Shown here: positions 1 through 64,000 of the stretch, piece after piece
Layout of the letters: each line of letters opens with the position of its first letter
Position numbering within the stretch: the stretch's first letter is position 1
Virus record (IMG/VR): IMGVR_UViG_3300028048_000045
Location: 1 to 64,000 of that record
Reading direction: 5' to 3' (one strand)
From: a virus
Taxonomy: Duplodnaviria > Caudoviricetes
DNA length: 64,000 nt
Made by a program: the position numbers and the translations under genes
Notes under the pieces: model-generated
Databases searched by the model: none
Seen by the model: the letters and a program-made list of their open reading frames with translations, nothing else
What the model was told of the DNA's origin: nothing

Positions 1-47
1 AATTACTACGTGAACTATCCTGCTATTGGTGTGCGCCCTTGCTTCAT
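1..47 (+). repeat. DGR variable repeat (VR, truncated by window edge) with IMH
   Basis: 41/47 identical to 1550-1596. All 6 mismatches (VR 4, 7, 16, 22, 23, 42) face an A in TR. Confidence 0.95.
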
Positions 48-54
48 GTTATAA
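1..54 (+). CDS. 3' end of DGR target protein (variable repeat, C-type-lectin-fold C-terminus); gene starts before window
   Basis: Frame 1 reads NYYVNYPAIGVRPCFML-stop. GVRP-x-F is the usual end of CLec-type DGR variable proteins, and it matches the TR at 1550-1596. Confidence 0.9.
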   Translation, partial: NYYVNYPAIGVRPCFML

Positions 55-85
55 TTATTGAATGTAGTATGATAATTTATTAATT

Positions 86-148
86 ACGTTTTTATACATT
101 TGAAAATGAGCGAACGAAGTATCGCGAAATTTTCATGTATAAAAACGT
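86..148. promoter_or_regulatory. Hairpin/cruciform downstream of VR (candidate DGR target-recognition element)
   Basis: acgtttttataca(tt)tgaaaat pairs with attttcatgtataaaaacgt; inner gcga/tcgc stem and ac-GAA-gt cap. Confidence 0.6.
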
Positions 149-165
149 TTTTTTTTTGTAAAAAA

Positions 166-200
166 ATAGAAGGGATTAGTTCCCTTCTATTTTTATTTTT
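166..200 (+). terminator. Intrinsic terminator after DGR target gene
   Basis: atagaaggga-ttagt-tcccttctat followed by a T tract. Confidence 0.75.
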
Positions 201-220
201 AAAATTACTATAATATAATA

Positions 221-634
221 ATGTATATGAATTTATGTGGTGAACGAGCTCTTATTACTAAATTTAATTTAACTAAAGAAACTATTTTACAAATGCCTGA
301 AAAAGAAATAACATTTCTTTTAAAAGAATTACAGAAAGAAAAAGAGATTGATGAAAACCCTATTTTAAAAAATATCGTTATAGTTGAACGTTTAAGTAAT
401 AATGATATTACATGGAAATTTTATAAAGATTATTTATTAAATAAAACAGAGTTTAAAATATTAAGTAATGTTATATCTAGTATAGATGAACGGACATTAT
501 ACAATTATATTAAAAGATATGATGAATTAAATAGATATGAATTGATAGATGTTTTATTTTATGAAAGAAAAATTATTAATAAGAAATTTAAAAATATTTA
601 TATAAATGATATTTTGAATATGAGGATAATATGA
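221..634 (+). CDS. Hypothetical protein inside the DGR cassette
   Basis: 137-aa ORF; ATGA overlap with the Avd-like gene. Confidence 0.65.
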   Translation: MYMNLCGERALITKFNLTKETILQMPEKEITFLLKELQKEKEIDENPILKNIVIVERLSNNDITWKFYKDYLLNKTEFKILSNVISSIDERTLYNYIKRYDELNRYELIDVLFYERKIINKKFKNIYINDILNMRII

Positions 635-1458
635 AAATAATTAAATCTGACGAAACAGAAAATGATGATTTAAAAGAAATTGAAAATAAAATGAAATCTG
701 AATATTATAAAACTAAGAAAATAATTTGTAAAGAAATGGAGGATTTTTTCTTTATGTCAGTTTTAAAATGTGATCGTACGTTTACACAATTAACTATAGA
801 TGATAAAATGATAATTTTCAGAAATAAAATCGATACTATTTTTTATCCATATTTAGATAAAGTTATTTTTGATAATAGAATGAACGTATTTAAAATAATT
901 AATGATGAATATAATTATAAACTTAATGAATATGAAATAAATAATTTTGAACACAATGTGAATGAATTTAAAACAGCTATATCTAATTTAATTTATAAAA
1001 TATTAAAAGCTTTACGTAAAACACATATGTATGATTATACAAAATCTTATGTCGGGAAATATAAAAGACTTGAAAATTATAATTTGGTAATGGTTATGAT
1101 AAATGATTTAATAGACAATTTTAATAGATTTAGTATTAAATATAAAAATTCTATATGGTCATTGACACCATATATTATATTATTAGAAAACATTAAAAAA
1201 GATTTAAATTTAGTAATTAAAAATATTAGATCAGCTTTAAATAAAATGCAAAGAAAAACTGCTATTATTTTAGATGAACCTATAAAAAGAAAACTTTTTA
1301 ATATTTTTACACAAACTAGAATAACATTAAAAGAACAAGATTTAAGTTTGATAAAATCATTATTTAATGAGAATCAACGAAAGAAATTAAACAAATATAT
1401 CAAATCAAATAAATCTATAAATAAAACTAAAAATGTAATAGTTCATATTGATAAATAA
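631..1458 (+). CDS. Avd-like DGR accessory protein (divergent, extended)
   Basis: Immediately upstream of TR. Helical pattern (SEYYKTKKIICKEM...ISNLIYKILKALRKTHMY...KRLENYNLVM...LTPYIILLENIKKDL) resembles four-helix Avd proteins. Confidence 0.6.
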   Translation: MKIIKSDETENDDLKEIENKMKSEYYKTKKIICKEMEDFFFMSVLKCDRTFTQLTIDDKMIIFRNKIDTIFYPYLDKVIFDNRMNVFKIINDEYNYKLNEYEINNFEHNVNEFKTAISNLIYKILKALRKTHMYDYTKSYVGKYKRLENYNLVMVMINDLIDNFNRFSIKYKNSIWSLTPYIILLENIKKDLNLVIKNIRSALNKMQRKTAIILDEPIKRKLFNIFTQTRITLKEQDLSLIKSLFNENQRKKLNKYIKSNKSINKTKNVIVHIDK

Positions 1459-1465
1459 ATAATAA

Positions 1466-1596
1466 AATAGGTATCGGTCTATATGTTCTAATTCTGGCAA
1501 TGCGTCGAATGTGAATAATCCTGATAATTCTGACTTCGGGAATGCTAACAATAACAACGTGAACAATCCTAATATTGGTGTGCGCCCTTGATTCAT
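1466..1596 (+). repeat. DGR template repeat (TR)
   Basis: Non-coding and AAY-rich (15 Asn codons in the VR frame: NRYRSICSNSGNASNVNNPDNSDFGNANNNNVNNPNIGVRP). 3' part matches VR; 5' boundary is approximate. Confidence 0.92.
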
Positions 1597-1834
1597 TATT
1601 ATATACATGGTTAGACTTATGTCGACTATTTATATGATAATGAAGGAGATCGTTTTCCTTAGTTCTTTTAAAGAACTTAAACTATGATACGTTGAAAAGA
1701 GTGTTTACATAGTTTATATTAATTTTAATATAAAATTTTTTATTTTATTATTTATTAATAAAATAGCTCAAATTTCTTAATATTTAATATAAATTAAATA
1801 TACGTATTGTTTTTTTATTATGGAGGTTATAAAA

Positions 1835-3166
1835 ATGATAGTTTTTACACCTATGAATATTTATTATAATTATATAGAAAAATATAAAGAATCTCAAAAA
1901 TTGATAATTAATGTAGAACAAATAGATCACTCTATTGAAAATGTGATTTTGTTACACAAACTAAAATGTATAAATTATAAACAGTGTTGTTCAAAATTAA
2001 AAGCTTTATATAATAAACGAAAACGTCAAATACGACGCCAAATTAATTTTTTTAATAACTATACTTTAAAATATGATTATTATTATCCGTTAATAGATAT
2101 GAATAACTATATCGATATTTTTTATAAATGTAGAAAAAGTACAGCTTGGAAAAGAACTTATCAGAATTTTAATATTAATATTATTAAAAATATAAGTTAT
2201 ATTTGGTATAATATGATGAATAATTCTATAAATACTTTACCACATAAACATTTTAAAGTAAATGAACGAGGTAAAATAAGGGATATTTCTGCTCCAGAAA
2301 TAAATGAAAGATTAATACAATCTAATTTATCTTTTAATATAGCTCACCCATTAATGGATAATACTTTAATATTTGATAATTATGCAAGTCAACTTAATAA
2401 AGGAACAACAATTGCAAGAAAACGTTATAAGAAATTTTTAATAGAAAATTATAAATATAATAAAGATGATTCATATGTTTTAAAAATAGATATTAAAAAA
2501 TTTTTTGATTCTATAGATCATAATATTTCCATGGATAAATGGAATAAATATATTAAAAATGAATACGTTTTAAATATTATTAAACAAATTTTGGATAAAA
2601 AACTTAACTCTAATGGGATCGGATTATGTTTAGGATCAGAATTATCTCAATTAACGGCTTCATTATATTTATCTAAAATGGATCATATGTTGAAAGAATG
2701 TTATAGAATAAAGTGGTATGGAAGATATAATGATGATATTTGTATTATACATAAATCTAAAGAATTTTTGATAAATCTTTTAAAACAAATTAAAATAGGT
2801 TTGTCTACAATAGGACTAAAAATAAACGAAATTAAAACTAAAATGATCCATTTAAAAAATAATTCATTTACTATTTTAAAAACAAAATATTTTTACGATA
2901 AGTATAAAAATTGTGGTAAAGTGATAATGTTATCTGGTAGAAAATCATCTAAAATAGAAAGAAGAAAACTTAGAAAATTTAAAACTAAAATGTTAAATAA
3001 AATTATGACTTTCTTAGAAATATTTAATTTATATAAAGCTTGGAGAAAAAATATATTAAAATCATTTAATGCTTATAATCTTATTAGTAGAAATGATGAA
3101 TATTTTAAATATTTGTTTAATTTAAAATATGCTAATTTTAAAAATAAAATCTATATATTTAAATAA
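1835..3166 (+). CDS. DGR reverse transcriptase
   Basis: RT motifs ERGKIRDI, ERLIQ, KIDIKKFFDSIDH, GLCLGSELSQ (DGR-type SQ), YGRYNDD. Start moved to ATG 1835 behind GGAGG. Confidence 0.95.
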   Translation: MIVFTPMNIYYNYIEKYKESQKLIINVEQIDHSIENVILLHKLKCINYKQCCSKLKALYNKRKRQIRRQINFFNNYTLKYDYYYPLIDMNNYIDIFYKCRKSTAWKRTYQNFNINIIKNISYIWYNMMNNSINTLPHKHFKVNERGKIRDISAPEINERLIQSNLSFNIAHPLMDNTLIFDNYASQLNKGTTIARKRYKKFLIENYKYNKDDSYVLKIDIKKFFDSIDHNISMDKWNKYIKNEYVLNIIKQILDKKLNSNGIGLCLGSELSQLTASLYLSKMDHMLKECYRIKWYGRYNDDICIIHKSKEFLINLLKQIKIGLSTIGLKINEIKTKMIHLKNNSFTILKTKYFYDKYKNCGKVIMLSGRKSSKIERRKLRKFKTKMLNKIMTFLEIFNLYKAWRKNILKSFNAYNLISRNDEYFKYLFNLKYANFKNKIYIFK

Positions 3167-3200
3167 ACCTAGGAATATTCCTAGGTTTATTTTATTATTT
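3161..3200 (+). terminator. Intrinsic terminator after RT
   Basis: aaataaacctagga-atat-tcctaggtttattt. Confidence 0.75.
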
Positions 3201-3302
3201 TTTATCACAAATATCATAATTTTTAGTTTTAAATATGAAAATTTTGTCATATCTTACTATTTTATACATATTATGTGTATTCTTTTTTATAATTACGTTT
3301 TG

Positions 3303-3315
3303 ACATTTAGATATA
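3303..3315 (+). promoter_or_regulatory. Late-type phage promoter ACA-N5-ATATA
   Basis: ACAtttagATATA upstream of 3347. Confidence 0.7.
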
Positions 3316-3346
3316 ACATTGATAATTATGTAAAGGAGTATATATT

Positions 3347-6300
3347 ATGAATGAGAACTCTTTTGATGAGAACAATTTACTCTACGTTCGCAAAAATTAT
3401 GAAGTAGAAGTAACTGAAAAAGCTCGTAAAATATTCGCAGATAATACCGTTCAAACTACTCTTGATGAAACAAATAAAAAACTTGATGAACTCATTGCTG
3501 AAATGAATGATAAATTAGGTTTTGTAACTCAAAAGATGGTTGGTAAAAATGGTATTGAAGAATATGTAAAAGATGTACATAACCAGATCGATAACACTAC
3601 TGTTGATGTAACACAGTTAGTAGATTCTGGAATAGTTAGATCTGGATCACATCCATCTATTACAACTTTTAAAAACAATCGCTCCGAAACAAAATATAAA
3701 ACTTATGATTTCATCAATAAAACAATTGATATTGGTTTTAAAGATCAAGCACTTCGTTTTTATAATAATACTGATATTCATGACGGTGATAAAGTTCATG
3801 CATTTGATATTCGTATGAATGATGTTGAACATCTTAAAATTATTGAGTTCGCATTTACTTATTCTCAGTTCCCAGATATTGTAAAAATTGTTAATGGTGA
3901 TGTTTATAGAGAACCTACTACTAAAATTAATAGAGTATTCTATGGTCGTTTCTTTATTATTCGTCACGATCCTGTTAATGCTCCTGATGAAATCATTGTT
4001 AAAGCTATTGTTGAAAATGCAGATAATACTGGTAATGTTGTAGATGAATATGCTATCGATGTAAAGAAATCTAACATCGAAGATAAGATTTCTTTGAAAA
4101 ATGAAATCGGACCTGTTTTCGATATTTATTTCCGTATAGCATCGAGAAATGATTTACTTATTTGTATCGGAAGTATCAATCCTTATAAATATTTACTTCA
4201 AAAAAGCTATGTGGAATCGAATAAACAGATTATTGATAATTTCAATCTTCTTAAATCTGGAATTGAATCTATTAAATTCGATAAAGTATTTTATTCTGAA
4301 AATCAGAATAAAATGTTTATTGTTGATAATGAACAAGATAAGATTTATATTATCCCAGCTTTTGATAAGTTTACTATAGATAATATTTCTATGGATAATG
4401 TTACAGTTTATGATAAACTTACAACTGATGGGTTCTTTGTAAAAGATGTAAGTTCTTATACCTTTATTGGTGACAATTCTAAACATTGTTACGTTTATCC
4501 TAGTGGTAATTTTACAGAATACGTTGATCTCGGAGTAAATGTAGAAGATGTACAGATGATGAGTACAAATGAAATTATTGTACAAGTTGGTTCTGTATTA
4601 AATGGACGTAAAATCTCACGTCTTCATATGTTTAATTATTCCACATCAAATATCAATAATACAATATTTGGAGAATTCCATATAAGTACAACTGATATTA
4701 ATTTCGTTCAGAAAAATAAATTTGCTGAATATGAACCTGGAAAAATAATCCTTGTTTCAAATTCAAGAAATGGTACTATCTATTATAAGTTTTTAAGATC
4801 AAATAATTCTACAAATACTTATACAAATGGGGCTATTGAATCTGTAACTGTTGAACAGAAAATTGATATCGAAGAATTGGAAAGTTTTGATCCTAAAAAT
4901 GATGGTACAACATTAGATCTTATTCGCTCAGAAACTGGTATTTTTATACATCTTAATTATGAATCAGAGATTAATGGAAAGAAAACAGTTATTTTATCAG
5001 TTAGAGATTTAAAGATAAATAAATCTAATTATATATTTAAACACACTGATATTCTTAAGAAATATAATAAAACAACTAATGTTTCTTATTCATTAACAGA
5101 TATTATTAAGAAAATAGTTTCTACATCTTTATTTACTTTCGGTATTACAGATGATAATAAACTTTTAATAATTGATGATAATTATATCATTGAAGCGCTT
5201 AATTTTGTTCCAGTAGAAGAAAATGGTGAAGTTAAAGGTTATTCGGATAAAGATTCTGTTCTTTATATGAAACCTATTGAAGGTGAAGAAGAATTATATC
5301 TTATCGACAAACCATATTTACAAGATGTTAAAGCTATTTATCAATCTTTTAAAGGAAACATTTATATTCTTGATGGTAAGGGTGTTTATGAACTTACAAC
5401 TACTAAAAATTTAGTATGTAAATTTTGGACAGATAATAGTACATTTACAGATATAGTTGTAAATAAAATTACAGAAGCTTATATCATATCTGAAAAAGAT
5501 GGAAAACAAAATATTTTCTGTCATAATTTTGACTACGATAATTCATCTTCTAAAAAACTTAGACATAAGTATTTCGATCTTATCAATGGTGATTATGAAA
5601 AATATGATCCTGATAACAATTATACAAATTATTCGTCTAATGAAACAATGATGATTGATTTTAAAGCAAAGCTTTATTGTACTTTGATTGATAAGTTATC
5701 ATCTATTTACAATTCTAAAGATGTACATAATATGTATTATACTAATGATACATATACATTTAATGATTTTAATCCTGCTAAACCACATAATATTGATTTG
5801 GTTGTAAATGGTCAGAGTGTTACTAAGAATATCACAATTAATAAATTTATACTCAGTGCAAATAAATATGGTTTTGTTAATTATTTCGGATTTACTTTAT
5901 TAAATACAAATAATCTTTCCGATATAAATGATGAAAACTTATATGTTTTGATTCATAAATCTGGAGATGGCCTTTCAATTACAGATTATCGTGAAGCAAT
6001 TTACAGACTTATTAGAGAACAGACTATTAATGAAAATGACAAATATGATTCTCAAGGAAATTTAAAACCTGAATATGAATCAACTATGACTGTTACTAAA
6101 AAATACAAATCTGTGAATAAAAATAGAGTATTCAGACATCCACGATGTACTATATCTAACGATGTGTCCGATTACAATAATGATTCCGAATTAATGAAAT
6201 TCGAACATGGTAAATTTAAAGGTTCATTATTATCTGATAAATTCTCTTACATTTATAAAGATACTCTTTATAATTTGGCACAAACTAGAACTGAAATAGG

Positions 6301-9300
6301 TTTAAATAATATTTCACCAGTATATGAAAAACTTATCATGGGTAAATTACCGGTAATATTTATGAATTCATTCGATGACGATGATTTGAATCCTAAATAT
6401 GGTAAACGAATAGATCCATTTAATGTAGTCTATAACAGAATAAATTATTTTGTCGGTTATGATAAATCTGGGGATGAAATCAATCTTGTTATTGTTAAAG
6501 AATCTTCATCTAGAAGCGATAATTCATCTGTAATGTCTGTCGTAAAAACCATTTCAAATGTTATATCGGCTAGAGCTATAAATAATGAGCTATATTATAG
6601 TAAAGCTAATGGTGGATTATTCTGTTTAAACGATGAAATGGAAGAAGTTGTAAAAGTATCTCCTGCATTAGGTTATGTTTTCTATGATTTTACTGAATTA
6701 GATGGTGAAATTTATGGCGTAACTAACAATGGTGTTTTCGTTAAAATAAATAAAGACAATCCTATAATTGTGCCGGATGTAATTATTGGAGATACAACTA
6801 ATGTTACGGCTATTGATGGAAGAATTTTAGCAGATATTTATAATTTTGAAAATAGTGATAAACTTATTATTCGTATTTCACATATCAATGATAATGTTAC
6901 AGATTTGTATGTACCTTACATTTATGTAATATCTAAATCAGATGTTAATGAATATTCTATTATTCAGAAACCATTTAGATACAAATATACAGATTATGAA
7001 ACATTGTGTAAATCTTCTCAAGATTTTATATTTAAGTTTGTAAAAATCAATAATACTGTTTTTGCACAAGGTTCGAATAATTTTATATTTGATGAAAAAA
7101 CATTACAATTCAAAACATTTGTAAATGCTTTACCATTACAAAATTCTATAGCTCCAATCACTTATTGGCCTTTGACATATCAAGAGTTCTATAGTAATAA
7201 TAGATTATCTCTTACAGATTATCTTATTAAAACACCATATAATATAGGATGTTTTATTCCATCATCTGGAAATGTTGCTATGATTATAGATGATATTTCT
7301 AAAGAATATATTAGAAGAGAACTTACACCTGTTGATTCGGTAAATCCTCCAATGACAGATGTTACAAATATTAATCCTGATGGAACTATAATTGGTCGAA
7401 TTAGTAATAATATATCTTCTGGTAAAAAATATAGAATAGAAGTTTTGAAAAACGGTAAGGTTTGTATAAATGATACCGTTGTTAGTAAGATCGATAATAA
7501 CGAAACTAAACAAACATTAGATAGTTCATATACAGTTAGCGACATAAACGCCGTAGTGTATAAAAACAATATACGAATAGAAAAAGATGTTATAACCGGT
7601 ACATATAATATTAAAGATATTAATGGAAATCTTATAAATCTGTTTAAACTTGATTATAAAAGATGTTCATGGAATAGTTTGAAATTTACAGGAACTGTAA
7701 CTGTCGGTCAATTACTTGACAAACATATTATACCATATAGATACGTCGTAGATGATGCATCAAAATTTGAAAAAGTAGATACTAATGCTGTCAAATATCC
7801 TGTTCCTGGTATAACATATTATACAAAAATTACAGCTGGTAGTTATGATCATTATGAAGCTGTTTCAGAAGATATTTCTAAATGGGAAGTAAATTCTTCA
7901 GGAAAAGTTGAATATTTTGAACCAAAGCATCATTACGAATCGATTACAAATGTAACAGACGCAATTGTTGCAGGTTCGTATGTGTTTGTTTGTGAAAATA
8001 GATATTTCTCAAAAGTTGAAATAACAGCTAATGAGGATGGTGAATTAAATCTTCCTAATACAGAAGAATATTATACCCTTTCGACTAAATCTGTACCTGT
8101 TGATCTTTCTAAAGTTATAGATGAACGTGCTGTATTTATTTTAAATGATGATAAAGTATTATTACATGCTAAAGTTGATGGCATTTATAAAACTATTATT
8201 TATGATACATATTTTGAAAATGATTTTACTAGACATGATGTATGGAATAGGGTATATCCTAAAGCTGGTTTTGATATAAAACGTATTTGGGAAACATCTA
8301 GAGGAAAATTTGCTGTAATTAATATTCCTTGTTATGATCATTATTTCGTAGGTTTAATTTCCGATGATTTACAATCGATTTATTGTAAATTAGATTACGA
8401 TATCGATGATCCTGGATGTGTACATTTAATAGATACTGAAAAAGAATTACTTATTTCTATAGCTACTTCAGACTATACAGGCGAAGTTAATTATAATTAC
8501 GATTCATCTCTTAATAAATTCGTAATTTCTAAAGTACCTTTAATTTATATAGATTCTGTAAAAGTTGGAGGAATCACATATCTTGCTGCTATTAAAAATA
8601 TCAGAGATCCTTCCACAGATACAAATCAGCTGAGTTTTTCCATCTATGATATTGATAAAAATTTATTACTTTCAATTAATAAAGGTATAACTGTACCAGT
8701 TTACAATACTACTAGAAATAATGTTAAACAATTCGATAATGTTTTTGTTAAACGTTTTAATTCTATTACTGGAAAAGAAGAAGCTTATGTATTCTTTATG
8801 TCGAATACATCTAAAAATGATACTTCAGATGATTCTGTTTATGATTGTATCCATATTTCCGAAAAAGGTGTAGAATTAGAAGATTTGAATCTCTTAGCAT
8901 ATACCAAATTTGGTGATTTTGGTGGAAAACCAACATTTGTAAACACAATGTTAACTCCTGAAAATAAAATTTTATTAATCTGTTCTTATTCAACTATATT
9001 TAGTTTGGAAGAAAATGGATCTATAAATGTCATCACAGGTGCACCATCATTTATTAAACCGATAAATGATAATAGAAATGGTATCGTTGGTTTAGGAGAT
9101 ATTGTATTTAGAAATACACATTCTGATATTCCAAGTATTTCGAGTATAGAAGATAATGAAAATAAATTACCATCTATATACAATTGGTATTATTATAACC
9201 GAGTAAATAACACATATTTGATAGATTCGTCAGAATCTTATAGAGATAATATGTTAGGATATTTTAAAGATTATCAATTGTTAATAGATTATAAATTCTA

Positions 9301-11626
9301 TCTTACGAATATTTTCCAGAAATGTTATATTTCTGAAGGAAATGTATTAGATCCATTCGATATTATTTTCAAATATACATTGTGTGGTGGAGAAATAAAA
9401 CCATATTCTGAATCATCATTGTTTATAACAGATCCAAAATCTTTGATAAAACAAAAATGTTTACCTGTATCTTATAAAGATACTATGGTATTCAGTACAT
9501 CCATATTGGATGTACAAACAGGTGAACCTTCTTCAAATTGGTTCTCTATTTATGATTCTAATAAAACTACATTAATTTCAAGTTTCGTTAGTTTCGATTA
9601 TTTATTCGTTACTAAATCTGGAAAAATGTTTGGTGTATATGAATCTAGTATTTACGAAAATGATGACGTTTTATCATCTTCTAAATGGTTTAAAGTAGAA
9701 GGTGGTTCTGTTCATGAAAATGAATACACTGCTAATGGATTTAATCATAACACATTTAAGAAAATGTTTGAAACTCGATATGGTATATTCTATTTCGATA
9801 GTAAAAATATTCTTAAATATAATGAAGAATCTGATAAATTCGAAGTTGTCCGTCATGAATTTGATTTAACAAAAAATAATCTTAACTTTGCAGAAAACTT
9901 CAATACAGGTTTATTCATTGGAAATAAACGTGATAATGTGTTTGAAAAAAGAAGAAAAGCTGCAGGTTTTAATGAATCGGATTTCTCAACAACCGGTATA
10001 AACTTTAATTATTATGATCCTAAACAAAATGAATTTGTTTCGTTACTTCCGAACACAATATTAACATCGGTTCCGAAAATGTCAATATCTAGAATAGTTG
10101 ACATTCAAGAAACCTCAAGAGGTGTATTTATCCTCTATTGTGCAAATGATAATACTTATAAAAATACAATTTTTAGATGTTATTTATCAATCCATAATGT
10201 ATTATTGTGGGAAGAATGTAAATACAAAACAACTTTTAAATTGTTAAATGGATCATCGTATACCAATGAATATCCTTGTAACCACAGTCAAATTTGGGAA
10301 GATGAGACTTCAAATACTATTTGGATTTCCGGAACAACATATGTTACTACTGAAAATAATAATGGTATGACGATGTCTGATTATCAGAATACTGATATTA
10401 CAATCGGTAGATATTCCGGAGCATGGGCTTATCGTAAGTTCTCAGAAAATGATAATGACGATTATAGACATAATCATGGAATTGATTTCCGTTTCGAACC
10501 AAATATTCCAAAAACATCTCTTGATGATTTAACAGATACAAAAGGTTCGACAATTTATGCTAGAAAACATGGTAATCCGTTATTTGATAAATTTAATGGA
10601 TTGGAAAAAATTGTTAGTACAAAGTTTGGAAACTTCGCAATATCTAGTGATATCTCTCCAATTTTCATTAAATCTCGTGCATTTATTTATAAAATAAATG
10701 GTGTTGGTTTTAATGATGAAATAAATAGTGTTACATATTTTAATTATGAAAAATTATCTTCATCTGGAATCTCAAGCGATGTTGAAGATGCTTATTATTG
10801 TAAAGAAATAAATGGTAAATTGATTATAATTTTCAATGGAAATGATACTCATAGTATTTATATTTATGAATATGATTTAGAAAATAATAAATTTATTCCT
10901 TATTTCGCATATAGTGGATATACTACAAGTTCATCTGAATTTATAGAAAAGATTATAACTGATGTAGAACTTACAGAATATAATGGAATTGTTTATATGA
11001 AACCTTCTATTGATTCCAATATCTTTATGTTTGGTGATAAACAATTTGATGGCATAATAAGTTCTCCGGAATCAGAATCGAATAATGTTCTTTATGAACT
11101 AAGGGCTATTTTTGATAATCAAGATTCGTATAATAACCTTGTCGAAAAAACAGATAATTCTAATTTGGATAAATTTGTTTTTAAAGAAATTGGTATAGTT
11201 GATGGTATTACTGGGCTTACAAAACACATATTCCAGTATTTTGAACCTAATGAATTTTATAACGAATCCGATGGTATAGTTAAACCTTTAATTACTAAGC
11301 CTCGTGAATTCCATCAGTCTAATTCTATTAAGCAACTGTATAAAAATATTTATCAGAAGTTTAAATCTAAGAATCTTATTAATAATAGATACCTTAAACA
11401 AGGACAATCTATCATTGCCGATGGATTTAAACATGAAGTTTCTGAAATACTTGGTGATGTTGAGAACTATTTAGTTAATACAGATAATGTAAGAATAGAA
11501 TTAAAAATCTATCCTGCAGAAACTGAAGATTTTATAGATTCTAATATTAAACCTTGTAAATTCGGAATAACTACTAGCGTTGCTGTTGATGAAAGTGGTA
11601 TCGAACCATTTGATCCATACGATTAA
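3347..11626 (+). CDS. Very large beta-rich virion protein (tail fibre/baseplate-associated candidate)
   Basis: 2759 aa; AAGGAG RBS; late-type promoter; N-terminal coiled segment then propeller-like repeats (ETSRGxF, ETRYGIF, STKFGNF). Function inferred. Confidence 0.55.
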   Translation: MNENSFDENNLLYVRKNYEVEVTEKARKIFADNTVQTTLDETNKKLDELIAEMNDKLGFVTQKMVGKNGIEEYVKDVHNQIDNTTVDVTQLVDSGIVRSGSHPSITTFKNNRSETKYKTYDFINKTIDIGFKDQALRFYNNTDIHDGDKVHAFDIRMNDVEHLKIIEFAFTYSQFPDIVKIVNGDVYREPTTKINRVFYGRFFIIRHDPVNAPDEIIVKAIVENADNTGNVVDEYAIDVKKSNIEDKISLKNEIGPVFDIYFRIASRNDLLICIGSINPYKYLLQKSYVESNKQIIDNFNLLKSGIESIKFDKVFYSENQNKMFIVDNEQDKIYIIPAFDKFTIDNISMDNVTVYDKLTTDGFFVKDVSSYTFIGDNSKHCYVYPSGNFTEYVDLGVNVEDVQMMSTNEIIVQVGSVLNGRKISRLHMFNYSTSNINNTIFGEFHISTTDINFVQKNKFAEYEPGKIILVSNSRNGTIYYKFLRSNNSTNTYTNGAIESVTVEQKIDIEELESFDPKNDGTTLDLIRSETGIFIHLNYESEINGKKTVILSVRDLKINKSNYIFKHTDILKKYNKTTNVSYSLTDIIKKIVSTSLFTFGITDDNKLLIIDDNYIIEALNFVPVEENGEVKGYSDKDSVLYMKPIEGEEELYLIDKPYLQDVKAIYQSFKGNIYILDGKGVYELTTTKNLVCKFWTDNSTFTDIVVNKITEAYIISEKDGKQNIFCHNFDYDNSSSKKLRHKYFDLINGDYEKYDPDNNYTNYSSNETMMIDFKAKLYCTLIDKLSSIYNSKDVHNMYYTNDTYTFNDFNPAKPHNIDLVVNGQSVTKNITINKFILSANKYGFVNYFGFTLLNTNNLSDINDENLYVLIHKSGDGLSITDYREAIYRLIREQTINENDKYDSQGNLKPEYESTMTVTKKYKSVNKNRVFRHPRCTISNDVSDYNNDSELMKFEHGKFKGSLLSDKFSYIYKDTLYNLAQTRTEIGLNNISPVYEKLIMGKLPVIFMNSFDDDDLNPKYGKRIDPFNVVYNRINYFVGYDKSGDEINLVIVKESSSRSDNSSVMSVVKTISNVISARAINNELYYSKANGGLFCLNDEMEEVVKVSPALGYVFYDFTELDGEIYGVTNNGVFVKINKDNPIIVPDVIIGDTTNVTAIDGRILADIYNFENSDKLIIRISHINDNVTDLYVPYIYVISKSDVNEYSIIQKPFRYKYTDYETLCKSSQDFIFKFVKINNTVFAQGSNNFIFDEKTLQFKTFVNALPLQNSIAPITYWPLTYQEFYSNNRLSLTDYLIKTPYNIGCFIPSSGNVAMIIDDISKEYIRRELTPVDSVNPPMTDVTNINPDGTIIGRISNNISSGKKYRIEVLKNGKVCINDTVVSKIDNNETKQTLDSSYTVSDINAVVYKNNIRIEKDVITGTYNIKDINGNLINLFKLDYKRCSWNSLKFTGTVTVGQLLDKHIIPYRYVVDDASKFEKVDTNAVKYPVPGITYYTKITAGSYDHYEAVSEDISKWEVNSSGKVEYFEPKHHYESITNVTDAIVAGSYVFVCENRYFSKVEITANEDGELNLPNTEEYYTLSTKSVPVDLSKVIDERAVFILNDDKVLLHAKVDGIYKTIIYDTYFENDFTRHDVWNRVYPKAGFDIKRIWETSRGKFAVINIPCYDHYFVGLISDDLQSIYCKLDYDIDDPGCVHLIDTEKELLISIATSDYTGEVNYNYDSSLNKFVISKVPLIYIDSVKVGGITYLAAIKNIRDPSTDTNQLSFSIYDIDKNLLLSINKGITVPVYNTTRNNVKQFDNVFVKRFNSITGKEEAYVFFMSNTSKNDTSDDSVYDCIHISEKGVELEDLNLLAYTKFGDFGGKPTFVNTMLTPENKILLICSYSTIFSLEENGSINVITGAPSFIKPINDNRNGIVGLGDIVFRNTHSDIPSISSIEDNENKLPSIYNWYYYNRVNNTYLIDSSESYRDNMLGYFKDYQLLIDYKFYLTNIFQKCYISEGNVLDPFDIIFKYTLCGGEIKPYSESSLFITDPKSLIKQKCLPVSYKDTMVFSTSILDVQTGEPSSNWFSIYDSNKTTLISSFVSFDYLFVTKSGKMFGVYESSIYENDDVLSSSKWFKVEGGSVHENEYTANGFNHNTFKKMFETRYGIFYFDSKNILKYNEESDKFEVVRHEFDLTKNNLNFAENFNTGLFIGNKRDNVFEKRRKAAGFNESDFSTTGINFNYYDPKQNEFVSLLPNTILTSVPKMSISRIVDIQETSRGVFILYCANDNTYKNTIFRCYLSIHNVLLWEECKYKTTFKLLNGSSYTNEYPCNHSQIWEDETSNTIWISGTTYVTTENNNGMTMSDYQNTDITIGRYSGAWAYRKFSENDNDDYRHNHGIDFRFEPNIPKTSLDDLTDTKGSTIYARKHGNPLFDKFNGLEKIVSTKFGNFAISSDISPIFIKSRAFIYKINGVGFNDEINSVTYFNYEKLSSSGISSDVEDAYYCKEINGKLIIIFNGNDTHSIYIYEYDLENNKFIPYFAYSGYTTSSSEFIEKIITDVELTEYNGIVYMKPSIDSNIFMFGDKQFDGIISSPESESNNVLYELRAIFDNQDSYNNLVEKTDNSNLDKFVFKEIGIVDGITGLTKHIFQYFEPNEFYNESDGIVKPLITKPREFHQSNSIKQLYKNIYQKFKSKNLINNRYLKQGQSIIADGFKHEVSEILGDVENYLVNTDNVRIELKIYPAETEDFIDSNIKPCKFGITTSVAVDESGIEPFDPYD

Positions 11627-11649
11627 TCCTATTTGTTAAAATAGAATAT

Positions 11650-11679
11650 AAAGGTGGGAGATAATTCTCCCACCTTTTA
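11650..11679. terminator. Bidirectional terminator
   Basis: aaaggtgggaga-taat-tctcccaccttt between convergent genes. Confidence 0.8.
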
Positions 11680-12903
11680 TTATTTATTGAGTATTTTAAC
11701 GATTGTTTTTGTATTTATTTTTACAGAATCGATTGTAACATCGGTATCGAGCATACCGTAGTTATTTTTAATAGATTCTGCATCAGTAACATACGTTTTA
11801 TCAGACTGAATTATTAACATATTACCAGTACTGAAAATATTTGTTTTAGATAGATCTGATGAAATTTTTGTTAAATTGATAGTAGAAACCAATTTAAAAT
11901 CTTCATCAAGTTTATATATTAAGCAATTTGTCGTTAATAAATAATAATACCCATTAACGAAAACGATTTTCTTAATACTATCTGAATTGTTAGGAATGAT
12001 AAAAATAATATCATTTAATATATAAATATTTCCAGCTCTTAAATATTGTTTATATGTCTCTTCTTCAGGATCTACAACTGGTATATCTGGTTGTACAATT
12101 TCTCCACCACTAGGTTGTTCATCTGATGTAGCTTTTACTAAAATGGTTAATGAAGGAACTAACAAATCATCTGTTAAATTAATAATTTCTGAAAGTTCCG
12201 TTTCAGGAATATATGTAATTGAACTGTTCAACAAATTATTTTTACCATCTTCTGTGATAGTATTGTTTGATAACGGATCTCTATATGAATTTATTTCATC
12301 TTTTTTAGTAGCAGAAATTGAAAAAACCTTATCAAATTCATAATAAGTTTTTAAATTATTTACAGTCTTTAAATCGTCGAATTGATCGATTGAACTTAAT
12401 ACTAAACATTTTGTAGTAGTTCCTGATACTTCTTTATTTATAAATGTACCCACCATATAATAGTAAGGTTTATTATTTGTTTCTTTATCTGAAAAATCTG
12501 GAACATCATCTTCAGATAATAGTGTTGTTATAGACATATCTGAAATAGCATGTTCTGTATCAGATTCTACTTCTTGTTGATCTTCTGAAACTATATCACT
12601 AGTATCTTGATTTGTATTATTTTCAGATGCGTCTATAGGTTGTTCTTCATTAACAACATTAGTTTCTTCAGGAATAATATCACTAGTATCTTGATTTGTA
12701 TTATTTTCAGATGCATCTATAGGTTGTTCTTCAATAATTTCTGGTTCTTTAGTTTCTTCTGAAACTATATCACTAGTATCTTGATTTGTATTATTTTCAG
12801 GTTCATCTATAGGTTGTTCTTCATTAACAACATTAGTTTCTTCAGGAATAATATCAGTATTTTCGTCTACAATCTCATTTTCATTATTTATTTCATCAGA
12901 CAT
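11680..12903 (-). CDS. Hypothetical protein with acidic N-terminal tandem repeats (probably virion-associated)
   Basis: 407 aa; co-transcribed with the 811-aa gene. Confidence 0.7.
   Translation of the reverse strand: MSDEINNENEIVDENTDIIPEETNVVNEEQPIDEPENNTNQDTSDIVSEETKEPEIIEEQPIDASENNTNQDTSDIIPEETNVVNEEQPIDASENNTNQDTSDIVSEDQQEVESDTEHAISDMSITTLLSEDDVPDFSDKETNNKPYYYMVGTFINKEVSGTTTKCLVLSSIDQFDDLKTVNNLKTYYEFDKVFSISATKKDEINSYRDPLSNNTITEDGKNNLLNSSITYIPETELSEIINLTDDLLVPSLTILVKATSDEQPSGGEIVQPDIPVVDPEEETYKQYLRAGNIYILNDIIFIIPNNSDSIKKIVFVNGYYYLLTTNCLIYKLDEDFKLVSTINLTKISSDLSKTNIFSTGNMLIIQSDKTYVTDAESIKNNYGMLDTDVTIDSVKINTKTIVKILNK
12585..12856 (-). repeat. Intragenic tandem repeat, about 3 x 84-90 bp
   Basis: Encodes three copies of EEQPID(A/E)(S/P)ENNTNQDTSDI; near-identical at DNA level. 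Confidence 0.9.
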
Positions 12904-12906
12904 TTA

Positions 12907-15342
12907 TTACTCCTTTACAAAATTAAGATCTTCGAACGTAGCTAACATTATGTTATGTTTAATGATTTTTCTATTATTTTTAATAATTTCATCATTTAAC
13001 TTTATTCTACGTTCTTCACCGTTTTTATATTCTATAACATATGATTTATTATCATTATCCATAACAGATATGTACATTTTATCATCGTTATATACAATAT
13101 CAATAACTAAAGAATATTTGGTATGAATATCACTCAATTTAAATTTGTAGAAATAATTATCTACAGAAACAAATAATTTCTTTGTTTCAGGATTATATAC
13201 ATACCATCTATCTTCGTTATAATTAAAAAATGCTTTTTTATTTTTGATGCTAGATTTAATAAACCATGAACCGGTTGTTTTATCCGGCCAATAATAACAA
13301 TCTCTATTAAATGATCCTACATTTGAAACAGGATTATTGTTTTTATCATAAATACCTTTATTCAACATATCTTCAAAAGCATAGAATGTTGTAGGCGTTT
13401 TACCTCTATAAATAGAATTTACAACTTTATACATTGAAACTGAAGGATCGAATTCTGGTTCATTATTGCTACTTCCACCATTATTAGCAACGGCGAAAAT
13501 ATAGCCCATTGTATCTTCTACAAAAGTTGAAATCGATCCGCGTCTAATATTTGTTAATTCCCAAAGTTGTTTATCTTTATTCCAATAATAAATACCGTTA
13601 TTATTCTTTGTTCCAGCATAAATTGTACCGTCTGAAGCTTCGAAAATACAATTAAAACTTATACCGATAGTACCTATCATTATTCCGACATTATTTGTGA
13701 AATTATAAATTCCCATATTTGTAGCAGCTAATGTACCGATAGAAGTTTGTTTAATTTCGTTAATTGTATTATCTATTGATGAATCAGTATATTTATTTAA
13801 CACTGAGAACGAATTTTCATTTGAAGAAATATCATCGAATGAACTATTGTTGTATAATTTATTTAATAACGATGTATCGTTTTTAGATTCACCGTAAACA
13901 ATATCGCCGTTAATAACATTAGTTTTACCACCAATAGCACCATCCACTTCAAACATAGATTCATTCTGAAGTATTGGTTGTATTTTACCAATAGTACGAT
14001 AATCAAAAAGATCTTCTATCTGTTCACCAGAATTATATGCAGGAACATTTTTATCATATTTACGAGATTGTAAATCTATATTTTCTAAATATTTTTCATT
14101 TACAGCTATATATTTCTCAGGATTTATTACACGACCATTAATCTTTTTAATATTTTTGCTCATTGTAATACCAGAATTATTTTTGTCTTCTATGATAAAT
14201 GAAGTAGAATTTTTAATTACTTGATTTTTGATTTCTGAATAAAATTTTGTAATTTTATCTGTATTAGAAATTAAATCTGAATTCTTTTTATTTTTTGGAT
14301 TAATTATGTAATTTGTATCGATATGTTTAATATTAGCAGCTTTTACATCTTCAATATCATTACTTTCTTGTTTAACATAAGTGATATCTTTATTATCATG
14401 ATACATCAATTTATTAGCAACGTTATTAACTGAATGTTTATCTACTTCATCTGAGAATGATTTAGATTTGCTAATAAAATAACCTTCTCTACCTGAATAA
14501 GAATTTGAAGGAATGTTAGTTTTAACGTTAATGTAAACATTTTTTCCAGAAATATCATCTTGTTTTAACAATGTATCGATTATACAATCCAAATCAAATT
14601 TATTAATATCATATGTTTTTGGTGTGAAATAATTTTTAGAAACCAATTTCAAATCGATATTATTTGTTTTAGACTGATATTTAGTTACTAAGTTATAACC
14701 AAAATTACCATCCTGTCCAAGAACTAACCAAGTCATTCCATTTTTAGTCGAAATGAAAATTTCAAATATGATATTTCCATTTATCACATCTTCAACATTA
14801 TGTTTATCAGTTGTGTTTACTTTAACAAGATGAAGAACACTGTTGAATTGATTGATGAAAAATTTATCTGAAAGTTTTCCACCAAACCATCTAATACCCA
14901 TACTATTAGAAACATGATTAATACTTCTATCCCATTCTTCTAAAGAATTAAGATCTTGGATATCATCAGCTATAGCAGAATCTGTTTGTCCATTATGGTT
15001 AAATAAGTTTCTATTATACTCTGTTACAACTGTATTTAAATTAGTAGAAAGAGTACCCATTAAATTGGCTAATTTTTCTTCAACGTGTTGTGTAATTTCA
15101 GGTTCAAAATTTTCTATAATATATTTAAAATGCCTAGTTTTATTATTGATTTGAGTGAGAATATTTTTCATCCTTTCTCTATCAACAGTGATACGATCGA
15201 ATGTATTATCTACAAGATCCGACAGTCCGTTGAAGTATTCAATTAGATCGTTTATTTGAGCTATAACATTTGTTCTACTGGCGAGTTTAGTCATTGGTGC
15301 ACGATAAAATTCGCCTTTGAGTCTATCATTTTGAATACCCAT
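12907..15342 (-). CDS. Putative virion protein with C-terminal beta-propeller-like region
   Basis: 811 aa; GTLAAT/GTIYAGT/GIYYWN blade-like motifs; late-type promoter at 15384-15396. Confidence 0.55.
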   Translation of the reverse strand: MGIQNDRLKGEFYRAPMTKLASRTNVIAQINDLIEYFNGLSDLVDNTFDRITVDRERMKNILTQINNKTRHFKYIIENFEPEITQHVEEKLANLMGTLSTNLNTVVTEYNRNLFNHNGQTDSAIADDIQDLNSLEEWDRSINHVSNSMGIRWFGGKLSDKFFINQFNSVLHLVKVNTTDKHNVEDVINGNIIFEIFISTKNGMTWLVLGQDGNFGYNLVTKYQSKTNNIDLKLVSKNYFTPKTYDINKFDLDCIIDTLLKQDDISGKNVYINVKTNIPSNSYSGREGYFISKSKSFSDEVDKHSVNNVANKLMYHDNKDITYVKQESNDIEDVKAANIKHIDTNYIINPKNKKNSDLISNTDKITKFYSEIKNQVIKNSTSFIIEDKNNSGITMSKNIKKINGRVINPEKYIAVNEKYLENIDLQSRKYDKNVPAYNSGEQIEDLFDYRTIGKIQPILQNESMFEVDGAIGGKTNVINGDIVYGESKNDTSLLNKLYNNSSFDDISSNENSFSVLNKYTDSSIDNTINEIKQTSIGTLAATNMGIYNFTNNVGIMIGTIGISFNCIFEASDGTIYAGTKNNNGIYYWNKDKQLWELTNIRRGSISTFVEDTMGYIFAVANNGGSSNNEPEFDPSVSMYKVVNSIYRGKTPTTFYAFEDMLNKGIYDKNNNPVSNVGSFNRDCYYWPDKTTGSWFIKSSIKNKKAFFNYNEDRWYVYNPETKKLFVSVDNYFYKFKLSDIHTKYSLVIDIVYNDDKMYISVMDNDNKSYVIEYKNGEERRIKLNDEIIKNNRKIIKHNIMLATFEDLNFVKE

Positions 15343-15383
15343 AATATTTTCTCCTTAATAAAGCATTATTTCAGAATACTACG

Positions 15384-15396
15384 TATATTTAAATGT
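15384..15396 (-). promoter_or_regulatory. Late-type promoter
   Basis: ACAtttaaATATA on minus strand. Confidence 0.7.
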
Positions 15397-15420
15397 CAAC
15401 GATATAAATTAGTAAAAATG

Positions 15421-15433
15421 ACATTTGAATATA
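15421..15433 (+). promoter_or_regulatory. Late-type promoter
   Basis: ACAtttgaATATA. Confidence 0.7.
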
Positions 15434-15450
15434 TCTAAAGAGGTATAAAT

Positions 15451-16668
15451 ATGAGAATTTTAGATCCCATTTCAAACAATTTATCTTTAGGAACTGATGA
15501 ATATTCTGATACAATAGGTATAGTTTTTAAAACTGATGAAGAAATAGGGGCTCCACAATTAGGAGTAATTATACCTAAATTTATGTTAGGATATACGTTT
15601 AAAAATGGTGATAAAGCTACAGAAGAATCTATTAGTGTTAAAGGAAAAAAATGTATAAATGAAGATTCTAATTCTTATTGGGATTCCTCTATAACACTTA
15701 AAAATTATATTACGGTAGATCCTTTATTGAATCAAAACCAATCAATGGCTAAATACACTGTTGGTGATAAGGTTTTGATATCTATGATCGATAATGATAT
15801 AAAAACTTTAGCTTTTTTACCATATAGTATTAACCGTTTAGGTCAAAGAGCAACCGATAAATTTTTGTTAGCAGTACCAGCAAACGAGCACGAAAATACA
15901 GCATTAAGTGAAGACAATTCATATTTTATTAAAATGGATTCAACTAAAGATGTTCAAATTTTACAAATAGCGACATCTAATAAAAATAATGAAACTTGTA
16001 TGTTTAGACTTACTATGGATTCTAAAAATGGTGTAATGACTATCGATGATGATAGTGGTGACCGTAGTTGGGAAATGAATTATCAAGATGATGCTATAGT
16101 TACAAAAACATCTGGAACATCAATTACACAAAAAGCTGATAAAATTACAATGGAAGCTGATACTATTGAAGGTATAGCTAAAACAAAAATATCCTTCGAT
16201 GTAAAAGATGGGGATTTTGAAGTAAATGCATCTAATATAAAAGAAAAATCTTCTGATACAAAATATGAATTTGATAATTTTAAACAAACTTCAGATGTAG
16301 GTACATATGAAGTTAAAAATGAAAAACACAATGGTACATCAGCATCATTTAAAGAAAAAACATTCCATTGTGATACTCCAACTATCGGTTTGAATGGATC
16401 TGTTGTATTACCAACTTTCGCAATTGGCAATGTACCAGATATTAATGTACCGGTTCCAGCTGTTAACGGAAAGTCTGGACCTAAAGGTTCTACAGTATTC
16501 CAAACTGATCCTTCTGGAGTTCCACTTGTTAAATTCCCTCAATTGATGGCTTGTTTAGCACAGCTTGCTGTGGCAGCAGATATGTTTCCTTGTGGAGCTG
16601 GTATGGGTTCAGCTGCAGTTGCTATATTTGCTGGTGGCGGATCTACTACAAAAATAATGGGATCTTAG
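15451..16668 (+). CDS. Baseplate central spike (gp5/gpV-like)
   Basis: OB-fold-like N-terminus (VGDKVLISMIDND) followed by short beta-repeat region; next to gp53-like gene. Confidence 0.6.
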   Translation: MRILDPISNNLSLGTDEYSDTIGIVFKTDEEIGAPQLGVIIPKFMLGYTFKNGDKATEESISVKGKKCINEDSNSYWDSSITLKNYITVDPLLNQNQSMAKYTVGDKVLISMIDNDIKTLAFLPYSINRLGQRATDKFLLAVPANEHENTALSEDNSYFIKMDSTKDVQILQIATSNKNNETCMFRLTMDSKNGVMTIDDDSGDRSWEMNYQDDAIVTKTSGTSITQKADKITMEADTIEGIAKTKISFDVKDGDFEVNASNIKEKSSDTKYEFDNFKQTSDVGTYEVKNEKHNGTSASFKEKTFHCDTPTIGLNGSVVLPTFAIGNVPDINVPVPAVNGKSGPKGSTVFQTDPSGVPLVKFPQLMACLAQLAVAADMFPCGAGMGSAAVAIFAGGGSTTKIMGS

Positions 16669-16678
16669 GAGAATTATA

Positions 16679-17119
16679 ATGGTTACGAATAGTGTATTTA
16701 CAAATCAAACAAGTTTTTCTAGAACTATTGTTGATCAATTTAAAGATAGCACAGATATAGAGCAAGCTTCAATTTCTAATGAATTTAAAAATGATGAGTT
16801 GTTGTATTACAAAACAACTGATATGAAATTGAATCTTAGGGAAAATATTTTACTTACTAAGTGCTATGATAAAATAAAAGAATCATGTACTAAATTAACA
16901 TTAACTCCAGAATTAAACCAGAAATATAATTATAGACCGGAAGCTTTATCAACTGATAGATATAATACTCCAAATCTCTGGTATCTTATTTTATATGTGA
17001 ATGGTTGTGAAGATTCTTCAGAATTTCATGATCTAGATTATGTTTTACTTCCAGATATGAGTGTAATCACACATTGTTTATCTGATGAAGAATATATTGA
17101 AAAGAAAAAAATATTATAA
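16679..17119 (+). CDS. Baseplate wedge protein, T4 gp53/LysM-like
   Basis: YRPEALSTDRYNTPNLWYLILYVN motif. Confidence 0.75.
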   Translation: MVTNSVFTNQTSFSRTIVDQFKDSTDIEQASISNEFKNDELLYYKTTDMKLNLRENILLTKCYDKIKESCTKLTLTPELNQKYNYRPEALSTDRYNTPNLWYLILYVNGCEDSSEFHDLDYVLLPDMSVITHCLSDEEYIEKKKIL

Positions 17120-17150
17120 ATAATTGGTGGGATTTAATCCCACCAATTTA
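17120..17150. terminator. Bidirectional terminator
   Basis: aattggtggga-tttaa-tcccaccaatt. Confidence 0.8.
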
Positions 17151-17152
17151 TA

Positions 17153-17566
17153 TTAATCTTTCATTTGTTCTTCCTGACGTTCTTTTAACTTATTTAAAGT
17201 TGCATTACGTTCAATATATATTCTAACCACATTATGTTTAGATACTAATTTTTTAAATGCTTGTATTAGGCTCATTATTTTAGGATCTCTTGATTGTGGA
17301 ACCATATCTATAACATTTGGAAAAGTTATTGTATCGGGATCATACATATAATGATTTCGATAACGTAAAGCCATATCACCTAAAAATACAAATAATTCAG
17401 GATCGAAACTTTTTGCACAATCTGTTGAGCAAAAATATTTTGGATCTTTATCATCGGTCGATGTAAATAATTTAGTCATATAATGAACTAATATAAATTT
17501 ATCATCCCTTCCAATTGCTTTTTTACAATGACAGCAATGAATTTTTTCAGCATTAACATCAAACAT
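17153..17566 (-). CDS. Zinc-binding (CxxC...FCSxxC, TRASH/MYM-like) protein
   Basis: CCHCKK...YFCSTDC. Confidence 0.65.
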   Translation of the reverse strand: MFDVNAEKIHCCHCKKAIGRDDKFILVHYMTKLFTSTDDKDPKYFCSTDCAKSFDPELFVFLGDMALRYRNHYMYDPDTITFPNVIDMVPQSRDPKIMSLIQAFKKLVSKHNVVRIYIERNATLNKLKERQEEQMKD

Positions 17567-17569
17567 AAA

Positions 17570-17788
17570 TTACCTCTTAAATTCTATACGTCCTACATCA
17601 TCTTTAGCAAAATGTCTAAGAACATAAATTGATAAACATTCAGGTGAACAGAAATCGTACGACGAATATCTGTCACGACCATAAGTTGGATCAGGTTCTT
17701 TGAATCTTAATTCAAATGAATTTTCACATAAATCAATCTCTTAATGACACATGTCGCATGTTGTTTTAACTAAATGAGTATCTTTCAT
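17570..17788 (-). pseudogene. Interrupted paralogous zinc-finger gene
   Basis: MKDTHLVKTTCDMCH-stop-EIDL...YDFCSPECL...EFKR; in-frame TAA at 17741-17743; absent from ORF track. Confidence 0.7.
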
Positions 17789-17789
17789 A

Positions 17790-18878
17790 TTATATCTCCA
17801 CCTTTTCTAGTTTTATTGGATGAGAAAGATTTCCAAAATCTTTACAAGGAATTACTCTACCATTTTCATCTGTATAATCGGCAACATTATAATTTAATGT
17901 AATGTCTTCATACAATGGTCTAAATTCTTTAAAAATATCTTTATAGAAATCTACATTATTCATTCCATTAATATCTCCATCATTATCTGCGAAAATATTT
18001 ATTTTCGCATTAATGAATCCAGTCATTTTCATGATTTGGTTTAATACACGTTTATAAGCTTTACGTGTACCAACAGCTACAAATACATCTGAATAATCTT
18101 CATTTAAGAAATATGTTTCCTTAGCACCGATAATATCATAATTTCCTTCAGCCATATTGATTGTAGGATGTACACTCATGATATCAATCGGAATATCTGG
18201 CATATACATATAAGGATTCGTTATCGATTTATTTATCGTATGAACCATATATCGTTTACTTGCTAAAACTTGAGAATTTATATTTCTTAGATTCAATTTA
18301 TTATTATCCACACTAAGCATTCCTACAAAATGTTTAGTATATTCATTAAATAAGAATAATTGATATTGATACTTTCTTTCATCAGATCTATCGATATAAA
18401 CCGTAGGATCCACATTATTGAATTTAAAGAAATCGTTAAAGTTTAAAACTATTTTATAAGTTTTTAAATCTTTAACAGTTATTTTTCTACCAAATCTTCC
18501 TTCTAGATATTTTACTTTAAATTCATCTTGTGGTAATATTCTATCAGGAATTTTTAAATCCATCTTTTCCATTTTGGTTACAGGATTTATTATTTTGGTA
18601 GAAGATCTAGATTGTTTCTTCATACCTTCAAGGTATTCCTGATTAGGTTCAACATTAAACATCTTTAAAAATTTTGGACCTACTCCACCTTGAAATTGAC
18701 AATGTTTACAATCATAGGTCAATACTTTTTTCGGCAATAATGCTTTATAAAGACCTACATAAAGTTTTGGTTTAGGATGTCCACATACTGGACATAACAT
18801 TCGAATTTCATCTTGTCCTGCTGGAAGACTTCCAGGAACTTTTAGTAAATCTTCTAGTACGTACTGATATGGTTCCAT
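17790..18878 (-). CDS. DNA primase (Zn ribbon + TOPRIM)
   Basis: CPVCGH...CKHC, AEGNYD, FADND. Confidence 0.8.
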   Translation of the reverse strand: MEPYQYVLEDLLKVPGSLPAGQDEIRMLCPVCGHPKPKLYVGLYKALLPKKVLTYDCKHCQFQGGVGPKFLKMFNVEPNQEYLEGMKKQSRSSTKIINPVTKMEKMDLKIPDRILPQDEFKVKYLEGRFGRKITVKDLKTYKIVLNFNDFFKFNNVDPTVYIDRSDERKYQYQLFLFNEYTKHFVGMLSVDNNKLNLRNINSQVLASKRYMVHTINKSITNPYMYMPDIPIDIMSVHPTINMAEGNYDIIGAKETYFLNEDYSDVFVAVGTRKAYKRVLNQIMKMTGFINAKINIFADNDGDINGMNNVDFYKDIFKEFRPLYEDITLNYNVADYTDENGRVIPCKDFGNLSHPIKLEKVEI

Positions 18879-19167
18879 AAATATTAAATCCTCGCTTTTA
18901 AGTTATATAATATTTGTATTTTTCATTATATAAATATATAAATGTGGGTTATTTTAACCCACATTTTATTTTTCACCTATCGAATAAACATAATCTTTAT
19001 TGATTATATTTTCAGTTTGTGATGTGAATTTATCATCATGTAATATACATTTACTTGGTGTAAATAATTCAACACATGTGCCTTTGAAAAATTTATTATT
19101 GTATATTTAAATATCGAAATAAAAATATTAAATAATAGAGACGTTCTTAAGAACGTCTCTATATTTT

Positions 19168-20094
19168 TTAAATAATTATAATTGCTCCATCAGGAATTAA
19201 TGTTTCTCCATATGGTTTTATATCGATATCGTTTCCTTTAAGTGATAAATACCGTTCATTGAAATCACTATAGTCTTGATAATTTCTATAGCTTGTTTGA
19301 TAATGGGGTTCGTCTATCCAAATAAGGTCATTAACATAATCTCGAGAATCGATAACATCTCCAACTTTAATTGAAGAGTCGAATACAAATTCTGGAAGTT
19401 GTCCAATGTACACATCGTTTATAATTTTCGAATTATCCGTCGCGCGTCCATTTAATAGGATGTTAAATGCTCCAAAATTTCCTACTTTTAGACCCTTAGA
19501 TGCGAATAAATCTGATATTTCTTGGTACCCATCGTTCCAAGTAGTATTAGCATCGATTTCCATTATATCGATAACTGTCCAAGTTACATATTGATGATCA
19601 TTTTCATCTTGTTTATGTTCTTCAGGATCACTTATAATATAAACTTTTATTTTATGACTTGATTTATTTATGATTGTTTGAGCTTTTTTAAGTGCACCAC
19701 TTCTTGTCAATCGGCTATAGAATTTTTTAATAGGAAATTCTATAGATGCAGATGAAGGATCATAGTCTTGATCCATTGGTGGATTATTATAATCTTTGAC
19801 ACATGAATCTAATTCATTTATAGTACAAGTGAATCTGATTATTTGATTAGACGCATATACACATTTTGCAGGCATATTGAATAATGATAAATCATTTTCG
19901 ATTGTAGTATTTTCTACAAGATAAGCTAATCTAGAAAATACTTTATCGCGCACACCGATATTACTAATTTGAATTGTGGTAGTTTCACCATCAACCCAAA
20001 TGTTTACATTTTCCGGATGTTTACCAATAAATTCTTCAATAGCAATATTAATATCGTCTACTGAAACTAAATCTTCTTCATTAAGATTATTCAT
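19168..20094 (-). CDS. Hypothetical protein
   Basis: 308-aa ORF with AGGAG RBS; terminator at 19135-19162. Confidence 0.7.
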   Translation of the reverse strand: MNNLNEEDLVSVDDINIAIEEFIGKHPENVNIWVDGETTTIQISNIGVRDKVFSRLAYLVENTTIENDLSLFNMPAKCVYASNQIIRFTCTINELDSCVKDYNNPPMDQDYDPSSASIEFPIKKFYSRLTRSGALKKAQTIINKSSHKIKVYIISDPEEHKQDENDHQYVTWTVIDIMEIDANTTWNDGYQEISDLFASKGLKVGNFGAFNILLNGRATDNSKIINDVYIGQLPEFVFDSSIKVGDVIDSRDYVNDLIWIDEPHYQTSYRNYQDYSDFNERYLSLKGNDIDIKPYGETLIPDGAIIII

Positions 20095-20118
20095 AATTTT
20101 TATCTCCTTAAAATAAAA

Positions 20119-20421
20119 TTATTTTATAAGTTTAACAATCATATTGTTCGTATATTCACCTAAAGAAATATCTGAACAATATGTTTTATAGAATATTGTA
20201 TCATTATTTTTTGATGATAACTCGATAATGTCTCCGATTTCATACTTTTTAGTATTTTTATAAACTGATACCGATGAATAATCGGTATAATATCTAAAAC
20301 CTAATGATGATAAAATACGTTCTAATCTATCAAAAACTATAGGTTTGTATCGATATATTGAAACAATTTTTAATTTATCTGGCGAATCGTCAGAATTTTT
20401 TACTATATATAATGTGAACAT
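20119..20421 (-). CDS. Hypothetical protein
   Basis: 100-aa ORF; late-type promoter at 20440-20452. Confidence 0.65.
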   Translation of the reverse strand: MFTLYIVKNSDDSPDKLKIVSIYRYKPIVFDRLERILSSLGFRYYTDYSSVSVYKNTKKYEIGDIIELSSKNNDTIFYKTYCSDISLGEYTNNMIVKLIK

Positions 20422-20439
20422 TTTATTTCCCTCTCGTTA

Positions 20440-20482
20440 TATATTAAAATGTTAAAGTTCTACCTCGTAACAATCAAATATA
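20440..20482. promoter_or_regulatory. Divergent pair of late-type promoters
   Basis: ACAttttaATATA on minus (20440-20452) and ACAatcaaATATA on plus (20470-20482). Confidence 0.7.
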
Positions 20483-20501
20483 ACTATTAAAGAGGGTAAT
20501 T

Positions 20502-21974
20502 ATGCCTAAAAAGTTCAATGATTATGACGATGATAGTGATTATTTATCAAATATACCTATAACTGAACGAATAACTACACCTCAAACAGATACTGTACAA
20601 AGTAATACTGAAGATATGTTATCTGAAATAGTTGATGAACGAACTAAAATGAAAAATACCTCCATGATGGAGATGGTAGGAGTTCTTACAACTGTTACAT
20701 ATTATAGATCTGTAAAAGATCCTCAAAATAATTATGCTTCAGATTCTAATGGACCAAATGGTGTAGCTTTAGATACTAAGAAATATGATGAAATTTCTAA
20801 ATTTAAAGTTAAGATTAATGGTGCCGCTAATTTTGGACAGGAAGGTGAAGAAGATAATAAATCTTACGAATCTAGTGGTTCATTAATTATATTACCTCGT
20901 ACTATTAAACCTGTTGAAGGTGATTTATTTGTAATGTCTTATTATGGTAGAGATGTCTGTTATAAAATTTCTACTGTTGAGACAAAAGCATTTGAACAAG
21001 ATTCTGGTTTTGAATGTCAGTATGTACAATATAAAGAAGATTATAGACTCCCAGAGACTATGATTGCTTCTAAATACATTTATTACCATGAATTTGTAGG
21101 AACGACATATAGACCAGTTTTAACATTAAAAGAATATGAAAACATTCAACATTTGGGAGATTTGTGTAATCATATCTCTCAAGTATTTAATGATCTTTTC
21201 TATGATAAAACTGTAAATGGATACTTATACAAGAATTATGATGTTCAAAAACGTGGTAAAGATTACTTATTGGACAATAATAATATAAATACTCTTGGCA
21301 AACGTGGTGGAATATTCCGCGGAAATTATGATGGAGATTCTTTTGCATACCAAAATATGCCTAGAATTGTTAGAAAAGAAGATATAGCATATGATAATAT
21401 GTTAAATCACTTTATAACAAAAAATCGTATTTTCCGTAAATATGATGGAGTTACTCTATCAGTAGAAGCATTACTCAATTTGGATCGTGTGGGTTATAAA
21501 AGATCTATTTTTAATTGTTTAGAGACAAGAACGGTTGCTAACTTTAAGAATACGTTCGTTTCGCCAGTTAATATAGCATATATGCAACACGGTGTTCCAT
21601 CTTATTTAGTTGGTAAGAAGAATGTAATTTATTCAGATGTACCGATTATGAATTGTGTACCTAATGAAGAGCAAATATTCCCAGCTAAACTTACAACTAA
21701 TATTCTGAATGGAAATAAATCTGAAATGCAAGAACCTTGTAGTAATAAGGTTTATAGTTCTATAGAATCTATGATAATTGAAACAATTGTCAGATTTGTT
21801 TATAAACAAACCCATGATTTTATAGATCGTTTTGAATATTTGTATAACAATATTGATAAGCTCTATGAGCACAATATTAAATATGCAGATATTTATTATC
21901 TATTCCCAATGTTAGGTTATGTAATAGAGAAATCTTTGGAAGAAATCTACAGCGATAATATTTTGCTGAGATAA
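20502..21974 (+). CDS. Virion structural protein (neck/head-closure-like)
   Basis: VTYY...ILPRTIKPVEGDLF...YKISTV pattern as in jumbo-phage neck-like proteins; late promoter. Confidence 0.5.
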   Translation: MPKKFNDYDDDSDYLSNIPITERITTPQTDTVQSNTEDMLSEIVDERTKMKNTSMMEMVGVLTTVTYYRSVKDPQNNYASDSNGPNGVALDTKKYDEISKFKVKINGAANFGQEGEEDNKSYESSGSLIILPRTIKPVEGDLFVMSYYGRDVCYKISTVETKAFEQDSGFECQYVQYKEDYRLPETMIASKYIYYHEFVGTTYRPVLTLKEYENIQHLGDLCNHISQVFNDLFYDKTVNGYLYKNYDVQKRGKDYLLDNNNINTLGKRGGIFRGNYDGDSFAYQNMPRIVRKEDIAYDNMLNHFITKNRIFRKYDGVTLSVEALLNLDRVGYKRSIFNCLETRTVANFKNTFVSPVNIAYMQHGVPSYLVGKKNVIYSDVPIMNCVPNEEQIFPAKLTTNILNGNKSEMQEPCSNKVYSSIESMIIETIVRFVYKQTHDFIDRFEYLYNNIDKLYEHNIKYADIYYLFPMLGYVIEKSLEEIYSDNILLR

Positions 21975-21999
21975 ATATTTTTGTTAAGGAGAAATCAAA

Positions 22000-22824
22000 A
22001 TGGCTAAAGGATATTTTGATATTTTTTCTATGGAATCTGACAACGATGAAATCGATGTTGGAATGAACGATCTCGTAAAAGACGAGACAGACGTTGTAGA
22101 AGATGCTGGTTCTGATACTGAAGTAGTAGATATGAATCCTTCTACATCAGAAACTTCTCACAATGAAGAAGCTTCTGCTGGTGGAATCGCTACAGGTTCT
22201 AACCAGGACGATCTCGAAATGGATCCAGTTGCTGCTTCTGAAGCATTCATTCGTCGTAACTTCGGTCTGTCTGTAGAAGACATGGAAGAAGTTGTTGAGG
22301 AAAAGGTTGCTGAAGCTGCTGTTATTCCTTCTGCTGATGAAGAAGCTGCTGCTTCTCCAGTTGCTCAGGATGTAGCTGATGGTGTAACAACTATCAATAT
22401 CGTTCCTGCTGAAGGAACTACTGCTGTTCCTGTTGACCCTGCAAGTGAAGTTTCAGAAAACGTTGAAGTTCCTATCGAAAGCGAATCAGACGTAGCTTCA
22501 ATTGAAAATCTTCACAAGATCTTCTCTCGTGAAGACGGTGAACCTGATGAATCTGCTTCTGGTGCAGATGTAGAATTCTCAGTTACTACACCTAATAACA
22601 GCATGGATTTTGAAATGGAAGGAAAGGCTGTAACAATTGAACCGACCGGTGATACAGGTGGTGAACCAGCTGAAAAAGCTCCTGCTGAAGGCGAAGGTGA
22701 AGAACAGCCTGCTGAAGGTGGTGAAGCTGAAGAAGGTGGAGAAGCTCCTGCTGAAGAAGGAAATGATGTAGGTGAGGAACCTGAAGCTGGCGCTGAATCT
22801 TGGCGTGATGCTTGGACTTTCTAA
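22000..22824 (+). CDS. Highly acidic head-associated protein with repeated S/A-x-E putative processing sites
   Basis: FSME, LSVE, ASIE, FSRE, GAE motifs; highly expressed-type codon usage. Confidence 0.55.
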   Translation: MAKGYFDIFSMESDNDEIDVGMNDLVKDETDVVEDAGSDTEVVDMNPSTSETSHNEEASAGGIATGSNQDDLEMDPVAASEAFIRRNFGLSVEDMEEVVEEKVAEAAVIPSADEEAAASPVAQDVADGVTTINIVPAEGTTAVPVDPASEVSENVEVPIESESDVASIENLHKIFSREDGEPDESASGADVEFSVTTPNNSMDFEMEGKAVTIEPTGDTGGEPAEKAPAEGEGEEQPAEGGEAEEGGEAPAEEGNDVGEEPEAGAESWRDAWTF

Positions 22825-22843
22825 TTTATAAGTTTCCTTATTG

Positions 22844-22878
22844 TAACTAGGTGTAGAAATCTACACCTAGTTTACTTT
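22844..22878 (+). terminator. Intrinsic terminator
   Basis: aactaggtgtaga-aa-tctacacctagtt. Confidence 0.7.
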
Positions 22879-22915
22879 TTAATTATTAACTATAACAATA
22901 TAGGAGAAATATATT

Positions 22916-23596
22916 ATGGCTAAGAAAAATTCACAAATTTCTGACGATGAAATTTACGAAACAACTGAACAGGTTGCTGGAGAACCAGTGGGTACTGATG
23001 TAAATCCTGATGGAATTACAATCGACCCTTCAACTGGTGATTCTGAAAAAGTTACTGTAGAAACAGATGAAAAACCTGTAACTCCAGATGCTACAGAAAC
23101 ACCTGTAGTTGAAGATCAGGCTCCGGTAATGGATGAACAGAATCCTAAACCTGTAGTTGAAAATCCAACTCCAGATACTACTACTGAAACTCCAGTTGAT
23201 GAACAGAATCCTGTAGCTCCAGTTGATGAAGAAACAGGTGGTGATACAGATCCTGTAGATAATGAAAAACCAACTGATAAAGAATCTGTTAAAGTTAACG
23301 AATTTAAACGTTTCAATATCCGCTTTGGTTATTCTATCGATAGTAGATCTACTACTGCTCGTCGTACACTTTCTACAACAGAAATTGTAAAACAGTTTGT
23401 AAAAGCACCTACATGTTTCATCGCACTTGAAACAAAAGAAGATCTTAAAGATTTTGAAACTATTCTTAATGCTAAAACTATCAAAGTTGAAGATAAAGAT
23501 GGTAAACTTGTAGACTTCTCAGATGCTGCTAAGAAACATCTTGTTGCACGTATAAAAGATTTGTCTACATATTGGATTGCTAGAAATTCTAAATAA
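22916..23596 (+). CDS. Hypothetical protein with acidic/Pro-rich N-terminus
   Basis: 226 aa; AGGAG RBS; TETPV/DEQNP repeats. Confidence 0.75.
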   Translation: MAKKNSQISDDEIYETTEQVAGEPVGTDVNPDGITIDPSTGDSEKVTVETDEKPVTPDATETPVVEDQAPVMDEQNPKPVVENPTPDTTTETPVDEQNPVAPVDEETGGDTDPVDNEKPTDKESVKVNEFKRFNIRFGYSIDSRSTTARRTLSTTEIVKQFVKAPTCFIALETKEDLKDFETILNAKTIKVEDKDGKLVDFSDAAKKHLVARIKDLSTYWIARNSK

Positions 23597-23604
23597 GGAA
23601 ATTT

Positions 23605-24282
23605 ATGGCAGTAGATACTTCAAAATTCACGATTGATACGCCAGTTTGTATCAAAGTCAAAACTCCTGGATATTGGTTTCCTGAATTTAGTACATATTCA
23701 CCATTAGAATTATATGCCCCTATAGAAAAAGTAATAGCTATTCTGAATAGGGGTATATCAGTTGAGTTCCCTCAACAGTCTTCTAAAAATGAAATTTCTA
23801 ATAAAATAGAAGAATTTATTATTGAATATGAATTAAAACGACAGAAAGCTGAAAAGAAAGGTTATGTTGACGCTAATAGAGTTGATACTGCTATAGAACT
23901 TATACAAGAAATTAATGATTCTAAAATCACTCCTAAAGAAGAACTTGAGGAACGTGAAAAGCACTTATTCGATTACTCGGATATTACTGATAGAATCGTT
24001 AATAATCTTAGTAATCAAATGTTCGATAGGGTATTTGATAGTGATGACTTTATTTCAGCTGAAGAACGAATTAAGAAAGCTGATACTGCTAGAAAGCATA
24101 AAGAAATTCTTGATGCTCGTAAAGCAGAATCTAGAAGATTACTTAGTTACGAAGCTGAAGCTATCGATAAACTCGTTAAAGATGCGAAATGGGAAGATGA
24201 AGCTGTTATGGAAGTTAATGATTTACCAATTGTTGATCCAATTACTGCTTCAGACATGCCTAAATACAACAAACGAAAATAA
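23605..24282 (+). CDS. Hypothetical protein
   Basis: 225 aa; RBS; terminator at 24298-24329. Confidence 0.75.
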   Translation: MAVDTSKFTIDTPVCIKVKTPGYWFPEFSTYSPLELYAPIEKVIAILNRGISVEFPQQSSKNEISNKIEEFIIEYELKRQKAEKKGYVDANRVDTAIELIQEINDSKITPKEELEEREKHLFDYSDITDRIVNNLSNQMFDRVFDSDDFISAEERIKKADTARKHKEILDARKAESRRLLSYEAEAIDKLVKDAKWEDEAVMEVNDLPIVDPITASDMPKYNKRK

Positions 24283-24361
24283 AAAAAAATATATTAATAG
24301 AGATCCACCCTATGAGGTGGATCTCTATATTGTTATCACATTAAGCTTAACGTTTATTTAT

Positions 24362-24757
24362 TTAAGCGGCAAGAGTTTTGACACCGTCGATAATCTTACC
24401 AATTGCAGGTGCAGCTTTTGCAACTTTAACACCAATTGTCAAACCTTTGTTAAGATCCTGGAGCATCTTCTTACTTCCAGCAAAGTTAACTGTAACATTT
24501 GGACCTACTTTTGTTTTTGTTCCATCAGCATTTGTACGTTCACCATTTTCATGGTAATTCATTTTAACGGCACAAAGACCTGTTTCAGCGATTACTGTTT
24601 TAGCACCGCCATCATTGATCTTTTCCAATGCAAGATTTGTGATAACACCAGGAATAGCTTTGTCAAGCTTATCGATGTCCTCTGTTTTTAAACCTGTTTG
24701 ACTTGCTGCTACTGCAATCCAATCAGATCTTTTAATTGTAGCAATTTTATCAGCCAT
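24362..24757 (-). CDS. HU/IHF-like histone-like DNA-binding protein
   Basis: IKRSDWIAVAASQTGL...GLCAVK...ERTNADG...VTVNFAGSKKM fits the HU fold; start MADKI behind AAGGAGG. Confidence 0.65.
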   Translation of the reverse strand: MADKIATIKRSDWIAVAASQTGLKTEDIDKLDKAIPGVITNLALEKINDGGAKTVIAETGLCAVKMNYHENGERTNADGTKTKVGPNVTVNFAGSKKMLQDLNKGLTIGVKVAKAAPAIGKIIDGVKTLAA

Positions 24758-25028
24758 GTTAGTGGCCTCCTTATAAATATATTTATAAGAGTATATAAAA
24801 CTCCTATTCACGATTAAAATATATAAGTGAAAAATAAATTAGCGGTATATGAAGACATATACTTGTAGGAAAACTATTTAAAAATTTTCCTACAAGTTAT
24901 ACTGAGAACCATTTCATTCACCCTAATTGTATTTACTCATTATATTGTGATACTGAATTTAAAAAGTTATTTTCTATTTATTTTAAAATATATTTATATA
25001 ATATTTGACTGAGGTTAAAGTAAGAATT

Positions 25029-27764
25029 ATGGTTAATTTAGTACGTATTAAACTTGTTAATTTTATAGGAATTTGGCACGGTACCAATCGAGAATTGACA
25101 GAAATTGAAATAGATAGAACTAATTCTCCAAATAATATTATTTTGATATTAGGTGAGAATGGTTCAGGTAAAACTTCTCTTATGGCTGAAATGACACCAC
25201 TTCCATTGGAACACGTTGGTGATAGAACAAAATCTAGAATTATTCCAGATAGAGTTGGTGTTAAAGAATTAGATTATCTTGTAGATGGATTTATTCTTTA
25301 TAAAATTAAAATTATCTATGATCCTAAGAAAACTACTAAATGTTTTATTAAGAAATGTGTAGATGGAAAAGAAATAGATTTGAATCCTAATGGAAATGTT
25401 GAAAGCTATCTCGAAATAATTGAGAATGAACTTCATATGTCTAAGAATTATACAAATGTTGGATATCTTTGTGGTAGTGGTGGAGCTAAAGATTTTGTTA
25501 GTATGAAACCTGCTGAAAGAAATAATTATATTTCTGAATGGATGCCTGAAATTTCTGAATTCTTAGATGCTTATAAAAAATCTGCAAAAATTATCAATAA
25601 GCTTAAAAAGGAAATTGATAATTATAATAAACAGATTGGTAATATGAGTTCTATAAATTATGAACTTGAATTAAATTATGTCGATACCAATATAGCTTCG
25701 ATAACTAAAAATTTAAAAGAAGTTGAAACTAATATAACTCAATTACTTACATACAATTCGCAGTTTGAAAAATATGTTTTGTCTGATAGAGAATTGAATG
25801 ATAAGAAAACTAAATTAATCAGTACTATTAGAGAATTGAATAATAAAAAAGATGAGATTATGGAAAAATGGAGTAAATTTAATATTCCTAATACAAGTGA
25901 TCCTATTCAATTCCAAAAAGAATTAGATATGATTCAACGAAAAGAAAATGATTTAATTCAACAGATTCAATCTATTGAAGATAAAATGTCATTGTTATCA
26001 TCAGAAATATCTTCATCAAAAGCTATGTTAAATACAGATGAAAGAATTTCAAGAATGGATTTAAATAGTATTTATAATACAATTGATTCTAATAATGAAC
26101 TCTTGAATACTATAAATAAATCTATAGTTGAAATCGAGAATAAATATGAATTGTCTGAAGATCAACTTAAAACTGATTCATCGGTAATATCAGATACTAA
26201 TACAATGTTACAAATTCTTGATGATAGATTTATTCAATTGAATAATTTGGTTCCAATGGAAACAATCATAGACATGGGTCAATTAGAAAAATCATTATCG
26301 GACAAGAATGAAAGATATCAATTAGTTGATAATCTTAAGAAAACAGCAAATGAAAAACTTACATTTGTAAATAATGAAATTTATAAATATGAACATGGTA
26401 ATCTTGATACTGAGATTCTTATGAAGCGACCAAAGTTCTGTGCAACCCATCAATGTGGTATAGTTGACGAATTGTTAAAGTATCTTAATCCTAAAGATAA
26501 TTTAACTGAGCTTTATAATGAATCTACAACTATTCAAAAACAAATTTTTGATTATGACTCGGAACTTACAGAAATTAAAGAATCTTTAGAAAATATGAAA
26601 AAAGGGCATCAGATCTATGTTGAAATTGAGGATTTTTTGATGAAAAATACTGATAAAATAGGTAAAATGCCTACTGTAATTTCTGATTATTTTACTAAAG
26701 AGCTTTATACAGTATACGTACATATCAACGATATAAAAGGTATTATTAATGATATTACTGAGTATTCATCACTTTGTGTAAAACGTGATGATATTAGTAA
26801 ATCTATTAATGATCTTGAAAATATAAAATCGTTAGTATTCACAAATAGTAAGCTCAATGAAAAGATTAAACAATCTCTTCAAAACTATGAAGAATTAAAA
26901 TCTTTAAAAGAATCTTGTTATAATGAATACGATCAAGTACATAATTTGGTAATATCATATAAGAATGCTGAATCATTAATAGTTGAACGTGAAAATGAAA
27001 TAAGTGATATTAATTATCGAATAAAACAAACACTTATTGATAAACATAATCTTCTTCAGATTGCTAAAGTTAATTATGTATACAATTCTAATAAAAATTA
27101 TATTGAAACCAAACTCAATAAAAAGAAATTGGAATATGAAAAAGAATTAACTGATTTAAATAAGAAACGTGATGAAATGACTACATTCTATATCAGTAAA
27201 CGTCAGATTGAAAAAATGCGAAATGAACTTCAAGAACAATTTAATCGTATTAATATTCTTAATAAAATATGGTCTCCTAAAGTAGGATATCCTAGTTGGA
27301 AAATTGAAAGTTTCTTAAATGAACTTACAGTTAAAACTAACGAAGATCTTAATAACATGTGGGGAGAAAATATTAAAATTGAAAAATTTAATATTGATGA
27401 AAATGAATTCAGTATTAGAATAAATAAGAATGGTGAAACTATTCCGGATGCATCTGTATGTAGTCAGGGTGAAACAAAAACAATTACAACTGCTATTAGT
27501 TTCAGTATTATTGAAAGTAATGTTGATAAGGGCGGTTATGATGTTTTACGTCTTGATGAAGTCGATGGAGCGTTCGATGAAACTCGTCGTAGAGGATTCA
27601 TGGATGTTATTCAGAACCGAATAAATGAAATGGGATGTGAATCATGTTTCATTATTACACATAATGGTGAATTTGAAGATATTCCGTGCGATATTATTCT
27701 TATGAAAGATGCTAAAATCGATGAAGAGAAACTTAAAAATAAAAATATCTTATTTAGATATTAA
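25029..27764 (+). CDS. sbcC: SbcC/Rad50-like SMC ATPase
   Basis: Walker A GENGSGKT, long coiled coils, central CxxxxC hook, signature CSQGE, Walker B LDEVDGAFD, ITH. Confidence 0.9.
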   Translation: MVNLVRIKLVNFIGIWHGTNRELTEIEIDRTNSPNNIILILGENGSGKTSLMAEMTPLPLEHVGDRTKSRIIPDRVGVKELDYLVDGFILYKIKIIYDPKKTTKCFIKKCVDGKEIDLNPNGNVESYLEIIENELHMSKNYTNVGYLCGSGGAKDFVSMKPAERNNYISEWMPEISEFLDAYKKSAKIINKLKKEIDNYNKQIGNMSSINYELELNYVDTNIASITKNLKEVETNITQLLTYNSQFEKYVLSDRELNDKKTKLISTIRELNNKKDEIMEKWSKFNIPNTSDPIQFQKELDMIQRKENDLIQQIQSIEDKMSLLSSEISSSKAMLNTDERISRMDLNSIYNTIDSNNELLNTINKSIVEIENKYELSEDQLKTDSSVISDTNTMLQILDDRFIQLNNLVPMETIIDMGQLEKSLSDKNERYQLVDNLKKTANEKLTFVNNEIYKYEHGNLDTEILMKRPKFCATHQCGIVDELLKYLNPKDNLTELYNESTTIQKQIFDYDSELTEIKESLENMKKGHQIYVEIEDFLMKNTDKIGKMPTVISDYFTKELYTVYVHINDIKGIINDITEYSSLCVKRDDISKSINDLENIKSLVFTNSKLNEKIKQSLQNYEELKSLKESCYNEYDQVHNLVISYKNAESLIVERENEISDINYRIKQTLIDKHNLLQIAKVNYVYNSNKNYIETKLNKKKLEYEKELTDLNKKRDEMTTFYISKRQIEKMRNELQEQFNRINILNKIWSPKVGYPSWKIESFLNELTVKTNEDLNNMWGENIKIEKFNIDENEFSIRINKNGETIPDASVCSQGETKTITTAISFSIIESNVDKGGYDVLRLDEVDGAFDETRRRGFMDVIQNRINEMGCESCFIITHNGEFEDIPCDIILMKDAKIDEEKLKNKNILFRY

Positions 27765-27776
27765 GAGGAGTAAAAT

Positions 27777-28016
27777 ATGACAGCCACAGAAAAATATCTT
27801 GAAATGAATAATCAGTTTTGTAAATTGTGATATGCTATTTATAATACAAATGTTGCTGAAACTGATGAAGATCCAAAATGGGAACCACAAATTCAAACAG
27901 CATTATTCGTATTAGTGTCATATCTTGATTACTATAAAGAAAATAACAAAGTGAAATCTCGTGTAAAAGGTGAAACTCCACAGATGCATTTAGTTGAAAA
28001 TAACAAAAATATCTAA
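27777..28016 (+). pseudogene. Small gene with one in-frame TGA
   Basis: GAGGAG RBS; MTATEKYLEMNNQFCKL-TGA(27828-27830)-YAIYNT...NKNI-TAA; frame stays open for 61 more codons. Confidence 0.65.
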
Positions 28017-28042
28017 AATAGATATTAGGTAGGAGTAAAGAC

Positions 28043-28291
28043 ATGTGTGAAAAATATAAGAATAAAAAGATCTTCATATGTCATGTGTATGGTATGGATA
28101 ATAAATATTCCATTTTAGCTAAAAATGATGAAGAAGCTAAGAAAATAATGGTTAAATTTTTAAATAAAACTTATGGACCATTTAATCTGCCACACACGGT
28201 TCCATATGATAATAATGATATTTATTGTATGGATATTGAAAGTATAAAGGAAGATATGATTAAAGAAAATAACGAAATCGAAGTATTGTAA
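28043..28291 (+). CDS. Hypothetical protein
   Basis: 82 aa; AGGAG RBS. Confidence 0.7.
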   Translation: MCEKYKNKKIFICHVYGMDNKYSILAKNDEEAKKIMVKFLNKTYGPFNLPHTVPYDNNDIYCMDIESIKEDMIKENNEIEVL

Positions 28292-28337
28292 AAAAAATAA
28301 TATTATAAAGTAGGACTGAGTCCTACTTTATATTTTT

Positions 28338-28511
28338 TTAACGTATTGGATAAGGAATATGGTGTGGTTCATCTAATGGTGTTCTACATGAAGGGTCTAC
28401 ACCATTTGGACGTTTCTTTTTCCATTTTTCTTCTTTTTCTTTAACATCTTTAATACTTTTTTTACGATACTCTTTAATTTCAGCATCAGTCATATGAGCA
28501 TAACTAACCAT
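28338..28511 (-). CDS. Small basic hypothetical protein (57 aa)
   Basis: MVSYAHMTDAEIKEYRKK...HHIPYPIR; GGAG RBS; below ORF-track cutoff. Confidence 0.6.
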   Translation of the reverse strand: MVSYAHMTDAEIKEYRKKSIKDVKEKEEKWKKKRPNGVDPSCRTPLDEPHHIPYPIR

Positions 28512-28535
28512 TCTTTTTTCTCCAATTTTAAAATA

Positions 28536-29636
28536 TTATTTATACATATCTCTTAAATAATTATTAATATTATTTTCAAGAGACTGATATACTTTTATGT
28601 TATTTTCATATCTATTGTAAAGATCTGAAGAAATAGCATCGATTGATTTATCTTTATAAATTTCGATATATTTATCGGAATCAACCGGAATTATATTGAA
28701 TTGATTAGTTAGTAAGAATCTTGATTTATTCTCATTTGAAGCTATATCAGTGTAAATATCATTTACTGTAGTTCGTAAAATATCATTTGTATCATATTCT
28801 TCAACTTTACGTTCTTCATCAGCTAAGAAAGCTTTGTAAATTGTTTCAGATGGTTTAAATGTAAACCAGATTATTTTAGGATTACAATAATTAATTTGAT
28901 CATTGAAACAAGATTCTTCATAATTTAAAACGTTTGGTATGATAGAATTTAATTCATCGATTTCACTTTCAGTATGATGTAATTGAGCTGCAGCTAGATA
29001 ATCTGTAATTCTTTCAAATAATTTATTATCTGATATAGTACTTGGTAAATGTAAATTATAAACTATACCACTAATGATAAATCTATCAAATACTAACAAA
29101 ACATTAGGTTTTTCTGTTTGTTCGAAATACATATGTAAAATATCTATATCATTTTCAGTTTTATTCATTTTACAACCATTGAACCATATTTCACAATTTT
29201 TATTTTCAATAAGTTGTTTTGGAGATATTCCATATTTAGGTGTAAGTGTATTTACATGAAGGCATGTAGTTATAGCTGTATCATATTCTTTACCAGAAAG
29301 AAGATTTTTTAAAACATATATAAATAACATTTTGTCAACATGGTTTAAATATACATTTTCACGAAGAATTTTATTTAATTCTTCAATTTTTTCACTATTA
29401 ATATTTTCCATGTATTCTTTAGAATAAATTGTATTTACAAGATTATTATAATTATCCTTTAATAAATCGTGACCTAATGAATCGAATGGAAAATGGATTT
29501 TGATAATAACATCATGTAGATCATTTTTTGCAACTTTCTCAATAAATTTATCAACCTGTGTTGATTTACCACAACAATCCGGGCCTTCAAAAACAACAGC
29601 TGATACACGTTCGAATTTATCATTTTTATTATACAT
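28536..29636 (-). CDS. Thymidylate-kinase-family dNMP kinase
   Basis: VVFEGPDCCGKSTQ P-loop, HFP, FDRF motif; large insertion between motifs. Confidence 0.75.
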   Translation of the reverse strand: MYNKNDKFERVSAVVFEGPDCCGKSTQVDKFIEKVAKNDLHDVIIKIHFPFDSLGHDLLKDNYNNLVNTIYSKEYMENINSEKIEELNKILRENVYLNHVDKMLFIYVLKNLLSGKEYDTAITTCLHVNTLTPKYGISPKQLIENKNCEIWFNGCKMNKTENDIDILHMYFEQTEKPNVLLVFDRFIISGIVYNLHLPSTISDNKLFERITDYLAAAQLHHTESEIDELNSIIPNVLNYEESCFNDQINYCNPKIIWFTFKPSETIYKAFLADEERKVEEYDTNDILRTTVNDIYTDIASNENKSRFLLTNQFNIIPVDSDKYIEIYKDKSIDAISSDLYNRYENNIKVYQSLENNINNYLRDMYK

Positions 29637-29758
29637 TTTTCTTAGTTTCCTCCACATTAAATGTAAATATTATATTTAATCGTTTTTTAATTATTAATGT
29701 TTTATATATTAATTTGCTGATATAACAATATATCTTAATTTATTGGAGGTACACCGCT

Positions 29759-29983
29759 ATGGCTAATACAAAAGGAAAAAAGAAAACCTCTACTAAACAC
29801 ACCATTTTAAAGGAAATTCTTGAAACTTTACACTTTCATTTATTTGAATCGGGTGGGGAAATGGCCAAAGGTAGTGGACGTCCTGTTTTTACAAACAGAC
29901 CTGGTTGTCTTACTCCAGAGTATTACAATAAAATCAGATCTGAAAGGTTGGCTAAACAACGTGAATGGGATAAAACGCATTAA
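29759..29983 (+). CDS. Small basic hypothetical protein
   Basis: 74 aa; GGAGG RBS. Confidence 0.7.
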   Translation: MANTKGKKKTSTKHTILKEILETLHFHLFESGGEMAKGSGRPVFTNRPGCLTPEYYNKIRSERLAKQREWDKTH

Positions 29984-29985
29984 AA

Positions 29986-30018
29986 AAAAGAGAGGGTGAT
30001 ATAAGTCACCCTCTCTTT
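29986..30018. terminator. Bidirectional terminator
   Basis: aaagagagggtga-tataag-tcaccctctcttt. Confidence 0.8.
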
Positions 30019-30024
30019 CTGAGT

Positions 30025-30267
30025 TTATTTTTTTAAGATGATTTCATAATGATGAACTACTGATGGATTTATTCTATCCATCACTGGCATTACTTCATAA
30101 TCTTTGAATCCGTATTTACGAATCTTGATTAAGAATTCTTCCTTTTCATCATCATTTAGAAAAAGAGGAGCATTCATAGGTTTGCACTCAACGAATGATT
30201 TACCATCTTTTTCTTTGATACGATTTTCTTTAATCATATCAACACATTTGCGCAAATGTTTTGTCAT
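30025..30267 (-). CDS. Hypothetical early protein
   Basis: 80 aa; GGAGG RBS; TATATATTAT promoter at 30285-30294. Confidence 0.7.
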   Translation of the reverse strand: MTKHLRKCVDMIKENRIKEKDGKSFVECKPMNAPLFLNDDEKEEFLIKIRKYGFKDYEVMPVMDRINPSVVHHYEIILKK

Positions 30268-30284
30268 CTATTACCTCCAATATC

Positions 30285-30330
30285 ATAATATATAAAATTA
30301 TTCACTGTTATTTCGTGACAATTAAATATA
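30285..30330. promoter_or_regulatory. Divergent early-type (minus) and late-type (plus) promoters
   Basis: TATATATTAT on minus (30285-30294); ACAattaaATATA on plus (30318-30330). Confidence 0.65.
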
Positions 30331-30351
30331 TTTATTTAAAGGAGATATATT

Positions 30352-31230
30352 ATGGGTAATTCTAATATATTTTCATGTGAACGTAAAGTAATTGATCTTA
30401 ATTCGAAAGATATGTTTTCTATTGAATCTTTTACAACGCTTCAGAAACTTTCTGGAGATAAAATAGATCCTAAAACACAGACTATCCATGATATGCTTTG
30501 GATTTCTATGGATGCTATTTCTAGAAATAGATCTCTTTATGAATCTGTAGGATATTGGGAAGCTATGAACTCTCCATATATTCAGGAATTAATTCATCGT
30601 GGAACATGGTTTGGTGAATTGGATCATCCAGATGCTAATTGTTCTCGTGAACGTTTCTTGAAGGTCGATAAAGATAATATCTCACATCGTTTGATCCGTT
30701 ATAAACGTATTGGTAACGATATTCGTGGAGATATTCAGTTTGTAAAACCTAAGGGAGATATTCCTTGGGATTGGGTTCAGAAAGGTTCTAATATATCTTT
30801 ATCAACTCGTATTCTCACACCTAATTATGAAGAAAGAGAAGATGCTCAGGGAAATCCATATATCCATAAATTTGGAAAAATGCGTCTTGTAACATTCGAC
30901 TGTATTTCTTCTGCACCAGGTTTTAAACCAGCATCTATTGTTGAAAATGTTGATTCATATGATGCTTCTCAAGAGAATTGGAAAGGTCTCGATATCCATT
31001 GGACTGCTGGAAGAAAGAAGGAAGAATTTATGAATCTTCTTAAATCACAGGAATCGCTTCCTATTATGGAAGATATTTATGGATTTAGTATGAAAGATGT
31101 AAAAGATATTTCATATTCTGAAGAAGGTTTAATTTCTCTTCTTATCAAAGACAATGGAGAATATTCTCAGTCTATTAAGATTCCTACAAACGTTTACAAA
31201 GTAAATCAGATCCTTTGTGCTGGACGTTAA
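30352..31230 (+). CDS. Prohead core protease (T4 gp21/U9-like)
   Basis: RNRSLY, FGELDHP, SLSTR, LVTFDCIS..PGF motifs. Confidence 0.85.
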   Translation: MGNSNIFSCERKVIDLNSKDMFSIESFTTLQKLSGDKIDPKTQTIHDMLWISMDAISRNRSLYESVGYWEAMNSPYIQELIHRGTWFGELDHPDANCSRERFLKVDKDNISHRLIRYKRIGNDIRGDIQFVKPKGDIPWDWVQKGSNISLSTRILTPNYEEREDAQGNPYIHKFGKMRLVTFDCISSAPGFKPASIVENVDSYDASQENWKGLDIHWTAGRKKEEFMNLLKSQESLPIMEDIYGFSMKDVKDISYSEEGLISLLIKDNGEYSQSIKIPTNVYKVNQILCAGR

Positions 31231-31257
31231 TCTTATTTAAAGGAGGTCCAGTTATAA

Positions 31258-32007
31258 ATGATTTCAAGAACTAGATTACTTGCAAGTTTGGAAATCTCGG
31301 TTGGACCTAAGATCATGGGTTTGATTTCAGAAAACATGATCAATAACGTTCTAAACGTAAAGGTATTGCCAAGATTTTCACAATGGTATCCTAAAATCTA
31401 TGATGTAAGAATTCGTAGAGAGGATGCTATTCCTTTTAGGGACTACTCTGGAAAAATTACAAATTATGGTACATATCGAATTCCTAAACAATTTGAAGTA
31501 CCATGGATCGATGAGCAAGAAGATATCGAATGGTTTGATATTTTTGATTACCAAATTGGTGGTAATGATACATCAGATGTATATACTGGTGGAAACTTTA
31601 TGTTAAACCAAATCTTCTTATCTGCTAGAGCAGATATGCCTCATACACGATCATATTATTTAGTAACTTTCCAAGAACCGGATTTACTTATAGTAGATCC
31701 ACCTCAGCAATCTCATAGAGATTTTACTGTACAACTGAAAGCAAACAGAACTTTAAAAACAATTCCAAAAAATATTCAACCATTATTTGAAGAATACTTC
31801 ATTGCTTATATGAAATTTGCTTTATATCATAAGTATAAATATGAAGGTGGTAATCAATCATTTGGTGGTGTTGATATCGAAACTAAGATTGATGAGTACA
31901 GTAGTGCCGAATCTGATATTAAAGAATTAGAAGCAATCTTTGAAAAAGATTGTGTTCATAATCCTGAAACTTTCCAAGTTCAGTGTCTTTATCAGAAAAA
32001 AGGTTAA
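31258..32007 (+). CDS. Virion structural protein (neck/adaptor, gp13-like candidate)
   Basis: Follows protease; C-terminal KYKYEGGNQSFGGVDIE pattern. Confidence 0.5.
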   Translation: MISRTRLLASLEISVGPKIMGLISENMINNVLNVKVLPRFSQWYPKIYDVRIRREDAIPFRDYSGKITNYGTYRIPKQFEVPWIDEQEDIEWFDIFDYQIGGNDTSDVYTGGNFMLNQIFLSARADMPHTRSYYLVTFQEPDLLIVDPPQQSHRDFTVQLKANRTLKTIPKNIQPLFEEYFIAYMKFALYHKYKYEGGNQSFGGVDIETKIDEYSSAESDIKELEAIFEKDCVHNPETFQVQCLYQKKG

Positions 32008-32077
32008 AAAAGAAGGGAGAAATATCTCCCTTCTTTTATATTATTAATTATTCAGTAACATATATGTATATAACAAA

Positions 32078-32233
32078 TTATGTATATATGCATTTATTTG
32101 TTACCGGATCTATACCAGTTATACGGATAAATTCCTCTCTTGTTAATTGTTTAGTTCTAACAAAAGGGAATTTAGATCCGTGAAATTCGACTGGTACACT
32201 ATAATAATAAGTGTACTTTTTAATTTCGTTCAT
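32078..32233 (-). CDS. Small hypothetical early protein (51 aa)
   Basis: Start MNEIKK behind AAGGCGGT; TATATATTAT at 32309-32318. Confidence 0.55.
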   Translation of the reverse strand: MNEIKKYTYYYSVPVEFHGSKFPFVRTKQLTREEFIRITGIDPVTNKCIYT

Positions 32234-32372
32234 CGTGCTCACCGCCTTGAATAAAATTAAATTTAGAGAGGGGTGTTCGAGCACCCCTCTCTATTTTTAT
32301 TCATTATTATAATATATAAAAAAAAGAAGATGGCTAAAAACCATCTTCTTTTTGAAAATTTAGATGTTTATA

Positions 32373-32729
32373 TTAAAGATGTATATTTGTATAATCTCTA
32401 ATATAAGTATCAGACAATGTGTTACACATATACACAGAACCTGCATATGCTCCTAACACAGTGAATGCTTCAGATTCGAAACATTCTGTGACAAAACTTG
32501 CATCAATTGAAAGATCGTCTTTCTTTAACACAATACCATAACCTGTTTGATTTCCATCAGAATCGTTACAAACTCCGATATAATCTTTGTCACACTTGAA
32601 TGATATTCTTTTAAATTCAAGTGTGAACTGGTATTTAGTGTTACCTTCTCCGATTCCTTCTATATTCATAGAAGTTAGCATTTTTCCAAATTCAATTGTG
32701 CCAATTTCATAATTTGTTAGCTTTCTCAT
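32373..32729 (-). CDS. Hypothetical early protein
   Basis: 118 aa; AAGGAG RBS; TGTATATTAT at 32762-32771. Confidence 0.75.
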   Translation of the reverse strand: MRKLTNYEIGTIEFGKMLTSMNIEGIGEGNTKYQFTLEFKRISFKCDKDYIGVCNDSDGNQTGYGIVLKKDDLSIDASFVTECFESEAFTVLGAYAGSVYMCNTLSDTYIRDYTNIHL

Positions 32730-32835
32730 ATAATCTCCTTGACTTATTTATAGTCATTAATATAATATACAAAAAAAAATGGTTTTTACAAAATAATACG
32801 AACTTTAACACTTGAATATGAATAGGAGACATATA

Positions 32836-33909
32836 ATGAAAAACAAATCTAAACGTTTTGACAAATTGTTTTTAAAGAGATATAAGAAGTCTAAATCTTT
32901 TAAATATGATAAAGAAATGATTAATGAATTGTATAATTTATTTGTAGAAAATTATAAAACTACAGGTTATATATTCGATGGATCAAATATTTCATATTTA
33001 ACAAATAATTATGTTAAAGTTAATAATTATACAGAGCTTCCAAAAAATTTAACCTCAGCTTGTGTATATTTGGAAGAAATATCGAATATAATTTATATTT
33101 TTGATAAAGTTATAGAATTTAATTACGATATATTAGCAATGGATGTAATGTACAATGTTGATAAACTTACTGGAAAAGTAAATGTAAATAATTTTATTAA
33201 TAATATTTTGGCATTAACTAGTAGATGTGTTAAAAATATTTATATAATAAAAAGAGGTTACGATACAAATTATGATCATTTTAAAAATGATAAAACTATT
33301 ATATTTGATAACTTTTTTATGAAAATTATATCCATAATTAATAAATATATCGAAGAACACGATGAATGTAAAAAGAATTATGAATATGCAGATTATTTAT
33401 CAAATAAAACTGTTGAAAAATTTAATAAACAACAAACATCAATTTTCGCTACGATAAAATTTTGGTATCATAAAAATATAAAACCTTTTTTCAAATGGTT
33501 AATAGCTGATGATTCGATCATAATAGAATCATATAATTCATCTGTAAACAATGATGAAGAAATTGTAAATGACGGTTTGATGTATAAAGATGTTGTAGAG
33601 CATATAAACTATGCTTTAGGTAAATTAAACGATAAAACAATTATTGATCTCATGTTTAAATACAAATATGTACCATTTGAAGAACGTTTTTCTGGCGAAA
33701 TGCAAAATATTTTCAAAAAACCTTTAAATGAAATTACATCGGAAAACAATAAACAATATATTGGTGAATTGAAAACTATAGGTAAATCGGTTGAAGGCGA
33801 TTATGAAAATATAAAGACTAAAATGTATAATTCTATTTTAGACTTATCACATTATATTTCAGGCATCAACGCATGTTTAATAATGGGTAACGTTCTTCGT
33901 AATTTATAA
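32836..33909 (+). CDS. Hypothetical protein
   Basis: Start MKNKSK behind AGGAG; late-type promoter at 32808-32820. Confidence 0.7.
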   Translation: MKNKSKRFDKLFLKRYKKSKSFKYDKEMINELYNLFVENYKTTGYIFDGSNISYLTNNYVKVNNYTELPKNLTSACVYLEEISNIIYIFDKVIEFNYDILAMDVMYNVDKLTGKVNVNNFINNILALTSRCVKNIYIIKRGYDTNYDHFKNDKTIIFDNFFMKIISIINKYIEEHDECKKNYEYADYLSNKTVEKFNKQQTSIFATIKFWYHKNIKPFFKWLIADDSIIIESYNSSVNNDEEIVNDGLMYKDVVEHINYALGKLNDKTIIDLMFKYKYVPFEERFSGEMQNIFKKPLNEITSENNKQYIGELKTIGKSVEGDYENIKTKMYNSILDLSHYISGINACLIMGNVLRNL

Positions 33910-33965
33910 AAAAAAATAAAGTTACCCGAATAATATCGGGTAACTTTATTATATTTCAAATAAAC

Positions 33966-34316
33966 TTAATAATTTTTAATATTAAGTTTGTTTTTGTGTC
34001 TCAGATCCATGTATGTTTCTGTTGCGTACAACATGTCATACATAAGATCTTCCTGTCTTTCGACAAGGCTCTGATCCGTTTCATATGGATCATAAATATT
34101 AGCAAGATCATGTTCGAATCTGATCTTAGTTAATAATGCGATTTTCTCGCCAACAATATCGGTTGTTTCTTTAACCGAATATTTTTTCATGGAATTGTAG
34201 TAAGCGATTAAACGCTTTCCATGTTTTTCCATAACTTCATTAGAGACCCTATCATAGTCTTTAATGATTTCTTCCATCTTTTGGATTGGAAGAACAATCT
34301 TGTCGAATGTTATCAT
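33966..34316 (-). CDS. Hypothetical early protein
   Basis: 116 aa; TGTATATTAT at 34384-34393; terminator at 33916-33949. Confidence 0.7.
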   Translation of the reverse strand: MITFDKIVLPIQKMEEIIKDYDRVSNEVMEKHGKRLIAYYNSMKKYSVKETTDIVGEKIALLTKIRFEHDLANIYDPYETDQSLVERQEDLMYDMLYATETYMDLRHKNKLNIKNY

Positions 34317-34450
34317 AATAACTTATCCCTTGACTATAATTATTTTATTTTGTAAGAGTTTATAGTCATCCACCCTCATTAATATAATATACAAAAAAGA
34401 ATAATAGATTTACAAAAAAAAAGAGAGGAATAAATCCTCTCTTTATTACA

Positions 34451-34789
34451 TTATAAAACAATAGCGTTTGGAATTGCTTTACATTCGTTTCGATAGTTTA
34501 TGATATCGGAATAATCACTATAAAGAACTTTTTGGTAATGGCTAGTTGCGACTATTATATTAGGTTTATAAGTGGATCCATTATGTCGAATGACATTGAA
34601 ATAAATCCATTCATCGTCCAATAACCATGCTTCACGTTTATTGAAATCAATTATTACGAATGTAACATTTTTGAAACTATCCCCTTGAGCAGGAATAAAT
34701 TCATTTACTACATCGCACCCTAATAGATCAGTCTCCAATTTACCAATGAATAAACCGCTATCAGTACTACCGTGTTGACAAAATAACAT
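34451..34789 (-). CDS. Hypothetical protein
   Basis: 112 aa; both promoter types upstream (34811-34823, 34833-34842). Confidence 0.7.
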   Translation of the reverse strand: MLFCQHGSTDSGLFIGKLETDLLGCDVVNEFIPAQGDSFKNVTFVIIDFNKREAWLLDDEWIYFNVIRHNGSTYKPNIIVATSHYQKVLYSDYSDIINYRNECKAIPNAIVL

Positions 34790-34844
34790 TTTAACCCCTC
34801 AATTTATAAATATATTTATCTGTCACATTAGTATAATATATAAA

Positions 34845-35702
34845 TTAATAAGGAAGTTCTATATATTTTTTCAAGAAATCGTCGAATGAAAAATTTTCAA
34901 TAGGTTCATATTCATTACATTTGCATCTATTTAACAAAGGTTTTAATGTATATTCTCTTTTTAATTCATCTGGATAAGATTCATCTTTTGGATATTTTGC
35001 ACCTTTAGCATATCCATGCTTGTCAATCCATTTATTAAAACGTTTTTCTCTATTAAAAAACGAAACATAATCTTTAGCTTTAGCCTCTTCATCTTCAAAT
35101 TCTTTAAAATATTTTTTGTGTAAATCACACATTTGACGATGCGTTAATCTAAAAGATTCGATGTCTGCATCAGGATATCTTTCTTTAAAAGTATCGACAC
35201 TCATATCAGCAACACCCATAATATTCATACTTGGATCACCAACATAGACATTTATCTTATCACAATAGTGTTTACATTTAAAACATTTGTGTTTAGCAAA
35301 ACGTTTTTTATCATTTTCATAAATTTCTTGTTTAAGTTCATCTTCATAGTATTTCTTAAGTTTTTCTGGAAGATAAAATAATCTAAAAATTGGATAACCT
35401 CTTAGAACTTGAACTTCTATATAAGAAAATACTTTATCTCTAAATTCTTCAGAATCCAGAGATTCATTTTCATTATAAAGTAAGTTATCCAGTTCCATAT
35501 TCATGGACCAAATACTATGACCCATTATTTCTTCATGAACCAAACCCCAATTTACTGAAGCACTTTCACCAAATGTTTCTAGACCGTATATTTCAAGAAA
35601 TTTTATAAACCATTTAAATAAAAATATTTTTTTATTATCCGATAATCTTTCTTTTTCATCATAATCCATAGTCAAACTCCATATTATATCATATATTGAC
35701 AT
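34845..35702 (-). CDS. Hypothetical protein with Cys cluster
   Basis: 285 aa; CFKCKHYC and RCKC. Confidence 0.7.
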   Translation of the reverse strand: MSIYDIIWSLTMDYDEKERLSDNKKIFLFKWFIKFLEIYGLETFGESASVNWGLVHEEIMGHSIWSMNMELDNLLYNENESLDSEEFRDKVFSYIEVQVLRGYPIFRLFYLPEKLKKYYEDELKQEIYENDKKRFAKHKCFKCKHYCDKINVYVGDPSMNIMGVADMSVDTFKERYPDADIESFRLTHRQMCDLHKKYFKEFEDEEAKAKDYVSFFNREKRFNKWIDKHGYAKGAKYPKDESYPDELKREYTLKPLLNRCKCNEYEPIENFSFDDFLKKYIELPY

Positions 35703-35795
35703 TAAGATGTATTCAAGTTTGTAATTTTAAAAATTCTTTTGAATATATAATTATAGGACGAAGATAAAGAATTTTAAAGTTTGGAGTTAAACAAT

Positions 35796-37721
35796 ATGAA
35801 GATGGGAACATTAGGATCGTACGATAGTACAACTGATTATTCTGAATTTAAGAGACGAAAACCTAATAAAAAATATAGATCACATTTAGTTTCTGAGCGT
35901 TTCTTGCTCATGATTATAAAAGTTTTAGCAAGTGATATTACAGTTAACAGACGTTCTCTTGCTAATATAAAACGCTTCTTAACTATCATAGATAGGGATT
36001 ATTATTGTAGAAGCGAAAATATAGAAGCTATGCTTCTAGTTTGTGATTTGTTAGTTTCAATTAGAACTAAAAATCCTCATGGAGTTTCATTAGAATCGTT
36101 AACATATAAAGTTGAAAATCTTTTAGTTGAACCTTATGATAAAGTAAGAGATCAATTAATTATACCTCAGATTAATGTTGCAAAAGATGAATTGCCTGAA
36201 GATGATCTTGAATATATTACAAATAGCCTAGATCAAAATCTTAAGTTTTCATACATTCTTGATGTAAAAGATAATCTTATTGAATTAACAAACGATATCG
36301 AAACATCATCTTATACCGATTTTCCAAATTTATTACATCAGTATCGTGATTTAGTTACTGGTATTATGAACTTTTTCAGAAGTACAGATTCAAGTTCAAT
36401 GACTAATGAAATTGTTCATACTGGAGATCCAACATTCTTAGATATTCTTTATGATACTTATGAAGCTATTCGTAATCCAGCATCTGCTTTACAAACAGGT
36501 TGGCAGGCATTGAACTCTGCACTTGGACCTCGTGGTGGATTCCAGAATAAAAACTTATATTGTCTTCATGCTAATACTAACTCATTTAAATCTGCAATGC
36601 TTCTTCATATTTCTCGTATGATTAAGGAATATAATGCTTCGAGAGTTATTGATGAATTTAAACGTACTGGAAAGATTCCAACAGTTCTTCACATTAGTAT
36701 GGAGAATGATAATGATGAAGATAATGAACGTTTGTATAAGACTGTAGTTAAGAAAGATCTTGGAAAATGTACATCTCGAGAAGAACTTAATCAGTCTTGG
36801 GAACACAATTTCGGAAATTCTAATAGTGAAGAAGAAAATCCTATTGATATTTCATTCTTGCATGTTGATGCTAGATCTCTTAGTGTTGATGAAATTGATG
36901 TTATTATTGAAAATCTTGAAGAAGAAGGATATCGTGTAATTGCTTGTGTCGTTGATTATTTAGGTTTAATTAAACCTAGAATGGAAGATATGGGTAAAGA
37001 TAACCGTCTTCAGTTAAAGAATATTGCAGATGATTTACTTTCACTTGCAAAGAATAGAGATATTCCAGTTATTACAGCTCATCAGATTAACCGTTCTGGT
37101 GGTGCAGTTCTTACAAACTTAAAGAATCAAGGTGGAGTTAATGCTATTTCACAAATGACTAATGAATTCATTGGTGAATCTTATGGTATTGAACAGGCTG
37201 TTTCATGGTCAGCATTTATCGATATTGAAATTCATGGTGAAGATCGTTGGTTGATGTTTAAGCGAAACAAATCTCGTTATAAGAATAAGTTTGGCACAGA
37301 AACATTTGTAATGAAGATCCGTGATGGTATTATCATTGATGATGATATCTATCTTTCAACTCCATTGTCACTTCCTAAGATTCCTGATGGAATTGGAACT
37401 GATGATGCTAATCAGAATCAAGGTTCTAGAGGTATTATTGATATTAGAGATAATAAACATAAAACACCTCCAAAAGATCATCTTATTAAAGTTAAATCTT
37501 CAACTGAAGAAAGAGAAGACTTCCTTAATTCTAAAGAAAAGGTTCCTATCGAATATATCGATTGGAATAATTGGATTTATTATCTTGATACTGGTGATTA
37601 CGAAACAGAAGATTTCTATGTTTGGTCTAACTCTGAAATGTCATATTATGATAGATCGTTTGTTATTGGAGAAACAGAATATGTTAGCTGCGATTTTAAC
37701 GAAGAAGTAGCTTACGCTTAA
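35796..37721 (+). CDS. dnaB: Replicative DnaB-like helicase (phiKZ-type)
   Basis: TGWQALN, ANTNSFKS (Walker A variant), ISMEN, VVDYLGLI, ITAHQINR, KSR; adjacent to the capsid gene. Confidence 0.85.
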   Translation: MKMGTLGSYDSTTDYSEFKRRKPNKKYRSHLVSERFLLMIIKVLASDITVNRRSLANIKRFLTIIDRDYYCRSENIEAMLLVCDLLVSIRTKNPHGVSLESLTYKVENLLVEPYDKVRDQLIIPQINVAKDELPEDDLEYITNSLDQNLKFSYILDVKDNLIELTNDIETSSYTDFPNLLHQYRDLVTGIMNFFRSTDSSSMTNEIVHTGDPTFLDILYDTYEAIRNPASALQTGWQALNSALGPRGGFQNKNLYCLHANTNSFKSAMLLHISRMIKEYNASRVIDEFKRTGKIPTVLHISMENDNDEDNERLYKTVVKKDLGKCTSREELNQSWEHNFGNSNSEEENPIDISFLHVDARSLSVDEIDVIIENLEEEGYRVIACVVDYLGLIKPRMEDMGKDNRLQLKNIADDLLSLAKNRDIPVITAHQINRSGGAVLTNLKNQGGVNAISQMTNEFIGESYGIEQAVSWSAFIDIEIHGEDRWLMFKRNKSRYKNKFGTETFVMKIRDGIIIDDDIYLSTPLSLPKIPDGIGTDDANQNQGSRGIIDIRDNKHKTPPKDHLIKVKSSTEEREDFLNSKEKVPIEYIDWNNWIYYLDTGDYETEDFYVWSNSEMSYYDRSFVIGETEYVSCDFNEEVAYA

Positions 37722-37734
37722 TTTAACAGGTTAT

Positions 37735-37900
37735 AAATAAATTAAGCTCAAATTCTTTATCTTCAAATGGAATCGTGTAGTTTTCATAACTCTCCTTAGG
37801 ATTTAGTATACATCGTCGATGGTATTAGATCTTATGAGTTTAATTTGTTTTGATACCTTTAAATAAAACAGGTGCTGGGTAAAACCAGCACCTTCCTTTT
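37735..37900 (+). ncRNA. Candidate structured small RNA with antisense loop
   Basis: 12-bp outer stem (37739-37750/37835-37846), 17-bp inner stem with 4 G-U pairs (37797-37834), loop antisense to SD+AUG, terminator at 37871-37900. Confidence 0.5.
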
Positions 37901-37915
37901 ACTTTTTTCTTTATT

Positions 37916-37928
37916 ACATTATAATATA
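37916..37928 (+). promoter_or_regulatory. Late-type promoter of capsid operon
   Basis: ACAttataATATA. Confidence 0.7.
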
Positions 37929-37957
37929 ACTTAAATTATACCTTTAGGGCGACTTTT

Positions 37958-38647
37958 ATGATAAATCATTCTAAAATTCTTAGCTTTTCATCAAATTTTG
38001 GTTCAAAAGCTAATAGCACAGAGTCCCTCGAGGACAAAAAAATAGAACAAAATGATATAATTCACCAGGAATATGAACAATCTCTTGAAGAAGAAACATT
38101 TGAAGATGCTGCTAATGAAGAATCTTCTGGCGGCGATTCAGGTGATGATGGTTTAGGAGATATGGAAGACGATATGGATTCGCTTGATTCTCAGATGGAC
38201 GGTATGGACGATGGGGATTTTGGTGGAGATGATATGGATTCTTCCGATGGTGGATCAGATGGGTCGGATGGAGCCACTGGTGTAGACGATCTAGAAAAAA
38301 ATAGAGGATCTTCATTAAATCCATTTACCCAGATTAATCAAAAAAACTATCTTATTGGTGAGTTGAATGAACTGTCTGACTCCATTCAACATACGATTAC
38401 AGAGTATAATAACATGTACGCTGACTGGTCTGAATTAACTCAGCTACGTGAACTCAAATCTATGTTAGATGAAGAACGTAATTCGTTCATTATGCAACAG
38501 AATCCGGAAAATTTAATTAAGTTGAGGTTGTATATGAAACAATACGAGACTATAGTTAAAAAACTCAGCAGTATGATAAGTGATAAAGCTAAACGTGATA
38601 GTAAGTTATCTCAGAATAACAAATCTACTCCGGTTAGTAAAAATTAA
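37958..38647 (+). CDS. Acidic head-assembly/scaffold-like protein
   Basis: D/G/M-rich region, S-x-E motifs; lies between helicase and capsid genes. Confidence 0.55.
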   Translation: MINHSKILSFSSNFGSKANSTESLEDKKIEQNDIIHQEYEQSLEEETFEDAANEESSGGDSGDDGLGDMEDDMDSLDSQMDGMDDGDFGGDDMDSSDGGSDGSDGATGVDDLEKNRGSSLNPFTQINQKNYLIGELNELSDSIQHTITEYNNMYADWSELTQLRELKSMLDEERNSFIMQQNPENLIKLRLYMKQYETIVKKLSSMISDKAKRDSKLSQNNKSTPVSKN

Positions 38648-38676
38648 ATTCCTTTATTCTTTTAAGGAGAAATAAA

Positions 38677-40641
38677 ATGGCTAATACATTTACTCAATTA
38701 TCTCGTGAAGATATTGCCAAAGTATATGAATCTCACAAGAAAGATCACGCTCAGTCTTACTACAAATCTCTCGAAAAGTATCAGCATGAACTTCAGAAGT
38801 ATGTAGGAGCACAGTCAGTGTTCGGAAAAGAAGGCTGGGGAAGAATCGTTGATGATGATAATCTCTTCAATAAAGCAAAGAGCTTGTCAGCTGAAATGTT
38901 CGCTGGTGACAAAGTACTCCAGGGTCGTTTCAACCGTCTTATGGATAACACTCGTGAAACAGTAGCTGCTGTTGATAAGGGTGGATTCGGTATGGAAGGT
39001 TGGGGTGGCGGTACAGCTGTATACGCATCTTCACAGGGTGGTTTTGCACTTGGTACAACACCATTCATTATTGGTGGTTGGCTTGCTTCTGCTCGTTCAG
39101 AAGAAATTTTCCAGCATATTGACAATAAGAACAATATGCGTCTTGAATTTGAATACAATATCGACTATGCACAGATCGGTGATCAGAAGTTCTTCTTCCC
39201 ACAGTGTTTCCGTGCTGGCGAAATCACAGGTTTCAACAAACTTCCACAGGTTGACTGGGTAACCCCTAATACAAACGCTGGAACATATACTGCTCCTGAA
39301 ACATGGTGTGGTGAAGATATGTTCATCCTTCTCAACGCTGCTGACGGTTCTGATACTGCAGGTGTTAAGGGTAACCTTCTCACTGTAGCTGGTAAGAACA
39401 AGATGAAGTATGGTATCGAACCAAACTATCAGCTTACAGCAATTAAGTTCCAGAATGGTTCTGCTGAAGGAGCTGAAGTTGTAACACGTCGTACAGAACT
39501 CCACTATTCTATTATGGTTGGACAGCCAAACGAACGCGATATGAAAGCTACATACACATTGAAAGATGTTGCTGGCTTCGACGAACCAATCGTTCTCCAG
39601 ATTTACATGCGTGTAAATATCGATAATGGTGATTTCATCCTCTTCGTAAAAGCTCCTACAGCTGACGCTCTTAAACTTATTAAGGGATTCAAGTTTGATG
39701 GTAAGATTTCTAACGAAGCTAACGAAATTACAGACATCCCAACAATGGGTGTTGATAAGTTCCAGTTCATTCGTGAATGTGAATACAGAAACTACTCAAA
39801 AGTTTCTCTCAACGAATATATGGCTGATAACTTCCGCATCGGTGGTAACAACAACATTTCTTATGCTGCTTATGCTACTGATAAGATGCTTCAGTACACA
39901 ATCGCTAACCGCGAACTCGAAGCTGAAGACTTCCTCATCAAGCAGGTTCTTGATGACGATGTAGATATCGATACTTTCGAACTTACAAGAAAGATGGGTG
40001 GATTCATCCAGAACAATCTTTCATTCGGAATTTCTAAGTTCACACCTGGTCTTGGATTGCAGGATTACAAGTTCGGTCTTAAGAACTACCTTAACAAGGT
40101 ACTCGCTATGGCTGATACTGATCTTAACATTCCTACATCAGTTAAACGTGAATGGATCCTTATGGGATACGACGCTGTTGTAACTGAATTCCCTGAAGTT
40201 AAGTTTGAAAACGCTGCTGTTAACCTCCAGGAACAGGCTGAAGGTTCTGCTGTTAATGAACACTATGGATTCGCTGTTGATACTAAGTGTGGATACATCG
40301 ATAGCCTTGGTCGTTCAGTACGTATTATCGGTAACGCTGATAAACGTTGGCAGGAACGTGGTCCTTCTGTATACGGTGCTCTCCGCACATACTCAATGGA
40401 ATATCCATTCCTCGTATACTATCAACATGCTATCCGTATGTTTACAGCTATCGATCCTGATATGCCTAACCGCACAGCTATCATTATTGGTGGTCGTGAA
40501 TTCCGTGGACACTTCGCTGCTGCAGCTATTAAGCTCACACTCGAAGGAGTTCTCGATAACGCAGGTATGCCAGTAAATAACTTCGATCAGCAGATGGACA
40601 ACTCTAAAGTTGGCTATGAATTCAAAACTATTAATGGCTAA
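38677..40641 (+). CDS. Major capsid protein (precursor)
   Basis: 654 aa; strongest codon bias in window; helicase-x-capsid synteny of phiKZ-like phages; N-terminal S/G-x-E sites; strong terminator at 40680-40710. Confidence 0.75.
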   Translation: MANTFTQLSREDIAKVYESHKKDHAQSYYKSLEKYQHELQKYVGAQSVFGKEGWGRIVDDDNLFNKAKSLSAEMFAGDKVLQGRFNRLMDNTRETVAAVDKGGFGMEGWGGGTAVYASSQGGFALGTTPFIIGGWLASARSEEIFQHIDNKNNMRLEFEYNIDYAQIGDQKFFFPQCFRAGEITGFNKLPQVDWVTPNTNAGTYTAPETWCGEDMFILLNAADGSDTAGVKGNLLTVAGKNKMKYGIEPNYQLTAIKFQNGSAEGAEVVTRRTELHYSIMVGQPNERDMKATYTLKDVAGFDEPIVLQIYMRVNIDNGDFILFVKAPTADALKLIKGFKFDGKISNEANEITDIPTMGVDKFQFIRECEYRNYSKVSLNEYMADNFRIGGNNNISYAAYATDKMLQYTIANRELEAEDFLIKQVLDDDVDIDTFELTRKMGGFIQNNLSFGISKFTPGLGLQDYKFGLKNYLNKVLAMADTDLNIPTSVKREWILMGYDAVVTEFPEVKFENAAVNLQEQAEGSAVNEHYGFAVDTKCGYIDSLGRSVRIIGNADKRWQERGPSVYGALRTYSMEYPFLVYYQHAIRMFTAIDPDMPNRTAIIIGGREFRGHFAAAAIKLTLEGVLDNAGMPVNNFDQQMDNSKVGYEFKTING

Positions 40642-40742
40642 TTAATGGTTTGAATTACTGATTTAAGTTTGTAAAATACATAAGTAGGTGGTTTCGGCCA
40701 CCTACTTATATTTTATCTCTTTTCAATTTGACACAATAATAT

Positions 40743-40898
40743 ATGGATACTATTAAAAACCCTAAAAATTCATCTTTACCTATAAATACATTTGATAAAC
40801 AAGTTAATGAAGCCAAAACTGGTTTTCATATTAAAATTATTCGTAAAGATGATAAAAATACTTCTAAGGAGAAGAAAGATAATGGAAACATTGATTAG
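40743..40898 (+). CDS. Possible leaderless small ORF (51 aa)
   Basis: ATG overlaps the promoter ACAataatATATG (40733-40745); MDTIKNPK...NGNID. Confidence 0.35.
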   Translation: MDTIKNPKNSSLPINTFDKQVNEAKTGFHIKIIRKDDKNTSKEKKDNGNID

Positions 40899-42948
40899 AA
40901 CACCAGATATGCCTGGTGTACATCAGATGGAAAATTCTGTTGCTTCTGAAGTTCATCCTTCAGACACATCAATTCCAAATGTTATTAGTTCATTCAAAGA
41001 CGGTGTCGATTATAATTATGATACTGGTACACTTCTTTATGTAAATCCTGAGATTTCTGCTAAAAAGCTTTATTTATCTTATAACGATTTCACAGATGCT
41101 GTTAATAGATGTATAGAAGCTGGAGCTGGAATTATTTGGGATGCTTATCAGAAATTTGTCAAACTCAAGTCTGCAAATCCTGATAAATATAAAGAAGCTA
41201 TTGAAGAAATGGTAAAGATTAATGAAAATTCATTATATTCGCCATTTGCAACATCATTGAACAATCTTACTGATAATAAGAAAGTTAAAGAAGAATTGGT
41301 TAATGAGTATAATAAAACTAATGGAATCGGAACTATTGATAATCCAGAAGATGAAGTATGTTTTAGAAAATTTATCATAAATATTCTTCATGATAATCAC
41401 AATAGTGATATTCCGGCTATTTTAAATAAAAATGAATATTTTGATGAAATAGCTAAGTTAAGATTTGGTCTTCAAAATATTAAATCTAATTTCAGATTTG
41501 ATGTTGAAAACTGTATAGAATATACAGCTCATAGATCAGATTGTTTTTATTCTACAAGTAATCTTAGTTCTATAGCTTTCAAAGTTAAGCCATTTATTGA
41601 AAGAATTTCGCTTACCGTCGGATCATCAATTTACGATTCTATTCCAGTCGTAAATTATAGAGTATGCTTAGACATGCATAAAATAATTAGCTGGTTGATG
41701 AATAATTGTAAACTTCCTGATGAGTTACCTGAATTCTTAGATTCTGGCGAAACTGTTAGAGACGAATATATTCGTTCTGTATTGGGTGAATATGTAAACT
41801 TCGGTGAAAAGATTGCTAGACGTATTGTTATGGAAATTTATGATATGTCTTACAATATTTCTGGAAACTGGAGACGTTTCTTACAAAAATTCATTGGTTC
41901 ATATAATAAACTTCTAGTATCAAACCCTGATACAATGAATCTCGTAACTAAAGTAAATTACTTTGCTAATTTCTCAGAATCTCATATTGATCCTAGAATG
42001 GCTAAAGAAACAGATTCAATGAATCATGAAACATTTGAAAATATTTTCAAATACATAAATAAAGATTACGATACATATGACGATCAATTTATCAATCAAA
42101 TGTTTACAGCTATATCAGATTATAGCGATTCTAATAAAGAAGAGTTTATTTTACATCAAGCGTCTATCTTATTTAGAAAAACATTTACAGTTTTCTTTGA
42201 AAACGCTATTTTGATAAATTTCTATAGAAAATATGATAGTACTGGACATTATTCTAAATCAATAGAAATGGGTTCATATACTCGTGAATTCTATAGACCA
42301 TATGATTTTGGCGATCTGTTAAGAAAGGCTTCATCTATTTCAGATTACAATATTCGTGATTTTATTCAGACAATTATTTCAGAATTTAAATCATGTAAAA
42401 ACAGTATTTATGATCCTGGAAAACTTGCAAATGGCGAATATATGTTCTTCATGTACAGCAAGTTATCAAGAAAACTTTGGATGGAATTATCTAATTTATT
42501 GATTCTTACATCTAAGTTAATTGGTATGATGGAACAGACTAAACCAGTAAGAGATTCAGATATTAAATTACATAATAAAGTAAGTAAAACTGTAGATGAT
42601 TTTGCAGAATTTGTTTACGGAACTCTTGTAAATATGATTTCTGAAGCTAGATATGTTCCTAATCAATTTACTGTTGGTTTCAGAGCTTGGAAATTTGATC
42701 TCCCACATTTGACAAAAATTCTTAAATATTGTTCAAATTATGCTAAACCTGTTGTATCTAGAGATTCACATAAAATTGATCAACTTGTTAGAGACGTATT
42801 AAAACAACCTGAAAATAAATCACCTAATAATATAGTTGATGATGGTTTCGTAGTTTCTTACAATGTCAGTGATCGTGATAAATATGATCTCAAACATAAC
42901 TTTGTTATGGGATTACAGCGTCGTGGTTTAGTTAGCTTAGATTTTTAA
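40882..42948 (+). CDS. Large hypothetical (probably virion) protein
   Basis: Start METLIR behind AAGGAG; late-type promoter. Confidence 0.7.
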   Translation: METLIRTPDMPGVHQMENSVASEVHPSDTSIPNVISSFKDGVDYNYDTGTLLYVNPEISAKKLYLSYNDFTDAVNRCIEAGAGIIWDAYQKFVKLKSANPDKYKEAIEEMVKINENSLYSPFATSLNNLTDNKKVKEELVNEYNKTNGIGTIDNPEDEVCFRKFIINILHDNHNSDIPAILNKNEYFDEIAKLRFGLQNIKSNFRFDVENCIEYTAHRSDCFYSTSNLSSIAFKVKPFIERISLTVGSSIYDSIPVVNYRVCLDMHKIISWLMNNCKLPDELPEFLDSGETVRDEYIRSVLGEYVNFGEKIARRIVMEIYDMSYNISGNWRRFLQKFIGSYNKLLVSNPDTMNLVTKVNYFANFSESHIDPRMAKETDSMNHETFENIFKYINKDYDTYDDQFINQMFTAISDYSDSNKEEFILHQASILFRKTFTVFFENAILINFYRKYDSTGHYSKSIEMGSYTREFYRPYDFGDLLRKASSISDYNIRDFIQTIISEFKSCKNSIYDPGKLANGEYMFFMYSKLSRKLWMELSNLLILTSKLIGMMEQTKPVRDSDIKLHNKVSKTVDDFAEFVYGTLVNMISEARYVPNQFTVGFRAWKFDLPHLTKILKYCSNYAKPVVSRDSHKIDQLVRDVLKQPENKSPNNIVDDGFVVSYNVSDRDKYDLKHNFVMGLQRRGLVSLDF

Positions 42949-43081
42949 AACGTATTCTTACTCTCTCAGTTTGAGAGTTAAACAATAATTACTTTTATAT
43001 ATTGTTTATTTGAATGATTGGCAGGATTTAAAAATCCTTTTCGATTATCCAAAGTGTAATCTTAATATAGGAGGTAAGGAT

Positions 43082-43255
43082 ATGTTGAAGAAGATCTTGG
43101 CTAAAATTCGCGAATGTTTTACAATCGAAATTGTTCCTTTAAGAAGAACTATTGAGACTATAACATTTACCGGATCTAGCTCGTCACAATCATCAATGGA
43201 TAATCTGAAAGTACGTAACTTCTCTTTCTCGAGTATTTACTCGAGTTGTCAGTAA
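43082..43255 (+). CDS. Small hypothetical protein
   Basis: Start MLKKIL behind AGGAGG. Confidence 0.55.
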   Translation: MLKKILAKIRECFTIEIVPLRRTIETITFTGSSSSQSSMDNLKVRNFSFSSIYSSCQ

Positions 43256-43283
43256 TTAGAGAACGTATTCGGAAACATAGACT

Positions 43284-43787
43284 ATGACATTAGATTTGTG
43301 GAACGAGAATAAAAATTTCAACGATGCTTACAATGAATGTGATAAGATTAATCGTATGATAAGAGATTTTGAAAATAGTGGACGTACAATGTCTGGTATG
43401 ATAATCAAAGATGGCGATTATCGAAGAAACGATTCTATTAATCCATTTGCAAATAGATTACCTAGTATAAATAAAACTGAAACTACTAATAAACAGAAAA
43501 AATCTGGAAAGTTACAAAAACTTAAAGGTGTTCTTGCAGTTGGTGGTGTTATAGGTTTAAGTTATGTCGGGTATAAATTTATCTTCAAACCTTTGAAAAA
43601 AGAGTATGATAATTTGATGGATAATATTATCGTTAAGTGTGAATCTGAAAAACCGTTAGATGGTAGAATACGTGTTATGACTCCTTTAGAAAGGAAAGCG
43701 TATGATCATAAATATGGAAAAGAAACACTTATATTAACCGGTACTGAATATGTTGTTCATGACGATAAAAATTCTACAAACGATTAA
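43284..43787 (+). CDS. Hypothetical membrane-anchored protein
   Basis: One hydrophobic segment (VLAVGGVIGLSYVGY). Confidence 0.7.
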   Translation: MTLDLWNENKNFNDAYNECDKINRMIRDFENSGRTMSGMIIKDGDYRRNDSINPFANRLPSINKTETTNKQKKSGKLQKLKGVLAVGGVIGLSYVGYKFIFKPLKKEYDNLMDNIIVKCESEKPLDGRIRVMTPLERKAYDHKYGKETLILTGTEYVVHDDKNSTND

Positions 43788-43851
43788 TTCAACTATTGGA
43801 ATTTAAGAGACCCCTTGTTAAGGGGTCTCTTTTTATATTCATGGAGGAAAG

Positions 43852-44085
43852 ATGGGAATTTCTAATTGCAGATTAATAACAACACATCAAGTAGTTAAAG
43901 AAGATACGGTTGAATATCAAAGTGATATACCTCCAGGAGGTTATCAAGACGAAGAAGAATCACATAAAATTGATTTTGAAATCAATAAAACTAAACCGTG
44001 TTATTTATGTTCACATGACAATAATAAAGATAATACTTGTATATATTGTGATATAGAACACAGATGTTGGTCTAAAAAGGCATAA
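43852..44085 (+). CDS. Small Cys-rich protein
   Basis: CYLC...CIYC...C; GGAGG RBS. Confidence 0.7.
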   Translation: MGISNCRLITTHQVVKEDTVEYQSDIPPGGYQDEEESHKIDFEINKTKPCYLCSHDNNKDNTCIYCDIEHRCWSKKA

Positions 44086-44141
44086 TTAAAAAGGAGAATT
44101 ATCTCCTTTTAAATTTTATATTTATAGGGGTTTAAATTTTT

Positions 44142-45044
44142 ATGGAAAATTCAACAATCGTATTGTTTATTAAATTCTTTGAAGGGTGTATAATTTCAAA
44201 AAGAATGAATAGAGCTAAAAAATGGTTATCATTTATTACAGTTTTATTATATGTGATATTCTGTGGAATTTTTACAAATGTTACTATAGGTTTAGATGGT
44301 AAAAATGTATCAAATTCGATTATAACATGTGTGACTATTTTATATTGTGCGTTGATAATAATGGTTATGTATTTTCGAGGATCTATAGTTAGTATTTTCT
44401 TATTTCAAAATGAATATTTCTTAATGAATGTTATTAAAGAATATTTGGGAAAAATATTCAGAGATATTTATCTAACAGATATTAAAGAGGAAAAAATATT
44501 AAATCATATAACAACGTTATCTTATTATATAGCTAATTTATATGATTTACAACGCATAAAGTCACAGAATAATTTCATTTTCTCTAATAAAAAATCTTTA
44601 TTAGCTTGTGAAGAATTTTTATATTTTCTTAATGTGAAATTAAAAGTTGATGCATTTACAGCTCATTATTCATTATCTGATTTGAATTCCAATCAAATCT
44701 CTTATATAATTTATGAAATATTTAAACTAGAATATGAGTCAAATAAAAATAAAATAGATGATAGAATGTTTGAATCTTTAAATAGATTTTTAAACAGTGA
44801 TATTGGTAAAGATTTTGTTAAAAATCATATTATATATAAATCTAATACTTTCGATGATTATCGTAGTGATGAATGGTCAGAATATAATAAACTAGATTTA
44901 CCAGTAATAAATCAAACACCGTTTTACCGAAGACATATTGATGATAAAAATAAACAATCTTACAATAAAAGAAAAAATTTGAAAACGAAAGTAGTATCTG
45001 AGAAAAATGAAAAATCTTATTTATCTTGGATGGATAAACTTTAA
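44142..45044 (+). CDS. Membrane protein with two N-terminal TM helices
   Basis: WLSFITVLLYVIFCGIF and IITCVTILYCALIIMVMYF. Confidence 0.7.
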   Translation: MENSTIVLFIKFFEGCIISKRMNRAKKWLSFITVLLYVIFCGIFTNVTIGLDGKNVSNSIITCVTILYCALIIMVMYFRGSIVSIFLFQNEYFLMNVIKEYLGKIFRDIYLTDIKEEKILNHITTLSYYIANLYDLQRIKSQNNFIFSNKKSLLACEEFLYFLNVKLKVDAFTAHYSLSDLNSNQISYIIYEIFKLEYESNKNKIDDRMFESLNRFLNSDIGKDFVKNHIIYKSNTFDDYRSDEWSEYNKLDLPVINQTPFYRRHIDDKNKQSYNKRKNLKTKVVSEKNEKSYLSWMDKL

Positions 45045-45081
45045 TTAATGAAAAGAGGAAGTGTATCTTCCTCTTTTTTTT

Positions 45082-45091
45082 TATATATTAT
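45082..45091 (+). promoter_or_regulatory. Early-type promoter
   Basis: TATATATTAT directly after the terminator at 45050-45081. Confidence 0.65.
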
Positions 45092-45110
45092 ATTACTGGA
45101 GGTATAAGTT

Positions 45111-45467
45111 ATGTATCATAAACTTAAAATATTAATCACTAATAATTCTGGAAATAAATTTTTACCAATATTTAAATCGATGAAATATGATAATGTGCTC
45201 GTATTCGATTTTGATTTGGAGAAAAACGAAAATCTGGAACTGGTGAAAAAAATTAGAAACTTTATGGAATCCAATAAAGATTTAATATTTAATAAAACTT
45301 CATTTGTGGTAGATATTTTCTTAGACAACGATGTTAAAACATTAGTATTATTAAAATATCTAAATTTATACAAAGAAGATTTTGTTAATGCGGAAAATAA
45401 ACTTAACATGAAGCCATTGACATATGTTATGTTTCATCCAGTATTAAAAAAGTTTATGAATAAATGA
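45111..45467 (+). CDS. Hypothetical early protein
   Basis: 118 aa; GGAGG RBS. Confidence 0.7.
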   Translation: MYHKLKILITNNSGNKFLPIFKSMKYDNVLVFDFDLEKNENLELVKKIRNFMESNKDLIFNKTSFVVDIFLDNDVKTLVLLKYLNLYKEDFVNAENKLNMKPLTYVMFHPVLKKFMNK

Positions 45468-45481
45468 TTGGGGGTAAGATA

Positions 45482-46120
45482 ATGGATTGGGCAAAAATTG
45501 TTGGTGATCTTAAAGCTAGAGCACTTTCAACAACTTATGAAGGTGAAAGAAAACTTTGTCTTAAAAAGATAGATGAAATTTTACTTAAATATAATGTTGA
45601 GCAAAACGCAAAAGCTTCTAAGAAAGAATTCATCACGAAAATACCTATTAAACGATTAAGAGAGATATTTTTGGAAACTTATTTACCATGGTATCTTGAA
45701 GAAAATATCGTAAAAAATGATGAAACTATTTACTTTGGTTTCACAACTTATTGTTTAGAATTAATTGCAAAAGAAAAGATAACAAATGTAAACGTTGGTT
45801 CATCAAAAAAATATCTTAAACATATGAGAGATATTGGTGAATGGGCATTGGATGAAAGAGAATTTATCAAATCTATGTCGAGAGTTTTACAATCTTTCTA
45901 TCAATGGCATTATTTTATTGAAATTGATATTCCATTTGCAATTTGGTGTTTACCAGATTACATTGTAATAGATAAATGCAATTGTAATAAAGCAAAAATT
46001 GTAGAATTTCTTAAGAATGAATTCGAAAATCGTAAAAGAGAATTTCTTAGAAATCTTAATAGTGGGTATTATGATCGTGACATTCGAGAATTGTTTGATC
46101 CTAAATTATTAACTGCTTAA
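45482..46120 (+). CDS. Protein with DUF2786-like N-terminal helix pair
   Basis: KIVGDLKARALSTTYEGERKLCLKKIDEILLKYNV. Confidence 0.55.
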   Translation: MDWAKIVGDLKARALSTTYEGERKLCLKKIDEILLKYNVEQNAKASKKEFITKIPIKRLREIFLETYLPWYLEENIVKNDETIYFGFTTYCLELIAKEKITNVNVGSSKKYLKHMRDIGEWALDEREFIKSMSRVLQSFYQWHYFIEIDIPFAIWCLPDYIVIDKCNCNKAKIVEFLKNEFENRKREFLRNLNSGYYDRDIRELFDPKLLTA

Positions 46121-46158
46121 AACTGAAAGAGAGGATATAAATCCTCTCTTTTTTTCTT

Positions 46159-46168
46159 TATATATTAT
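46159..46168 (+). promoter_or_regulatory. Early-type promoter
   Basis: TATATATTAT directly after the terminator at 46126-46155. Confidence 0.65.
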
Positions 46169-46224
46169 AATAATGTAAAGAATTTGTATGAGTTCTTGAT
46201 ATTATAATTTTAAGGAGAAATACT

Positions 46225-46539
46225 ATGAGTATTTTGGAAACAATTTCAAATGAACGTGAAAAAACACGTAAAGCATATTTAGACGCTGTTACATCCGGTC
46301 AGATGAGTCCAGAACTTTGTGCTCAATTATTACAAAATTCAGATACAGAATTTTATAAAATTAGTGAAAAAATTTGTCATGAAGATATGGAAAAATATTA
46401 CAGTTTGGTAAATAGATGTTTGGATGTTTGTTCACGGCCTAAAACATTTATGGAATCACTAGGTTCAGTTGCCGATTCTTTTGTAAGAGGTGCAGAACTC
46501 TTACAACAGCAGCCCGATTCAACTCAGCCAACAAATTAA
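46225..46539 (+). CDS. Hypothetical early protein
   Basis: 104 aa; AAGGAG RBS. Confidence 0.7.
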   Translation: MSILETISNEREKTRKAYLDAVTSGQMSPELCAQLLQNSDTEFYKISEKICHEDMEKYYSLVNRCLDVCSRPKTFMESLGSVADSFVRGAELLQQQPDSTQPTN

Positions 46540-46594
46540 AGTTTGTTGAATAAAGAAAGAAGGAATAAATCCTTCTTTCTTTTTTTATTTTTTC

Positions 46595-46607
46595 ACATTT
46601 AAATATA
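46595..46607 (+). promoter_or_regulatory. Late-type promoter overlapping terminase start codon
   Basis: ACAtttaaATATATG. Confidence 0.7.
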
Positions 46608-48781
46608 TGATACATTCAGATACAACTAATAAAAGTTTTCTTAAAATGCATTATATTTTGAAGAATATGGGTATTTCTAATAATACTTTCTTTCTTCAAT
46701 TATATGATGAAACGTTACACGACATAGACCCTCTGGATGAAGATCATTTAACTCCTGAACAAAAATTAAGAGTTCATTTGGAGATCCAGAAAAATCCATG
46801 GTACTATTTCCGTGAAATTGTTAAAATCCCTATGACTGATAGTAAGCTCGATTTTGAATTAACTCGAGCTACTCTTGCTATACTTTGGTCTCTTATAAAC
46901 GATTTACATAGTTACGTAGTAATTCCTCGTCAGTGTTACAAATCTTATACTGTAGCTTGTTTTTATTCCTGGTTAATTTATTGGGGAGCTAAAAACTTTA
47001 CAGCTGCTTTTTTTGCACAGAACGATGGACTTGTAACACAGAATCTTACTCGTGTTAAAGATATTCGTGAATCACTTCCTAGCTATTTAAATCTAAAATC
47101 TAATGCAGATACCGATAATCAACATAGTATTGTTTACCGTGCTGGAGATTTCACTAACACTGTTATAACCCGTGCCCCTGGTATGAATGAAGATGCTGCC
47201 AATAACGTTGGTCGTGGTGCTTCTACAATGGGTCAGTGGTACGATGAGTTTGCATTTATTCCTTATATTTGGGTTCAATATGGTGCTGCTATTCCTGCTT
47301 ATTCAACAGTTGCTAAAGCTGCTGAAAGAAATGGTTCACATCATCATATCATTATTACTACAACAGCTGGTAATAAAAAATCTAAAACTGGTGCTTGGGC
47401 TCATGAATTCTTACAAAACTGTGCACCTTTTACAGAATTACTTTATGATAAGTGCGATTTTGATGAATTTGGTAATCCTATAAGAGTAAATACAGATGAA
47501 GTAAAAGATTATATTAAAAACAATAATACCGGACAGCAATTCTTAAGAATAGAATATCAATGGTATGAATTGTCTAAACCAATGAATTATCTTGATGAGA
47601 TGAAGGCTCTTATGCCTGGTCTCGATGAGTTTAATCGTGGTGTATTGAATATCTGGTCAGATTCTAATGCGGATCATCCATTAGGACAAGAACGTGTACA
47701 AGCTCTTGAAGAGATGGCTATCGATCCTATGAAAATCATCATGGTTGATAAAATTTATGTTACTAAATTTTATCGCGATCCTACTCTTTGTAGATCACAA
47801 TCACAACATATTGTATTTGGTATGGACTGTGGTGGAAATACAAGACGAGACTATTCAACACTTGTTGGTGTAGATGTTTGTAACTCTGAAGTAGTATTTA
47901 CTATGCGAGTTAACCAATATTCTATTAATCGTTTTGCAAGAGCTGTAGCATACATTTTACTTTATATGTTCCCTAAATCTATACTTGTTGGAGAACGTAA
48001 CTTCGTAGGTGTACCAGTTCTTGAAACTATTGCTGAATTAATTGGAACTACTCGAATTTATAAAGATAAAGATGAACAGTTAGGTGTTTCAATGGTTCAC
48101 CATTTACGTGAAATTATGTATGGTGATGTATTGCGTGTTTCAGTAATTGAGCAAGGCCATATGATTCATGATCATACTATTACTGATGAAATTGCAGGAT
48201 TAATTACCACTAAAGATGGACGTATTGACCATAAACAGTCTGGTGGACACGATGATACATTGATTGCTTATCTATATTGTAGATGGTTCATAATGTTCTG
48301 TAAAACAAAGGGTAGATATATTGATTCTGTATTCTTTAACTCAACTCTTACTAAAATAGATATGAGTAGTGAACAAGCTGCTTATGATTATGTAATGGGT
48401 AATAAAGGAGCTGCTATGACTCTTAATGAAAGTTATAAACAACGTGATAAATCTAATGATTTTATTAGACAACAATTGAAAGCTGCTATGGATGGAGCTT
48501 TATCAAATCAGAATAATGACGAAATGTTGATGAATGATAGAGAATCATTTATTGATGTTTATGATGATTCACCAAGAATTGATCGTAATGAAATCGATGT
48601 TGATACTATCGCTGAAGATCATATGGAAGATCATCATGAATATTCTGAAAATCTTGATAAAGATGACCCAGATAAAATCGCAGCTAAAACTGAAGAACAA
48701 CGCGACACATCAAACGATCCAGTTAATATGTTTACTTTTAATTTTAAAGTAGATAATAACTTTTTCAAATCCAAATTCTAA
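46607..48781 (+). CDS. terL: Terminase large subunit
   Basis: NPWYYFREIVKIP, PRQCYKS (Walker A), WYDEFAF (Walker B), ITTT, nuclease FGMDCGG and GHDD; upstream of sheath/tube. Confidence 0.9.
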   Translation: MIHSDTTNKSFLKMHYILKNMGISNNTFFLQLYDETLHDIDPLDEDHLTPEQKLRVHLEIQKNPWYYFREIVKIPMTDSKLDFELTRATLAILWSLINDLHSYVVIPRQCYKSYTVACFYSWLIYWGAKNFTAAFFAQNDGLVTQNLTRVKDIRESLPSYLNLKSNADTDNQHSIVYRAGDFTNTVITRAPGMNEDAANNVGRGASTMGQWYDEFAFIPYIWVQYGAAIPAYSTVAKAAERNGSHHHIIITTTAGNKKSKTGAWAHEFLQNCAPFTELLYDKCDFDEFGNPIRVNTDEVKDYIKNNNTGQQFLRIEYQWYELSKPMNYLDEMKALMPGLDEFNRGVLNIWSDSNADHPLGQERVQALEEMAIDPMKIIMVDKIYVTKFYRDPTLCRSQSQHIVFGMDCGGNTRRDYSTLVGVDVCNSEVVFTMRVNQYSINRFARAVAYILLYMFPKSILVGERNFVGVPVLETIAELIGTTRIYKDKDEQLGVSMVHHLREIMYGDVLRVSVIEQGHMIHDHTITDEIAGLITTKDGRIDHKQSGGHDDTLIAYLYCRWFIMFCKTKGRYIDSVFFNSTLTKIDMSSEQAAYDYVMGNKGAAMTLNESYKQRDKSNDFIRQQLKAAMDGALSNQNNDEMLMNDRESFIDVYDDSPRIDRNEIDVDTIAEDHMEDHHEYSENLDKDDPDKIAAKTEEQRDTSNDPVNMFTFNFKVDNNFFKSKF

Positions 48782-48791
48782 GGAGAAAAAA

Positions 48792-49550
48792 ATGGAAGAC
48801 ATGTATGAAGATGAAGAATATGAAGACGATTTCACAACTTTTGGTGAAGATCAAAGCTTAGATTTAAATGAAACACAATATCAAGGCATAATCGATGGTT
48901 TACGTCAACAGTGTGCTACTATAAATCCTGGTATTGATAACACAGATTATTTTCAAATGTTCGTAAAAGAATATTTAAGACTTCCAGATCACGAGGACCT
49001 GGAAGACTGTACAATTTATGTTGATGAAAGATTAACTGAAAAAGATAGGGAAAAAATACACGAATTTTGTGCAGAAGTCTCAAATATTTATTCAAATTCA
49101 TTTGGTATTAACTTACCTGAAGGAAACATTTATCAATTATATTGTATTTATAAAATATTCGTTTTGAATATTTGTGATTATTTTATTCAATATGTATTAG
49201 GTATTCAAAAAATCGATGAAGATTTTGTTGAAGATATTCCTAACTGGAATGAATTATCATTCAAATACTATATGGAAAAAATAAACCATACTCCTATAAA
49301 TGATAATACAAAACCACAAATAGTCACTGACTACTTGGGTTATGTATTGGAATATGGTTTAATAGCAGAATCTTATATTGACGTAGCTTTATTGGAATCT
49401 GAAGGTAACGTTGAATTGTCTACACTATATATTGAAAGTGCCAATTATCGTCTCACCTATGACAACTCCTTCTTTAATCTCAAATTGAAGAAGATCTTTT
49501 CTTCTGATATAGAAGACGTCATAATTTCCAAACTTATCAGTATCCTGTAA
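48792..49550 (+). CDS. Hypothetical protein downstream of terminase
   Basis: 252 aa; AAGGAG RBS. Confidence 0.75.
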   Translation: MEDMYEDEEYEDDFTTFGEDQSLDLNETQYQGIIDGLRQQCATINPGIDNTDYFQMFVKEYLRLPDHEDLEDCTIYVDERLTEKDREKIHEFCAEVSNIYSNSFGINLPEGNIYQLYCIYKIFVLNICDYFIQYVLGIQKIDEDFVEDIPNWNELSFKYYMEKINHTPINDNTKPQIVTDYLGYVLEYGLIAESYIDVALLESEGNVELSTLYIESANYRLTYDNSFFNLKLKKIFSSDIEDVIISKLISIL

Positions 49551-50384
49551 AATCGAATCCATCGATTTATCTTTAGCAGCTAGTTCTAATGCTGCTAAAC
49601 GGATATCGTAAAAGCTTTCATTTATCTTACATTGTAGTTCATTGATGTGTTCTGCACGTTTTTGAACTACATAATTTTCAAGATTTGTTTCTGCTAGTTG
49701 CATTTGTTTTCTTACAGCTGCATCATATGATTTAACTGCTTTAACAAGGCTCGCGTTATGCGAGCTTTTATTTTTTATTAATTTTACAGTTCTTTCTCCA
49801 CCATTATAAGCATAAAAAGCGTAATCGTAACCATATTTAGTTACTAAATCCCAATAAAAATTCATACTCATAACCATATAAAAACAATATCTATTAGTAA
49901 TATGGGATTCATCCTTAGGATTATACCAATTTCTAAATTTTTCATTTTTAATGTTATTAGAATTTAATTGAGATGGACCGTAATCATATGAACCATCTTT
50001 ATTTTTATGCACAAATGCTGTGAATCTATTAGATTCATGCATCATTAGTGAGAAGAAATATGGACGCATTTCTTTTCTATCTTCTGTATAATATAAGAAA
50101 GCATCGCCATATTCAGCTGGAATATTATCTAAATAGAAATTTTCTTCCAACTTTTCATCGGATATAAGATAATGGGAAATTTTTTCATAATCAAATGTAA
50201 TATCCCATTCAATATCCTCTTTTTCAAGAACTTTTTCCTCTTCGATTTCAACTTGATTGATAGGCGCAACTCTACTATCAAAAACATTTGCTAACAGTAT
50301 TCTGAACATCGAAATACATAACACTGCTAATACTGCACATGTTACTATTAGCATTGAAATCACACTTTTATTATTGGTTTTCAT
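49425..50384 (-). CDS. Membrane-anchored lytic transglycosylase (SLT domain)
   Basis: N-terminal TM helix; MMHESN, NKDGSYDYGPSQLNS, AYNGG; early-type promoter at 50440-50449. Confidence 0.8.
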   Translation of the reverse strand: MKTNNKSVISMLIVTCAVLAVLCISMFRILLANVFDSRVAPINQVEIEEEKVLEKEDIEWDITFDYEKISHYLISDEKLEENFYLDNIPAEYGDAFLYYTEDRKEMRPYFFSLMMHESNRFTAFVHKNKDGSYDYGPSQLNSNNIKNEKFRNWYNPKDESHITNRYCFYMVMSMNFYWDLVTKYGYDYAFYAYNGGERTVKLIKNKSSHNASLVKAVKSYDAAVRKQMQLAETNLENYVVQKRAEHINELQCKINESFYDIRLAALELAAKDKSMDSILQDTDKFGNYDVFYIRRKDLLQFEIKEGVVIGETIIGTFNI

Positions 50385-50488
50385 AATTTTTATACCCCCA
50401 TAATTATGAATTATACAAATTTGTTGTATTTACATTATAATAATATATACATAAATTAAAAATAAATGAACAATACTGGTAATTTTCA

Positions 50489-50600
50489 ACATTATAATAT
50501 ATTTACAATGTAAACTACATTGATGCAATAATTGTGAGTTATAGCATTAAATGTTTTGTAATATTACAATTTTTTTATTTTATCCTCCGGAGGACATTGT
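50489..50600 (+). promoter_or_regulatory. Late-type promoter plus structured leader of sheath gene
   Basis: ACAttataATATA, three hairpins and the palindrome tcctccggagga over the SD. Confidence 0.55.
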
Positions 50601-52718
50601 ATGGTTATTGAAGATTCAGGCTTCGGTATTAACAGTATTGAAGTCATTGATAACTCTATAGGCAGTGTTTCTAGCACACCGGTATCTCACTCAATTTTAC
50701 CTTCATTACATGCTGTTTTTACATCAGATGGTGAAGATAATGTTATTCGTGAAATGACTGGTGGTTACGCCGAAGCTCTTGAAAAATACGGTTCAGACTT
50801 TGCCGATTCAAAGGCATATGGTCTTCAGAACCTTATCGCTGAAAACGTAATGAAAGCTGGAGCAACAGCTTATTTGTGTCGTCTTCTTCCTGAAGATGCA
50901 AAACTCGCTCACCTTATTTTCAAGGTAGCAATTAAGAAAGAATCAGAAATTCCACTTTACAAACGTAACATGTACGGAAATTTCGCTAAGGATGAACTTG
51001 GTCAGAAAATTCCTATCACTGTTACATCATCTGTTCCTACTACAGGGGTTGATCCTGACACTGGTGAGCCTTTAAATGGTGAAAATCAGGTAGTTACAAA
51101 TGCTACAACTTCTGGTTACAGAATCAAATTACTTGTTGAACAGTATGATGACACTGTAAAAGAGTATGCAACTGGTGCTAAAATTGCCGCTGGTGAAAAA
51201 CGTATTATTCATAGTGACTCTGATTGGAACATTTTCCCATTATTCACTATGTATTACTATGCACGTGGTAAATGTGGTAATGATTATGGTTTCCGTATCA
51301 TCAACGATTATGCTCGTGATGAAGCAGTTAATGATGGACGCCGTTATGAATTATTCCTTTTGAAGAAAACTTCAGCTGGAGCTCTTACTCTTAGTATTGG
51401 TAATGATTTAAGCTTCTCTTTCAATCCTAATGCTCAGGTTTCTAAAACAATTCCTGTTGTTGAAGGTTTACAGAAGGTTTATCAGAACCTTGATGATTCT
51501 AAGAATAAGAAACAGATTCAGCTCGAATACTATCAGGATAATTATGATGAACTCGTAAGTTATCTTAGAAATTTACTTACTGAAGAACCTGTTATTACTG
51601 AAGGAATTGATGAATCTGATCTTTACAGAATGACAGTTCCTGAAACTGTTGAAGATTTCGATTTCATCAATGGTCGTGATAAAGCTGGTAATCAGTATGA
51701 TAACGTTGTTATTGATAATGACAGTGTTGATGTTTCTACACCTGTTTACATGAATGGTGGTTCTGATGGAGCCATTGAATCTATGTCTGGTGAAGAACTC
51801 GAAACATATCGTAATAATATGCTTAAGAGATTCTTTAAGTGTGAAATCGACACATCAACAATCACAAATGTACTCAAATGTGATGCTGGAATTATCTATG
51901 ACTCAAACTATCCACTTGAAGTAAAAGCAGCTATGGCCAACATTGTACAGAATCGTCGTGATATCTGTGTTATTTGGGATACTGGATTTACTGATAATCT
52001 TGAACAGGCTTGTGCAATTGCTCAGCAGCTTCTTGCTCTTGTTCCAGGCGCAGCAAGTGAAAACTTTGCTATTATTCCTCACTGTGGTATTACTGCAGAT
52101 CGTGGAATTAATGTACGTGTAACTGGTACATATGAACTTTCAAATGACATTCATTCAATTTATTTTAGTCATCCTTTCGTTAAGATTGCTGGTGCACAAC
52201 ATGATTATGGATGCGTTCGTAAAACAATCTTTGACTGGGTAATCGAAGAAACTATTCCTAAGGGATATCAGATCAAGCTTGCTAAAGCTAATAAACTTTA
52301 TTGGGCTACCGATCTTGGTAAAGCTCTTTCTAACACAATCGTTGGTAATTATACTGGAAAGAATGTTTATTTCTTCTCAGATGCTAACTGTTATAAAGAA
52401 CAAATTTCTAAGCTTGCTGAGTTTAGAAACTCATTACTTATCAATGATATCCGCCGTATTGTTAAACTCGTTCTTGTTAAATACACATTTGATTCTGATG
52501 GTGCTGATGCTGCTATCGAGAAAGCAAGTGAAGAACTGAAATCTATTTTCCAGAATAGATATCCTAACAACATTATCCTCGATTATAACTTATACCAGTC
52601 TAATCGTGATAAGCTTCTTAATCAAGCTTCTTGTGATATTTCCGTTACATTCCCTGATGTATTTGATTCTTGGAATTGTACTATTACAGCTAACCGTAAT
52701 GGTGTTAAGGAGGCTTAA
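50601..52718 (+). CDS. Tail sheath protein
   Basis: 705 aa; YLCRLLPEDAKLA, RGKCGN, GGSDG, DSNYPLEVKAAMANIVQNRRD. Confidence 0.88.
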   Translation: MVIEDSGFGINSIEVIDNSIGSVSSTPVSHSILPSLHAVFTSDGEDNVIREMTGGYAEALEKYGSDFADSKAYGLQNLIAENVMKAGATAYLCRLLPEDAKLAHLIFKVAIKKESEIPLYKRNMYGNFAKDELGQKIPITVTSSVPTTGVDPDTGEPLNGENQVVTNATTSGYRIKLLVEQYDDTVKEYATGAKIAAGEKRIIHSDSDWNIFPLFTMYYYARGKCGNDYGFRIINDYARDEAVNDGRRYELFLLKKTSAGALTLSIGNDLSFSFNPNAQVSKTIPVVEGLQKVYQNLDDSKNKKQIQLEYYQDNYDELVSYLRNLLTEEPVITEGIDESDLYRMTVPETVEDFDFINGRDKAGNQYDNVVIDNDSVDVSTPVYMNGGSDGAIESMSGEELETYRNNMLKRFFKCEIDTSTITNVLKCDAGIIYDSNYPLEVKAAMANIVQNRRDICVIWDTGFTDNLEQACAIAQQLLALVPGAASENFAIIPHCGITADRGINVRVTGTYELSNDIHSIYFSHPFVKIAGAQHDYGCVRKTIFDWVIEETIPKGYQIKLAKANKLYWATDLGKALSNTIVGNYTGKNVYFFSDANCYKEQISKLAEFRNSLLINDIRRIVKLVLVKYTFDSDGADAAIEKASEELKSIFQNRYPNNIILDYNLYQSNRDKLLNQASCDISVTFPDVFDSWNCTITANRNGVKEA

Positions 52719-52720
52719 TT

Positions 52721-53806
52721 ATGGCAGATATGATTGAAGGTATGTATAAAAGTGAAAAAGATTTCGGAAAAGGTGGCATCAATGGTATGCACCATAAAGT
52801 AGTCGGTTGGGATAATACAACCGTCGGTATGGCATCATCTGTATTCGATAATCTTCTTTCTCAGAATGGTGTTAAATCATTCGATCCTAACCATATTGGT
52901 GCTCTTGAACCTATTCGTACTGGTAAGTTCATTGTAAAATGGCTTAAAGTACCAGCGTTCTTTGATCCTGTAGCTGTTAAATATCTTAAGTTCTTCCTTG
53001 AAAATGCTGTAAGAAGCGTTGAAGGAATTGCTGATAACCAGATCAATGCTTCTGGTTCAGTTACATTTGGACCAAACGGACAACAGTTCGACTTCCCTGG
53101 TCAGCTTACTCAAGGTAACAAAGATGTTACACTCAATACTATTACTTGTACTGGTGATGGTCTTGGTAAACTTATGCGTTACTGGATGTATGGTATTACT
53201 GACCCTGTAACAAATATCCACCATATGTATGGTAAGGATCTTCGTTTTATCCGTCCAAACTATTCAGGAACATTGCTTTATGTATTCCTCGGACCTACAT
53301 GTCGTCCTGGTGACATTGAATATGCATGTCTTTGGAATGAAGTATGGCCTTCATCTCCTGATGGTATTTCTAAATTTAACTCTGGTGAAATTGGTAGTGA
53401 TACAGCAGTTGATGCTCAGTCAGTTACTCTTTCTGGTATTTTCCAGGATGGACCAGAAGTTAACATTCTTGCAAAATACATTGTTGCTGGTACAGGTCTT
53501 GCTGGTCAGTCATACTTCGAACAAATGCTTCCTGCATATATGTACGATAAGTATATCGGACCTCTTAGTAATCCTACTACTCGTGGTGATGTTCAGAAAC
53601 AACTGGATATGACTATCGCAACACGTATGGCTTCTGATGCTGCTGGTGATGTATACGGTAATGCTCTTGGAACTCGTAAAGCAGTTACAGAACAGTATGG
53701 TATTAATACATCTGCTGTAAGTGGTGAAGCTACAAGAACTGTAGACGGTATGTACAGTGAAATTTCAGGTGATAACGCTTTCAATTCTGATAAATTCACT
53801 AGTTAA
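52721..53806 (+). CDS. Tail tube protein
   Basis: Directly after sheath; YWMYGITDPVT...NYSGTLLY...IEYACLWNEVWP. Confidence 0.8.
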   Translation: MADMIEGMYKSEKDFGKGGINGMHHKVVGWDNTTVGMASSVFDNLLSQNGVKSFDPNHIGALEPIRTGKFIVKWLKVPAFFDPVAVKYLKFFLENAVRSVEGIADNQINASGSVTFGPNGQQFDFPGQLTQGNKDVTLNTITCTGDGLGKLMRYWMYGITDPVTNIHHMYGKDLRFIRPNYSGTLLYVFLGPTCRPGDIEYACLWNEVWPSSPDGISKFNSGEIGSDTAVDAQSVTLSGIFQDGPEVNILAKYIVAGTGLAGQSYFEQMLPAYMYDKYIGPLSNPTTRGDVQKQLDMTIATRMASDAAGDVYGNALGTRKAVTEQYGINTSAVSGEATRTVDGMYSEISGDNAFNSDKFTS

Positions 53807-53830
53807 TAATTTATACCAATAAATTATTAA

Positions 53831-53866
53831 ATAAGTACTGGGATTCGTCCCAGTACTTATATTTTT
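53831..53866. terminator. Bidirectional terminator
   Basis: ataagtactggga-ttcg-tcccagtacttat. Confidence 0.8.
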
Positions 53867-54347
53867 AAAAAAGTTTTAAAGTTATTTTATAACAGTTAAT
53901 TCCTGTATTAACCATTGTATTGTGTACAGTAGAACCATCAGAAAGTTTATATCTTGAATTAGAAATGTTGTCTATTACCATAATAGCAAGTTTTCTAATC
54001 TTTTCAGGTTCATCATCTTTATAACGTTTGCTTAAAAGATCAAGATATTTATAAAGTTTGTTAGGTAAACGTTTTTTATAAATTTTATAATAATCAAAAA
54101 TTGATTTTCTTGGGAAATAATCTCCATTTTCATTTTTTCTTAACGAATTATAAAATTCGATGAAACTCATATGAACATCTTTTACACCATCTAACAGACT
54201 AAATTTTATATAAATATATTTTGTTTTCTTTATATTTTCAGTAACACGTAAATACTCATTACAAGTATCAGTTTTACTTATTTTTTGAATCTGTTCAATA
54301 ATATAATTAGCAATAATTTGTGCTTTGATTTTCTTAAAAATTTTCAT
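53865..54347 (-). CDS. Hypothetical basic protein
   Basis: 160 aa; AGGAGG RBS; late-type promoter at 54371-54383. Confidence 0.7.
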   Translation of the reverse strand: MKIFKKIKAQIIANYIIEQIQKISKTDTCNEYLRVTENIKKTKYIYIKFSLLDGVKDVHMSFIEFYNSLRKNENGDYFPRKSIFDYYKIYKKRLPNKLYKYLDLLSKRYKDDEPEKIRKLAIMVIDNISNSRYKLSDGSTVHNTMVNTGINCYKITLKLF

Positions 54348-54370
54348 TTCGGTAAATCCTCCTAAATATT

Positions 54371-54421
54371 TATATAAAAATGTAAGTCTGGTATTAGTTT
54401 ATTAAAAGACATTTCTATATA
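54371..54421. promoter_or_regulatory. Divergent pair of late-type promoters
   Basis: ACAtttttATATA on minus (54371-54383); ACAtttctATATA on plus (54409-54421). Confidence 0.7.
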
Positions 54422-54461
54422 CTAATAATGAGTAAAATATGTCCTTTAAAGGAGCAAATAT

Positions 54462-57400
54462 ATGAAAAAAGGTAATAATTCTGGAAATGATGATTTTTCT
54501 TTTTCTACCGGTGGTGGAGACGAATTCTTTCCTTTAAATGTTGATAAAAATAATAATAAAGATACCAAAGCTCCTAAAGGAGTAAAAGGGTATCTTAAAA
54601 ATGTTGCAAAATCTGTAGTTAATCTTGGTGTTAAAACTGGAAAACATTTATATCCTGAAGCTGTTGAACTTGGTGAAAAATTTAAACCTGATACAACCTC
54701 TACAACTAATCCAAAAGCATATATTGCTAACTGGAAAGCTGAAGCTAAAAAATATACTGATATCGGTAAAGATATACTTGGAAGCGCTGTAAAAGATGCT
54801 AAAGATGCAGTAAGAACTGGTAAATTTGTAAAAACTGAAGACGAACGTAATAATGCTGAAGAAATGTTCGGTGATATGTTTGGTGATGATGGGTTCGACT
54901 TTGGTGGTGATAGTGTTTCATTTGATTCTGATATAGGTGGAGATGATTCTAATTTTAATCTCGGATCAGATGACGATAGTGGTTCTGTTGGAGCTACTTT
55001 AAATGTTGGTTCTGCTGTTGTAAAATCAAGTTACGCTAATGCAAGATTAAATACAAAACTTACTGAAACAACCAATGCTACAATAGTTGGTGCTACTCAA
55101 ACTCAAATTAAATCTGATAGAGCAATGTTTGCTCAAAATCTTGAAATTTCTCAAGAACAACATCGACAGAAAATGTTGATGATGACAAATATTGCAACAA
55201 ATATTGGTAAGATCATCGAGCAGGGAAATGTTTCTATAAAAGCTCAGATAGAATTCTCTGCTAAACAATTGGCATTCTCTCAAGATTTAGCCGCTATGGT
55301 TAAAGAAGTTAGAGATGCTCAATGGGCTCAAATTAAACCTAAGAAAGCCGGCGATGTTAAGAAATCTAAATTCCAATCTATATTTGGAAATGGCAAAACT
55401 AGCGGATTTAATCTTGGAGAATTTCAGAAACATTTCTTTAATAGTATGAAATCTGAAGCTGCTGGTGGAGCATTCGATATGCTTGGCACTGGTAAAGAAA
55501 TGATCGACATGATGATGGATATGGGTGGTGGTGCAGGTGCTTTAAAGAACATGATATCCGATATGCTCTTTGAATCTGCTGTAGATGCTATCACTGGCGG
55601 TCGATCTTCTTATGGCTCAAGATTATTAAATTCTAAACTTGAAGGGTTACCTGGTGCTGTAAATCGTAAATTAGGTTCTATATCAAAACGAGGTGCTCCT
55701 GGTTTAGAAAAACTATTAGGTAAATTACCATTTGGTATTGGAAATAAAATAGATCTAAAACAACTTGCTGGTTGGGCTCACGTAGATAACGATGTTAAAT
55801 TAAAGTCCGGCAAATATGATATGGATCCGTCAGAAGTACATCCATTTGATAATGCTGCTCATAAAGCTTTAACAGAAGTTATCCCTTGGCAACTTGCAAA
55901 AATCGATGCTGGTATCAATAGAACTGAACAAGAATTTTTTAATTACAAGAGTAATAAATGGGAAAAAGTTTCTTCTATTAGAAAACATCTTGATAGAACT
56001 AGAGAAGAAGTTCTTGAATATTCTAACGGATATAGTGCTATTAATGATCGTCTTGCTACAGGTATCGATTTAAAGAATTCTTATAAACAAATTCTTACCG
56101 AATATGAAACCAATCCTACATTCAAAGCAGGATATTATAATAAAACTTGGAATAAAGATAAAGCGCAAGCTGCAGTTAATTTAGGTACTGAAGCTAAAAA
56201 ATTCATTATGAAAAATAAGAAAACTCTTATTCATAATGTTATGATGATTGCTTCTGATGAAGAAATGGATGATGTATTAGCTTCATTACTTGATAATGAA
56301 TCTGATAATTTCCCTAGATTCTTTGAAGGGGTCCCATCTCCTACTGGAGAATTAACTGAAGAAATCGTAGCTTATTATTTATACAATACAATTAAAGAAT
56401 TTTCTAAAGCTGAACCTCAGGAATGGATTTCTTTCCAAACAGATCTGGCTAGTTATAAAAATAAATTAACTTCTAACAACTTTGAAAATGAAGATAAATA
56501 TTTTGGAGCTGGAGCAGGTATAGCTTTCGATGCTTCTATTTCTAGCGATATTTTTGAAAATGAACGTAATGAATTAAATAAACAGCGTCAAAAATTGGAA
56601 AAAAGAAAAGAAGCTTTACTTAAAAAAGATAGTAAAACTCTAAAGTTAGAATCTTTAAGTAGCAAATATTTAGGTAAAGACGTTGAAAGTGTAAAAGATA
56701 TTAACGATCAACTTAAAAAATTAAGTGCTGCTGAAAGAGATTTAAATGAACGAGAAGCTACTAGTACAACAGGTATGCTTAAAGTTCATTCTCCTTCCGA
56801 CGCTGATAAATTTATTATTTCAGATTTACACGATAGTTCTACACACGGTTTAATAAATAATATCTTTAATCTTTTGTTAACTGGATTGGATGTTTATGTT
56901 AAAAATCCTTCAGGTAAACAACACGATTACCATAAACAAATTATAGATAGTGCTCTTTCTATAAAAGAAGCTGCTATAAGAAAATCTAAAGCTTCTGAAA
57001 CTGAAGAAGATGAATCTAATGTATTCGGTGTAGATTCTGTTAGTAAAACTTTAGCAGATCGCGAGGCTTCTTTTAATTCTTCTGATAAAGCATTTGAAAA
57101 TACACTTTGGGGAAAAATACCTGGAATGAAAAGTGTTTATAGAGCTTTTAATAAAGCTACTAATGGTATTAATAATTTTGGTAACAGAATTCTTGGTGAA
57201 AATTTCTATTCTGTACATGATTCATTCCAACCTATTGATGAAAATGGTGAATATTTTAGAACAGTACTTACAGAAGAAGAACGTTCTAAATATCGCGAAT
57301 TGAAGAATCAATATGATTCTGCTCCTAAAGAAGCTAAAGATAAGATTAAATCTGAAATCAAAACTTTATTGATGAAATCAAAGAACTCTAAAGCTGCTAA

Positions 57401-60400
57401 ATCTTTAAAATTTGGAGCAAACATTTTCACATCAGCTTTCAATAGATCTGAACTTTCAAAATCTATTAAAGTTTTAGGTTCTAAACTTTCTAGAGTTTCT
57501 GTAAAAGGTAAAACTCTTGGTGAATATGTATCTGAAACTAATAATTCAGAATTGATGAATAAACTCTCTAAAGCTACATCTGTAGAAGAAAAAATCAATA
57601 TTATTAGAGATATGGGTTCTTCTAAAGCAAAAGCTTTTGCTGATGAAGCTCAGAAACAATATAATACTAATAAATCTAAATTCGATTCTGATTTTAAAGA
57701 TAGTGCAAGTGGAAAATATACTCTAGATAGTATAAAAGCTGGTTTAGGTAAGAAAATTTATAGTGGACTTTCTACTGTTCAGAATAAAGTTCTTGGTAAC
57801 GAATTAGTTAATATTAAAGATGCTAAGGGTAATAAATTAAAAGATACTCTTGCTGAAATAAATAGTCAAGTTCTTAATTATAAACTTGCTAAAGAACCTG
57901 ATCCTGCAGAAAAATGTAAGATTTTGTTAAACGCAGATTACAAAGAACTTGAACCTTTCAAACCTAAGATTGAAGAATTTAGAGCTAAAGCTCTTGAAGA
58001 TCTTAGTAATTCTGGTTCTATAAAAGGTATACTTGGAAACTTTAAAAACAAGATACTTGATACTGTTAAAAATAAAATCGGTGGAAAATTAGCAGCAATG
58101 AATCAGAATAGAATTTTATCTGGAGACCTTATCAAGTTAAAAAATAAGGAAACTGGTAAAACTATTGGACAAATTGTTTCTGAAATAAACGATCCTTCTT
58201 TAATTTTAAATCTTAATTCTGCTAAATCTGTAGATGAAAAAATCAATATTTTACTTGCTTATGATAATCCTCAATTAAACAAATGCAAACAAGATTTAAT
58301 TAAATTTAAAAAGTCTGCAGCTTCATTGGATAAATCATTCGGTGGTATAGTTGCTTGGACTAAACAAAGAGGAAAAGAAAATCTTGATAAATTCATTAAG
58401 AACACTTTAATTAAGAAATTAAAGAAAATTAAAGTTGGAGAAAAAACTCTTGGTGAAGTTCTTGGAGAAATAGCTAAAAAAGATCCTAGTTTTGGTGAAA
58501 AGATCGAATCTTTCAATACTATGACTGATTTAGCAGAATTCTTACTTCAAAGTTCTAATCCAGAATTACAACCTTTTAAGAAAGCTATTCGTGAATTAAA
58601 AGATAAACATATGGATGATGAAGCACAAGGTGGAGTAGCTGGTATTGTTGGAATGGGTCTTGTTACAGGTTTCGATATGATTAAGAAATCTATCGACGGT
58701 GTTAAGAGTTTATTTAGTAAACGTAAAAAAGATGCTAATGAAGAGTTATCTATAATTGAAAAATATGTTCATCCCGATATTATTAAATTATTTGGTGGAA
58801 CAAAAGCTACAATGGATGTAATCGATTCTCTCGGTATTGATGTCGAATTAGCTTTCAAAGATAATGAATATCATAAAGCTTCTAAACAAATTGAATTTAT
58901 TCTCGATGCTAACAAATCTGCTAAACGCCTTAATGGTAAACAGAAACGTGCTCTTAAAGGTTTGATGAGATCTGAACTTGATAAAGAAGCTGCAACAGCA
59001 TCTATCAATTCTATTAATTCAAAAATTTCATCTATAAATAATAGTTTCCAAAATGAAATGTCTAAATATGGTGATTCTATGTCTGCTTCTGAAAAGAAAC
59101 GGTTAGAAGCTATGAGAGATGAAGATCTTGATAGAGAAAATCGTAAATTAGACAAAGCTAAAAATCGTAAAGATAAAGCTTCTAGAAAAATAAATAATGC
59201 TCTTGGTGATGAAGACGGTGTAGAAGGCAATTCAGCCAGTGAACAACGTGAAGCTAAAGCTAGAGCTAAAGAAGAAAAAGAAAGAGCTAAAGAAAATAAA
59301 ATGCGTTTTGGTTTACTTTCTACATTAGTTTCAACTATTACTGGTTGGAAAAAGAAAGGATTTAAACTAGACGATGAATCTACTAGTAAAATGCAAGATG
59401 CTATTTCTGAAGGAGCTAAACAGGGTTCTAGTGAAGGTTGGTCTGGAAAGATTTCAGCATTCATGGATAATACAGGTTTAAGTAATACTAAACTTGGTAA
59501 AGGAATACAGACTGTATTAAATAAAGGTGGATCTTTTGCTAGACATATAACTGGAAATGATAAAATAGCATCATTCTTAGGAAAATCTAAGATTGGTAGT
59601 ACTGTTTTAGGAGTTGCTGGTAAATTTGGTGGTGGCGCAGCTGCTGCTACTGGTGGTTCATCAATGTTAGGTGGAGCTGCTGCTGCAGTTGGTGGCGGTG
59701 GTACAGCATTAGGTGGATTAACAAAAGTTTTACAAAAAATTTTAAGTGCGCCTAAAGTAATAGCTAAACTTGGTAAATCTGGCGTCCAAACAGTCATTTC
59801 TGGTATAAAAGATGGTGCTAAAAGAGTATTAACTAAGATATTCCCTAAATTAGCTACTTTAAACGGTATGGCTACTAACTTTGTAGGTTGGGCTGCTTTA
59901 GCAGCAACAGCAGTTACAAATTTCATTAAAGGAATGTCTAGAGCTAAAACTACATTTAATATCGGTAGAGGTTTAAGACCTACTGTTGGTATGCGTTTAG
60001 CTTGTGGTTTGGCTGCAATGCTCGATGGTGTACTTTTAGGAATACCTGGTACTATTTGTAAAGCTATGGGATTTAGAAATGCTGAAGAATGGTTCTATTC
60101 TATAGTTGGAAAAACTGCAGAAAAAGAAGCATTGAGTAGATATGCAAAATATAATAGTATGCGTGCTACTATTTTCGGTATCGATGATCCTCAGAACTTG
60201 ATAGCTTATGAAAATAGAAATCTTGAAAAAGGTGGAAATTTCTTTGATAATCTTGGTTCTGGTGCTAAACGTTTAGGAAGAGCTATTGCTAATGTAGCTA
60301 CATTAGGAATTGCTAAAAACAATGATGAAAAAGATTCACAGTTACTCGGATTCCAATCTGTTGATATTTTCAAGATGTGGAAAGAGAGAAAATATACTCC

Positions 60401-62714
60401 TCTTACTACAGAATGTGTTGATAAAGCAATTGCTAAACTTCGTGAAGAAAAGAAAGATGATCAGATTTTAGCAGGCATGGACGATAATAAACTTAAGAAA
60501 TATCTTGAGCAAATGAATGCTGTTTCTAAAGAAGATCTCGATAATAATGGAGATGGTGAAGTAGATGAGAATTCTAAAGCAGAAGCTGAAGCTGCCGCAT
60601 TGGAACATCAAACTGCTTATCGAAAGATTTATCTTGAAATTTGTCGTGCTTATGTTTTGGAAAACAAAATTGCTTGGTTGACTTCACATTGTACTCTTGA
60701 AAAATTTAAGAAATATTCTGGACAAGATGCACAAACTGACTTATCTGGTAAAGATAGAGCTAAACGTGTTGCAGGAATCCTTACTAATCCTGTAGGTTCA
60801 TTGGCTAATGCTGTTTTGAAAAAGAAAGGCGCTATAACTGAAAAAGAAGCTAAGACTGTTAAAAAAGTTGGAACTGCTTTAACTGTAGCAACAATACTAG
60901 GTGGTCCTCTTGGTGGATTACTAGTTGGTGGTGGAATAGCTCTTGTAGCTGGTGCTAAGAAAGCTTGGAAAGAACGTAAACATATTGGTAGAGCAATTGC
61001 TAATGTATTTAGACGTGGTGCTACTAAAGGTTTAATTATGGATCCATATACAAAGATGGAACGTTCAAGAATAATGAACCGTTTTAGTAATACTAAGAAA
61101 GTTCGTACTAATTTCGTTAAGAAACTTATTGAAATTGCTGATAAATATGGTGAAGGTCATATTAGTGAATGGAAAGAATTCAATGATAAACTTAGCAGTT
61201 ACAATAGTGAAATGAATCCTGGAATTGGTAAACAGATGGCTGAAACATTTGCTAAATGTGCCAATTACAAATATCAAGATGATGATGGAAATGTTACTGA
61301 TATGGTTAATACTACATTAGGTATAACTATTCCAAAAGATCATCCTGATAGAGATAACATTGCTGTCGCATCTGGTATGGTTGGTTGGGTTGCTGAATAT
61401 ATGCCTGAACTCGACGGTATGTGTCAAAGTATCTTCGGTATGACTATAAAACACTTAGCAGTTAAAATAATTGTTAAAGGTGAAAAAATAGCTAAAGCTG
61501 CAAACAACTACGAAAAATATATTACAAGACGTGCTGAAATACTTGGTGCTCCACAGGATAAACTTAAAGCTTATGAATCTGGACTAAAAGGTGGTGACAA
61601 AGCTACCGGATGGGGAAGATTTAAAGCTGGTTTCAAGAGTTTCTTCTCTAGAAAAGATAGTGATGAACTTGATTCTAATAGAATTGGATTCGAAGACGTT
61701 AAGATCTATAAGTACTGGAAACAACACAAATACGATCCTGTAATCGCTATTGAAAAACGAGTTGCTGGTAAATATGGTAAATATCTTGAGATTATTGATA
61801 AACATTGTGAAGATGTTGAAGCTCAAAATAAATTTATCAACGAATTCCTTAAAGAAGCTACTAAATACGTTAATGATAATGGATTAGCATGGCTTACAAC
61901 TAAAACAACTTTACAGGAATTTGAAGAATTAGAAAAAGATGGATTTAAATCCGGTGCAACTATAGCTGCTATCCGTGAAAAACAACAAGCTGAACTTCAA
62001 GCTAAGTTAAGTCAAACTAAACAAGGTTCTAGAAAATATAAGAAACTTCAGAAAGAACTTGAAAGAATGGGTATGTCTACAACTGGATCTACTTCTTCTA
62101 ACAATATCGATCTGAAACGTGACTTTGATGAACTTTCTGCTGAACTCATGAAAAATTATGATCAAGCAGGTTTGGCAGCTCACGAAACTGCAAGTACAGC
62201 TATTAGAGATACGATTTGGAAACCAGCTGGTGGTAACTTCTATGGAGATAATCCTGGAATGGTTGCTCGTAACGATATATCTAATATTGGTGAAGAACGT
62301 GGTGGACCAGATACATTTGGTACATTGGGTTCTACTGATAATATCAGAATTCTTAAAGAAAAAGCAACAGCCGGTGCACAGAATGCTCTTAATCAGATTA
62401 AACAAAGATCTGATAAAGTTGCTGATGGTGTAAGAAATGTTGCTAAACGAGCTCCTGGTCTTGTAGATAAGGTAGCTTCTAAAGTTTCTGTAAAACAGTC
62501 ACCGATAAATGATTTCGTAATTGATTTCAAGAACGAATTAATTAATAAATTAAATATTCTTGATGAAATCCATAGTGAACAGTTGCGTCATAATAACGTT
62601 TCTGAAGAATTCTACTCAGCATTATTAAATATGGTAGCTGTTATGGCTAAGGCACAAGGTAATCCTAGAGTTGCATCACAACTTGATGCCATGGTAAAAC
62701 AAGTGTCTAAATAA
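54462..62714 (+). CDS. Tape-measure-like tail protein
   Basis: 2750 aa; helical and Ala/Gly/Lys-rich; TM-like segments; internal repeats; after sheath/tube. Confidence 0.7.
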   Translation: MKKGNNSGNDDFSFSTGGGDEFFPLNVDKNNNKDTKAPKGVKGYLKNVAKSVVNLGVKTGKHLYPEAVELGEKFKPDTTSTTNPKAYIANWKAEAKKYTDIGKDILGSAVKDAKDAVRTGKFVKTEDERNNAEEMFGDMFGDDGFDFGGDSVSFDSDIGGDDSNFNLGSDDDSGSVGATLNVGSAVVKSSYANARLNTKLTETTNATIVGATQTQIKSDRAMFAQNLEISQEQHRQKMLMMTNIATNIGKIIEQGNVSIKAQIEFSAKQLAFSQDLAAMVKEVRDAQWAQIKPKKAGDVKKSKFQSIFGNGKTSGFNLGEFQKHFFNSMKSEAAGGAFDMLGTGKEMIDMMMDMGGGAGALKNMISDMLFESAVDAITGGRSSYGSRLLNSKLEGLPGAVNRKLGSISKRGAPGLEKLLGKLPFGIGNKIDLKQLAGWAHVDNDVKLKSGKYDMDPSEVHPFDNAAHKALTEVIPWQLAKIDAGINRTEQEFFNYKSNKWEKVSSIRKHLDRTREEVLEYSNGYSAINDRLATGIDLKNSYKQILTEYETNPTFKAGYYNKTWNKDKAQAAVNLGTEAKKFIMKNKKTLIHNVMMIASDEEMDDVLASLLDNESDNFPRFFEGVPSPTGELTEEIVAYYLYNTIKEFSKAEPQEWISFQTDLASYKNKLTSNNFENEDKYFGAGAGIAFDASISSDIFENERNELNKQRQKLEKRKEALLKKDSKTLKLESLSSKYLGKDVESVKDINDQLKKLSAAERDLNEREATSTTGMLKVHSPSDADKFIISDLHDSSTHGLINNIFNLLLTGLDVYVKNPSGKQHDYHKQIIDSALSIKEAAIRKSKASETEEDESNVFGVDSVSKTLADREASFNSSDKAFENTLWGKIPGMKSVYRAFNKATNGINNFGNRILGENFYSVHDSFQPIDENGEYFRTVLTEEERSKYRELKNQYDSAPKEAKDKIKSEIKTLLMKSKNSKAAKSLKFGANIFTSAFNRSELSKSIKVLGSKLSRVSVKGKTLGEYVSETNNSELMNKLSKATSVEEKINIIRDMGSSKAKAFADEAQKQYNTNKSKFDSDFKDSASGKYTLDSIKAGLGKKIYSGLSTVQNKVLGNELVNIKDAKGNKLKDTLAEINSQVLNYKLAKEPDPAEKCKILLNADYKELEPFKPKIEEFRAKALEDLSNSGSIKGILGNFKNKILDTVKNKIGGKLAAMNQNRILSGDLIKLKNKETGKTIGQIVSEINDPSLILNLNSAKSVDEKINILLAYDNPQLNKCKQDLIKFKKSAASLDKSFGGIVAWTKQRGKENLDKFIKNTLIKKLKKIKVGEKTLGEVLGEIAKKDPSFGEKIESFNTMTDLAEFLLQSSNPELQPFKKAIRELKDKHMDDEAQGGVAGIVGMGLVTGFDMIKKSIDGVKSLFSKRKKDANEELSIIEKYVHPDIIKLFGGTKATMDVIDSLGIDVELAFKDNEYHKASKQIEFILDANKSAKRLNGKQKRALKGLMRSELDKEAATASINSINSKISSINNSFQNEMSKYGDSMSASEKKRLEAMRDEDLDRENRKLDKAKNRKDKASRKINNALGDEDGVEGNSASEQREAKARAKEEKERAKENKMRFGLLSTLVSTITGWKKKGFKLDDESTSKMQDAISEGAKQGSSEGWSGKISAFMDNTGLSNTKLGKGIQTVLNKGGSFARHITGNDKIASFLGKSKIGSTVLGVAGKFGGGAAAATGGSSMLGGAAAAVGGGGTALGGLTKVLQKILSAPKVIAKLGKSGVQTVISGIKDGAKRVLTKIFPKLATLNGMATNFVGWAALAATAVTNFIKGMSRAKTTFNIGRGLRPTVGMRLACGLAAMLDGVLLGIPGTICKAMGFRNAEEWFYSIVGKTAEKEALSRYAKYNSMRATIFGIDDPQNLIAYENRNLEKGGNFFDNLGSGAKRLGRAIANVATLGIAKNNDEKDSQLLGFQSVDIFKMWKERKYTPLTTECVDKAIAKLREEKKDDQILAGMDDNKLKKYLEQMNAVSKEDLDNNGDGEVDENSKAEAEAAALEHQTAYRKIYLEICRAYVLENKIAWLTSHCTLEKFKKYSGQDAQTDLSGKDRAKRVAGILTNPVGSLANAVLKKKGAITEKEAKTVKKVGTALTVATILGGPLGGLLVGGGIALVAGAKKAWKERKHIGRAIANVFRRGATKGLIMDPYTKMERSRIMNRFSNTKKVRTNFVKKLIEIADKYGEGHISEWKEFNDKLSSYNSEMNPGIGKQMAETFAKCANYKYQDDDGNVTDMVNTTLGITIPKDHPDRDNIAVASGMVGWVAEYMPELDGMCQSIFGMTIKHLAVKIIVKGEKIAKAANNYEKYITRRAEILGAPQDKLKAYESGLKGGDKATGWGRFKAGFKSFFSRKDSDELDSNRIGFEDVKIYKYWKQHKYDPVIAIEKRVAGKYGKYLEIIDKHCEDVEAQNKFINEFLKEATKYVNDNGLAWLTTKTTLQEFEELEKDGFKSGATIAAIREKQQAELQAKLSQTKQGSRKYKKLQKELERMGMSTTGSTSSNNIDLKRDFDELSAELMKNYDQAGLAAHETASTAIRDTIWKPAGGNFYGDNPGMVARNDISNIGEERGGPDTFGTLGSTDNIRILKEKATAGAQNALNQIKQRSDKVADGVRNVAKRAPGLVDKVASKVSVKQSPINDFVIDFKNELINKLNILDEIHSEQLRHNNVSEEFYSALLNMVAVMAKAQGNPRVASQLDAMVKQVSK

Positions 62715-62725
62715 CATATAATTTT

Positions 62726-62760
62726 AATACCTGGTGAGTTTTCTCACCAGGTATTTATTT
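62726..62760 (+). terminator. Intrinsic terminator
   Basis: aatacctggtgag-tttt-ctcaccaggtatt. Confidence 0.8.
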
Positions 62761-62803
62761 TATGACTGAAAAACATTTTAATATACAAGATGGAGTCATA
62801 ATT

Positions 62804-63391
62804 ATGAAAATAAATAAAAATTCAGCTGCCGCTAAAGTTCCTTTTATAAAACCTAATGTTAATGTAATGTATCAGGTTGATTTTAAAAGAGATGATAGTA
62901 AACCTAAAGATCCTGAAACAAATATCCATAAATATGGATGTAACTTTATGTGTTGTTTAGCAGTACCTCAATTTATGAATAAGAAAAAATTATTACCTTC
63001 TCAAATAATCGATATTTATTTATATGCTAATAAAAGCGGATGGCTTGAATATGATTGTACAGTAATTAGTCCAAATGAAATTATGAATTATGCTGCACAA
63101 CTACTAGGTGATAAAAAATATAGATACTCTAATGTTTTTGTTAAAGGTATTGCTTCTGGTGCTGATTGGAACGTATCAAATTATCAACATACTAGCGATC
63201 TTCCTGGAAATGGAAATATTTATTTCTTTATTGTAGATTTCTTAACAGGTAGTACTGGTAATTATGGTGGGCACCATTTTGAACTATATAACTCGATTGG
63301 TACACTTATGTACGATCCAGCTAATTGTACAGTACATAAATACAAAGGTGTAGATAAAATTTCTTGTTATAAAGTTTCTTTTAAAAAATAG
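62804..63391 (+). CDS. DUF261-like / papain-like (C39-type) protein
   Basis: YQ...IHKYGCNFMCCL...HHF...YDP; start MKINK behind GGAG; late-type promoter at 62773-62785. Confidence 0.55.
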   Translation: MKINKNSAAAKVPFIKPNVNVMYQVDFKRDDSKPKDPETNIHKYGCNFMCCLAVPQFMNKKKLLPSQIIDIYLYANKSGWLEYDCTVISPNEIMNYAAQLLGDKKYRYSNVFVKGIASGADWNVSNYQHTSDLPGNGNIYFFIVDFLTGSTGNYGGHHFELYNSIGTLMYDPANCTVHKYKGVDKISCYKVSFKK

Positions 63392-63415
63392 ATATTTTTG
63401 ATTGAACATATAAAT

Positions 63416-63609
63416 ATACAAATTCACAAACCTGCATCCTGACGTCTTTTTGGTCTTTCAATTGTCATTTTTTTCATTTAAATCCTCCTATAAATTTTTT
63501 TGAAATTACCCATTGGTAAGAGTTTTCGTGAATTTTCTCTTATCGATGGCAAAAAGCTTTTAGTCTTTTTGATAAAGCGGGGCAGTTAATTCTGCCCCGT
63601 ATAATTTTT
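63416..63609 (+). ncRNA. Candidate late-promoter-driven antisense small RNA
   Basis: Promoter ACAtataaATATA (63406-63418); no plus-strand ORF; anti-SD/anti-AUG segment; G-U stem 63510-63549; terminator 63577-63609. Confidence 0.55.
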
Positions 63610-63656
63610 GTTCTGATGACAAAATGATATACTATAAATAAAAAGAGGTCATATTT

Positions 63657-64000
63657 ATGGCTAGTTCATATCAAGAAAATTTTAATCCTGATTCTACAGA
63701 TTTAAATTACAATTTAGGATTACATAATGTTGCTATTATAGATACCGAAACTGGTAAACCTATAGATATCACAAGTATTTCAGATTCTTTTAGACTTGCA
63801 AGAAATAAGAATGATGGAACTGTTTATAATAAATATAACATGGATTCTAATTTACTTGCAGGATTTATTGAAGATCCTGAAGAAGGTTTAAATGCAGTTT
63901 CTTGTGTAGAAGCTTTAGGTTTATATACAACTAGTTATATTAATGATAAAATAACTGGTAAAGATTCCGTATTACAAAAATCGATTAATAGTGATCCTAC
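63657..64000 (+). CDS. Partial late gene (runs off window)
   Basis: MASSYQENFNP... open to the end; GAGG RBS; promoter ACAaaatgATATA at 63619-63631. Confidence 0.75.
   Translation, partial: MASSYQENFNPDSTDLNYNLGLHNVAIIDTETGKPIDITSISDSFRLARNKNDGTVYNKYNMDSNLLAGFIEDPEEGLNAVSCVEALGLYTTSYINDKITGKDSVLQKSINSDP

Follow-up and report, generated by a model that had tools for sequence, protein, structure and literature searches.

Organization of the locus and type of phage

The window analysed here is the first 64,000 nt of IMG/VR record IMGVR_UViG_3300028048_000045 (276,071 bp, 99% complete). It opens with the 3' part of a VR (VR1), followed by two conserved genes (orf137 and orf275), a template repeat (TR), a spacer and a reverse transcriptase (RT) gene; the parts of this diversity-generating retroelement (DGR) are listed in Table 1. 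The last 148 nt of the record overlap window positions 1-148 at 141 of 148 positions, indicating that the assembly circle was cut within VR1. The DGR appears to have broken this circle, and phages of this kind would therefore be mislabelled as 'linear'. The remainder of the VR1-bearing gene was recovered from the other end of the record, which completes both the target gene and the VR that had been seen only in part.

The genome has a GC content of 29% and contains matches to tail sheath, baseplate and virion protein PHROGs. Its terminase is ~27-31% identical to those of Goslar, Ea35-70, SA002 and other phages (~29% for the three named), and two RNA_pol_Rpb2_6 matches, one of them above the cut-off, mark genes for RNA polymerase beta-like proteins. 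With a genome of >200 kb, myophage tail genes, a group-related terminase and split multisubunit RNA polymerase genes, the phage is by gene content an uncultured phiKZ/AR9-type jumbo myophage from the gut, in agreement with the first-pass annotation of the window. The name Chimalliviridae applies to phiKZ/AR9-type jumbo phages if they are nucleus-forming. Searches of the genome with Goslar chimallin and PhuZ, single distant queries that could miss divergent homologues, gave no match, and the Tubulin profile gave one sub-threshold match (13.8 bits).

Table 1. Features of the DGR cassette and its first target, in window coordinates or in coordinates of the whole record (G000).
Feature	Position	Strand	Remarks
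VR1, 3' part, second allele	window 1..47	+	6/6 mismatches to TR (window 1550-1596) on adenines
GC-rich IMH-like element GGTGTGCGCCCTTG, 3' end of VR1	window 28..41	+	identical copy in TR at 1577-1590
Long imperfect hairpin, ~40 nt 3' of VR1	window 86..148	+	DNA fold
Intrinsic-terminator-like hairpin ending the target gene transcript	window 162..194	+	
orf137, small conserved cassette gene	window 221..634	+	without family match; weak HTH leads (ESM Atlas)
orf275, probable Avd-like accessory protein	window 631..1458	+	predicted four-helix bundle
TR, 112 nt	window 1485..1596	+	33 adenines, 14 AAY codons in the VR reading frame
TR-RT spacer	window 1597..1819	+	conserved core ~1641-1716
DGR reverse transcriptase	window 1835..3166	+	RVT_1 2.9e-19; phrog_1423 1.5e-59
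Terminator-like hairpin closing the cassette	window 3161..3192	+	same hairpin and last RT codons persist behind VR2
Target 1, 1,205 aa	G000 272360-275977		VR1 at 3' end; at other end of record, upstream across the circular junction
Full VR1, 112 nt	G000 275859-275970		3' end of the 1,205-aa target gene

The template repeat and VR1

The full VR1 differs from TR at 18 of 112 positions, all of them among the 33 TR adenines, while none of the 79 non-adenine positions is changed (Fisher p = 3.7e-12 for adenine specificity). The allele at the start of the window had been described as carrying six mismatches produced by adenine mutagenesis. All six do fall on TR adenines, but one of them (tga>tgc at position 1591) is more likely a fixed VR/TR difference of the IMH versus IMH* type, as the position lies 3' of the GC-rich element; it is C in both VR1 alleles and in VR2, and A in TR. 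In the RPCFML tail of the aligned tips, Cys is found in 14 of 15 sequences and Gly in one (P0080). The earlier figure of 15 AAY codons (15^15, about 4e17 variants) also requires correction: TR contains 14, giving 15^14, or ~2.9e16, variants, and ~1.9e18 if the GAT, GAC and ATT codons of TR are counted as well.

A genome-wide search for further copies of the repeat found the 14-nt GC-rich element only in TR, in both terminal copies of VR1 and, carrying two substitutions, in VR2. No second TR was detected in the genome, and scans of IMG/VR and JGI metagenomes with A-masked VR patterns gave no match.

Target proteins and a second, deleted cassette

Beyond the window, the genome encodes a 2,960-aa paralogue of target 1 that has the same C-terminal domain and carries VR2; VR1 and VR2 both stop 7 nt short of the ORF end, stop codon included. 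VR2 shows 17 mismatches to TR at adenines and 14 at non-adenine positions, a distribution that is still A-biased (p = 4e-4). VR2 was considered as a current target of TR and rejected on the basis of its 14 non-A mismatches, the two substitutions in its GC-rich element and the lack of a downstream hairpin. Behind VR2 lies a stump that matches window positions 169-294 and 3140-3193 and is, judging from these matches, the remnant of a second cassette from which ~2.85 kb has been lost. Given its mismatches to TR and the remains of a deleted cassette behind it, VR2 was probably written by a template of its own that is now gone.

The tip family shared by the two targets shows a weak relationship to DUF6273, which is matched in 10 of 15 members, one of them above the gathering score; target 2 scores 27.9 bits and target 1 scores 22.0 bits (cut-off 23.5). 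Published DGRs target DUF6273 domains whose C-terminus contains the VR, and models assign the domain a C-type lectin fold (PMC10743442, PMC11792537). These profile matches lend only indirect support to a reading of the tip as a divergent, C-type-lectin-like DUF6273 domain, and so to the CLec-fold target of the first-pass annotation. An AF2 model of the tip, built from 6 sequences, proved unusable (pLDDT 36.7). An hhalign comparison of the tip family with one Roos DUF6273 domain was insignificant (probability 2%), and the tip profile found only a chance-level match among PDB sequences.

The targets might instead be surface-exposed adhesins of another kind, for instance Hoc-like or tentaclin-like decorations that attach to mucus or to other ligands, or proteins outside the virion, and not receptor-binding fibers, which we regard as unlikely but worth serious consideration. 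In gut phages, tentaclin/Hoc-like proteins also have DUF6273 tips (PMC10743442). Neither target has a tail-fiber family match, and the 2,960-aa target contains a long, Ala- and Glu-rich stretch that resembles a coiled coil. On the other side, a gene with a baseplate-assembly PHROG match (window 15451-16668) lies within ~15 kb of the target genes, and in characterized phage DGRs the target is a receptor-binding protein, as exemplified by Mtd of BPP-1. Receptor binding is the presumed role of both targets.

Accessory genes and cis-acting elements

The product of orf275 is a probable Avd-like helper, as suggested by its AF2 model (pLDDT 72.6), in which a four-helix bundle (approximately residues 53-210) is extended at both termini. 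Among natural structures, the model is best matched by 2gsc_D (Xcc0516), 2rld_E (BT_0352), the Avd structure 4dwl_C, and 8ub8_C; the match to BPP-1 Avd 4dwl_C has a Z-score of 11.0 and an rmsd of 2.1 over 108 of 110 residues, in a fold class where bundles can reach Z ~11 by chance. For orf275, no match from Foldseek alone reached significance, and its ESM Atlas search was empty. Profile searches detected no Avd or HRDC sequence match for either orf137 or orf275, and a dedicated Avd profile, made from the nd12 protein and 19 IMG/VR neighbors, detected neither of them. The predicted complex of RT and orf275 scored a median of 0.31 against a mark of 0.32, which counts neither for nor against binding. 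Gene order provides a further line of evidence: in a relative, L094, a homolog 38% identical to orf275 is located directly upstream of TR, in synteny with TR and RT, and L094 also keeps the C-terminal end of orf137 and its ATGA stop/start overlap with orf275.

The DNA fold of window positions 28-200 has a predicted energy of -32.4 kcal/mol (z = -8.0), and the long hairpin at 86-148 within it is a candidate target-recognition cruciform. This hairpin is absent behind VR2, where the region is largely missing. Together with the 14-nt GC-rich element and the C (VR) versus A (TR) that follows it, the hairpin would form a putative IMH/IMH*-type set of directionality signals. The core of the TR-RT spacer comprises a putative hairpin, AAGGAGAT-GTTTTCCTT, followed by further predicted stems. 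In a comparison of two sequences, this core is kept in L094 (RT 55% identical), in contrast to the intergenic DNA on either side, which has diverged. The spacer is presumed to be the 3' part of the DGR RNA and to serve in priming. An Rfam scan of window positions 1-3400 returned nothing meaningful, and a sigma-70 promoter scan was uninformative in this AT-rich DNA.

VR1 alleles and probable activity of the element

Seven positions distinguish the two copies of VR1 at the record ends, and every one of them is a TR-adenine site (p = 1e-4). These two alleles could stem from two co-assembled strains. Thirteen further VR1 alleles were identified in ENA metagenome fragments, and these vary at the AAY-encoded positions; the residues specified by other codons (S, SG, AS, V, PD, SDFG, A, V, GVRP) and the CFML tail show little, though some, variation among the ENA tips. 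Several close strains carry deletions across the DGR cassette, so the element is dispensable.

The element had been described as an apparently intact DGR, and it does look intact and recently active, since VR1 contains zero non-A mismatches, the RT motifs are whole, two VR1 alleles are found in one assembly and more occur in other metagenomes. That the element is instead a recent fossil, its mutational pattern and alleles recording past activity or activity in other strains while the copy in this genome no longer homes, is improbable. Such a history would fit with the repeated deletion of the cassette in close strains, the prior loss of the second cassette from this very genome and the drift of VR2 from TR. 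It fits poorly with an RT ORF that is full length with whole catalytic motifs (LGSELSQ and YNDD, the latter in YGRYNDD), with a VR1 lacking any non-A mismatch in 79 positions, with a GC-rich element that is identical in TR and VR1, and with two co-assembled VR1 alleles that differ at A sites only. It is thus highly probable that this is a complete DGR of the classical kind, most likely active in the sampled population.

The reverse transcriptase

The RT is probably translated from the ATG at position 1835, which has a GGAGG 8 nt upstream; the longest ORF begins at 1820, and 443-aa relatives of the protein begin with MIVFT. It is the only gene in the whole genome with an RVT_1 domain. The best phage matches to the RT are DGR RTs, with ~30% identity to the RTs of gut phages that have DUF6273 targets. 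In a tree whose outgroup was four group II RTs, the RT nests within the clade formed by BPP-1 (Brt), ANMV-1, nd12 and Roos, split from the group II RTs with an SH-aLRT of 100; its closest characterized relatives there are the gut-phage DGR RTs of nd12 and Roos. The RT phylogeny thus places the enzyme in the DGR lineage and apart from group II intron RTs, and the DGR-type GSELSQ noted previously is read in the ORF as LGSELSQ, along with YNDD. A single-protein scan of IMG/VR found no relative, a profile scan of the same resource found only RTs of ≤38% identity on contigs of ≤139 kb, and blastn and tblastn searches of GenBank phages with the cassette and the target tip gave no match.

A retron, group II intron or defense RT next to an ordinary paralogous duplication is hardly credible at this locus: many DRT models match weakly, but the profile scores against group II TIGR04416 (100 bits, cut-off 300), Drt3a (61.6 bits, cut-off 200), Drt2 (49.6 bits, cut-off 390) and retron St85 (43.2 bits, cut-off 235) all fall far under their curated cut-offs, motif 4 is of the [LIV]GxxxSQ type and not the QGxxxSP of group II RTs, the tree with its group II outgroup puts the enzyme among DGR RTs, and ordinary duplication cannot account for mismatches confined to adenines. 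The assignment as a DGR in the first-pass annotation is upheld by these adenine-only differences between TR and VR, the position of the RT in the DGR clade and the gene order target-accessory-TR-RT.

Proposed mechanism

The mechanism is the known one for DGRs, and its steps at this locus may be proposed as follows. The orf137 and orf275 genes, TR, the conserved spacer and the RT gene would form one transcription unit between the two terminators. The RT would reverse-transcribe the TR-spacer RNA, probably with the Avd-like orf275 protein, miscopying adenines in the process, and the resulting cDNA would replace VR1, the final 112 nt of the 1,205-aa gene. Homing would be steered by the GC-rich element common to TR and VR, and probably also by the hairpin 3' of VR1. 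With its adenines placed in 14 AAY codons, TR could give rise to as many as ~1e16-1e18 different protein tips on the DUF6273-type (C-type-lectin-like) domain.

A wider reading, which we put forward tentatively, is that this is a probably lytic, self-transcribing jumbo phage whose DGR employs non-canonical helpers (a double-size protein of Avd fold and a small conserved HTH-like protein), and that its ancestor possessed two full cassettes, one for each giant virion protein, with present-day strains arranged in a series that runs from two cassettes over one to none.

Comparison with known systems

Most work on DGRs has dealt with temperate and crAss-like phages. Cultured phiKZ/AR9-type phages are lytic, and the group attracts interest both for therapeutic use and because of its unusual cell biology. 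A literature search found no paper reporting a DGR in a phage of this type.

The layout of the element resembles that of BPP-1 (mtd-avd-TR-brt), with a target bearing a 3' VR, an accessory gene, TR and RT in the same order. As in BPP-1, the TR/VR differences are adenine-only and concentrated in AAY codons, a GC-rich element lies at the 3' ends of VR and TR and is immediately followed by a fixed difference, and a hairpin occurs downstream of VR, though it is ~40 nt away here and adjacent in BPP-1. The RTs belong to the same clade but are only distantly related, and orf275 may share a fold with Avd (4dwl), with no sequence match. The systems differ in their phages, BPP-1 being a 42-kb temperate podophage and the phage described here a 276-kb phiKZ/AR9-type myophage; in the size of the accessory protein (275 aa versus 128 aa for Avd); in the presence here of an additional conserved 137-aa gene; and in the target tip, which is DUF6273-like and not Mtd-like.

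The DGRs of gut phages with DUF6273 targets, namely nd4, nd12 and the Faecalibacterium phages Roos, Pioen and Lelie (PMC10743442, PMC11792537), share with this element a tip with matches to DUF6273, the location of VR at the C-terminal end and the presence of two ORFs between target and TR. In nd4 and nd12, one element is known to have two targets; here there appear to have been two whole cassettes, one per target. The gut-phage elements reside in siphophages or small myophages of 30-55 kb, many of them temperate. The targets of the present phage differ from theirs in size, at 1,205 and 2,960 aa, and neither orf137 nor orf275 is recognized by the profile of their Avd family.

Among jumbo phages, the closest parallel is MarsHill, an AR9-like Staphylococcus phage that likewise encodes an RT (gp206) in a jumbo myophage with its own multisubunit RNA polymerases. 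In MarsHill, TR, VR, Avd and IMH were not found and the RT was classed as retron-like, not DGR (bioRxiv 10.1101/2020.12.14.422802), whereas all of the DGR parts, some of them putative, are present here. Lectin-type domains of the kind diversified by DGRs were not found in any of the 224 cultured jumbo phages of a comparative study (PMC7824862). If the element works, giant phages of the phiKZ/AR9 type also use targeted hypermutation of virion tips, and the present case would add targets of great length (1,205 and 2,960 aa) and an Avd-like helper that sequence comparison fails to recognize. The series of strains with two, one and no cassettes, if true, would provide a ready system for studying a DGR during lytic jumbo-phage infection, and could address how the RT and its cDNA reach the replicating phage DNA.

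Repeats and genome ends

The first-pass annotation took a repeat pair in the window and the neighboring reverse transcriptase (RT) gene for an apparently intact diversity-generating retroelement (DGR), and that observation is correct. Positions 1-47 align without gaps to 1550-1596 with six mismatches, all at an adenine of the 1550-1596 copy, and the RT carries the motifs described below. Completed from the whole record (G000), upstream part included, the variable repeat of target 1 (VR1) differs from the template repeat (TR) at 18 positions, all among the 33 TR adenines, with 0/79 differences elsewhere (p = 3.7e-12). One of the six mismatches, at position 1591 (TGA in TR, TGC in VR), is nonetheless interpreted as a difference fixed between VR and TR, of the kind found between IMH and IMH*, the directionality elements of DGRs; mutagenesis is set aside as its cause since the two VR1 alleles and VR2, the variable repeat of target 2, all have C there. 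The residue that it encodes is Cys in 14 of 15 aligned target tips and Gly in the related protein P0080. Position 1591 lies just 3' of a GC-rich element common to TR and VR, GGTGTGCGCCCTTG, whose copies genome-wide are confined to TR, VR1 and, with two substitutions, VR2. In the VR frame TR contains 14 AAY codons, and not 15 as previously counted, giving a theoretical repertoire of 2.9e16, or 1.9e18 when GAT, GAC and ATT are counted too.

The source record (276,071 bp, 29.4% GC, 99% complete by CheckV), whose first 64 kb make up the window, is labeled linear in IMG/VR. Its last 148 nt (G000 275924-276071) are identical to window 1-148 at 141 positions, and all seven differences fall in the first 23 nt and where the template is A (chance 1e-4). 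Because this end overlap differs solely at template-A sites, the map closes into a circle, and the true genome length is about 275,923 bp. The assembly break fell inside the hypervariable repeat, with one VR1 allele retained at each record end, and the linear label results solely from these allele differences interrupting the overlap.

Coordinates of the DGR features, giant ORFs and cassette derivatives
Feature	Location	Remarks
Target 1 ORF, 1,205 aa	G000 272360-275977	probable start ATG 272372 (comparison with orthologue P0077)
Complete VR1	G000 275859-275970	last 112 nt of 1,205-aa ORF
Terminator-like hairpins	window 162-194 and 3161-3192	bound unit of orf137, orf275, TR, spacer and RT
orf137	window 221-634 (+)
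orf275	window 631-1458 (+)
TR	window 1485-1596
RT	window 1835-3166 (+)	likely start
Giant ORF	window 3347-11626
Giant ORF	window 54462-62714
Target 2 ORF, 2,960 aa (giant ORF)	G000 262758-271640	ends in VR2
VR2	G000 271522-271633	3' end of 2,960-aa ORF
Stump of second DGR cassette	G000 271696-271886 (L009, a stretch of the same record, 15625-15815)	directly behind VR2
orf275-RT fusion	P0009, P0026, P0046
orf137-RT fusion	P0010	on 266-kb contig
orf137-target tip fusion	P0094
orf275-SEC-C motif tail fusion	P0074
Truncated RT	L095 (a relative) 1-513

Reverse transcriptase

The 448-aa ORF at 1820-3166 contains the motifs LGSELSQ, which includes the DGR-type GSELSQ noted earlier, and YGRYNDD. Its likely start is 1835, based on the N terminus of close relatives (443 aa, beginning MIVFT) and a GGAGG 8 nt upstream. 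This is the sole RVT_1 gene of the genome, with profile matches to RVT_1 (2.9e-19) and phrog_1423 (1.5e-59), and its best GenBank phage matches (~27-31% identity) are DGR-bearing phages, namely Roseburia Shimadzu, nd12/nd4, Faecalibacterium phages, ANMV-1 and BPP-1. Scores against curated models of group II intron, Drt2/3a and retron RTs were far under the cut-offs, and motif 4 reads [LIV]GxxxSQ in this RT and the DGR references as opposed to QGxxxSP in four group II RTs. In a maximum-likelihood tree of DGR references and four group II RTs, the protein nests in a clade of BPP-1 Brt, ANMV-1, nd12 and Roos that is split from the group II RTs with an SH-aLRT of 100.

Accessory genes and spacer

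Neither orf137 nor orf275 has a match in Pfam, PHROGs, NCBIfam or PADLOC, and neither is detected by a profile of the DGR accessory protein Avd (nd12 Avd plus IMG/VR relatives); Pfam also misses the published nd12 Avd. The JGI contig L094, whose RT is 55% identical and which retains a related TR, also has the end of orf137 and an orf275 homologue (38% identity) with the ATGA overlap preserved, which indicates that both genes belong to the element. A spacer core is conserved between window 1641-1716 and L094 1018-1095, comprising a hairpin (AAGGAGAT-GTTTTCCTT) and the stems after it; this core may supply the structured stretch of the DGR RNA involved in priming, a pair of sequences being too few to assess covariation. 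A weak Rfam match to sraA at window 86-199 (29.9 bits, gathering score 56, E 0.075) spans two hairpins downstream of VR1 and is almost certainly a chance stem-loop match.

AF2 models orf275 (pLDDT 72.6) with a four-helix bundle spanning residues ~53-210. Its top structural matches are de novo designed bundles, followed by 2gsc_D (Xcc0516) and 2rld_E (BT_0352, entry title "S23 ribosomal protein family"), both of which we take to be members of the Pfam family that includes Avd. The model also matches BPP-1 Avd (4dwl_C; Z 11.0, rmsd 2.1 A, 108/110 residues), as well as the Avd chain in the 8ub8 structure of a DGR RNP. Because helical bundles attain scores of this size by chance, the orf275 product is considered a probable Avd-like helper. 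Searches with orf137 gave weak HTH leads only.

Second target and cassette instability

Target 2 resembles target 1 only in its last 278 residues (76% identity), and a family scan of this giant ORF gave no match. VR2 and TR differ at 31 positions, of which 17 are A in TR and 14 are other bases; the differences are A-biased (p = 4e-4), but the 14 non-A changes exclude VR2 as a product of the present TR. VR2 is also without the 86-148 hairpin, and no second TR is present in the whole genome. The stump behind VR2 consists of a copy of window 169-294 (94% identity; terminator, leader and the first ~25 orf137 codons, this remnant being cut by TAA) and a copy of window 3140-3193 (88% identity; last RT codons and terminator), which means that a second cassette has lost about 2.85 kb, including a TR and most of an RT. 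We infer that VR2 was written by the deleted cassette's own template. Three giant ORFs (2,750-2,960 aa) are present in the genome, and that at 3347-11626, which follows directly after the RT, has no detectable similarity to target 2.

The cassettes of relatives are unstable, like this second cassette. Close strains carry in-frame fusion proteins across the cassette, several with junctions at short residues common to both partners (e.g., KYKN); these suggest that the DGR region often recombines or is decaying. All of the listed fusions and truncations apart from P0094 delete TR.

Target tip

Among 1.84 billion representative proteins, the last ~275 target residues have only ten relatives, each belonging to this phage lineage. 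The C-terminal half of the tip, VR included, is matched by Pfam DUF6273 at 27.9 bits in target 2 (cut-off 23.5) and 22.0 in target 1; the family matches 10 of 15 relatives at E <= 0.01, and three have a precomputed PF19789 match. In gut phages, DUF6273 is a published target of DGRs that carries VR at its C terminus, and a C-type lectin fold has been modeled for it (PMC10743442, PMC11792537). The C-type lectin fold proposed earlier for the tip is accordingly supported by family assignment and not by a structure of its own, the AF2 model being unusable. Thirteen natural tips on ENA fragments have the frame WLATNSS-x-SG-x-AS-x-V-xx-PD-x-SDFG-x-A-xxxx-V-...-GVRPCFML and vary mainly at TR-encoded Asn positions. 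Their contigs are mostly about 1-2 kb (largest 6.2 kb), as expected if VR breaks assemblies.

Phage type and comparison with known DGRs

The placement among phiKZ/AR9-like jumbo phages holds. The genome encodes a tail sheath, baseplate protein, virion protein, DnaB-like helicase and a terminase ~27-31% identical to those of Goslar, Ea35-70, SA002 and other phiKZ-like phages, and has two RNAP beta-like matches. Goslar chimallin and PhuZ queries had no match anywhere in the genome; a sub-threshold Tubulin match (PF00091, 13.8 bits, G000 131518-131607 (-)) lies inside a 441-aa ORF that is possibly a very divergent PhuZ-like protein.

No paper was found reporting a DGR in the phiKZ/AR9-type group. 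Lectin-type (FGS) domains diversified by DGRs were absent from 224 jumbo phages (Iyer et al., PMC7824862), the RT of MarsHill was classed as non-DGR (bioRxiv 10.1101/2020.12.14.422802), and jumbo phages are not discussed by Roux et al. 2021. At the position of orf137, phage Roos has an ORF whose RHH-like matches are weak and sub-threshold, followed by a second small ORF. The DGR mechanism in the present phage is the classical one.

What the first reader, a model, noticed from the sequence alone, without database searches (positions are those of the whole stretch)
37735..37900. Second sRNA-like element with the same layout, between helicase and capsid operon
Seen: a 12-bp outer stem (37739-37750/37835-37846) encloses a 46-nt open loop (37751-37796) and a 17-bp stem with four G-U pairs (37797-37834). 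A tgtttt/aaaaca mini-hairpin and a terminator follow. The loop is the reverse complement of AGGAGAGTT-ATG AAA ACT ACA CGA TTC CAT TTG AAG ATA AAG AAT. The five G-U pairs are all valid only on the plus strand, arguing for selection on RNA structure. The order (anti-start + anti-SD, G-U hairpin, small hairpin, terminator) matches 63416-63609 without sequence similarity. Inference: a family of scaffolded antisense/guide RNAs with interchangeable targeting segments, which could be an undescribed phage translational-silencing system.
Basis: partly seen in the sequence, partly recalled or inferred. Interest (0 to 1): 0.78.

Follow-up and report, generated by a model that had tools for sequence, protein, structure and literature searches.

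The report
Helicase mRNA tail pairs with its leader
The folded RNA after this giant phage's DNA-helicase gene is real, but it is not one of a family of programmable silencing RNAs. Its conserved exposed segment is the mirror image of the helicase message's own leader, so it most likely controls that single gene by long-range RNA pairing.

Summary
The structure is real: the plus strand folds far better than shuffles (z -6.75) and better than the minus strand (z -2.28). The window is the first 64 kb of a 276-kb, 29% GC jumbo phage with AR9-type promoters.

Its ATG is lost in the closest relatives, and the segment and the G-U hairpin are absent from more distant ones.

Seven lineages conserve three things:
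- Two nested stems (P0, P1). P1 has an unrelated sequence in every lineage.
- A 14-17-nt loop segment directly after P1 (window 37750-37764).
- A terminator.

That loop segment is the exact reverse complement of 35760-35774 in the helicase 5'UTR, 21 nt before the ATG. The edges of this pairing change together in each lineage, sometimes through U.G wobbles. It is the only such 5'/3' match among 90 genes tested.

Best reading: a scaffolded helicase 3'UTR that pairs with its own leader, in cis or after processing in trans, like icaR or hbs. The effect on translation or stability is inferred.

No shared family with 63416-63609 was found, and no host target. An unfollowed first-reader note (e1-5656851) had flagged the same 15-nt repeat.

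The parts
35698..35709 (+). Probable late (nvRNAP-type) promoter of the helicase gene, GACA-TTAAGA-TG, with an inferred start at G35709. It is palindromic with a minus-strand TACA-TCTTAA-TG for the divergent gene.
   Evidence: Sequence. The same position reads AACA-N6-TG in L006 and L017. The AR9 late consensus is AACA-(6N)-T[A/G], last base = start (PMC5312081). The start site is inferred, not measured.
35760..35774 (+). M: the 5'UTR target segment GAAGATAAAGAATTT. Its 3' end lies 21 nt before the ATG and 8 nt before the GGAG.
   Evidence: Exact 15-nt reverse complement of 37750-37764. It is the best target of the element among 247 gene starts. It is conserved, with co-varying edges, in all relatives that carry the element.
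35796..37721 (+). DnaB-like replicative helicase gene (641 aa; SD GGAG at 35783-35786).
   Evidence: Pfam PF20307 divDNAB 2.8e-34 and PF03796. PHROG DnaB-like helicase. The 641-aa form is the one on record.
37722..37731 (+). P0 5' strand (TTTAA-C-AGGT). It begins at the first base after the helicase stop codon.
   Evidence: Pairs with 37855-37863 in the MFE. The same helix is predicted in L002, L005, L006, L016, L017 and L023. 91% of cells are paired.
37735..37750 (+).
   Evidence: Seven lineages carry P1 helices of 10-16 bp with unrelated sequences. Six of them were tested by shuffling: p 0.0005-0.017 by duplex energy; by helix length five are at 0.0005-0.0075 and L002 at 0.25. The seventh stem (L023) was read and a wobble variant of the L006-clade stem. 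Compensatory pairs.
37750..37764 (+). M': the conserved single-stranded antisense segment AAATTCTTTATCTTC, directly after P1.
   Evidence: Unpaired in the MFE. 14-17 nt complementary to the phage's own helicase 5'UTR in every lineage. M:M' forms in the MFE dimer in 8 of 10 variants.
37765..37797 (+). Lineage-specific rest of the loop. It holds the reverse complement of ATG (37785-37787) and of AAGGAGAG (37790-37797). The minus-strand 18-codon frame is 37731-37787.
   Evidence: The ATG is lost in L001, L003 and L004. The segment is absent in other lineages. A second contact with the helicase SD is only marginal.
37797..37834 (+). Inner 17-bp hairpin with four G.U pairs, specific to the window clade.
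   Evidence: In L001 and L003 three G.U pairs become A.U and the bulge base varies. It is replaced by other hairpins in L006 and L017 and missing in L007.
37835..37850 (+). P1 3' strand.
37855..37863 (+). P0 3' strand (ACCT-TTAAA).
37870..37909 (+). Intrinsic terminator of the helicase transcript: 9-bp GC-rich stem 37870-37893, then a U-rich tract.
   Evidence: The stem sequence differs but the hairpin is kept in every lineage.
37915..37926 (+). Conserved promoter of the downstream operon, TACA-TTATAA-TA. It is not part of the element but marks its right boundary.
   Evidence: The block TTATTACA(T/A)TATAATATA is invariant in six aligned relatives. It resembles the late consensus.

Best explanation
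The element is the structured 3' untranslated region of the DnaB-like helicase mRNA. Two nested stems (P0, P1) hold open a large loop. The first 15 nt of that loop (M', 37750-37764) base-pair with a segment of the same gene's 5'UTR (M, 35760-35774), which ends 8 nt upstream of the Shine-Dalgarno sequence.

The pairing could occur within one mRNA, joining its two ends. It could also occur between molecules, if the roughly 180-nt 3' piece survives processing. The most likely effect is control of helicase output: either lower translation, by occluding the AU-rich standby region next to the SD, or altered decay of the leader. These are the outcomes shown for S. aureus icaR and B. subtilis hbs.

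What is shown: the structure, its strand, its conservation with covariation, and the co-evolving complementarity.

What is inferred: that both segments lie on one transcript (start at G35709 by promoter consensus), that the duplex forms in vivo, and what it does.

For: 1. Strand-specific stability: z -6.75 for plus and -2.28 for minus. Without the terminator: -5.26 and +0.17.

2. Seven lineages share the same layout: P0, P1, M' directly after P1, a variable insert, then a terminator. Helicase identity across them is 85-100%. Each was folded on its own, and the P1 sequences are unrelated. In the six lineages tested by shuffling, duplex-energy p values are 0.0005-0.017.

3. On an alignment without the window clade, 90.5% of cells are paired, against 39-60% with slid partners. 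Three pairs carry compensatory changes, and 1 of 500 shuffles reaches the score. Several P1 pairs are G.U or U.G, valid only on the plus strand (L017, L029).

4. M' is complementary to the phage's own helicase 5'UTR in every variant for which the 5'UTR is available:
- 15 nt in window, L001 and L003
- 14 nt in L002 and L019
- 16 nt in L020
- 16 nt in L006 and L024
- 14 plus 2 through a U.G wobble in L016 and L023
- 16-17 nt in L017
- 14 nt in L007

5. The two bases flanking the invariant core ATAAAGAAT read AG, CG, AA or TG. They are always the same on both sides.

6. In this genome the helicase is the only one of 90 genes with 12 nt or more of 5'/3' complementarity. Mismatched gene pairs reach 15 nt at a frequency of 0.0007.

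7. Among 247 gene starts, the helicase leader is the element's best target.

8. RNAcofold places M:M' in the MFE dimer for the window (ddG -6.0) and for 7 of 9 other variants.

9. The 5'UTR alone is not stably folded (z +0.89), so M should be accessible.

10. A late-type promoter lies upstream of M: GACA-N6-TG here and AACA-N6-TG in L006 and L017. This matches the AR9 consensus. The element itself has no conserved promoter, and P0 starts at the stop codon.

11. There is precedent for 14-bp 5'/3'-UTR pairing with regulatory effect: hbs (PMC5737220) and icaR (PMC3868564).
Against: - There is no RNA evidence.
- Folding energies of the scaffold alone are not better than shuffles in some lineages: L002 z +0.1, L016 -0.3, L006 -1.7. 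Support there is comparative, not thermodynamic.
- The duplex is AU-rich and lies upstream of the SD rather than on it, so an effect on translation is not assured.
- The 12-nt core of M/M' never varies. That also fits recognition of the sequence itself by a protein.
- The lineages are close relatives, so the independent compensatory events number about three or four.
- Relatives at 56-61% helicase identity (L008, L009) have no such element.
- A covariance model built without the window clade finds the window element only at 20.5 bits, E about 0.6-1.5, level with chance hits.
Confidence: 0.68

Rival explanations
1. DNA-level inverted repeat. The two 15-bp copies flanking the helicase gene would be sites for a DNA-binding protein (a regulator of the divergent promoter region, or a replication or recombination factor), or sites kept alike by recombination. 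On this view the RNA pairing is incidental.
For: - The 12-nt core ATAAAGAATTTT is invariant in all lineages, as expected for a protein site.
- The 5' copy sits inside a divergent promoter region, next to a third, looser copy (AAAAATTCTTTTG) on the other side of an early-like promoter.
Against: - The variable flanks are matched between the two copies in each lineage, and some matches are U.G wobbles that are mismatches in DNA terms (L016, L023).
- The 3' copy is always displayed in a loop closed by covarying RNA stems with plus-strand-only G.U pairs.
- The third copy does not co-vary.
- All relatives keep the same gene orientation.
- There is no GC-skew extreme at the locus.
- 15 bp is short for homologous gene conversion.
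Confidence: 0.1
2. A free or processed trans-acting small RNA with a wider regulon. The roughly 180-nt 3' piece would accumulate and use M' to pair with the helicase leader and also with the 5' ends of early phage messages, which begin with a related sequence (G-UAAAGAAUUUG). The C/U-rich stretch of the loop would mask Shine-Dalgarno sites. This is.
For: - M' is 11 nt complementary to the leaders of genes at 46225, 118072 and 249765.
- CUCC-type or matching C-rich stretches occur in the loops of 4 of 7 lineages. L007, whose SD is GGGG, has CCCACCC.
- L005 has a perfect AACA-N6-TA motif at the right place.
- 3'UTR-derived sRNAs are common in bacteria (general knowledge).
Against: - The AACA motif is mutated in L001, L002, L006, L016, L017, L023 and L024, and absent in L007.
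- P0 would lose its 5' strand if transcription started there.
- The co-varying flanks follow the helicase leader, not the early leaders.
- The early-leader segment is already locked in a local hairpin.
- The second contact with SD regions is only marginal: Fisher p about 0.05, and about 0.05 combining the per-lineage p values by hand.
- The anti-SD/anti-start part is not conserved.
- No other trans target was found in the phage.
Confidence: 0.14
3. A minus-strand mini-gene. It would encode 18 aa (MKTTRFHLKIKNLSLIYL) with a canonical SD, possibly a type I toxin-antitoxin-like pair with the plus-strand RNA, or be the decayed start of a lost gene.
For: TAAGGAGA is the phage's commonest SD word. 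It sits 4 nt before an ATG-AAA start with an open 18-codon frame. Antisense SD-ATG motifs are about threefold more frequent than in shuffles.
Against: - The ATG is destroyed in L001 (deletion) and in L003, L004 and L015 (ATACGA).
- The frame is absent in all other lineages.
- The peptide is not hydrophobic.
- No recognisable early or late promoter lies on the minus strand between terminator and SD (reading against the consensus).
- The minus strand folds no better than shuffles.
- A remnant origin of this filler cannot be excluded, but no source gene was found.
Confidence: 0.04
4. An ordinary 3'-end stabiliser. Here the structure would be a structured 3'UTR and terminator that protects the message from 3' exonucleases, and the 15-nt complementarity to the leader would be a coincidence of AT-rich sequence.
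For: - AT-rich genomes yield long chance matches. One mismatched gene pair reached 17 nt.
- The scaffolds fold only weakly in some lineages.
Against: The match is found again in every lineage with matched flank changes. It is the only such case among 90 genes. It always occupies the same exposed position directly after P1.
Confidence: 0.04

Closest known systems
B. subtilis hbs mRNA 5'/3'-UTR interaction (Braun, Durand and Condon 2017, PMC5737220)
   Same: A 14-bp long-range pairing between the 5'UTR and the 3'UTR of one bacterial-type mRNA. Here the pairing is 14-17 bp, it lies in the leader upstream of the SD, and it precedes an intrinsic terminator.
   Different: - In hbs the pairing masks an RNase Y site, which was shown experimentally. 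Here no cleavage site or nuclease is known.
- There is no sequence homology.
- This case is a phage helicase gene.
- The 3' partner is displayed in a loop closed by two nested covarying stems.
S. aureus icaR mRNA 5'-3'UTR pairing (Ruiz de los Mozos et al. 2013, PMC3868564)
   Same: A long 3'UTR of the same mRNA carries an antisense motif that pairs with the leader, controls translation and creates a double-stranded RNase III substrate.
   Different: In icaR the UCCCCUG motif pairs with the SD itself. Here the conserved helix ends 8 nt upstream of the SD. Anti-SD stretches are present only in some lineages and are statistically marginal.
Phage lambda sib retroregulation of int
   Same: A phage gene is controlled post-transcriptionally by a structured element located 3' of its coding region.
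   Different: sib acts as an RNase III-cleaved hairpin that opens the message to 3'-5' decay. It does not pair with the 5'UTR.
Candidate late anti-RBS sRNA at 63406-63609 of the same phage (scan note e1-5656845)
   Same: It also lies on the plus strand after a plus-strand gene. It has a C/U-rich anti-SD stretch, hairpins and a terminator.
   Different: - It has a perfect late promoter of its own, AACA-TATAAA-TA.
- It has no enclosing P0/P1.
- It is not complementary to its neighbour's leader and matches only generic SDs.
- It is not hit by model R1.

Membership tests
Long-range 5'/3'-UTR pairing elements of bacterial-type mRNAs (hbs / icaR kind) | [quoted passage not shown] | tested here: met
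   15 nt exact. It is the only such case among 90 genes, and the null frequency of 15 nt or more is 0.0007. It is the top target among 247 gene starts.
Long-range 5'/3'-UTR pairing elements of bacterial-type mRNAs (hbs / icaR kind) | Complementarity maintained in evolution (covariation between the two segments) | tested here: met
   Flank states AG, CG, AA and TG are matched on both sides, with U.G wobbles in L016, L023 and L029. These amount to only about 3-4 independent events.
Long-range 5'/3'-UTR pairing elements of bacterial-type mRNAs (hbs / icaR kind) | Both segments lie on one transcript | not testable with these tools
   Inferred from the late-type promoter at 35698-35709 and the terminator at 37870-37909. 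RNA reads were unavailable.
Long-range 5'/3'-UTR pairing elements of bacterial-type mRNAs (hbs / icaR kind) | The pairing changes translation or decay (RNase III, Y or J; toeprint) | not testable with these tools
   Needs reporter and nuclease assays.
icaR-type anti-SD 3'UTR specifically | The 3'UTR motif pairs with the Shine-Dalgarno sequence itself | tested here: inconclusive
   The conserved helix ends 8 nt before GGAG. A second contact with the SD or TIR is significant only in the L002 clade (10 nt, p 0.002). Combining the per-lineage p values by hand gives about 0.05, and the Fisher test run gives 0.048.
Free-standing trans-acting sRNA gene | Own conserved promoter upstream of the RNA | tested here: not met
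   AACA-N6-T[A/G] is perfect only in L005. It is off-spacing in the window and mutated or absent in 8 other variants (consensus). P0 starts at the stop codon.
   Model R1 has no hit at 63392-63625 and no other credible copy in the 276-kb genome. Locus 2 has no enclosing stems. In this element the scaffold varies and the loop segment is fixed.
Any Rfam family | Match at the gathering score | tested here: not met
   No matches in the whole 64-kb window.
Type I toxin-antitoxin (small toxic peptide plus antisense RNA) | A conserved small ORF, usually hydrophobic, on the opposite strand | tested here: not met
   The start codon is lost in L001, L003 and L004, the ORF is absent in other lineages, and the peptide is not hydrophobic.

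The most novel reading that the evidence does not exclude
The helicase 3'UTR is cut free as a stable RNA of roughly 180 nt and works as a toehold riboregulator. M' would seize the 5'-proximal UAAAGAAUUU motif, which the helicase leader shares with a set of early phage messages. Strand exchange would then open P1, and the variable insert would add lineage-specific contacts such as anti-SD stretches. That would give the phage an RNA-based switch that couples replication-gene expression to early-gene shut-off. A sequence-specific factor might also recognise the invariant AAAGAAUU/AAUUCUUU duplex in both the local early-leader hairpins and the long-range helix.
Probability: 0.13. Interest if true: 0.75.

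Novelty: new variant of a known kind. Interest (0 to 1): 0.5.

Why it matters
Regulatory pairing between the two ends of a bacterial-type mRNA is known from very few cases, such as icaR and hbs. As far as I know it has not been described for a gene of a double-stranded DNA phage.

This case rests on comparative evidence. The two partner segments co-evolve in seven lineages of uncultured gut or rumen jumbo phages, and the antisense segment is presented by a scaffold whose stems covary.

It gives a concrete, testable example of post-transcriptional control of a replication gene in an AR9-like phage, which transcribes with its own polymerases. It also shows that the more eye-catching anti-SD/anti-start feature was a lineage-specific filler.

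If the 3' piece also acts in trans on early leaders, it would be a new kind of phage temporal switch.

Tried and rejected
- Rfam scan of the whole window: no family.
- Megablast of 35700-39700 against 50,697 phage records: no match.
- Search for a trans target of the anti-SD/anti-start segment. Only the cis site appears in the window and the genome. There were 0 hits in IMG/VR. In 185,579 prokaryote genomes there were 2 hits, both the start of a secreted-protein gene in one soil Ignavibacteriaceae MAG; I judged them chance, since about 1-2 are expected for an AT-rich 20-mer.
- tRNA scan: none.
- RNAduplex cross-matrix of leaders against elements: uninformative in AU-rich sequence.
- Covariance model R1: the window element is the top hit in the window, but at a chance-level score, with no second copy. 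Nothing can be built on it.
- Second contact between the loop or the P1 5' strand and the helicase SD: marginal.
- Own late promoter for the element: not conserved.
- Minus-strand promoter for the mini-ORF: none recognised.
- Replication-origin idea: no GC-skew extreme at the locus.
- Pattern scans of IMG/VR and JGI metagenomes with the conserved promoter block returned only near-identical relatives.
- Two of the last contig look-ups returned no DNA.
- Complex prediction, structure prediction and protein searches beyond the helicase were not relevant.

Full report
**Setting.** The window is the first 64 kb of a single 276,071-bp contig with 29% GC. It has no close relative among deposited phages.
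- Its promoters match those of the Bacillus jumbo phage AR9. About 31-39 sites read TTTATATATTAT-(6N)-G, like the AR9 early consensus AAATATATATTAT-(6N)-G.
- A second class reads [A/G]ACA-(6N)-T[A/G], like the AR9 late consensus AACA-(6N)-T[A/G], whose last base is the start site (PMC5312081).
- The finding lies between a DnaB-like helicase gene, 35796-37721 (PF20307 2.8e-34), and an operon of unknown proteins that starts at 37958.

- Region 37722-37905 folds on the plus strand to -54.4 kcal/mol, z -6.75, with none of 200 shuffles as good. The minus strand gives z -2.28. Without the terminator the contrast is -5.26 against +0.17.
- The outer stem is 16 bp (37735-37750 with 37835-37850).
- The loop does contain the reverse complement of TAAGGAGAGTT-ATG and an 18-codon frame.
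- One detail changes. The tgtttt/aaaaca mini-hairpin gives way to an outermost helix, P0 (37722-37731 with 37855-37863). P0 starts at the first base after the stop codon and recurs in relatives.

**What relatives show.** A protein search found 185 helicase relatives, from 100% down to 56% identity. I fetched the flanks of representatives. The window's closest relatives (L001, L003, L004, L015) keep the whole element, but the minus-strand ATG is destroyed in all of them. The mini-ORF and the 'anti-start' are therefore not under selection. Within the inner hairpin, three G.U pairs become A.U and the bulged base varies.

Lineages at 85-93% identity replace the anti-SD/anti-start segment and the G-U hairpin with unrelated sequence, or lack them: L002/L019/L020, L005, L006/L016/L024/L029, L017, L023 and L007. 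All seven lineages keep the following:
- P0.
- A second helix, P1, whose sequence differs completely in each lineage. The window has AAATAAATTAAGCTCA/TGAGTTTAATTTGTTT. L005 has GAAAATCGGATT/AATCCGATTTTT. L006 has GGGAATTGAGA/TCTCAATTTCT. L017 has AGGGTTAGGTC/GACTTAATTCT, with three G.U pairs. L023 has AAAGATTGAAA/TTTCAATCTTT. L007 has ATGTAGATTTT/AAAATCTACAT.
- The motif A(2-6)TTCTTTAT directly after the 5' strand of P1.
- A terminator whose stem also differs between lineages.

Each lineage folds into this layout on its own. In the six lineages tested, shuffling the 5' segment gives duplex-energy p values of 0.0005-0.017 per lineage for P1. On an alignment that leaves out the window clade, 90.5% of cells pair, against 39-60% when the partners are slid. 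Three pairs carry compensatory changes. Relatives at 56-61% identity (L008, L009) have only a terminator or a different gene order.

**The target.** The conserved loop motif is the reverse complement of a segment of the helicase's own leader.
- In the window, AAATTCTTTATCTTC (37750-37764) matches GAAGATAAAGAATTT (35760-35774). That segment ends 21 nt before the ATG and 8 nt before GGAG.
- The match is found again in every lineage for which the leader is available, at 14-17 nt.
- The bases flanking the invariant core change together. The leader and the element both read ..GAAG|core in the window clade, CG|core in L002, L020 and L017, GAAA|core in L006, L024 and L023, and TG|core in L007.
- L017 has six U facing six A at the other edge.
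- L016, L023 and L029 extend the helix through U.G wobbles that exist only in plus-strand RNA.
- Within this genome the helicase is the only one of 90 genes whose 5' and 3' intergenic regions share 12 nt or more of complementarity. Mismatched gene pairs reach 15 nt at a frequency of 0.0007.
- Of 247 gene starts, the helicase leader is the element's best target.
- RNAcofold puts the M:M' helix in the MFE dimer for the window (ddG -6.0) and for 7 of 9 other variants. The leader alone is not stably folded (z +0.89).

**Transcript context (inferred).**
- A late-type promoter lies at 35698-35709: GACA-TTAAGA-TG here, and AACA-N6-TG in L006 and L017. It would start the message at G35709, 51 nt before M.
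- The same bases read TACA-TCTTAA-TG on the other strand for the divergent gene, so M is on the helicase message only.
- An early-like but imperfect promoter (TATATAATTAT) sits just before M.
- The element has no conserved promoter of its own. AACA-N6-TA is perfect only in L005, and P0 would lose its 5' strand if transcription began there.
- The simplest reading is therefore one message of about 2.2 kb whose two ends can pair, or whose 3' piece acts on other copies after processing.

**Mechanism.** I favour control of helicase output by this long-range helix. It could hinder 30S loading on the AU-rich region beside the SD, or change nuclease access to the leader. These are the outcomes shown for icaR (3'UTR pairs with the SD, blocks initiation and creates an RNase III substrate) and hbs (a 14-bp 5'/3'-UTR helix that modulates RNase Y cleavage). 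This step is inference.

I tested a second contact with the SD in two ways:
- The rest of the loop against the region from SD to ATG. This is significant only in the L002 clade (AAUUAUAACU pairing with AGUUAUAAUU, p 0.002). CUCC-type stretches occur in 4 of 7 lineages. L007, whose SD is GGGG, carries CCCACCC.
- The P1 5' strand against the SD, which would be colinear with M:M'. Here L001 has 9 bp and L017 has p 0.01.

Combined p values are about 0.05, so I leave this open.

**Rivals.**
- A DNA-level repeat (protein site or recombination site) fits the invariant 12-nt core. It does not fit the matched variable flanks, the wobbles, or the RNA scaffold around the 3' copy. The third, looser copy upstream does not co-vary, and there is no GC-skew feature at the locus.
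- A wider trans-acting role is possible. Eight early promoters are followed, from +2, by a hairpin (G)UAAAGAAUU-YGYAUG-AAUUCU, and M' is 11 nt complementary to three of these leaders. However, the co-varying flanks follow the helicase leader, and those early-leader segments are already paired locally. M looks like the 5' arm of such a leader hairpin whose 3' arm has moved to the 3'UTR.
- The mini-ORF and type I toxin idea fails on conservation.
- Chance fails on recurrence across lineages.

Locus 63416-63609 has its own perfect late promoter (AACA-TATAAA-TA) and no enclosing stems. It is complementary only to generic SD sequences and is not found by the covariance model, which finds no other credible copy in the genome either. 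The two loci share an order of parts, not a scaffold. No host or phage gene start complementary to the anti-SD/anti-start segment was found.

**Limits.**
- The lineages are close, so independent compensatory events are few.
- The scaffold's folding energy is unremarkable in several lineages.
- The model score is at chance level.
- The host is unknown.

**Verdict.** The element is best described as a scaffolded 3'UTR that pairs with the leader of its own helicase message. It is a new variant of the rare 5'/3'-UTR pairing kind and, as far as I know, the first such case in a DNA phage. An unfollowed first-reader note in this scan (e1-5656851) had flagged the same 15-nt repeat. I found it independently and tested it here.

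Noticed in passing
window 46159-46210 (+); genome 249696 (+); genome 112726, 118425, 201590, 213846, 219043, 219665 (-): Eight early-type promoters (TATATATTAT-6N-G) are followed, from +2 of the predicted transcript, by a conserved leader hairpin (G)(U/A)A(A/U)AGAAUU-YGYAUG-A(A/G)UUCU. The helicase leader motif M resembles its 5' arm. This may be a 5'-end stabiliser or a recognition site.
   Followed up: partly
window 35697-35713: A palindromic pair of overlapping late-type promoters: GACA-TTAAGA-TG on the plus strand for the helicase, and TACA-TCTTAA-TG on the minus strand for the divergent 274-aa gene (34845-35669). It is conserved in relatives.
   Followed up: partly
whole genome G000: The promoter vocabulary matches phage AR9. 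There are about 31-39 early sites (TTTATATATTAT-6N-G), mostly right after terminators, plus late sites ([A/G]ACA-6N-T[A/G], including the (T)CGACATTTnAATATA form). This supports an AR9-like two-polymerase programme.
   Followed up: partly
window 37912-37930: The block TTATTACA(T/A)TATAATATA before the operon at 37958 is invariant in six aligned relatives, even where the upstream element differs completely. It is probably a late promoter with T instead of A at the first position.
   Followed up: no
window 24692-25028; genome 149323-149573, 192717-192871, 242091-242290: These are other co-directional intergenic regions with an SD-ATG motif on the strand opposite to transcription (6 regions observed, about 1.9 expected). 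Some may be missed small genes or further antisense features.
   Followed up: no
Their structural role is unverified.
   Followed up: no
L009:3497-3652: In the 56%-identity relative, the helicase is followed by an early-type promoter and a 51-aa gene, then a converging gene. The gene order downstream of the helicase is not conserved at that distance.
   Followed up: no
L021:6253-6272 and L022:4304-4323: Two copies of a secreted-protein gene start (MKTTFIILF...) in a soil Ignavibacteriaceae MAG share the 20-mer GGAGAGTTATGAAAACTACA with the reverse complement of the loop. I judged this chance similarity.
   Followed up: yes

Follow-up and report, generated by a model that had tools for sequence, protein, structure and literature searches.

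A conserved late non-coding RNA with a predicted anti-Shine-Dalgarno seed in an AR9-like jumbo phage

Background

The c4 RNA of phages P1 and P7 is a phage antisense RNA of temperate phages that pairs in trans with phage translation-initiation regions, its targets being dedicated ones. In Firmicutes, RsaE/RoxS and related C-rich sRNAs carry an unpaired C-rich motif that has been proposed to bind the G-rich Shine-Dalgarno (SD) sequences of many mRNAs, blocking the initiation complex (PMC6158497). In phage T4, early mRNAs are inactivated at GGAG-type SD sequences by RegB, an S1-activated endoribonuclease that is active very early and turns ribosomes to later transcripts, while late GGAG mRNAs resist by virtue of their context (PMC3014915). 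The sRNAs of lytic jumbo phages are barely characterised: dRNA-seq of phiKZ led to the prediction of one sRNA, unconfirmed, and any sRNAs were expected to be late (PMC8244752). How these phages shut down early translation, and what role their small RNAs play, is largely open.

The element described here is a concrete late jumbo-phage RNA with comparative support. Like RsaE/RoxS, it is a candidate trans-acting sRNA with an unpaired SD-binding seed. [quoted passage not shown] Its proposed purpose is that of T4 RegB, but here a late RNA would cover the SD sites by pairing with them, and the late genes avoid GGAGG; regB itself (PF10715) was not found in this genome. In contrast to c4, no dedicated, covarying target was found for the RNA, and it has no Rfam match.

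Results

A stand-alone late transcription unit

The window, that is the whole stretch of 64,000 nucleotides analysed, is the first 64 kb of a 276-kb virus record with 29% G+C. The source is an AR9-like 276-kb uncultured jumbo phage (genome G000): its sheath and tube proteins match phiKZ-like families, the nearest relatives of its RNA polymerase gene at 177393-178892 are in AR9/PBS1-like Bacillus phages and phiR1-37, and the AR9 counterpart of that gene is g270, the N-terminal subunit of non-virion beta'. Sequence near-identical to the phage is contained in bovine-gut runs. The RNA element sits between a late gene at 62804-63391 and a 704-aa late gene starting at 63657, and the following features were assigned:

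54353-54364, minus strand: RBS of a 160-aa gene, matching the seed over 12 nt and rejected as a conserved target
62804-63391, plus strand: upstream late gene, DUF261/C39-peptidase-like, without a terminator of its own here
63405-63418, plus strand: AR9-type late promoter AACA-N6-TA (ACA-N5-ATATA), from motif statistics, conservation and the AR9 consensus
63416-63609, plus strand: predicted non-coding RNA of about 194 nt, from homologs, model and contigs
63420-63427, plus strand: P1 5' strand AAAUUCAC, invariant in 8/8 sequences, probably pairing with the P2 loop (pseudoknot)
63424-63477, minus strand: 17-aa ORF whose frame is not conserved, not a gene
63428-63467, plus strand: hypervariable, dispensable single-stranded segment, 27% mean identity, almost absent in homolog L010
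63468-63477, plus strand: U-run and CAU, complementary to AUG followed by A-rich codons, CAU in 7/8 sequences tested
63479-63491, plus strand: anti-SD seed with core UCCUCCUA at 63483-63490, 92% conserved, predicted unpaired
63510-63549, plus strand: P2 hairpin, a 13-bp stem with 4 compensatory pairs and an almost unchanging 14-nt loop that contains the P1 3' strand (63528-63535)
63550-63571, plus strand: P3 hairpin of 7 bp, with one compensatory A-U to U-A change in homolog L022
63577-63609, plus strand: terminator-like hairpin and conserved tail, 6/8 pairs compensatory, stem only 57% identical
63619-63631, plus strand: late promoter of the downstream 704-aa gene (start 63657), past the terminator

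A perfect ACA-N5-ATATA promoter, which the sequence-only reading had placed at 63406-63418, is present there. Genome-wide the motif has 64 copies, of which 52 fall in the 10% of the genome that is free of called ORFs. Of these, 47 point at a gene start and three stand ahead of short or uncalled ORFs; the remaining two, at the head of a tRNA cluster and at the RNA element, are true orphans. ACA-N5-ATATA is thus the phage's own promoter motif. In AR9 the final base of the late promoter consensus AACA-N6-TA/G is +1 (PMC5312081), and the RNA is accordingly predicted to start at 63416. Its length is 171-195 nt in the close homologs and 209 nt in the distant homolog L012. The description of some 190 nt free of plus-strand ORFs between promoter and terminator was borne out, no plus-strand ORF of at least 40 aa being found across the element, and the GC-rich terminator described at 63577-63609 resolved into a hairpin (63577-63600) and a U-rich tail. 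The U tract begins 4 nt past the stem, which is atypical; terminator-like sites numbered 2 in 1.4 kb versus 0.3 +/- 0.5 in shuffles. At the sequence level the element is thereby an independent transcription unit, with promoter and terminator and without an ORF, and it is very probably a real plus-strand RNA. It is not the leader of the 704-aa gene, since that gene has its separate late promoter.

Four RNA-labelled runs were compared as contigs, which carry no strand or start. A 154-nt contig lies at 63427-63580 in run X3 and another of 154 nt at 63430-63581 in run X4 (probably DNA), where it is the only close match in 1.5 kb; a contig of run X1 ends at 63580, and both X1 and X3 also cover the flanking genes. 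Run X5 yielded no contig over the element and is uninformative either way. The contigs of three studies thus end at 63580-63581, where a GC-rich hairpin alone can end contigs; the ends fit the predicted RNA body and give a weak hint of it.

Conservation and structure of the RNA

Homologs were collected via the upstream protein and DNA patterns, which gave, counting the present one, eight full-length sequences that differ from each other, as well as a partial sequence and a distant pair (L012/L014). The late promoter, the anti-SD core (CUCCU), the 13-bp hairpin and the terminator are kept across the eight close sequences, L017 having CACUCCU in place of CCUCCU. Identity to five divergent homologs was high in P1 (63420-63427, 100%), the P2 loop (99%), the promoter (96%, changes confined to the spacer), the terminator tail (94%) and the seed (92%), and low in the terminator stem (57%) and in 63428-63467 (27%). 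Conservation is limited to the first five of these parts, and the linkers drift.

The plus strand folds with z=-4.8 and the minus strand with z=-2.4 against shuffles. Covariation in related phages, which the sequence-only reading had named as a check, was found: 98% of 287 pair cells in the alignment are paired, and 11 pairs are compensatory with both sides changed, a count that was reached in 0/500 shuffles (slid controls, 0-3). RNAalifold recovered the same three hairpins, so that the element has a conserved RNA structure with covariation, and G-U cells (17) versus A-C cells (5) in the alignment favour the plus strand. In P2 (63510-63522/63537-63549) 98% of the cells are paired and one U-G pair is invariant; the two G-U pairs described for this stem are there, but it is favoured on the plus strand rather than restricted to it. 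The 7-bp hairpin described behind it was located at 63550-63556/63565-63571.

The octamer AAAUUCAC at the 5' end is perfectly complementary to GUGAAUUU, which lies in the P2 loop, a match overlooked by the first reading. The chance of a match of this type is 0.14% for random segments of these lengths and 2.5% for same-letter shuffles. The pairing is extended to 10 bp in L017, and in L012/L014 a different 9-bp complementary pair takes the role of P1, where it could also form a plain stem. Because P1 is invariant in the close homologs, we infer its pairing without backing from covariation; only L017 and the distant L012 support it. A pseudoknot is possible, since P1 is free of overlap with P2; judged from the sequence, P1 and the P2 loop probably form one, closing a loop of about 60-83 nt that would expose the seed. 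The seed is predicted to be unpaired with or without P1.

With the RNA model from the close set, L012 and L014 scored 44-47 bits. The distant homologs (L012:712-995 and L014:1313-1596) show three anti-SD-like stretches in an open loop and a longer 5' stem, and their architecture may differ from that of the close family. The more distant phages L015 and L016 have only a hairpin at the locus of the RNA. RNA model R1 found a single copy in G000 and had no match in AR9 or in 74 viral loci with the same terminator-flank pattern. Rfam covariance models gave no family at gathering score (best overlap L20_leader, 19 bits versus a cut-off of 58.7, E=0.9), blastn against cultured phages returned only short RBS-like chance matches, and no paper on the RNA came up in literature searches. 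The family is narrow, has one copy per genome and is confined to its own clade; it is a real, undescribed RNA family, the mechanism of which is testable and still a proposal.

The anti-SD seed and the search for single targets

The 5' part of the RNA had been read as the reverse complement of a translation start, and the minus strand indeed reads AGGAGG, 6 nt, ATG and 17 codons. The seed has a predicted unpaired probability of 0.94 here and 0.48-0.98 in the homologs, which makes it a conserved, unpaired SD-complementary segment by prediction. CAU lies at a spacing from the seed that varies between 4 and 14 nt and is absent in L017. The conserved feature is complementarity to a strong start of generic form, namely an SD, an AUG at variable spacing and A-rich codons, while the 40 nt spelling 'MTIERPKRRQDAGL' are nearly deleted in L010. 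The RNA probably acts through its anti-SD seed.

A single mRNA complementary to all of 63420-63492, as had been suggested, was not found, the phage containing no long perfect match, and the search for a complementary gene in 185,579 GTDB genomes returned no exact 30-nt target. The 12-mer said to be complementary to the RBS of the gene starting at 54347 does match at 54353-54364 and is unique in the 276-kb genome; as a conserved target that gene was rejected, the match being broken in L010, in G002 and also in L018, whose seed is identical. No phage gene stands out as a conserved target, and the sequences point to GGAGG-type ribosome sites as a class, rather than one mRNA, as what would be targeted.

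Genome-wide bias in GGAGG

Among late-promoter genes 3/45 have GGAGG in the SD, against 61/196 of all other genes (p=6e-4); among genes that bear an AT-rich motif of the early type it is about half (p from 2e-6 to 1e-4 over four motif definitions). Gene classes were assigned by motifs, and because the first early-promoter pattern was ad hoc, the reported test is late genes versus all others, together with four alternative early motifs. The classes do not differ in mean SD length (p=0.14). The other SD registers used by the late-promoter genes are AAGGAG[A/U] and AGAGGU. The late-gene exceptions that carry GGAGG are the gene at 54347 (best 12-mer), the gene at 260765, sheath and tube. In the minus-strand run 175276-184281 that includes non-virion beta', 6/8 genes carry GGAGG, the beta' gene itself being without it. 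The bias recurs in relative G002 (0/12 late versus 8/20 others, p=0.014) and in the short loci L038-L040, orthologs not being independent cases. AR9 has no late-gene GGAGG bias (23/67 versus 59/215, p=0.28, with a looser motif), and it is AR9 that is also without an RNA model match. The SD bias is a correlation, and other causes are possible.

The leader of the sheath gene (about 50580-50600, plus strand) holds its SD inside the self-complementary TCCTCCGGAGGA, which is kept in G002; it is possible that TCCTCCGGAGGA is a cis anti-SD that tunes sheath translation or shields sheath from the sRNA.

Proposed mechanism and alternative explanations

Comparison of sequences shows the promoter class, conservation, covariation, peptide loss and SD bias; expression, strand, pseudoknot, mRNA pairing and repression are what we infer. 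Since the phage late genes avoid GGAGG, the RNA probably switches off early phage (perhaps host) messages, and it may well be, although this is held tentatively, that a late, stable, trans-acting sRNA silences the GGAGG class of early phage mRNAs. The non-virion RNA polymerase would start at 63416 and stop at the hairpin near 63605. Pairing of the 5' end with the P2 loop would then hide the 5' end and hold a loop of about 60-83 nt, in which UCCUCCUA and the U-run/CAU would remain single-stranded. The seed would pair with GGAGG(A)-type SD sites, and with A-rich starts where these fit, so that 30S loading would be blocked. Late-promoter genes with other SD registers would escape, while early and continuously expressed genes that carry GGAGG, including the non-virion RNA polymerase beta' operon, would be hit. 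Early translation would be damped in the late phase and ribosomes freed for late genes; host mRNAs with a GGAGG SD would also be repressed. The trans-acting sRNA that silences an mRNA through its RBS, as first conceived, thus survives in its stand-alone late-promoter RNA, exposed anti-RBS seed and covariation, and not in its single dedicated mRNA. A wider version is doubtful: the early-to-late switch of this jumbo-phage clade would depend in part on a two-part code in which early mRNAs carry GGAGG and late ones avoid it, the entire GGAGG class, of phage and host, being silenced by a late, pseudoknotted RNA that resembles the anti-SD tail of 16S rRNA. If true, the element would be a counterpart of T4 RegB made of RNA alone, and a brake on translation that is SD-selective and programmable; the SD sequence would be a temporal address in the phage genome, and an RNA could replace the RegB nuclease. 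The sharp prediction is that the RNA represses GGAGG reporters and spares AAGGAGA reporters.

Other target assignments were weighed against silencing of the phage GGAGG class. The selected targets of the same anti-SD sRNA could be host mRNAs, with GGAGG avoidance in late genes as self-protection, a reading that is compatible with the phage-class model and is given a small but appreciable probability. The seed complement is a textbook bacterial start, AGGAGG-AUG-AAA-AAA starts being typical of exported proteins, GGAGG occurs in merely 3/14 phage genes starting ATGAAAA, and the lack of a standout phage gene also fits; the GTDB genomes, on the other hand, offered no exact target, and the variable spacing together with the loss of CAU in L017 argues against one fixed host start. 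It is improbable that the RNA is gene-specific, its variable segment pairing with the mRNA of G000 gene 232990 (plus strand, 148 aa) or 177374 (minus strand, 225 aa). These two gave the best duplexes among 241 starts (-37.3 and -36.9 kcal/mol, respectively), the best value for shuffled guides being -32.7 +/- 2.1 kcal/mol and 1/60 of them attaining the real best. Neither was upheld as a dedicated target: the significance is marginal, the duplexes lean on the hypervariable segment, which is near-absent in L010, and covariation is missing. The L008 guide gave -28 with the 177374 ortholog of the same sample and coverage (L040) versus -34 with the G000 copy, and the N-terminus of the 148-aa family is retained across differing guides.

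Explanations that dispense with mRNA pairing in trans, or with an RNA altogether, were judged on the same evidence. A structured RNA might act via a protein, for example as a decoy or scaffold for an RNA-sensing defence of the host or for ribosomal protein S1, in which case the C/U-rich loop and the invariant P2 loop would be protein sites. The invariant unpaired residues (P2 loop, GAUAAA, tail) do exceed what a simple antisense RNA needs; this reading leaves the exact SD-plus-AUG complement and the late-gene avoidance of GGAGG unexplained and is considered unlikely. As the upstream DUF261-like gene is here without its own terminator, its mRNA probably extends through the RNA element, and in the relatives without the RNA (L015, L016) a hairpin follows immediately after the stop of that gene. 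The element could from this be a cis-acting 3' UTR that stabilises the DUF261-like mRNA or folds back onto its RBS, which is highly improbable given the conserved internal late promoter, an upstream RBS that in homologs pairs poorly with the seed (-9.8 to -14.5 kcal/mol) and the two contigs that begin at 63427-63430. A minus-strand gene for the 17-aa peptide is hardly credible and largely refuted. It would have a strong SD at 6-nt spacing, but in homologs the ORF has 5-25 aa or is frame-shifted, it is absent in L017, and it has 6 aa in the near-identical L002. With neither length nor frame conserved it is not a gene, the small-protein test revealing no conserved reading frame, and both G-U polarity and promoter indicate the plus strand. 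Silencing in trans through the seed is the reading retained.

Other features of the locus and genome

Invariant TTGATA (63569-63574) and TATAAT (63600-63605), 25 nt apart, flank the freely varying terminator stem; a sigma-70 promoter was ruled out, a 25-nt spacer being too long. The upstream DUF261-like late protein contains Cys and His motifs, its Atlas neighbours belong to C39 peptidase families, and it is probably a virion cysteine peptidase. No relative of its gene was found in GTDB genomes, and DUF261, a family present in Borrelia, is only a lead to the host. The minus-strand gene at 53865-54347 encodes a basic, fast-evolving 160-aa late protein and is inserted between tube and tape measure; L015 has neither this gene nor, at its locus, the RNA. 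A structured 3' region after the helicase gene (37735-37900, plus strand) comprises an outer stem, an open loop and a terminator. It was rejected as a paralog of the RNA, having no late promoter and no R1 match; its anti-AUG is lost in the close relatives L045-L047, and at greater distance the region is rearranged in L048/L049 and absent in L050/L052/L054.

Elsewhere in G000, the 225-aa gene that follows non-virion RNA polymerase beta' (176697-177374, minus strand; L034:6697-7374) has no family match and many database variants that are 85-98% identical. A GC-rich structured intergenic island lies at about 185990-186300 (minus strand). The tRNA cluster at 205860-206915 (minus strand) stands under an orphan late promoter and contains extra tRNA-like and structured stretches uncalled by ARAGORN. 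Two ORFs (238689-240959; L041:13689-15959) share the coding sequence of the anaerobic ribonucleotide reductase NrdD, the second of which has a weak intein-like match.
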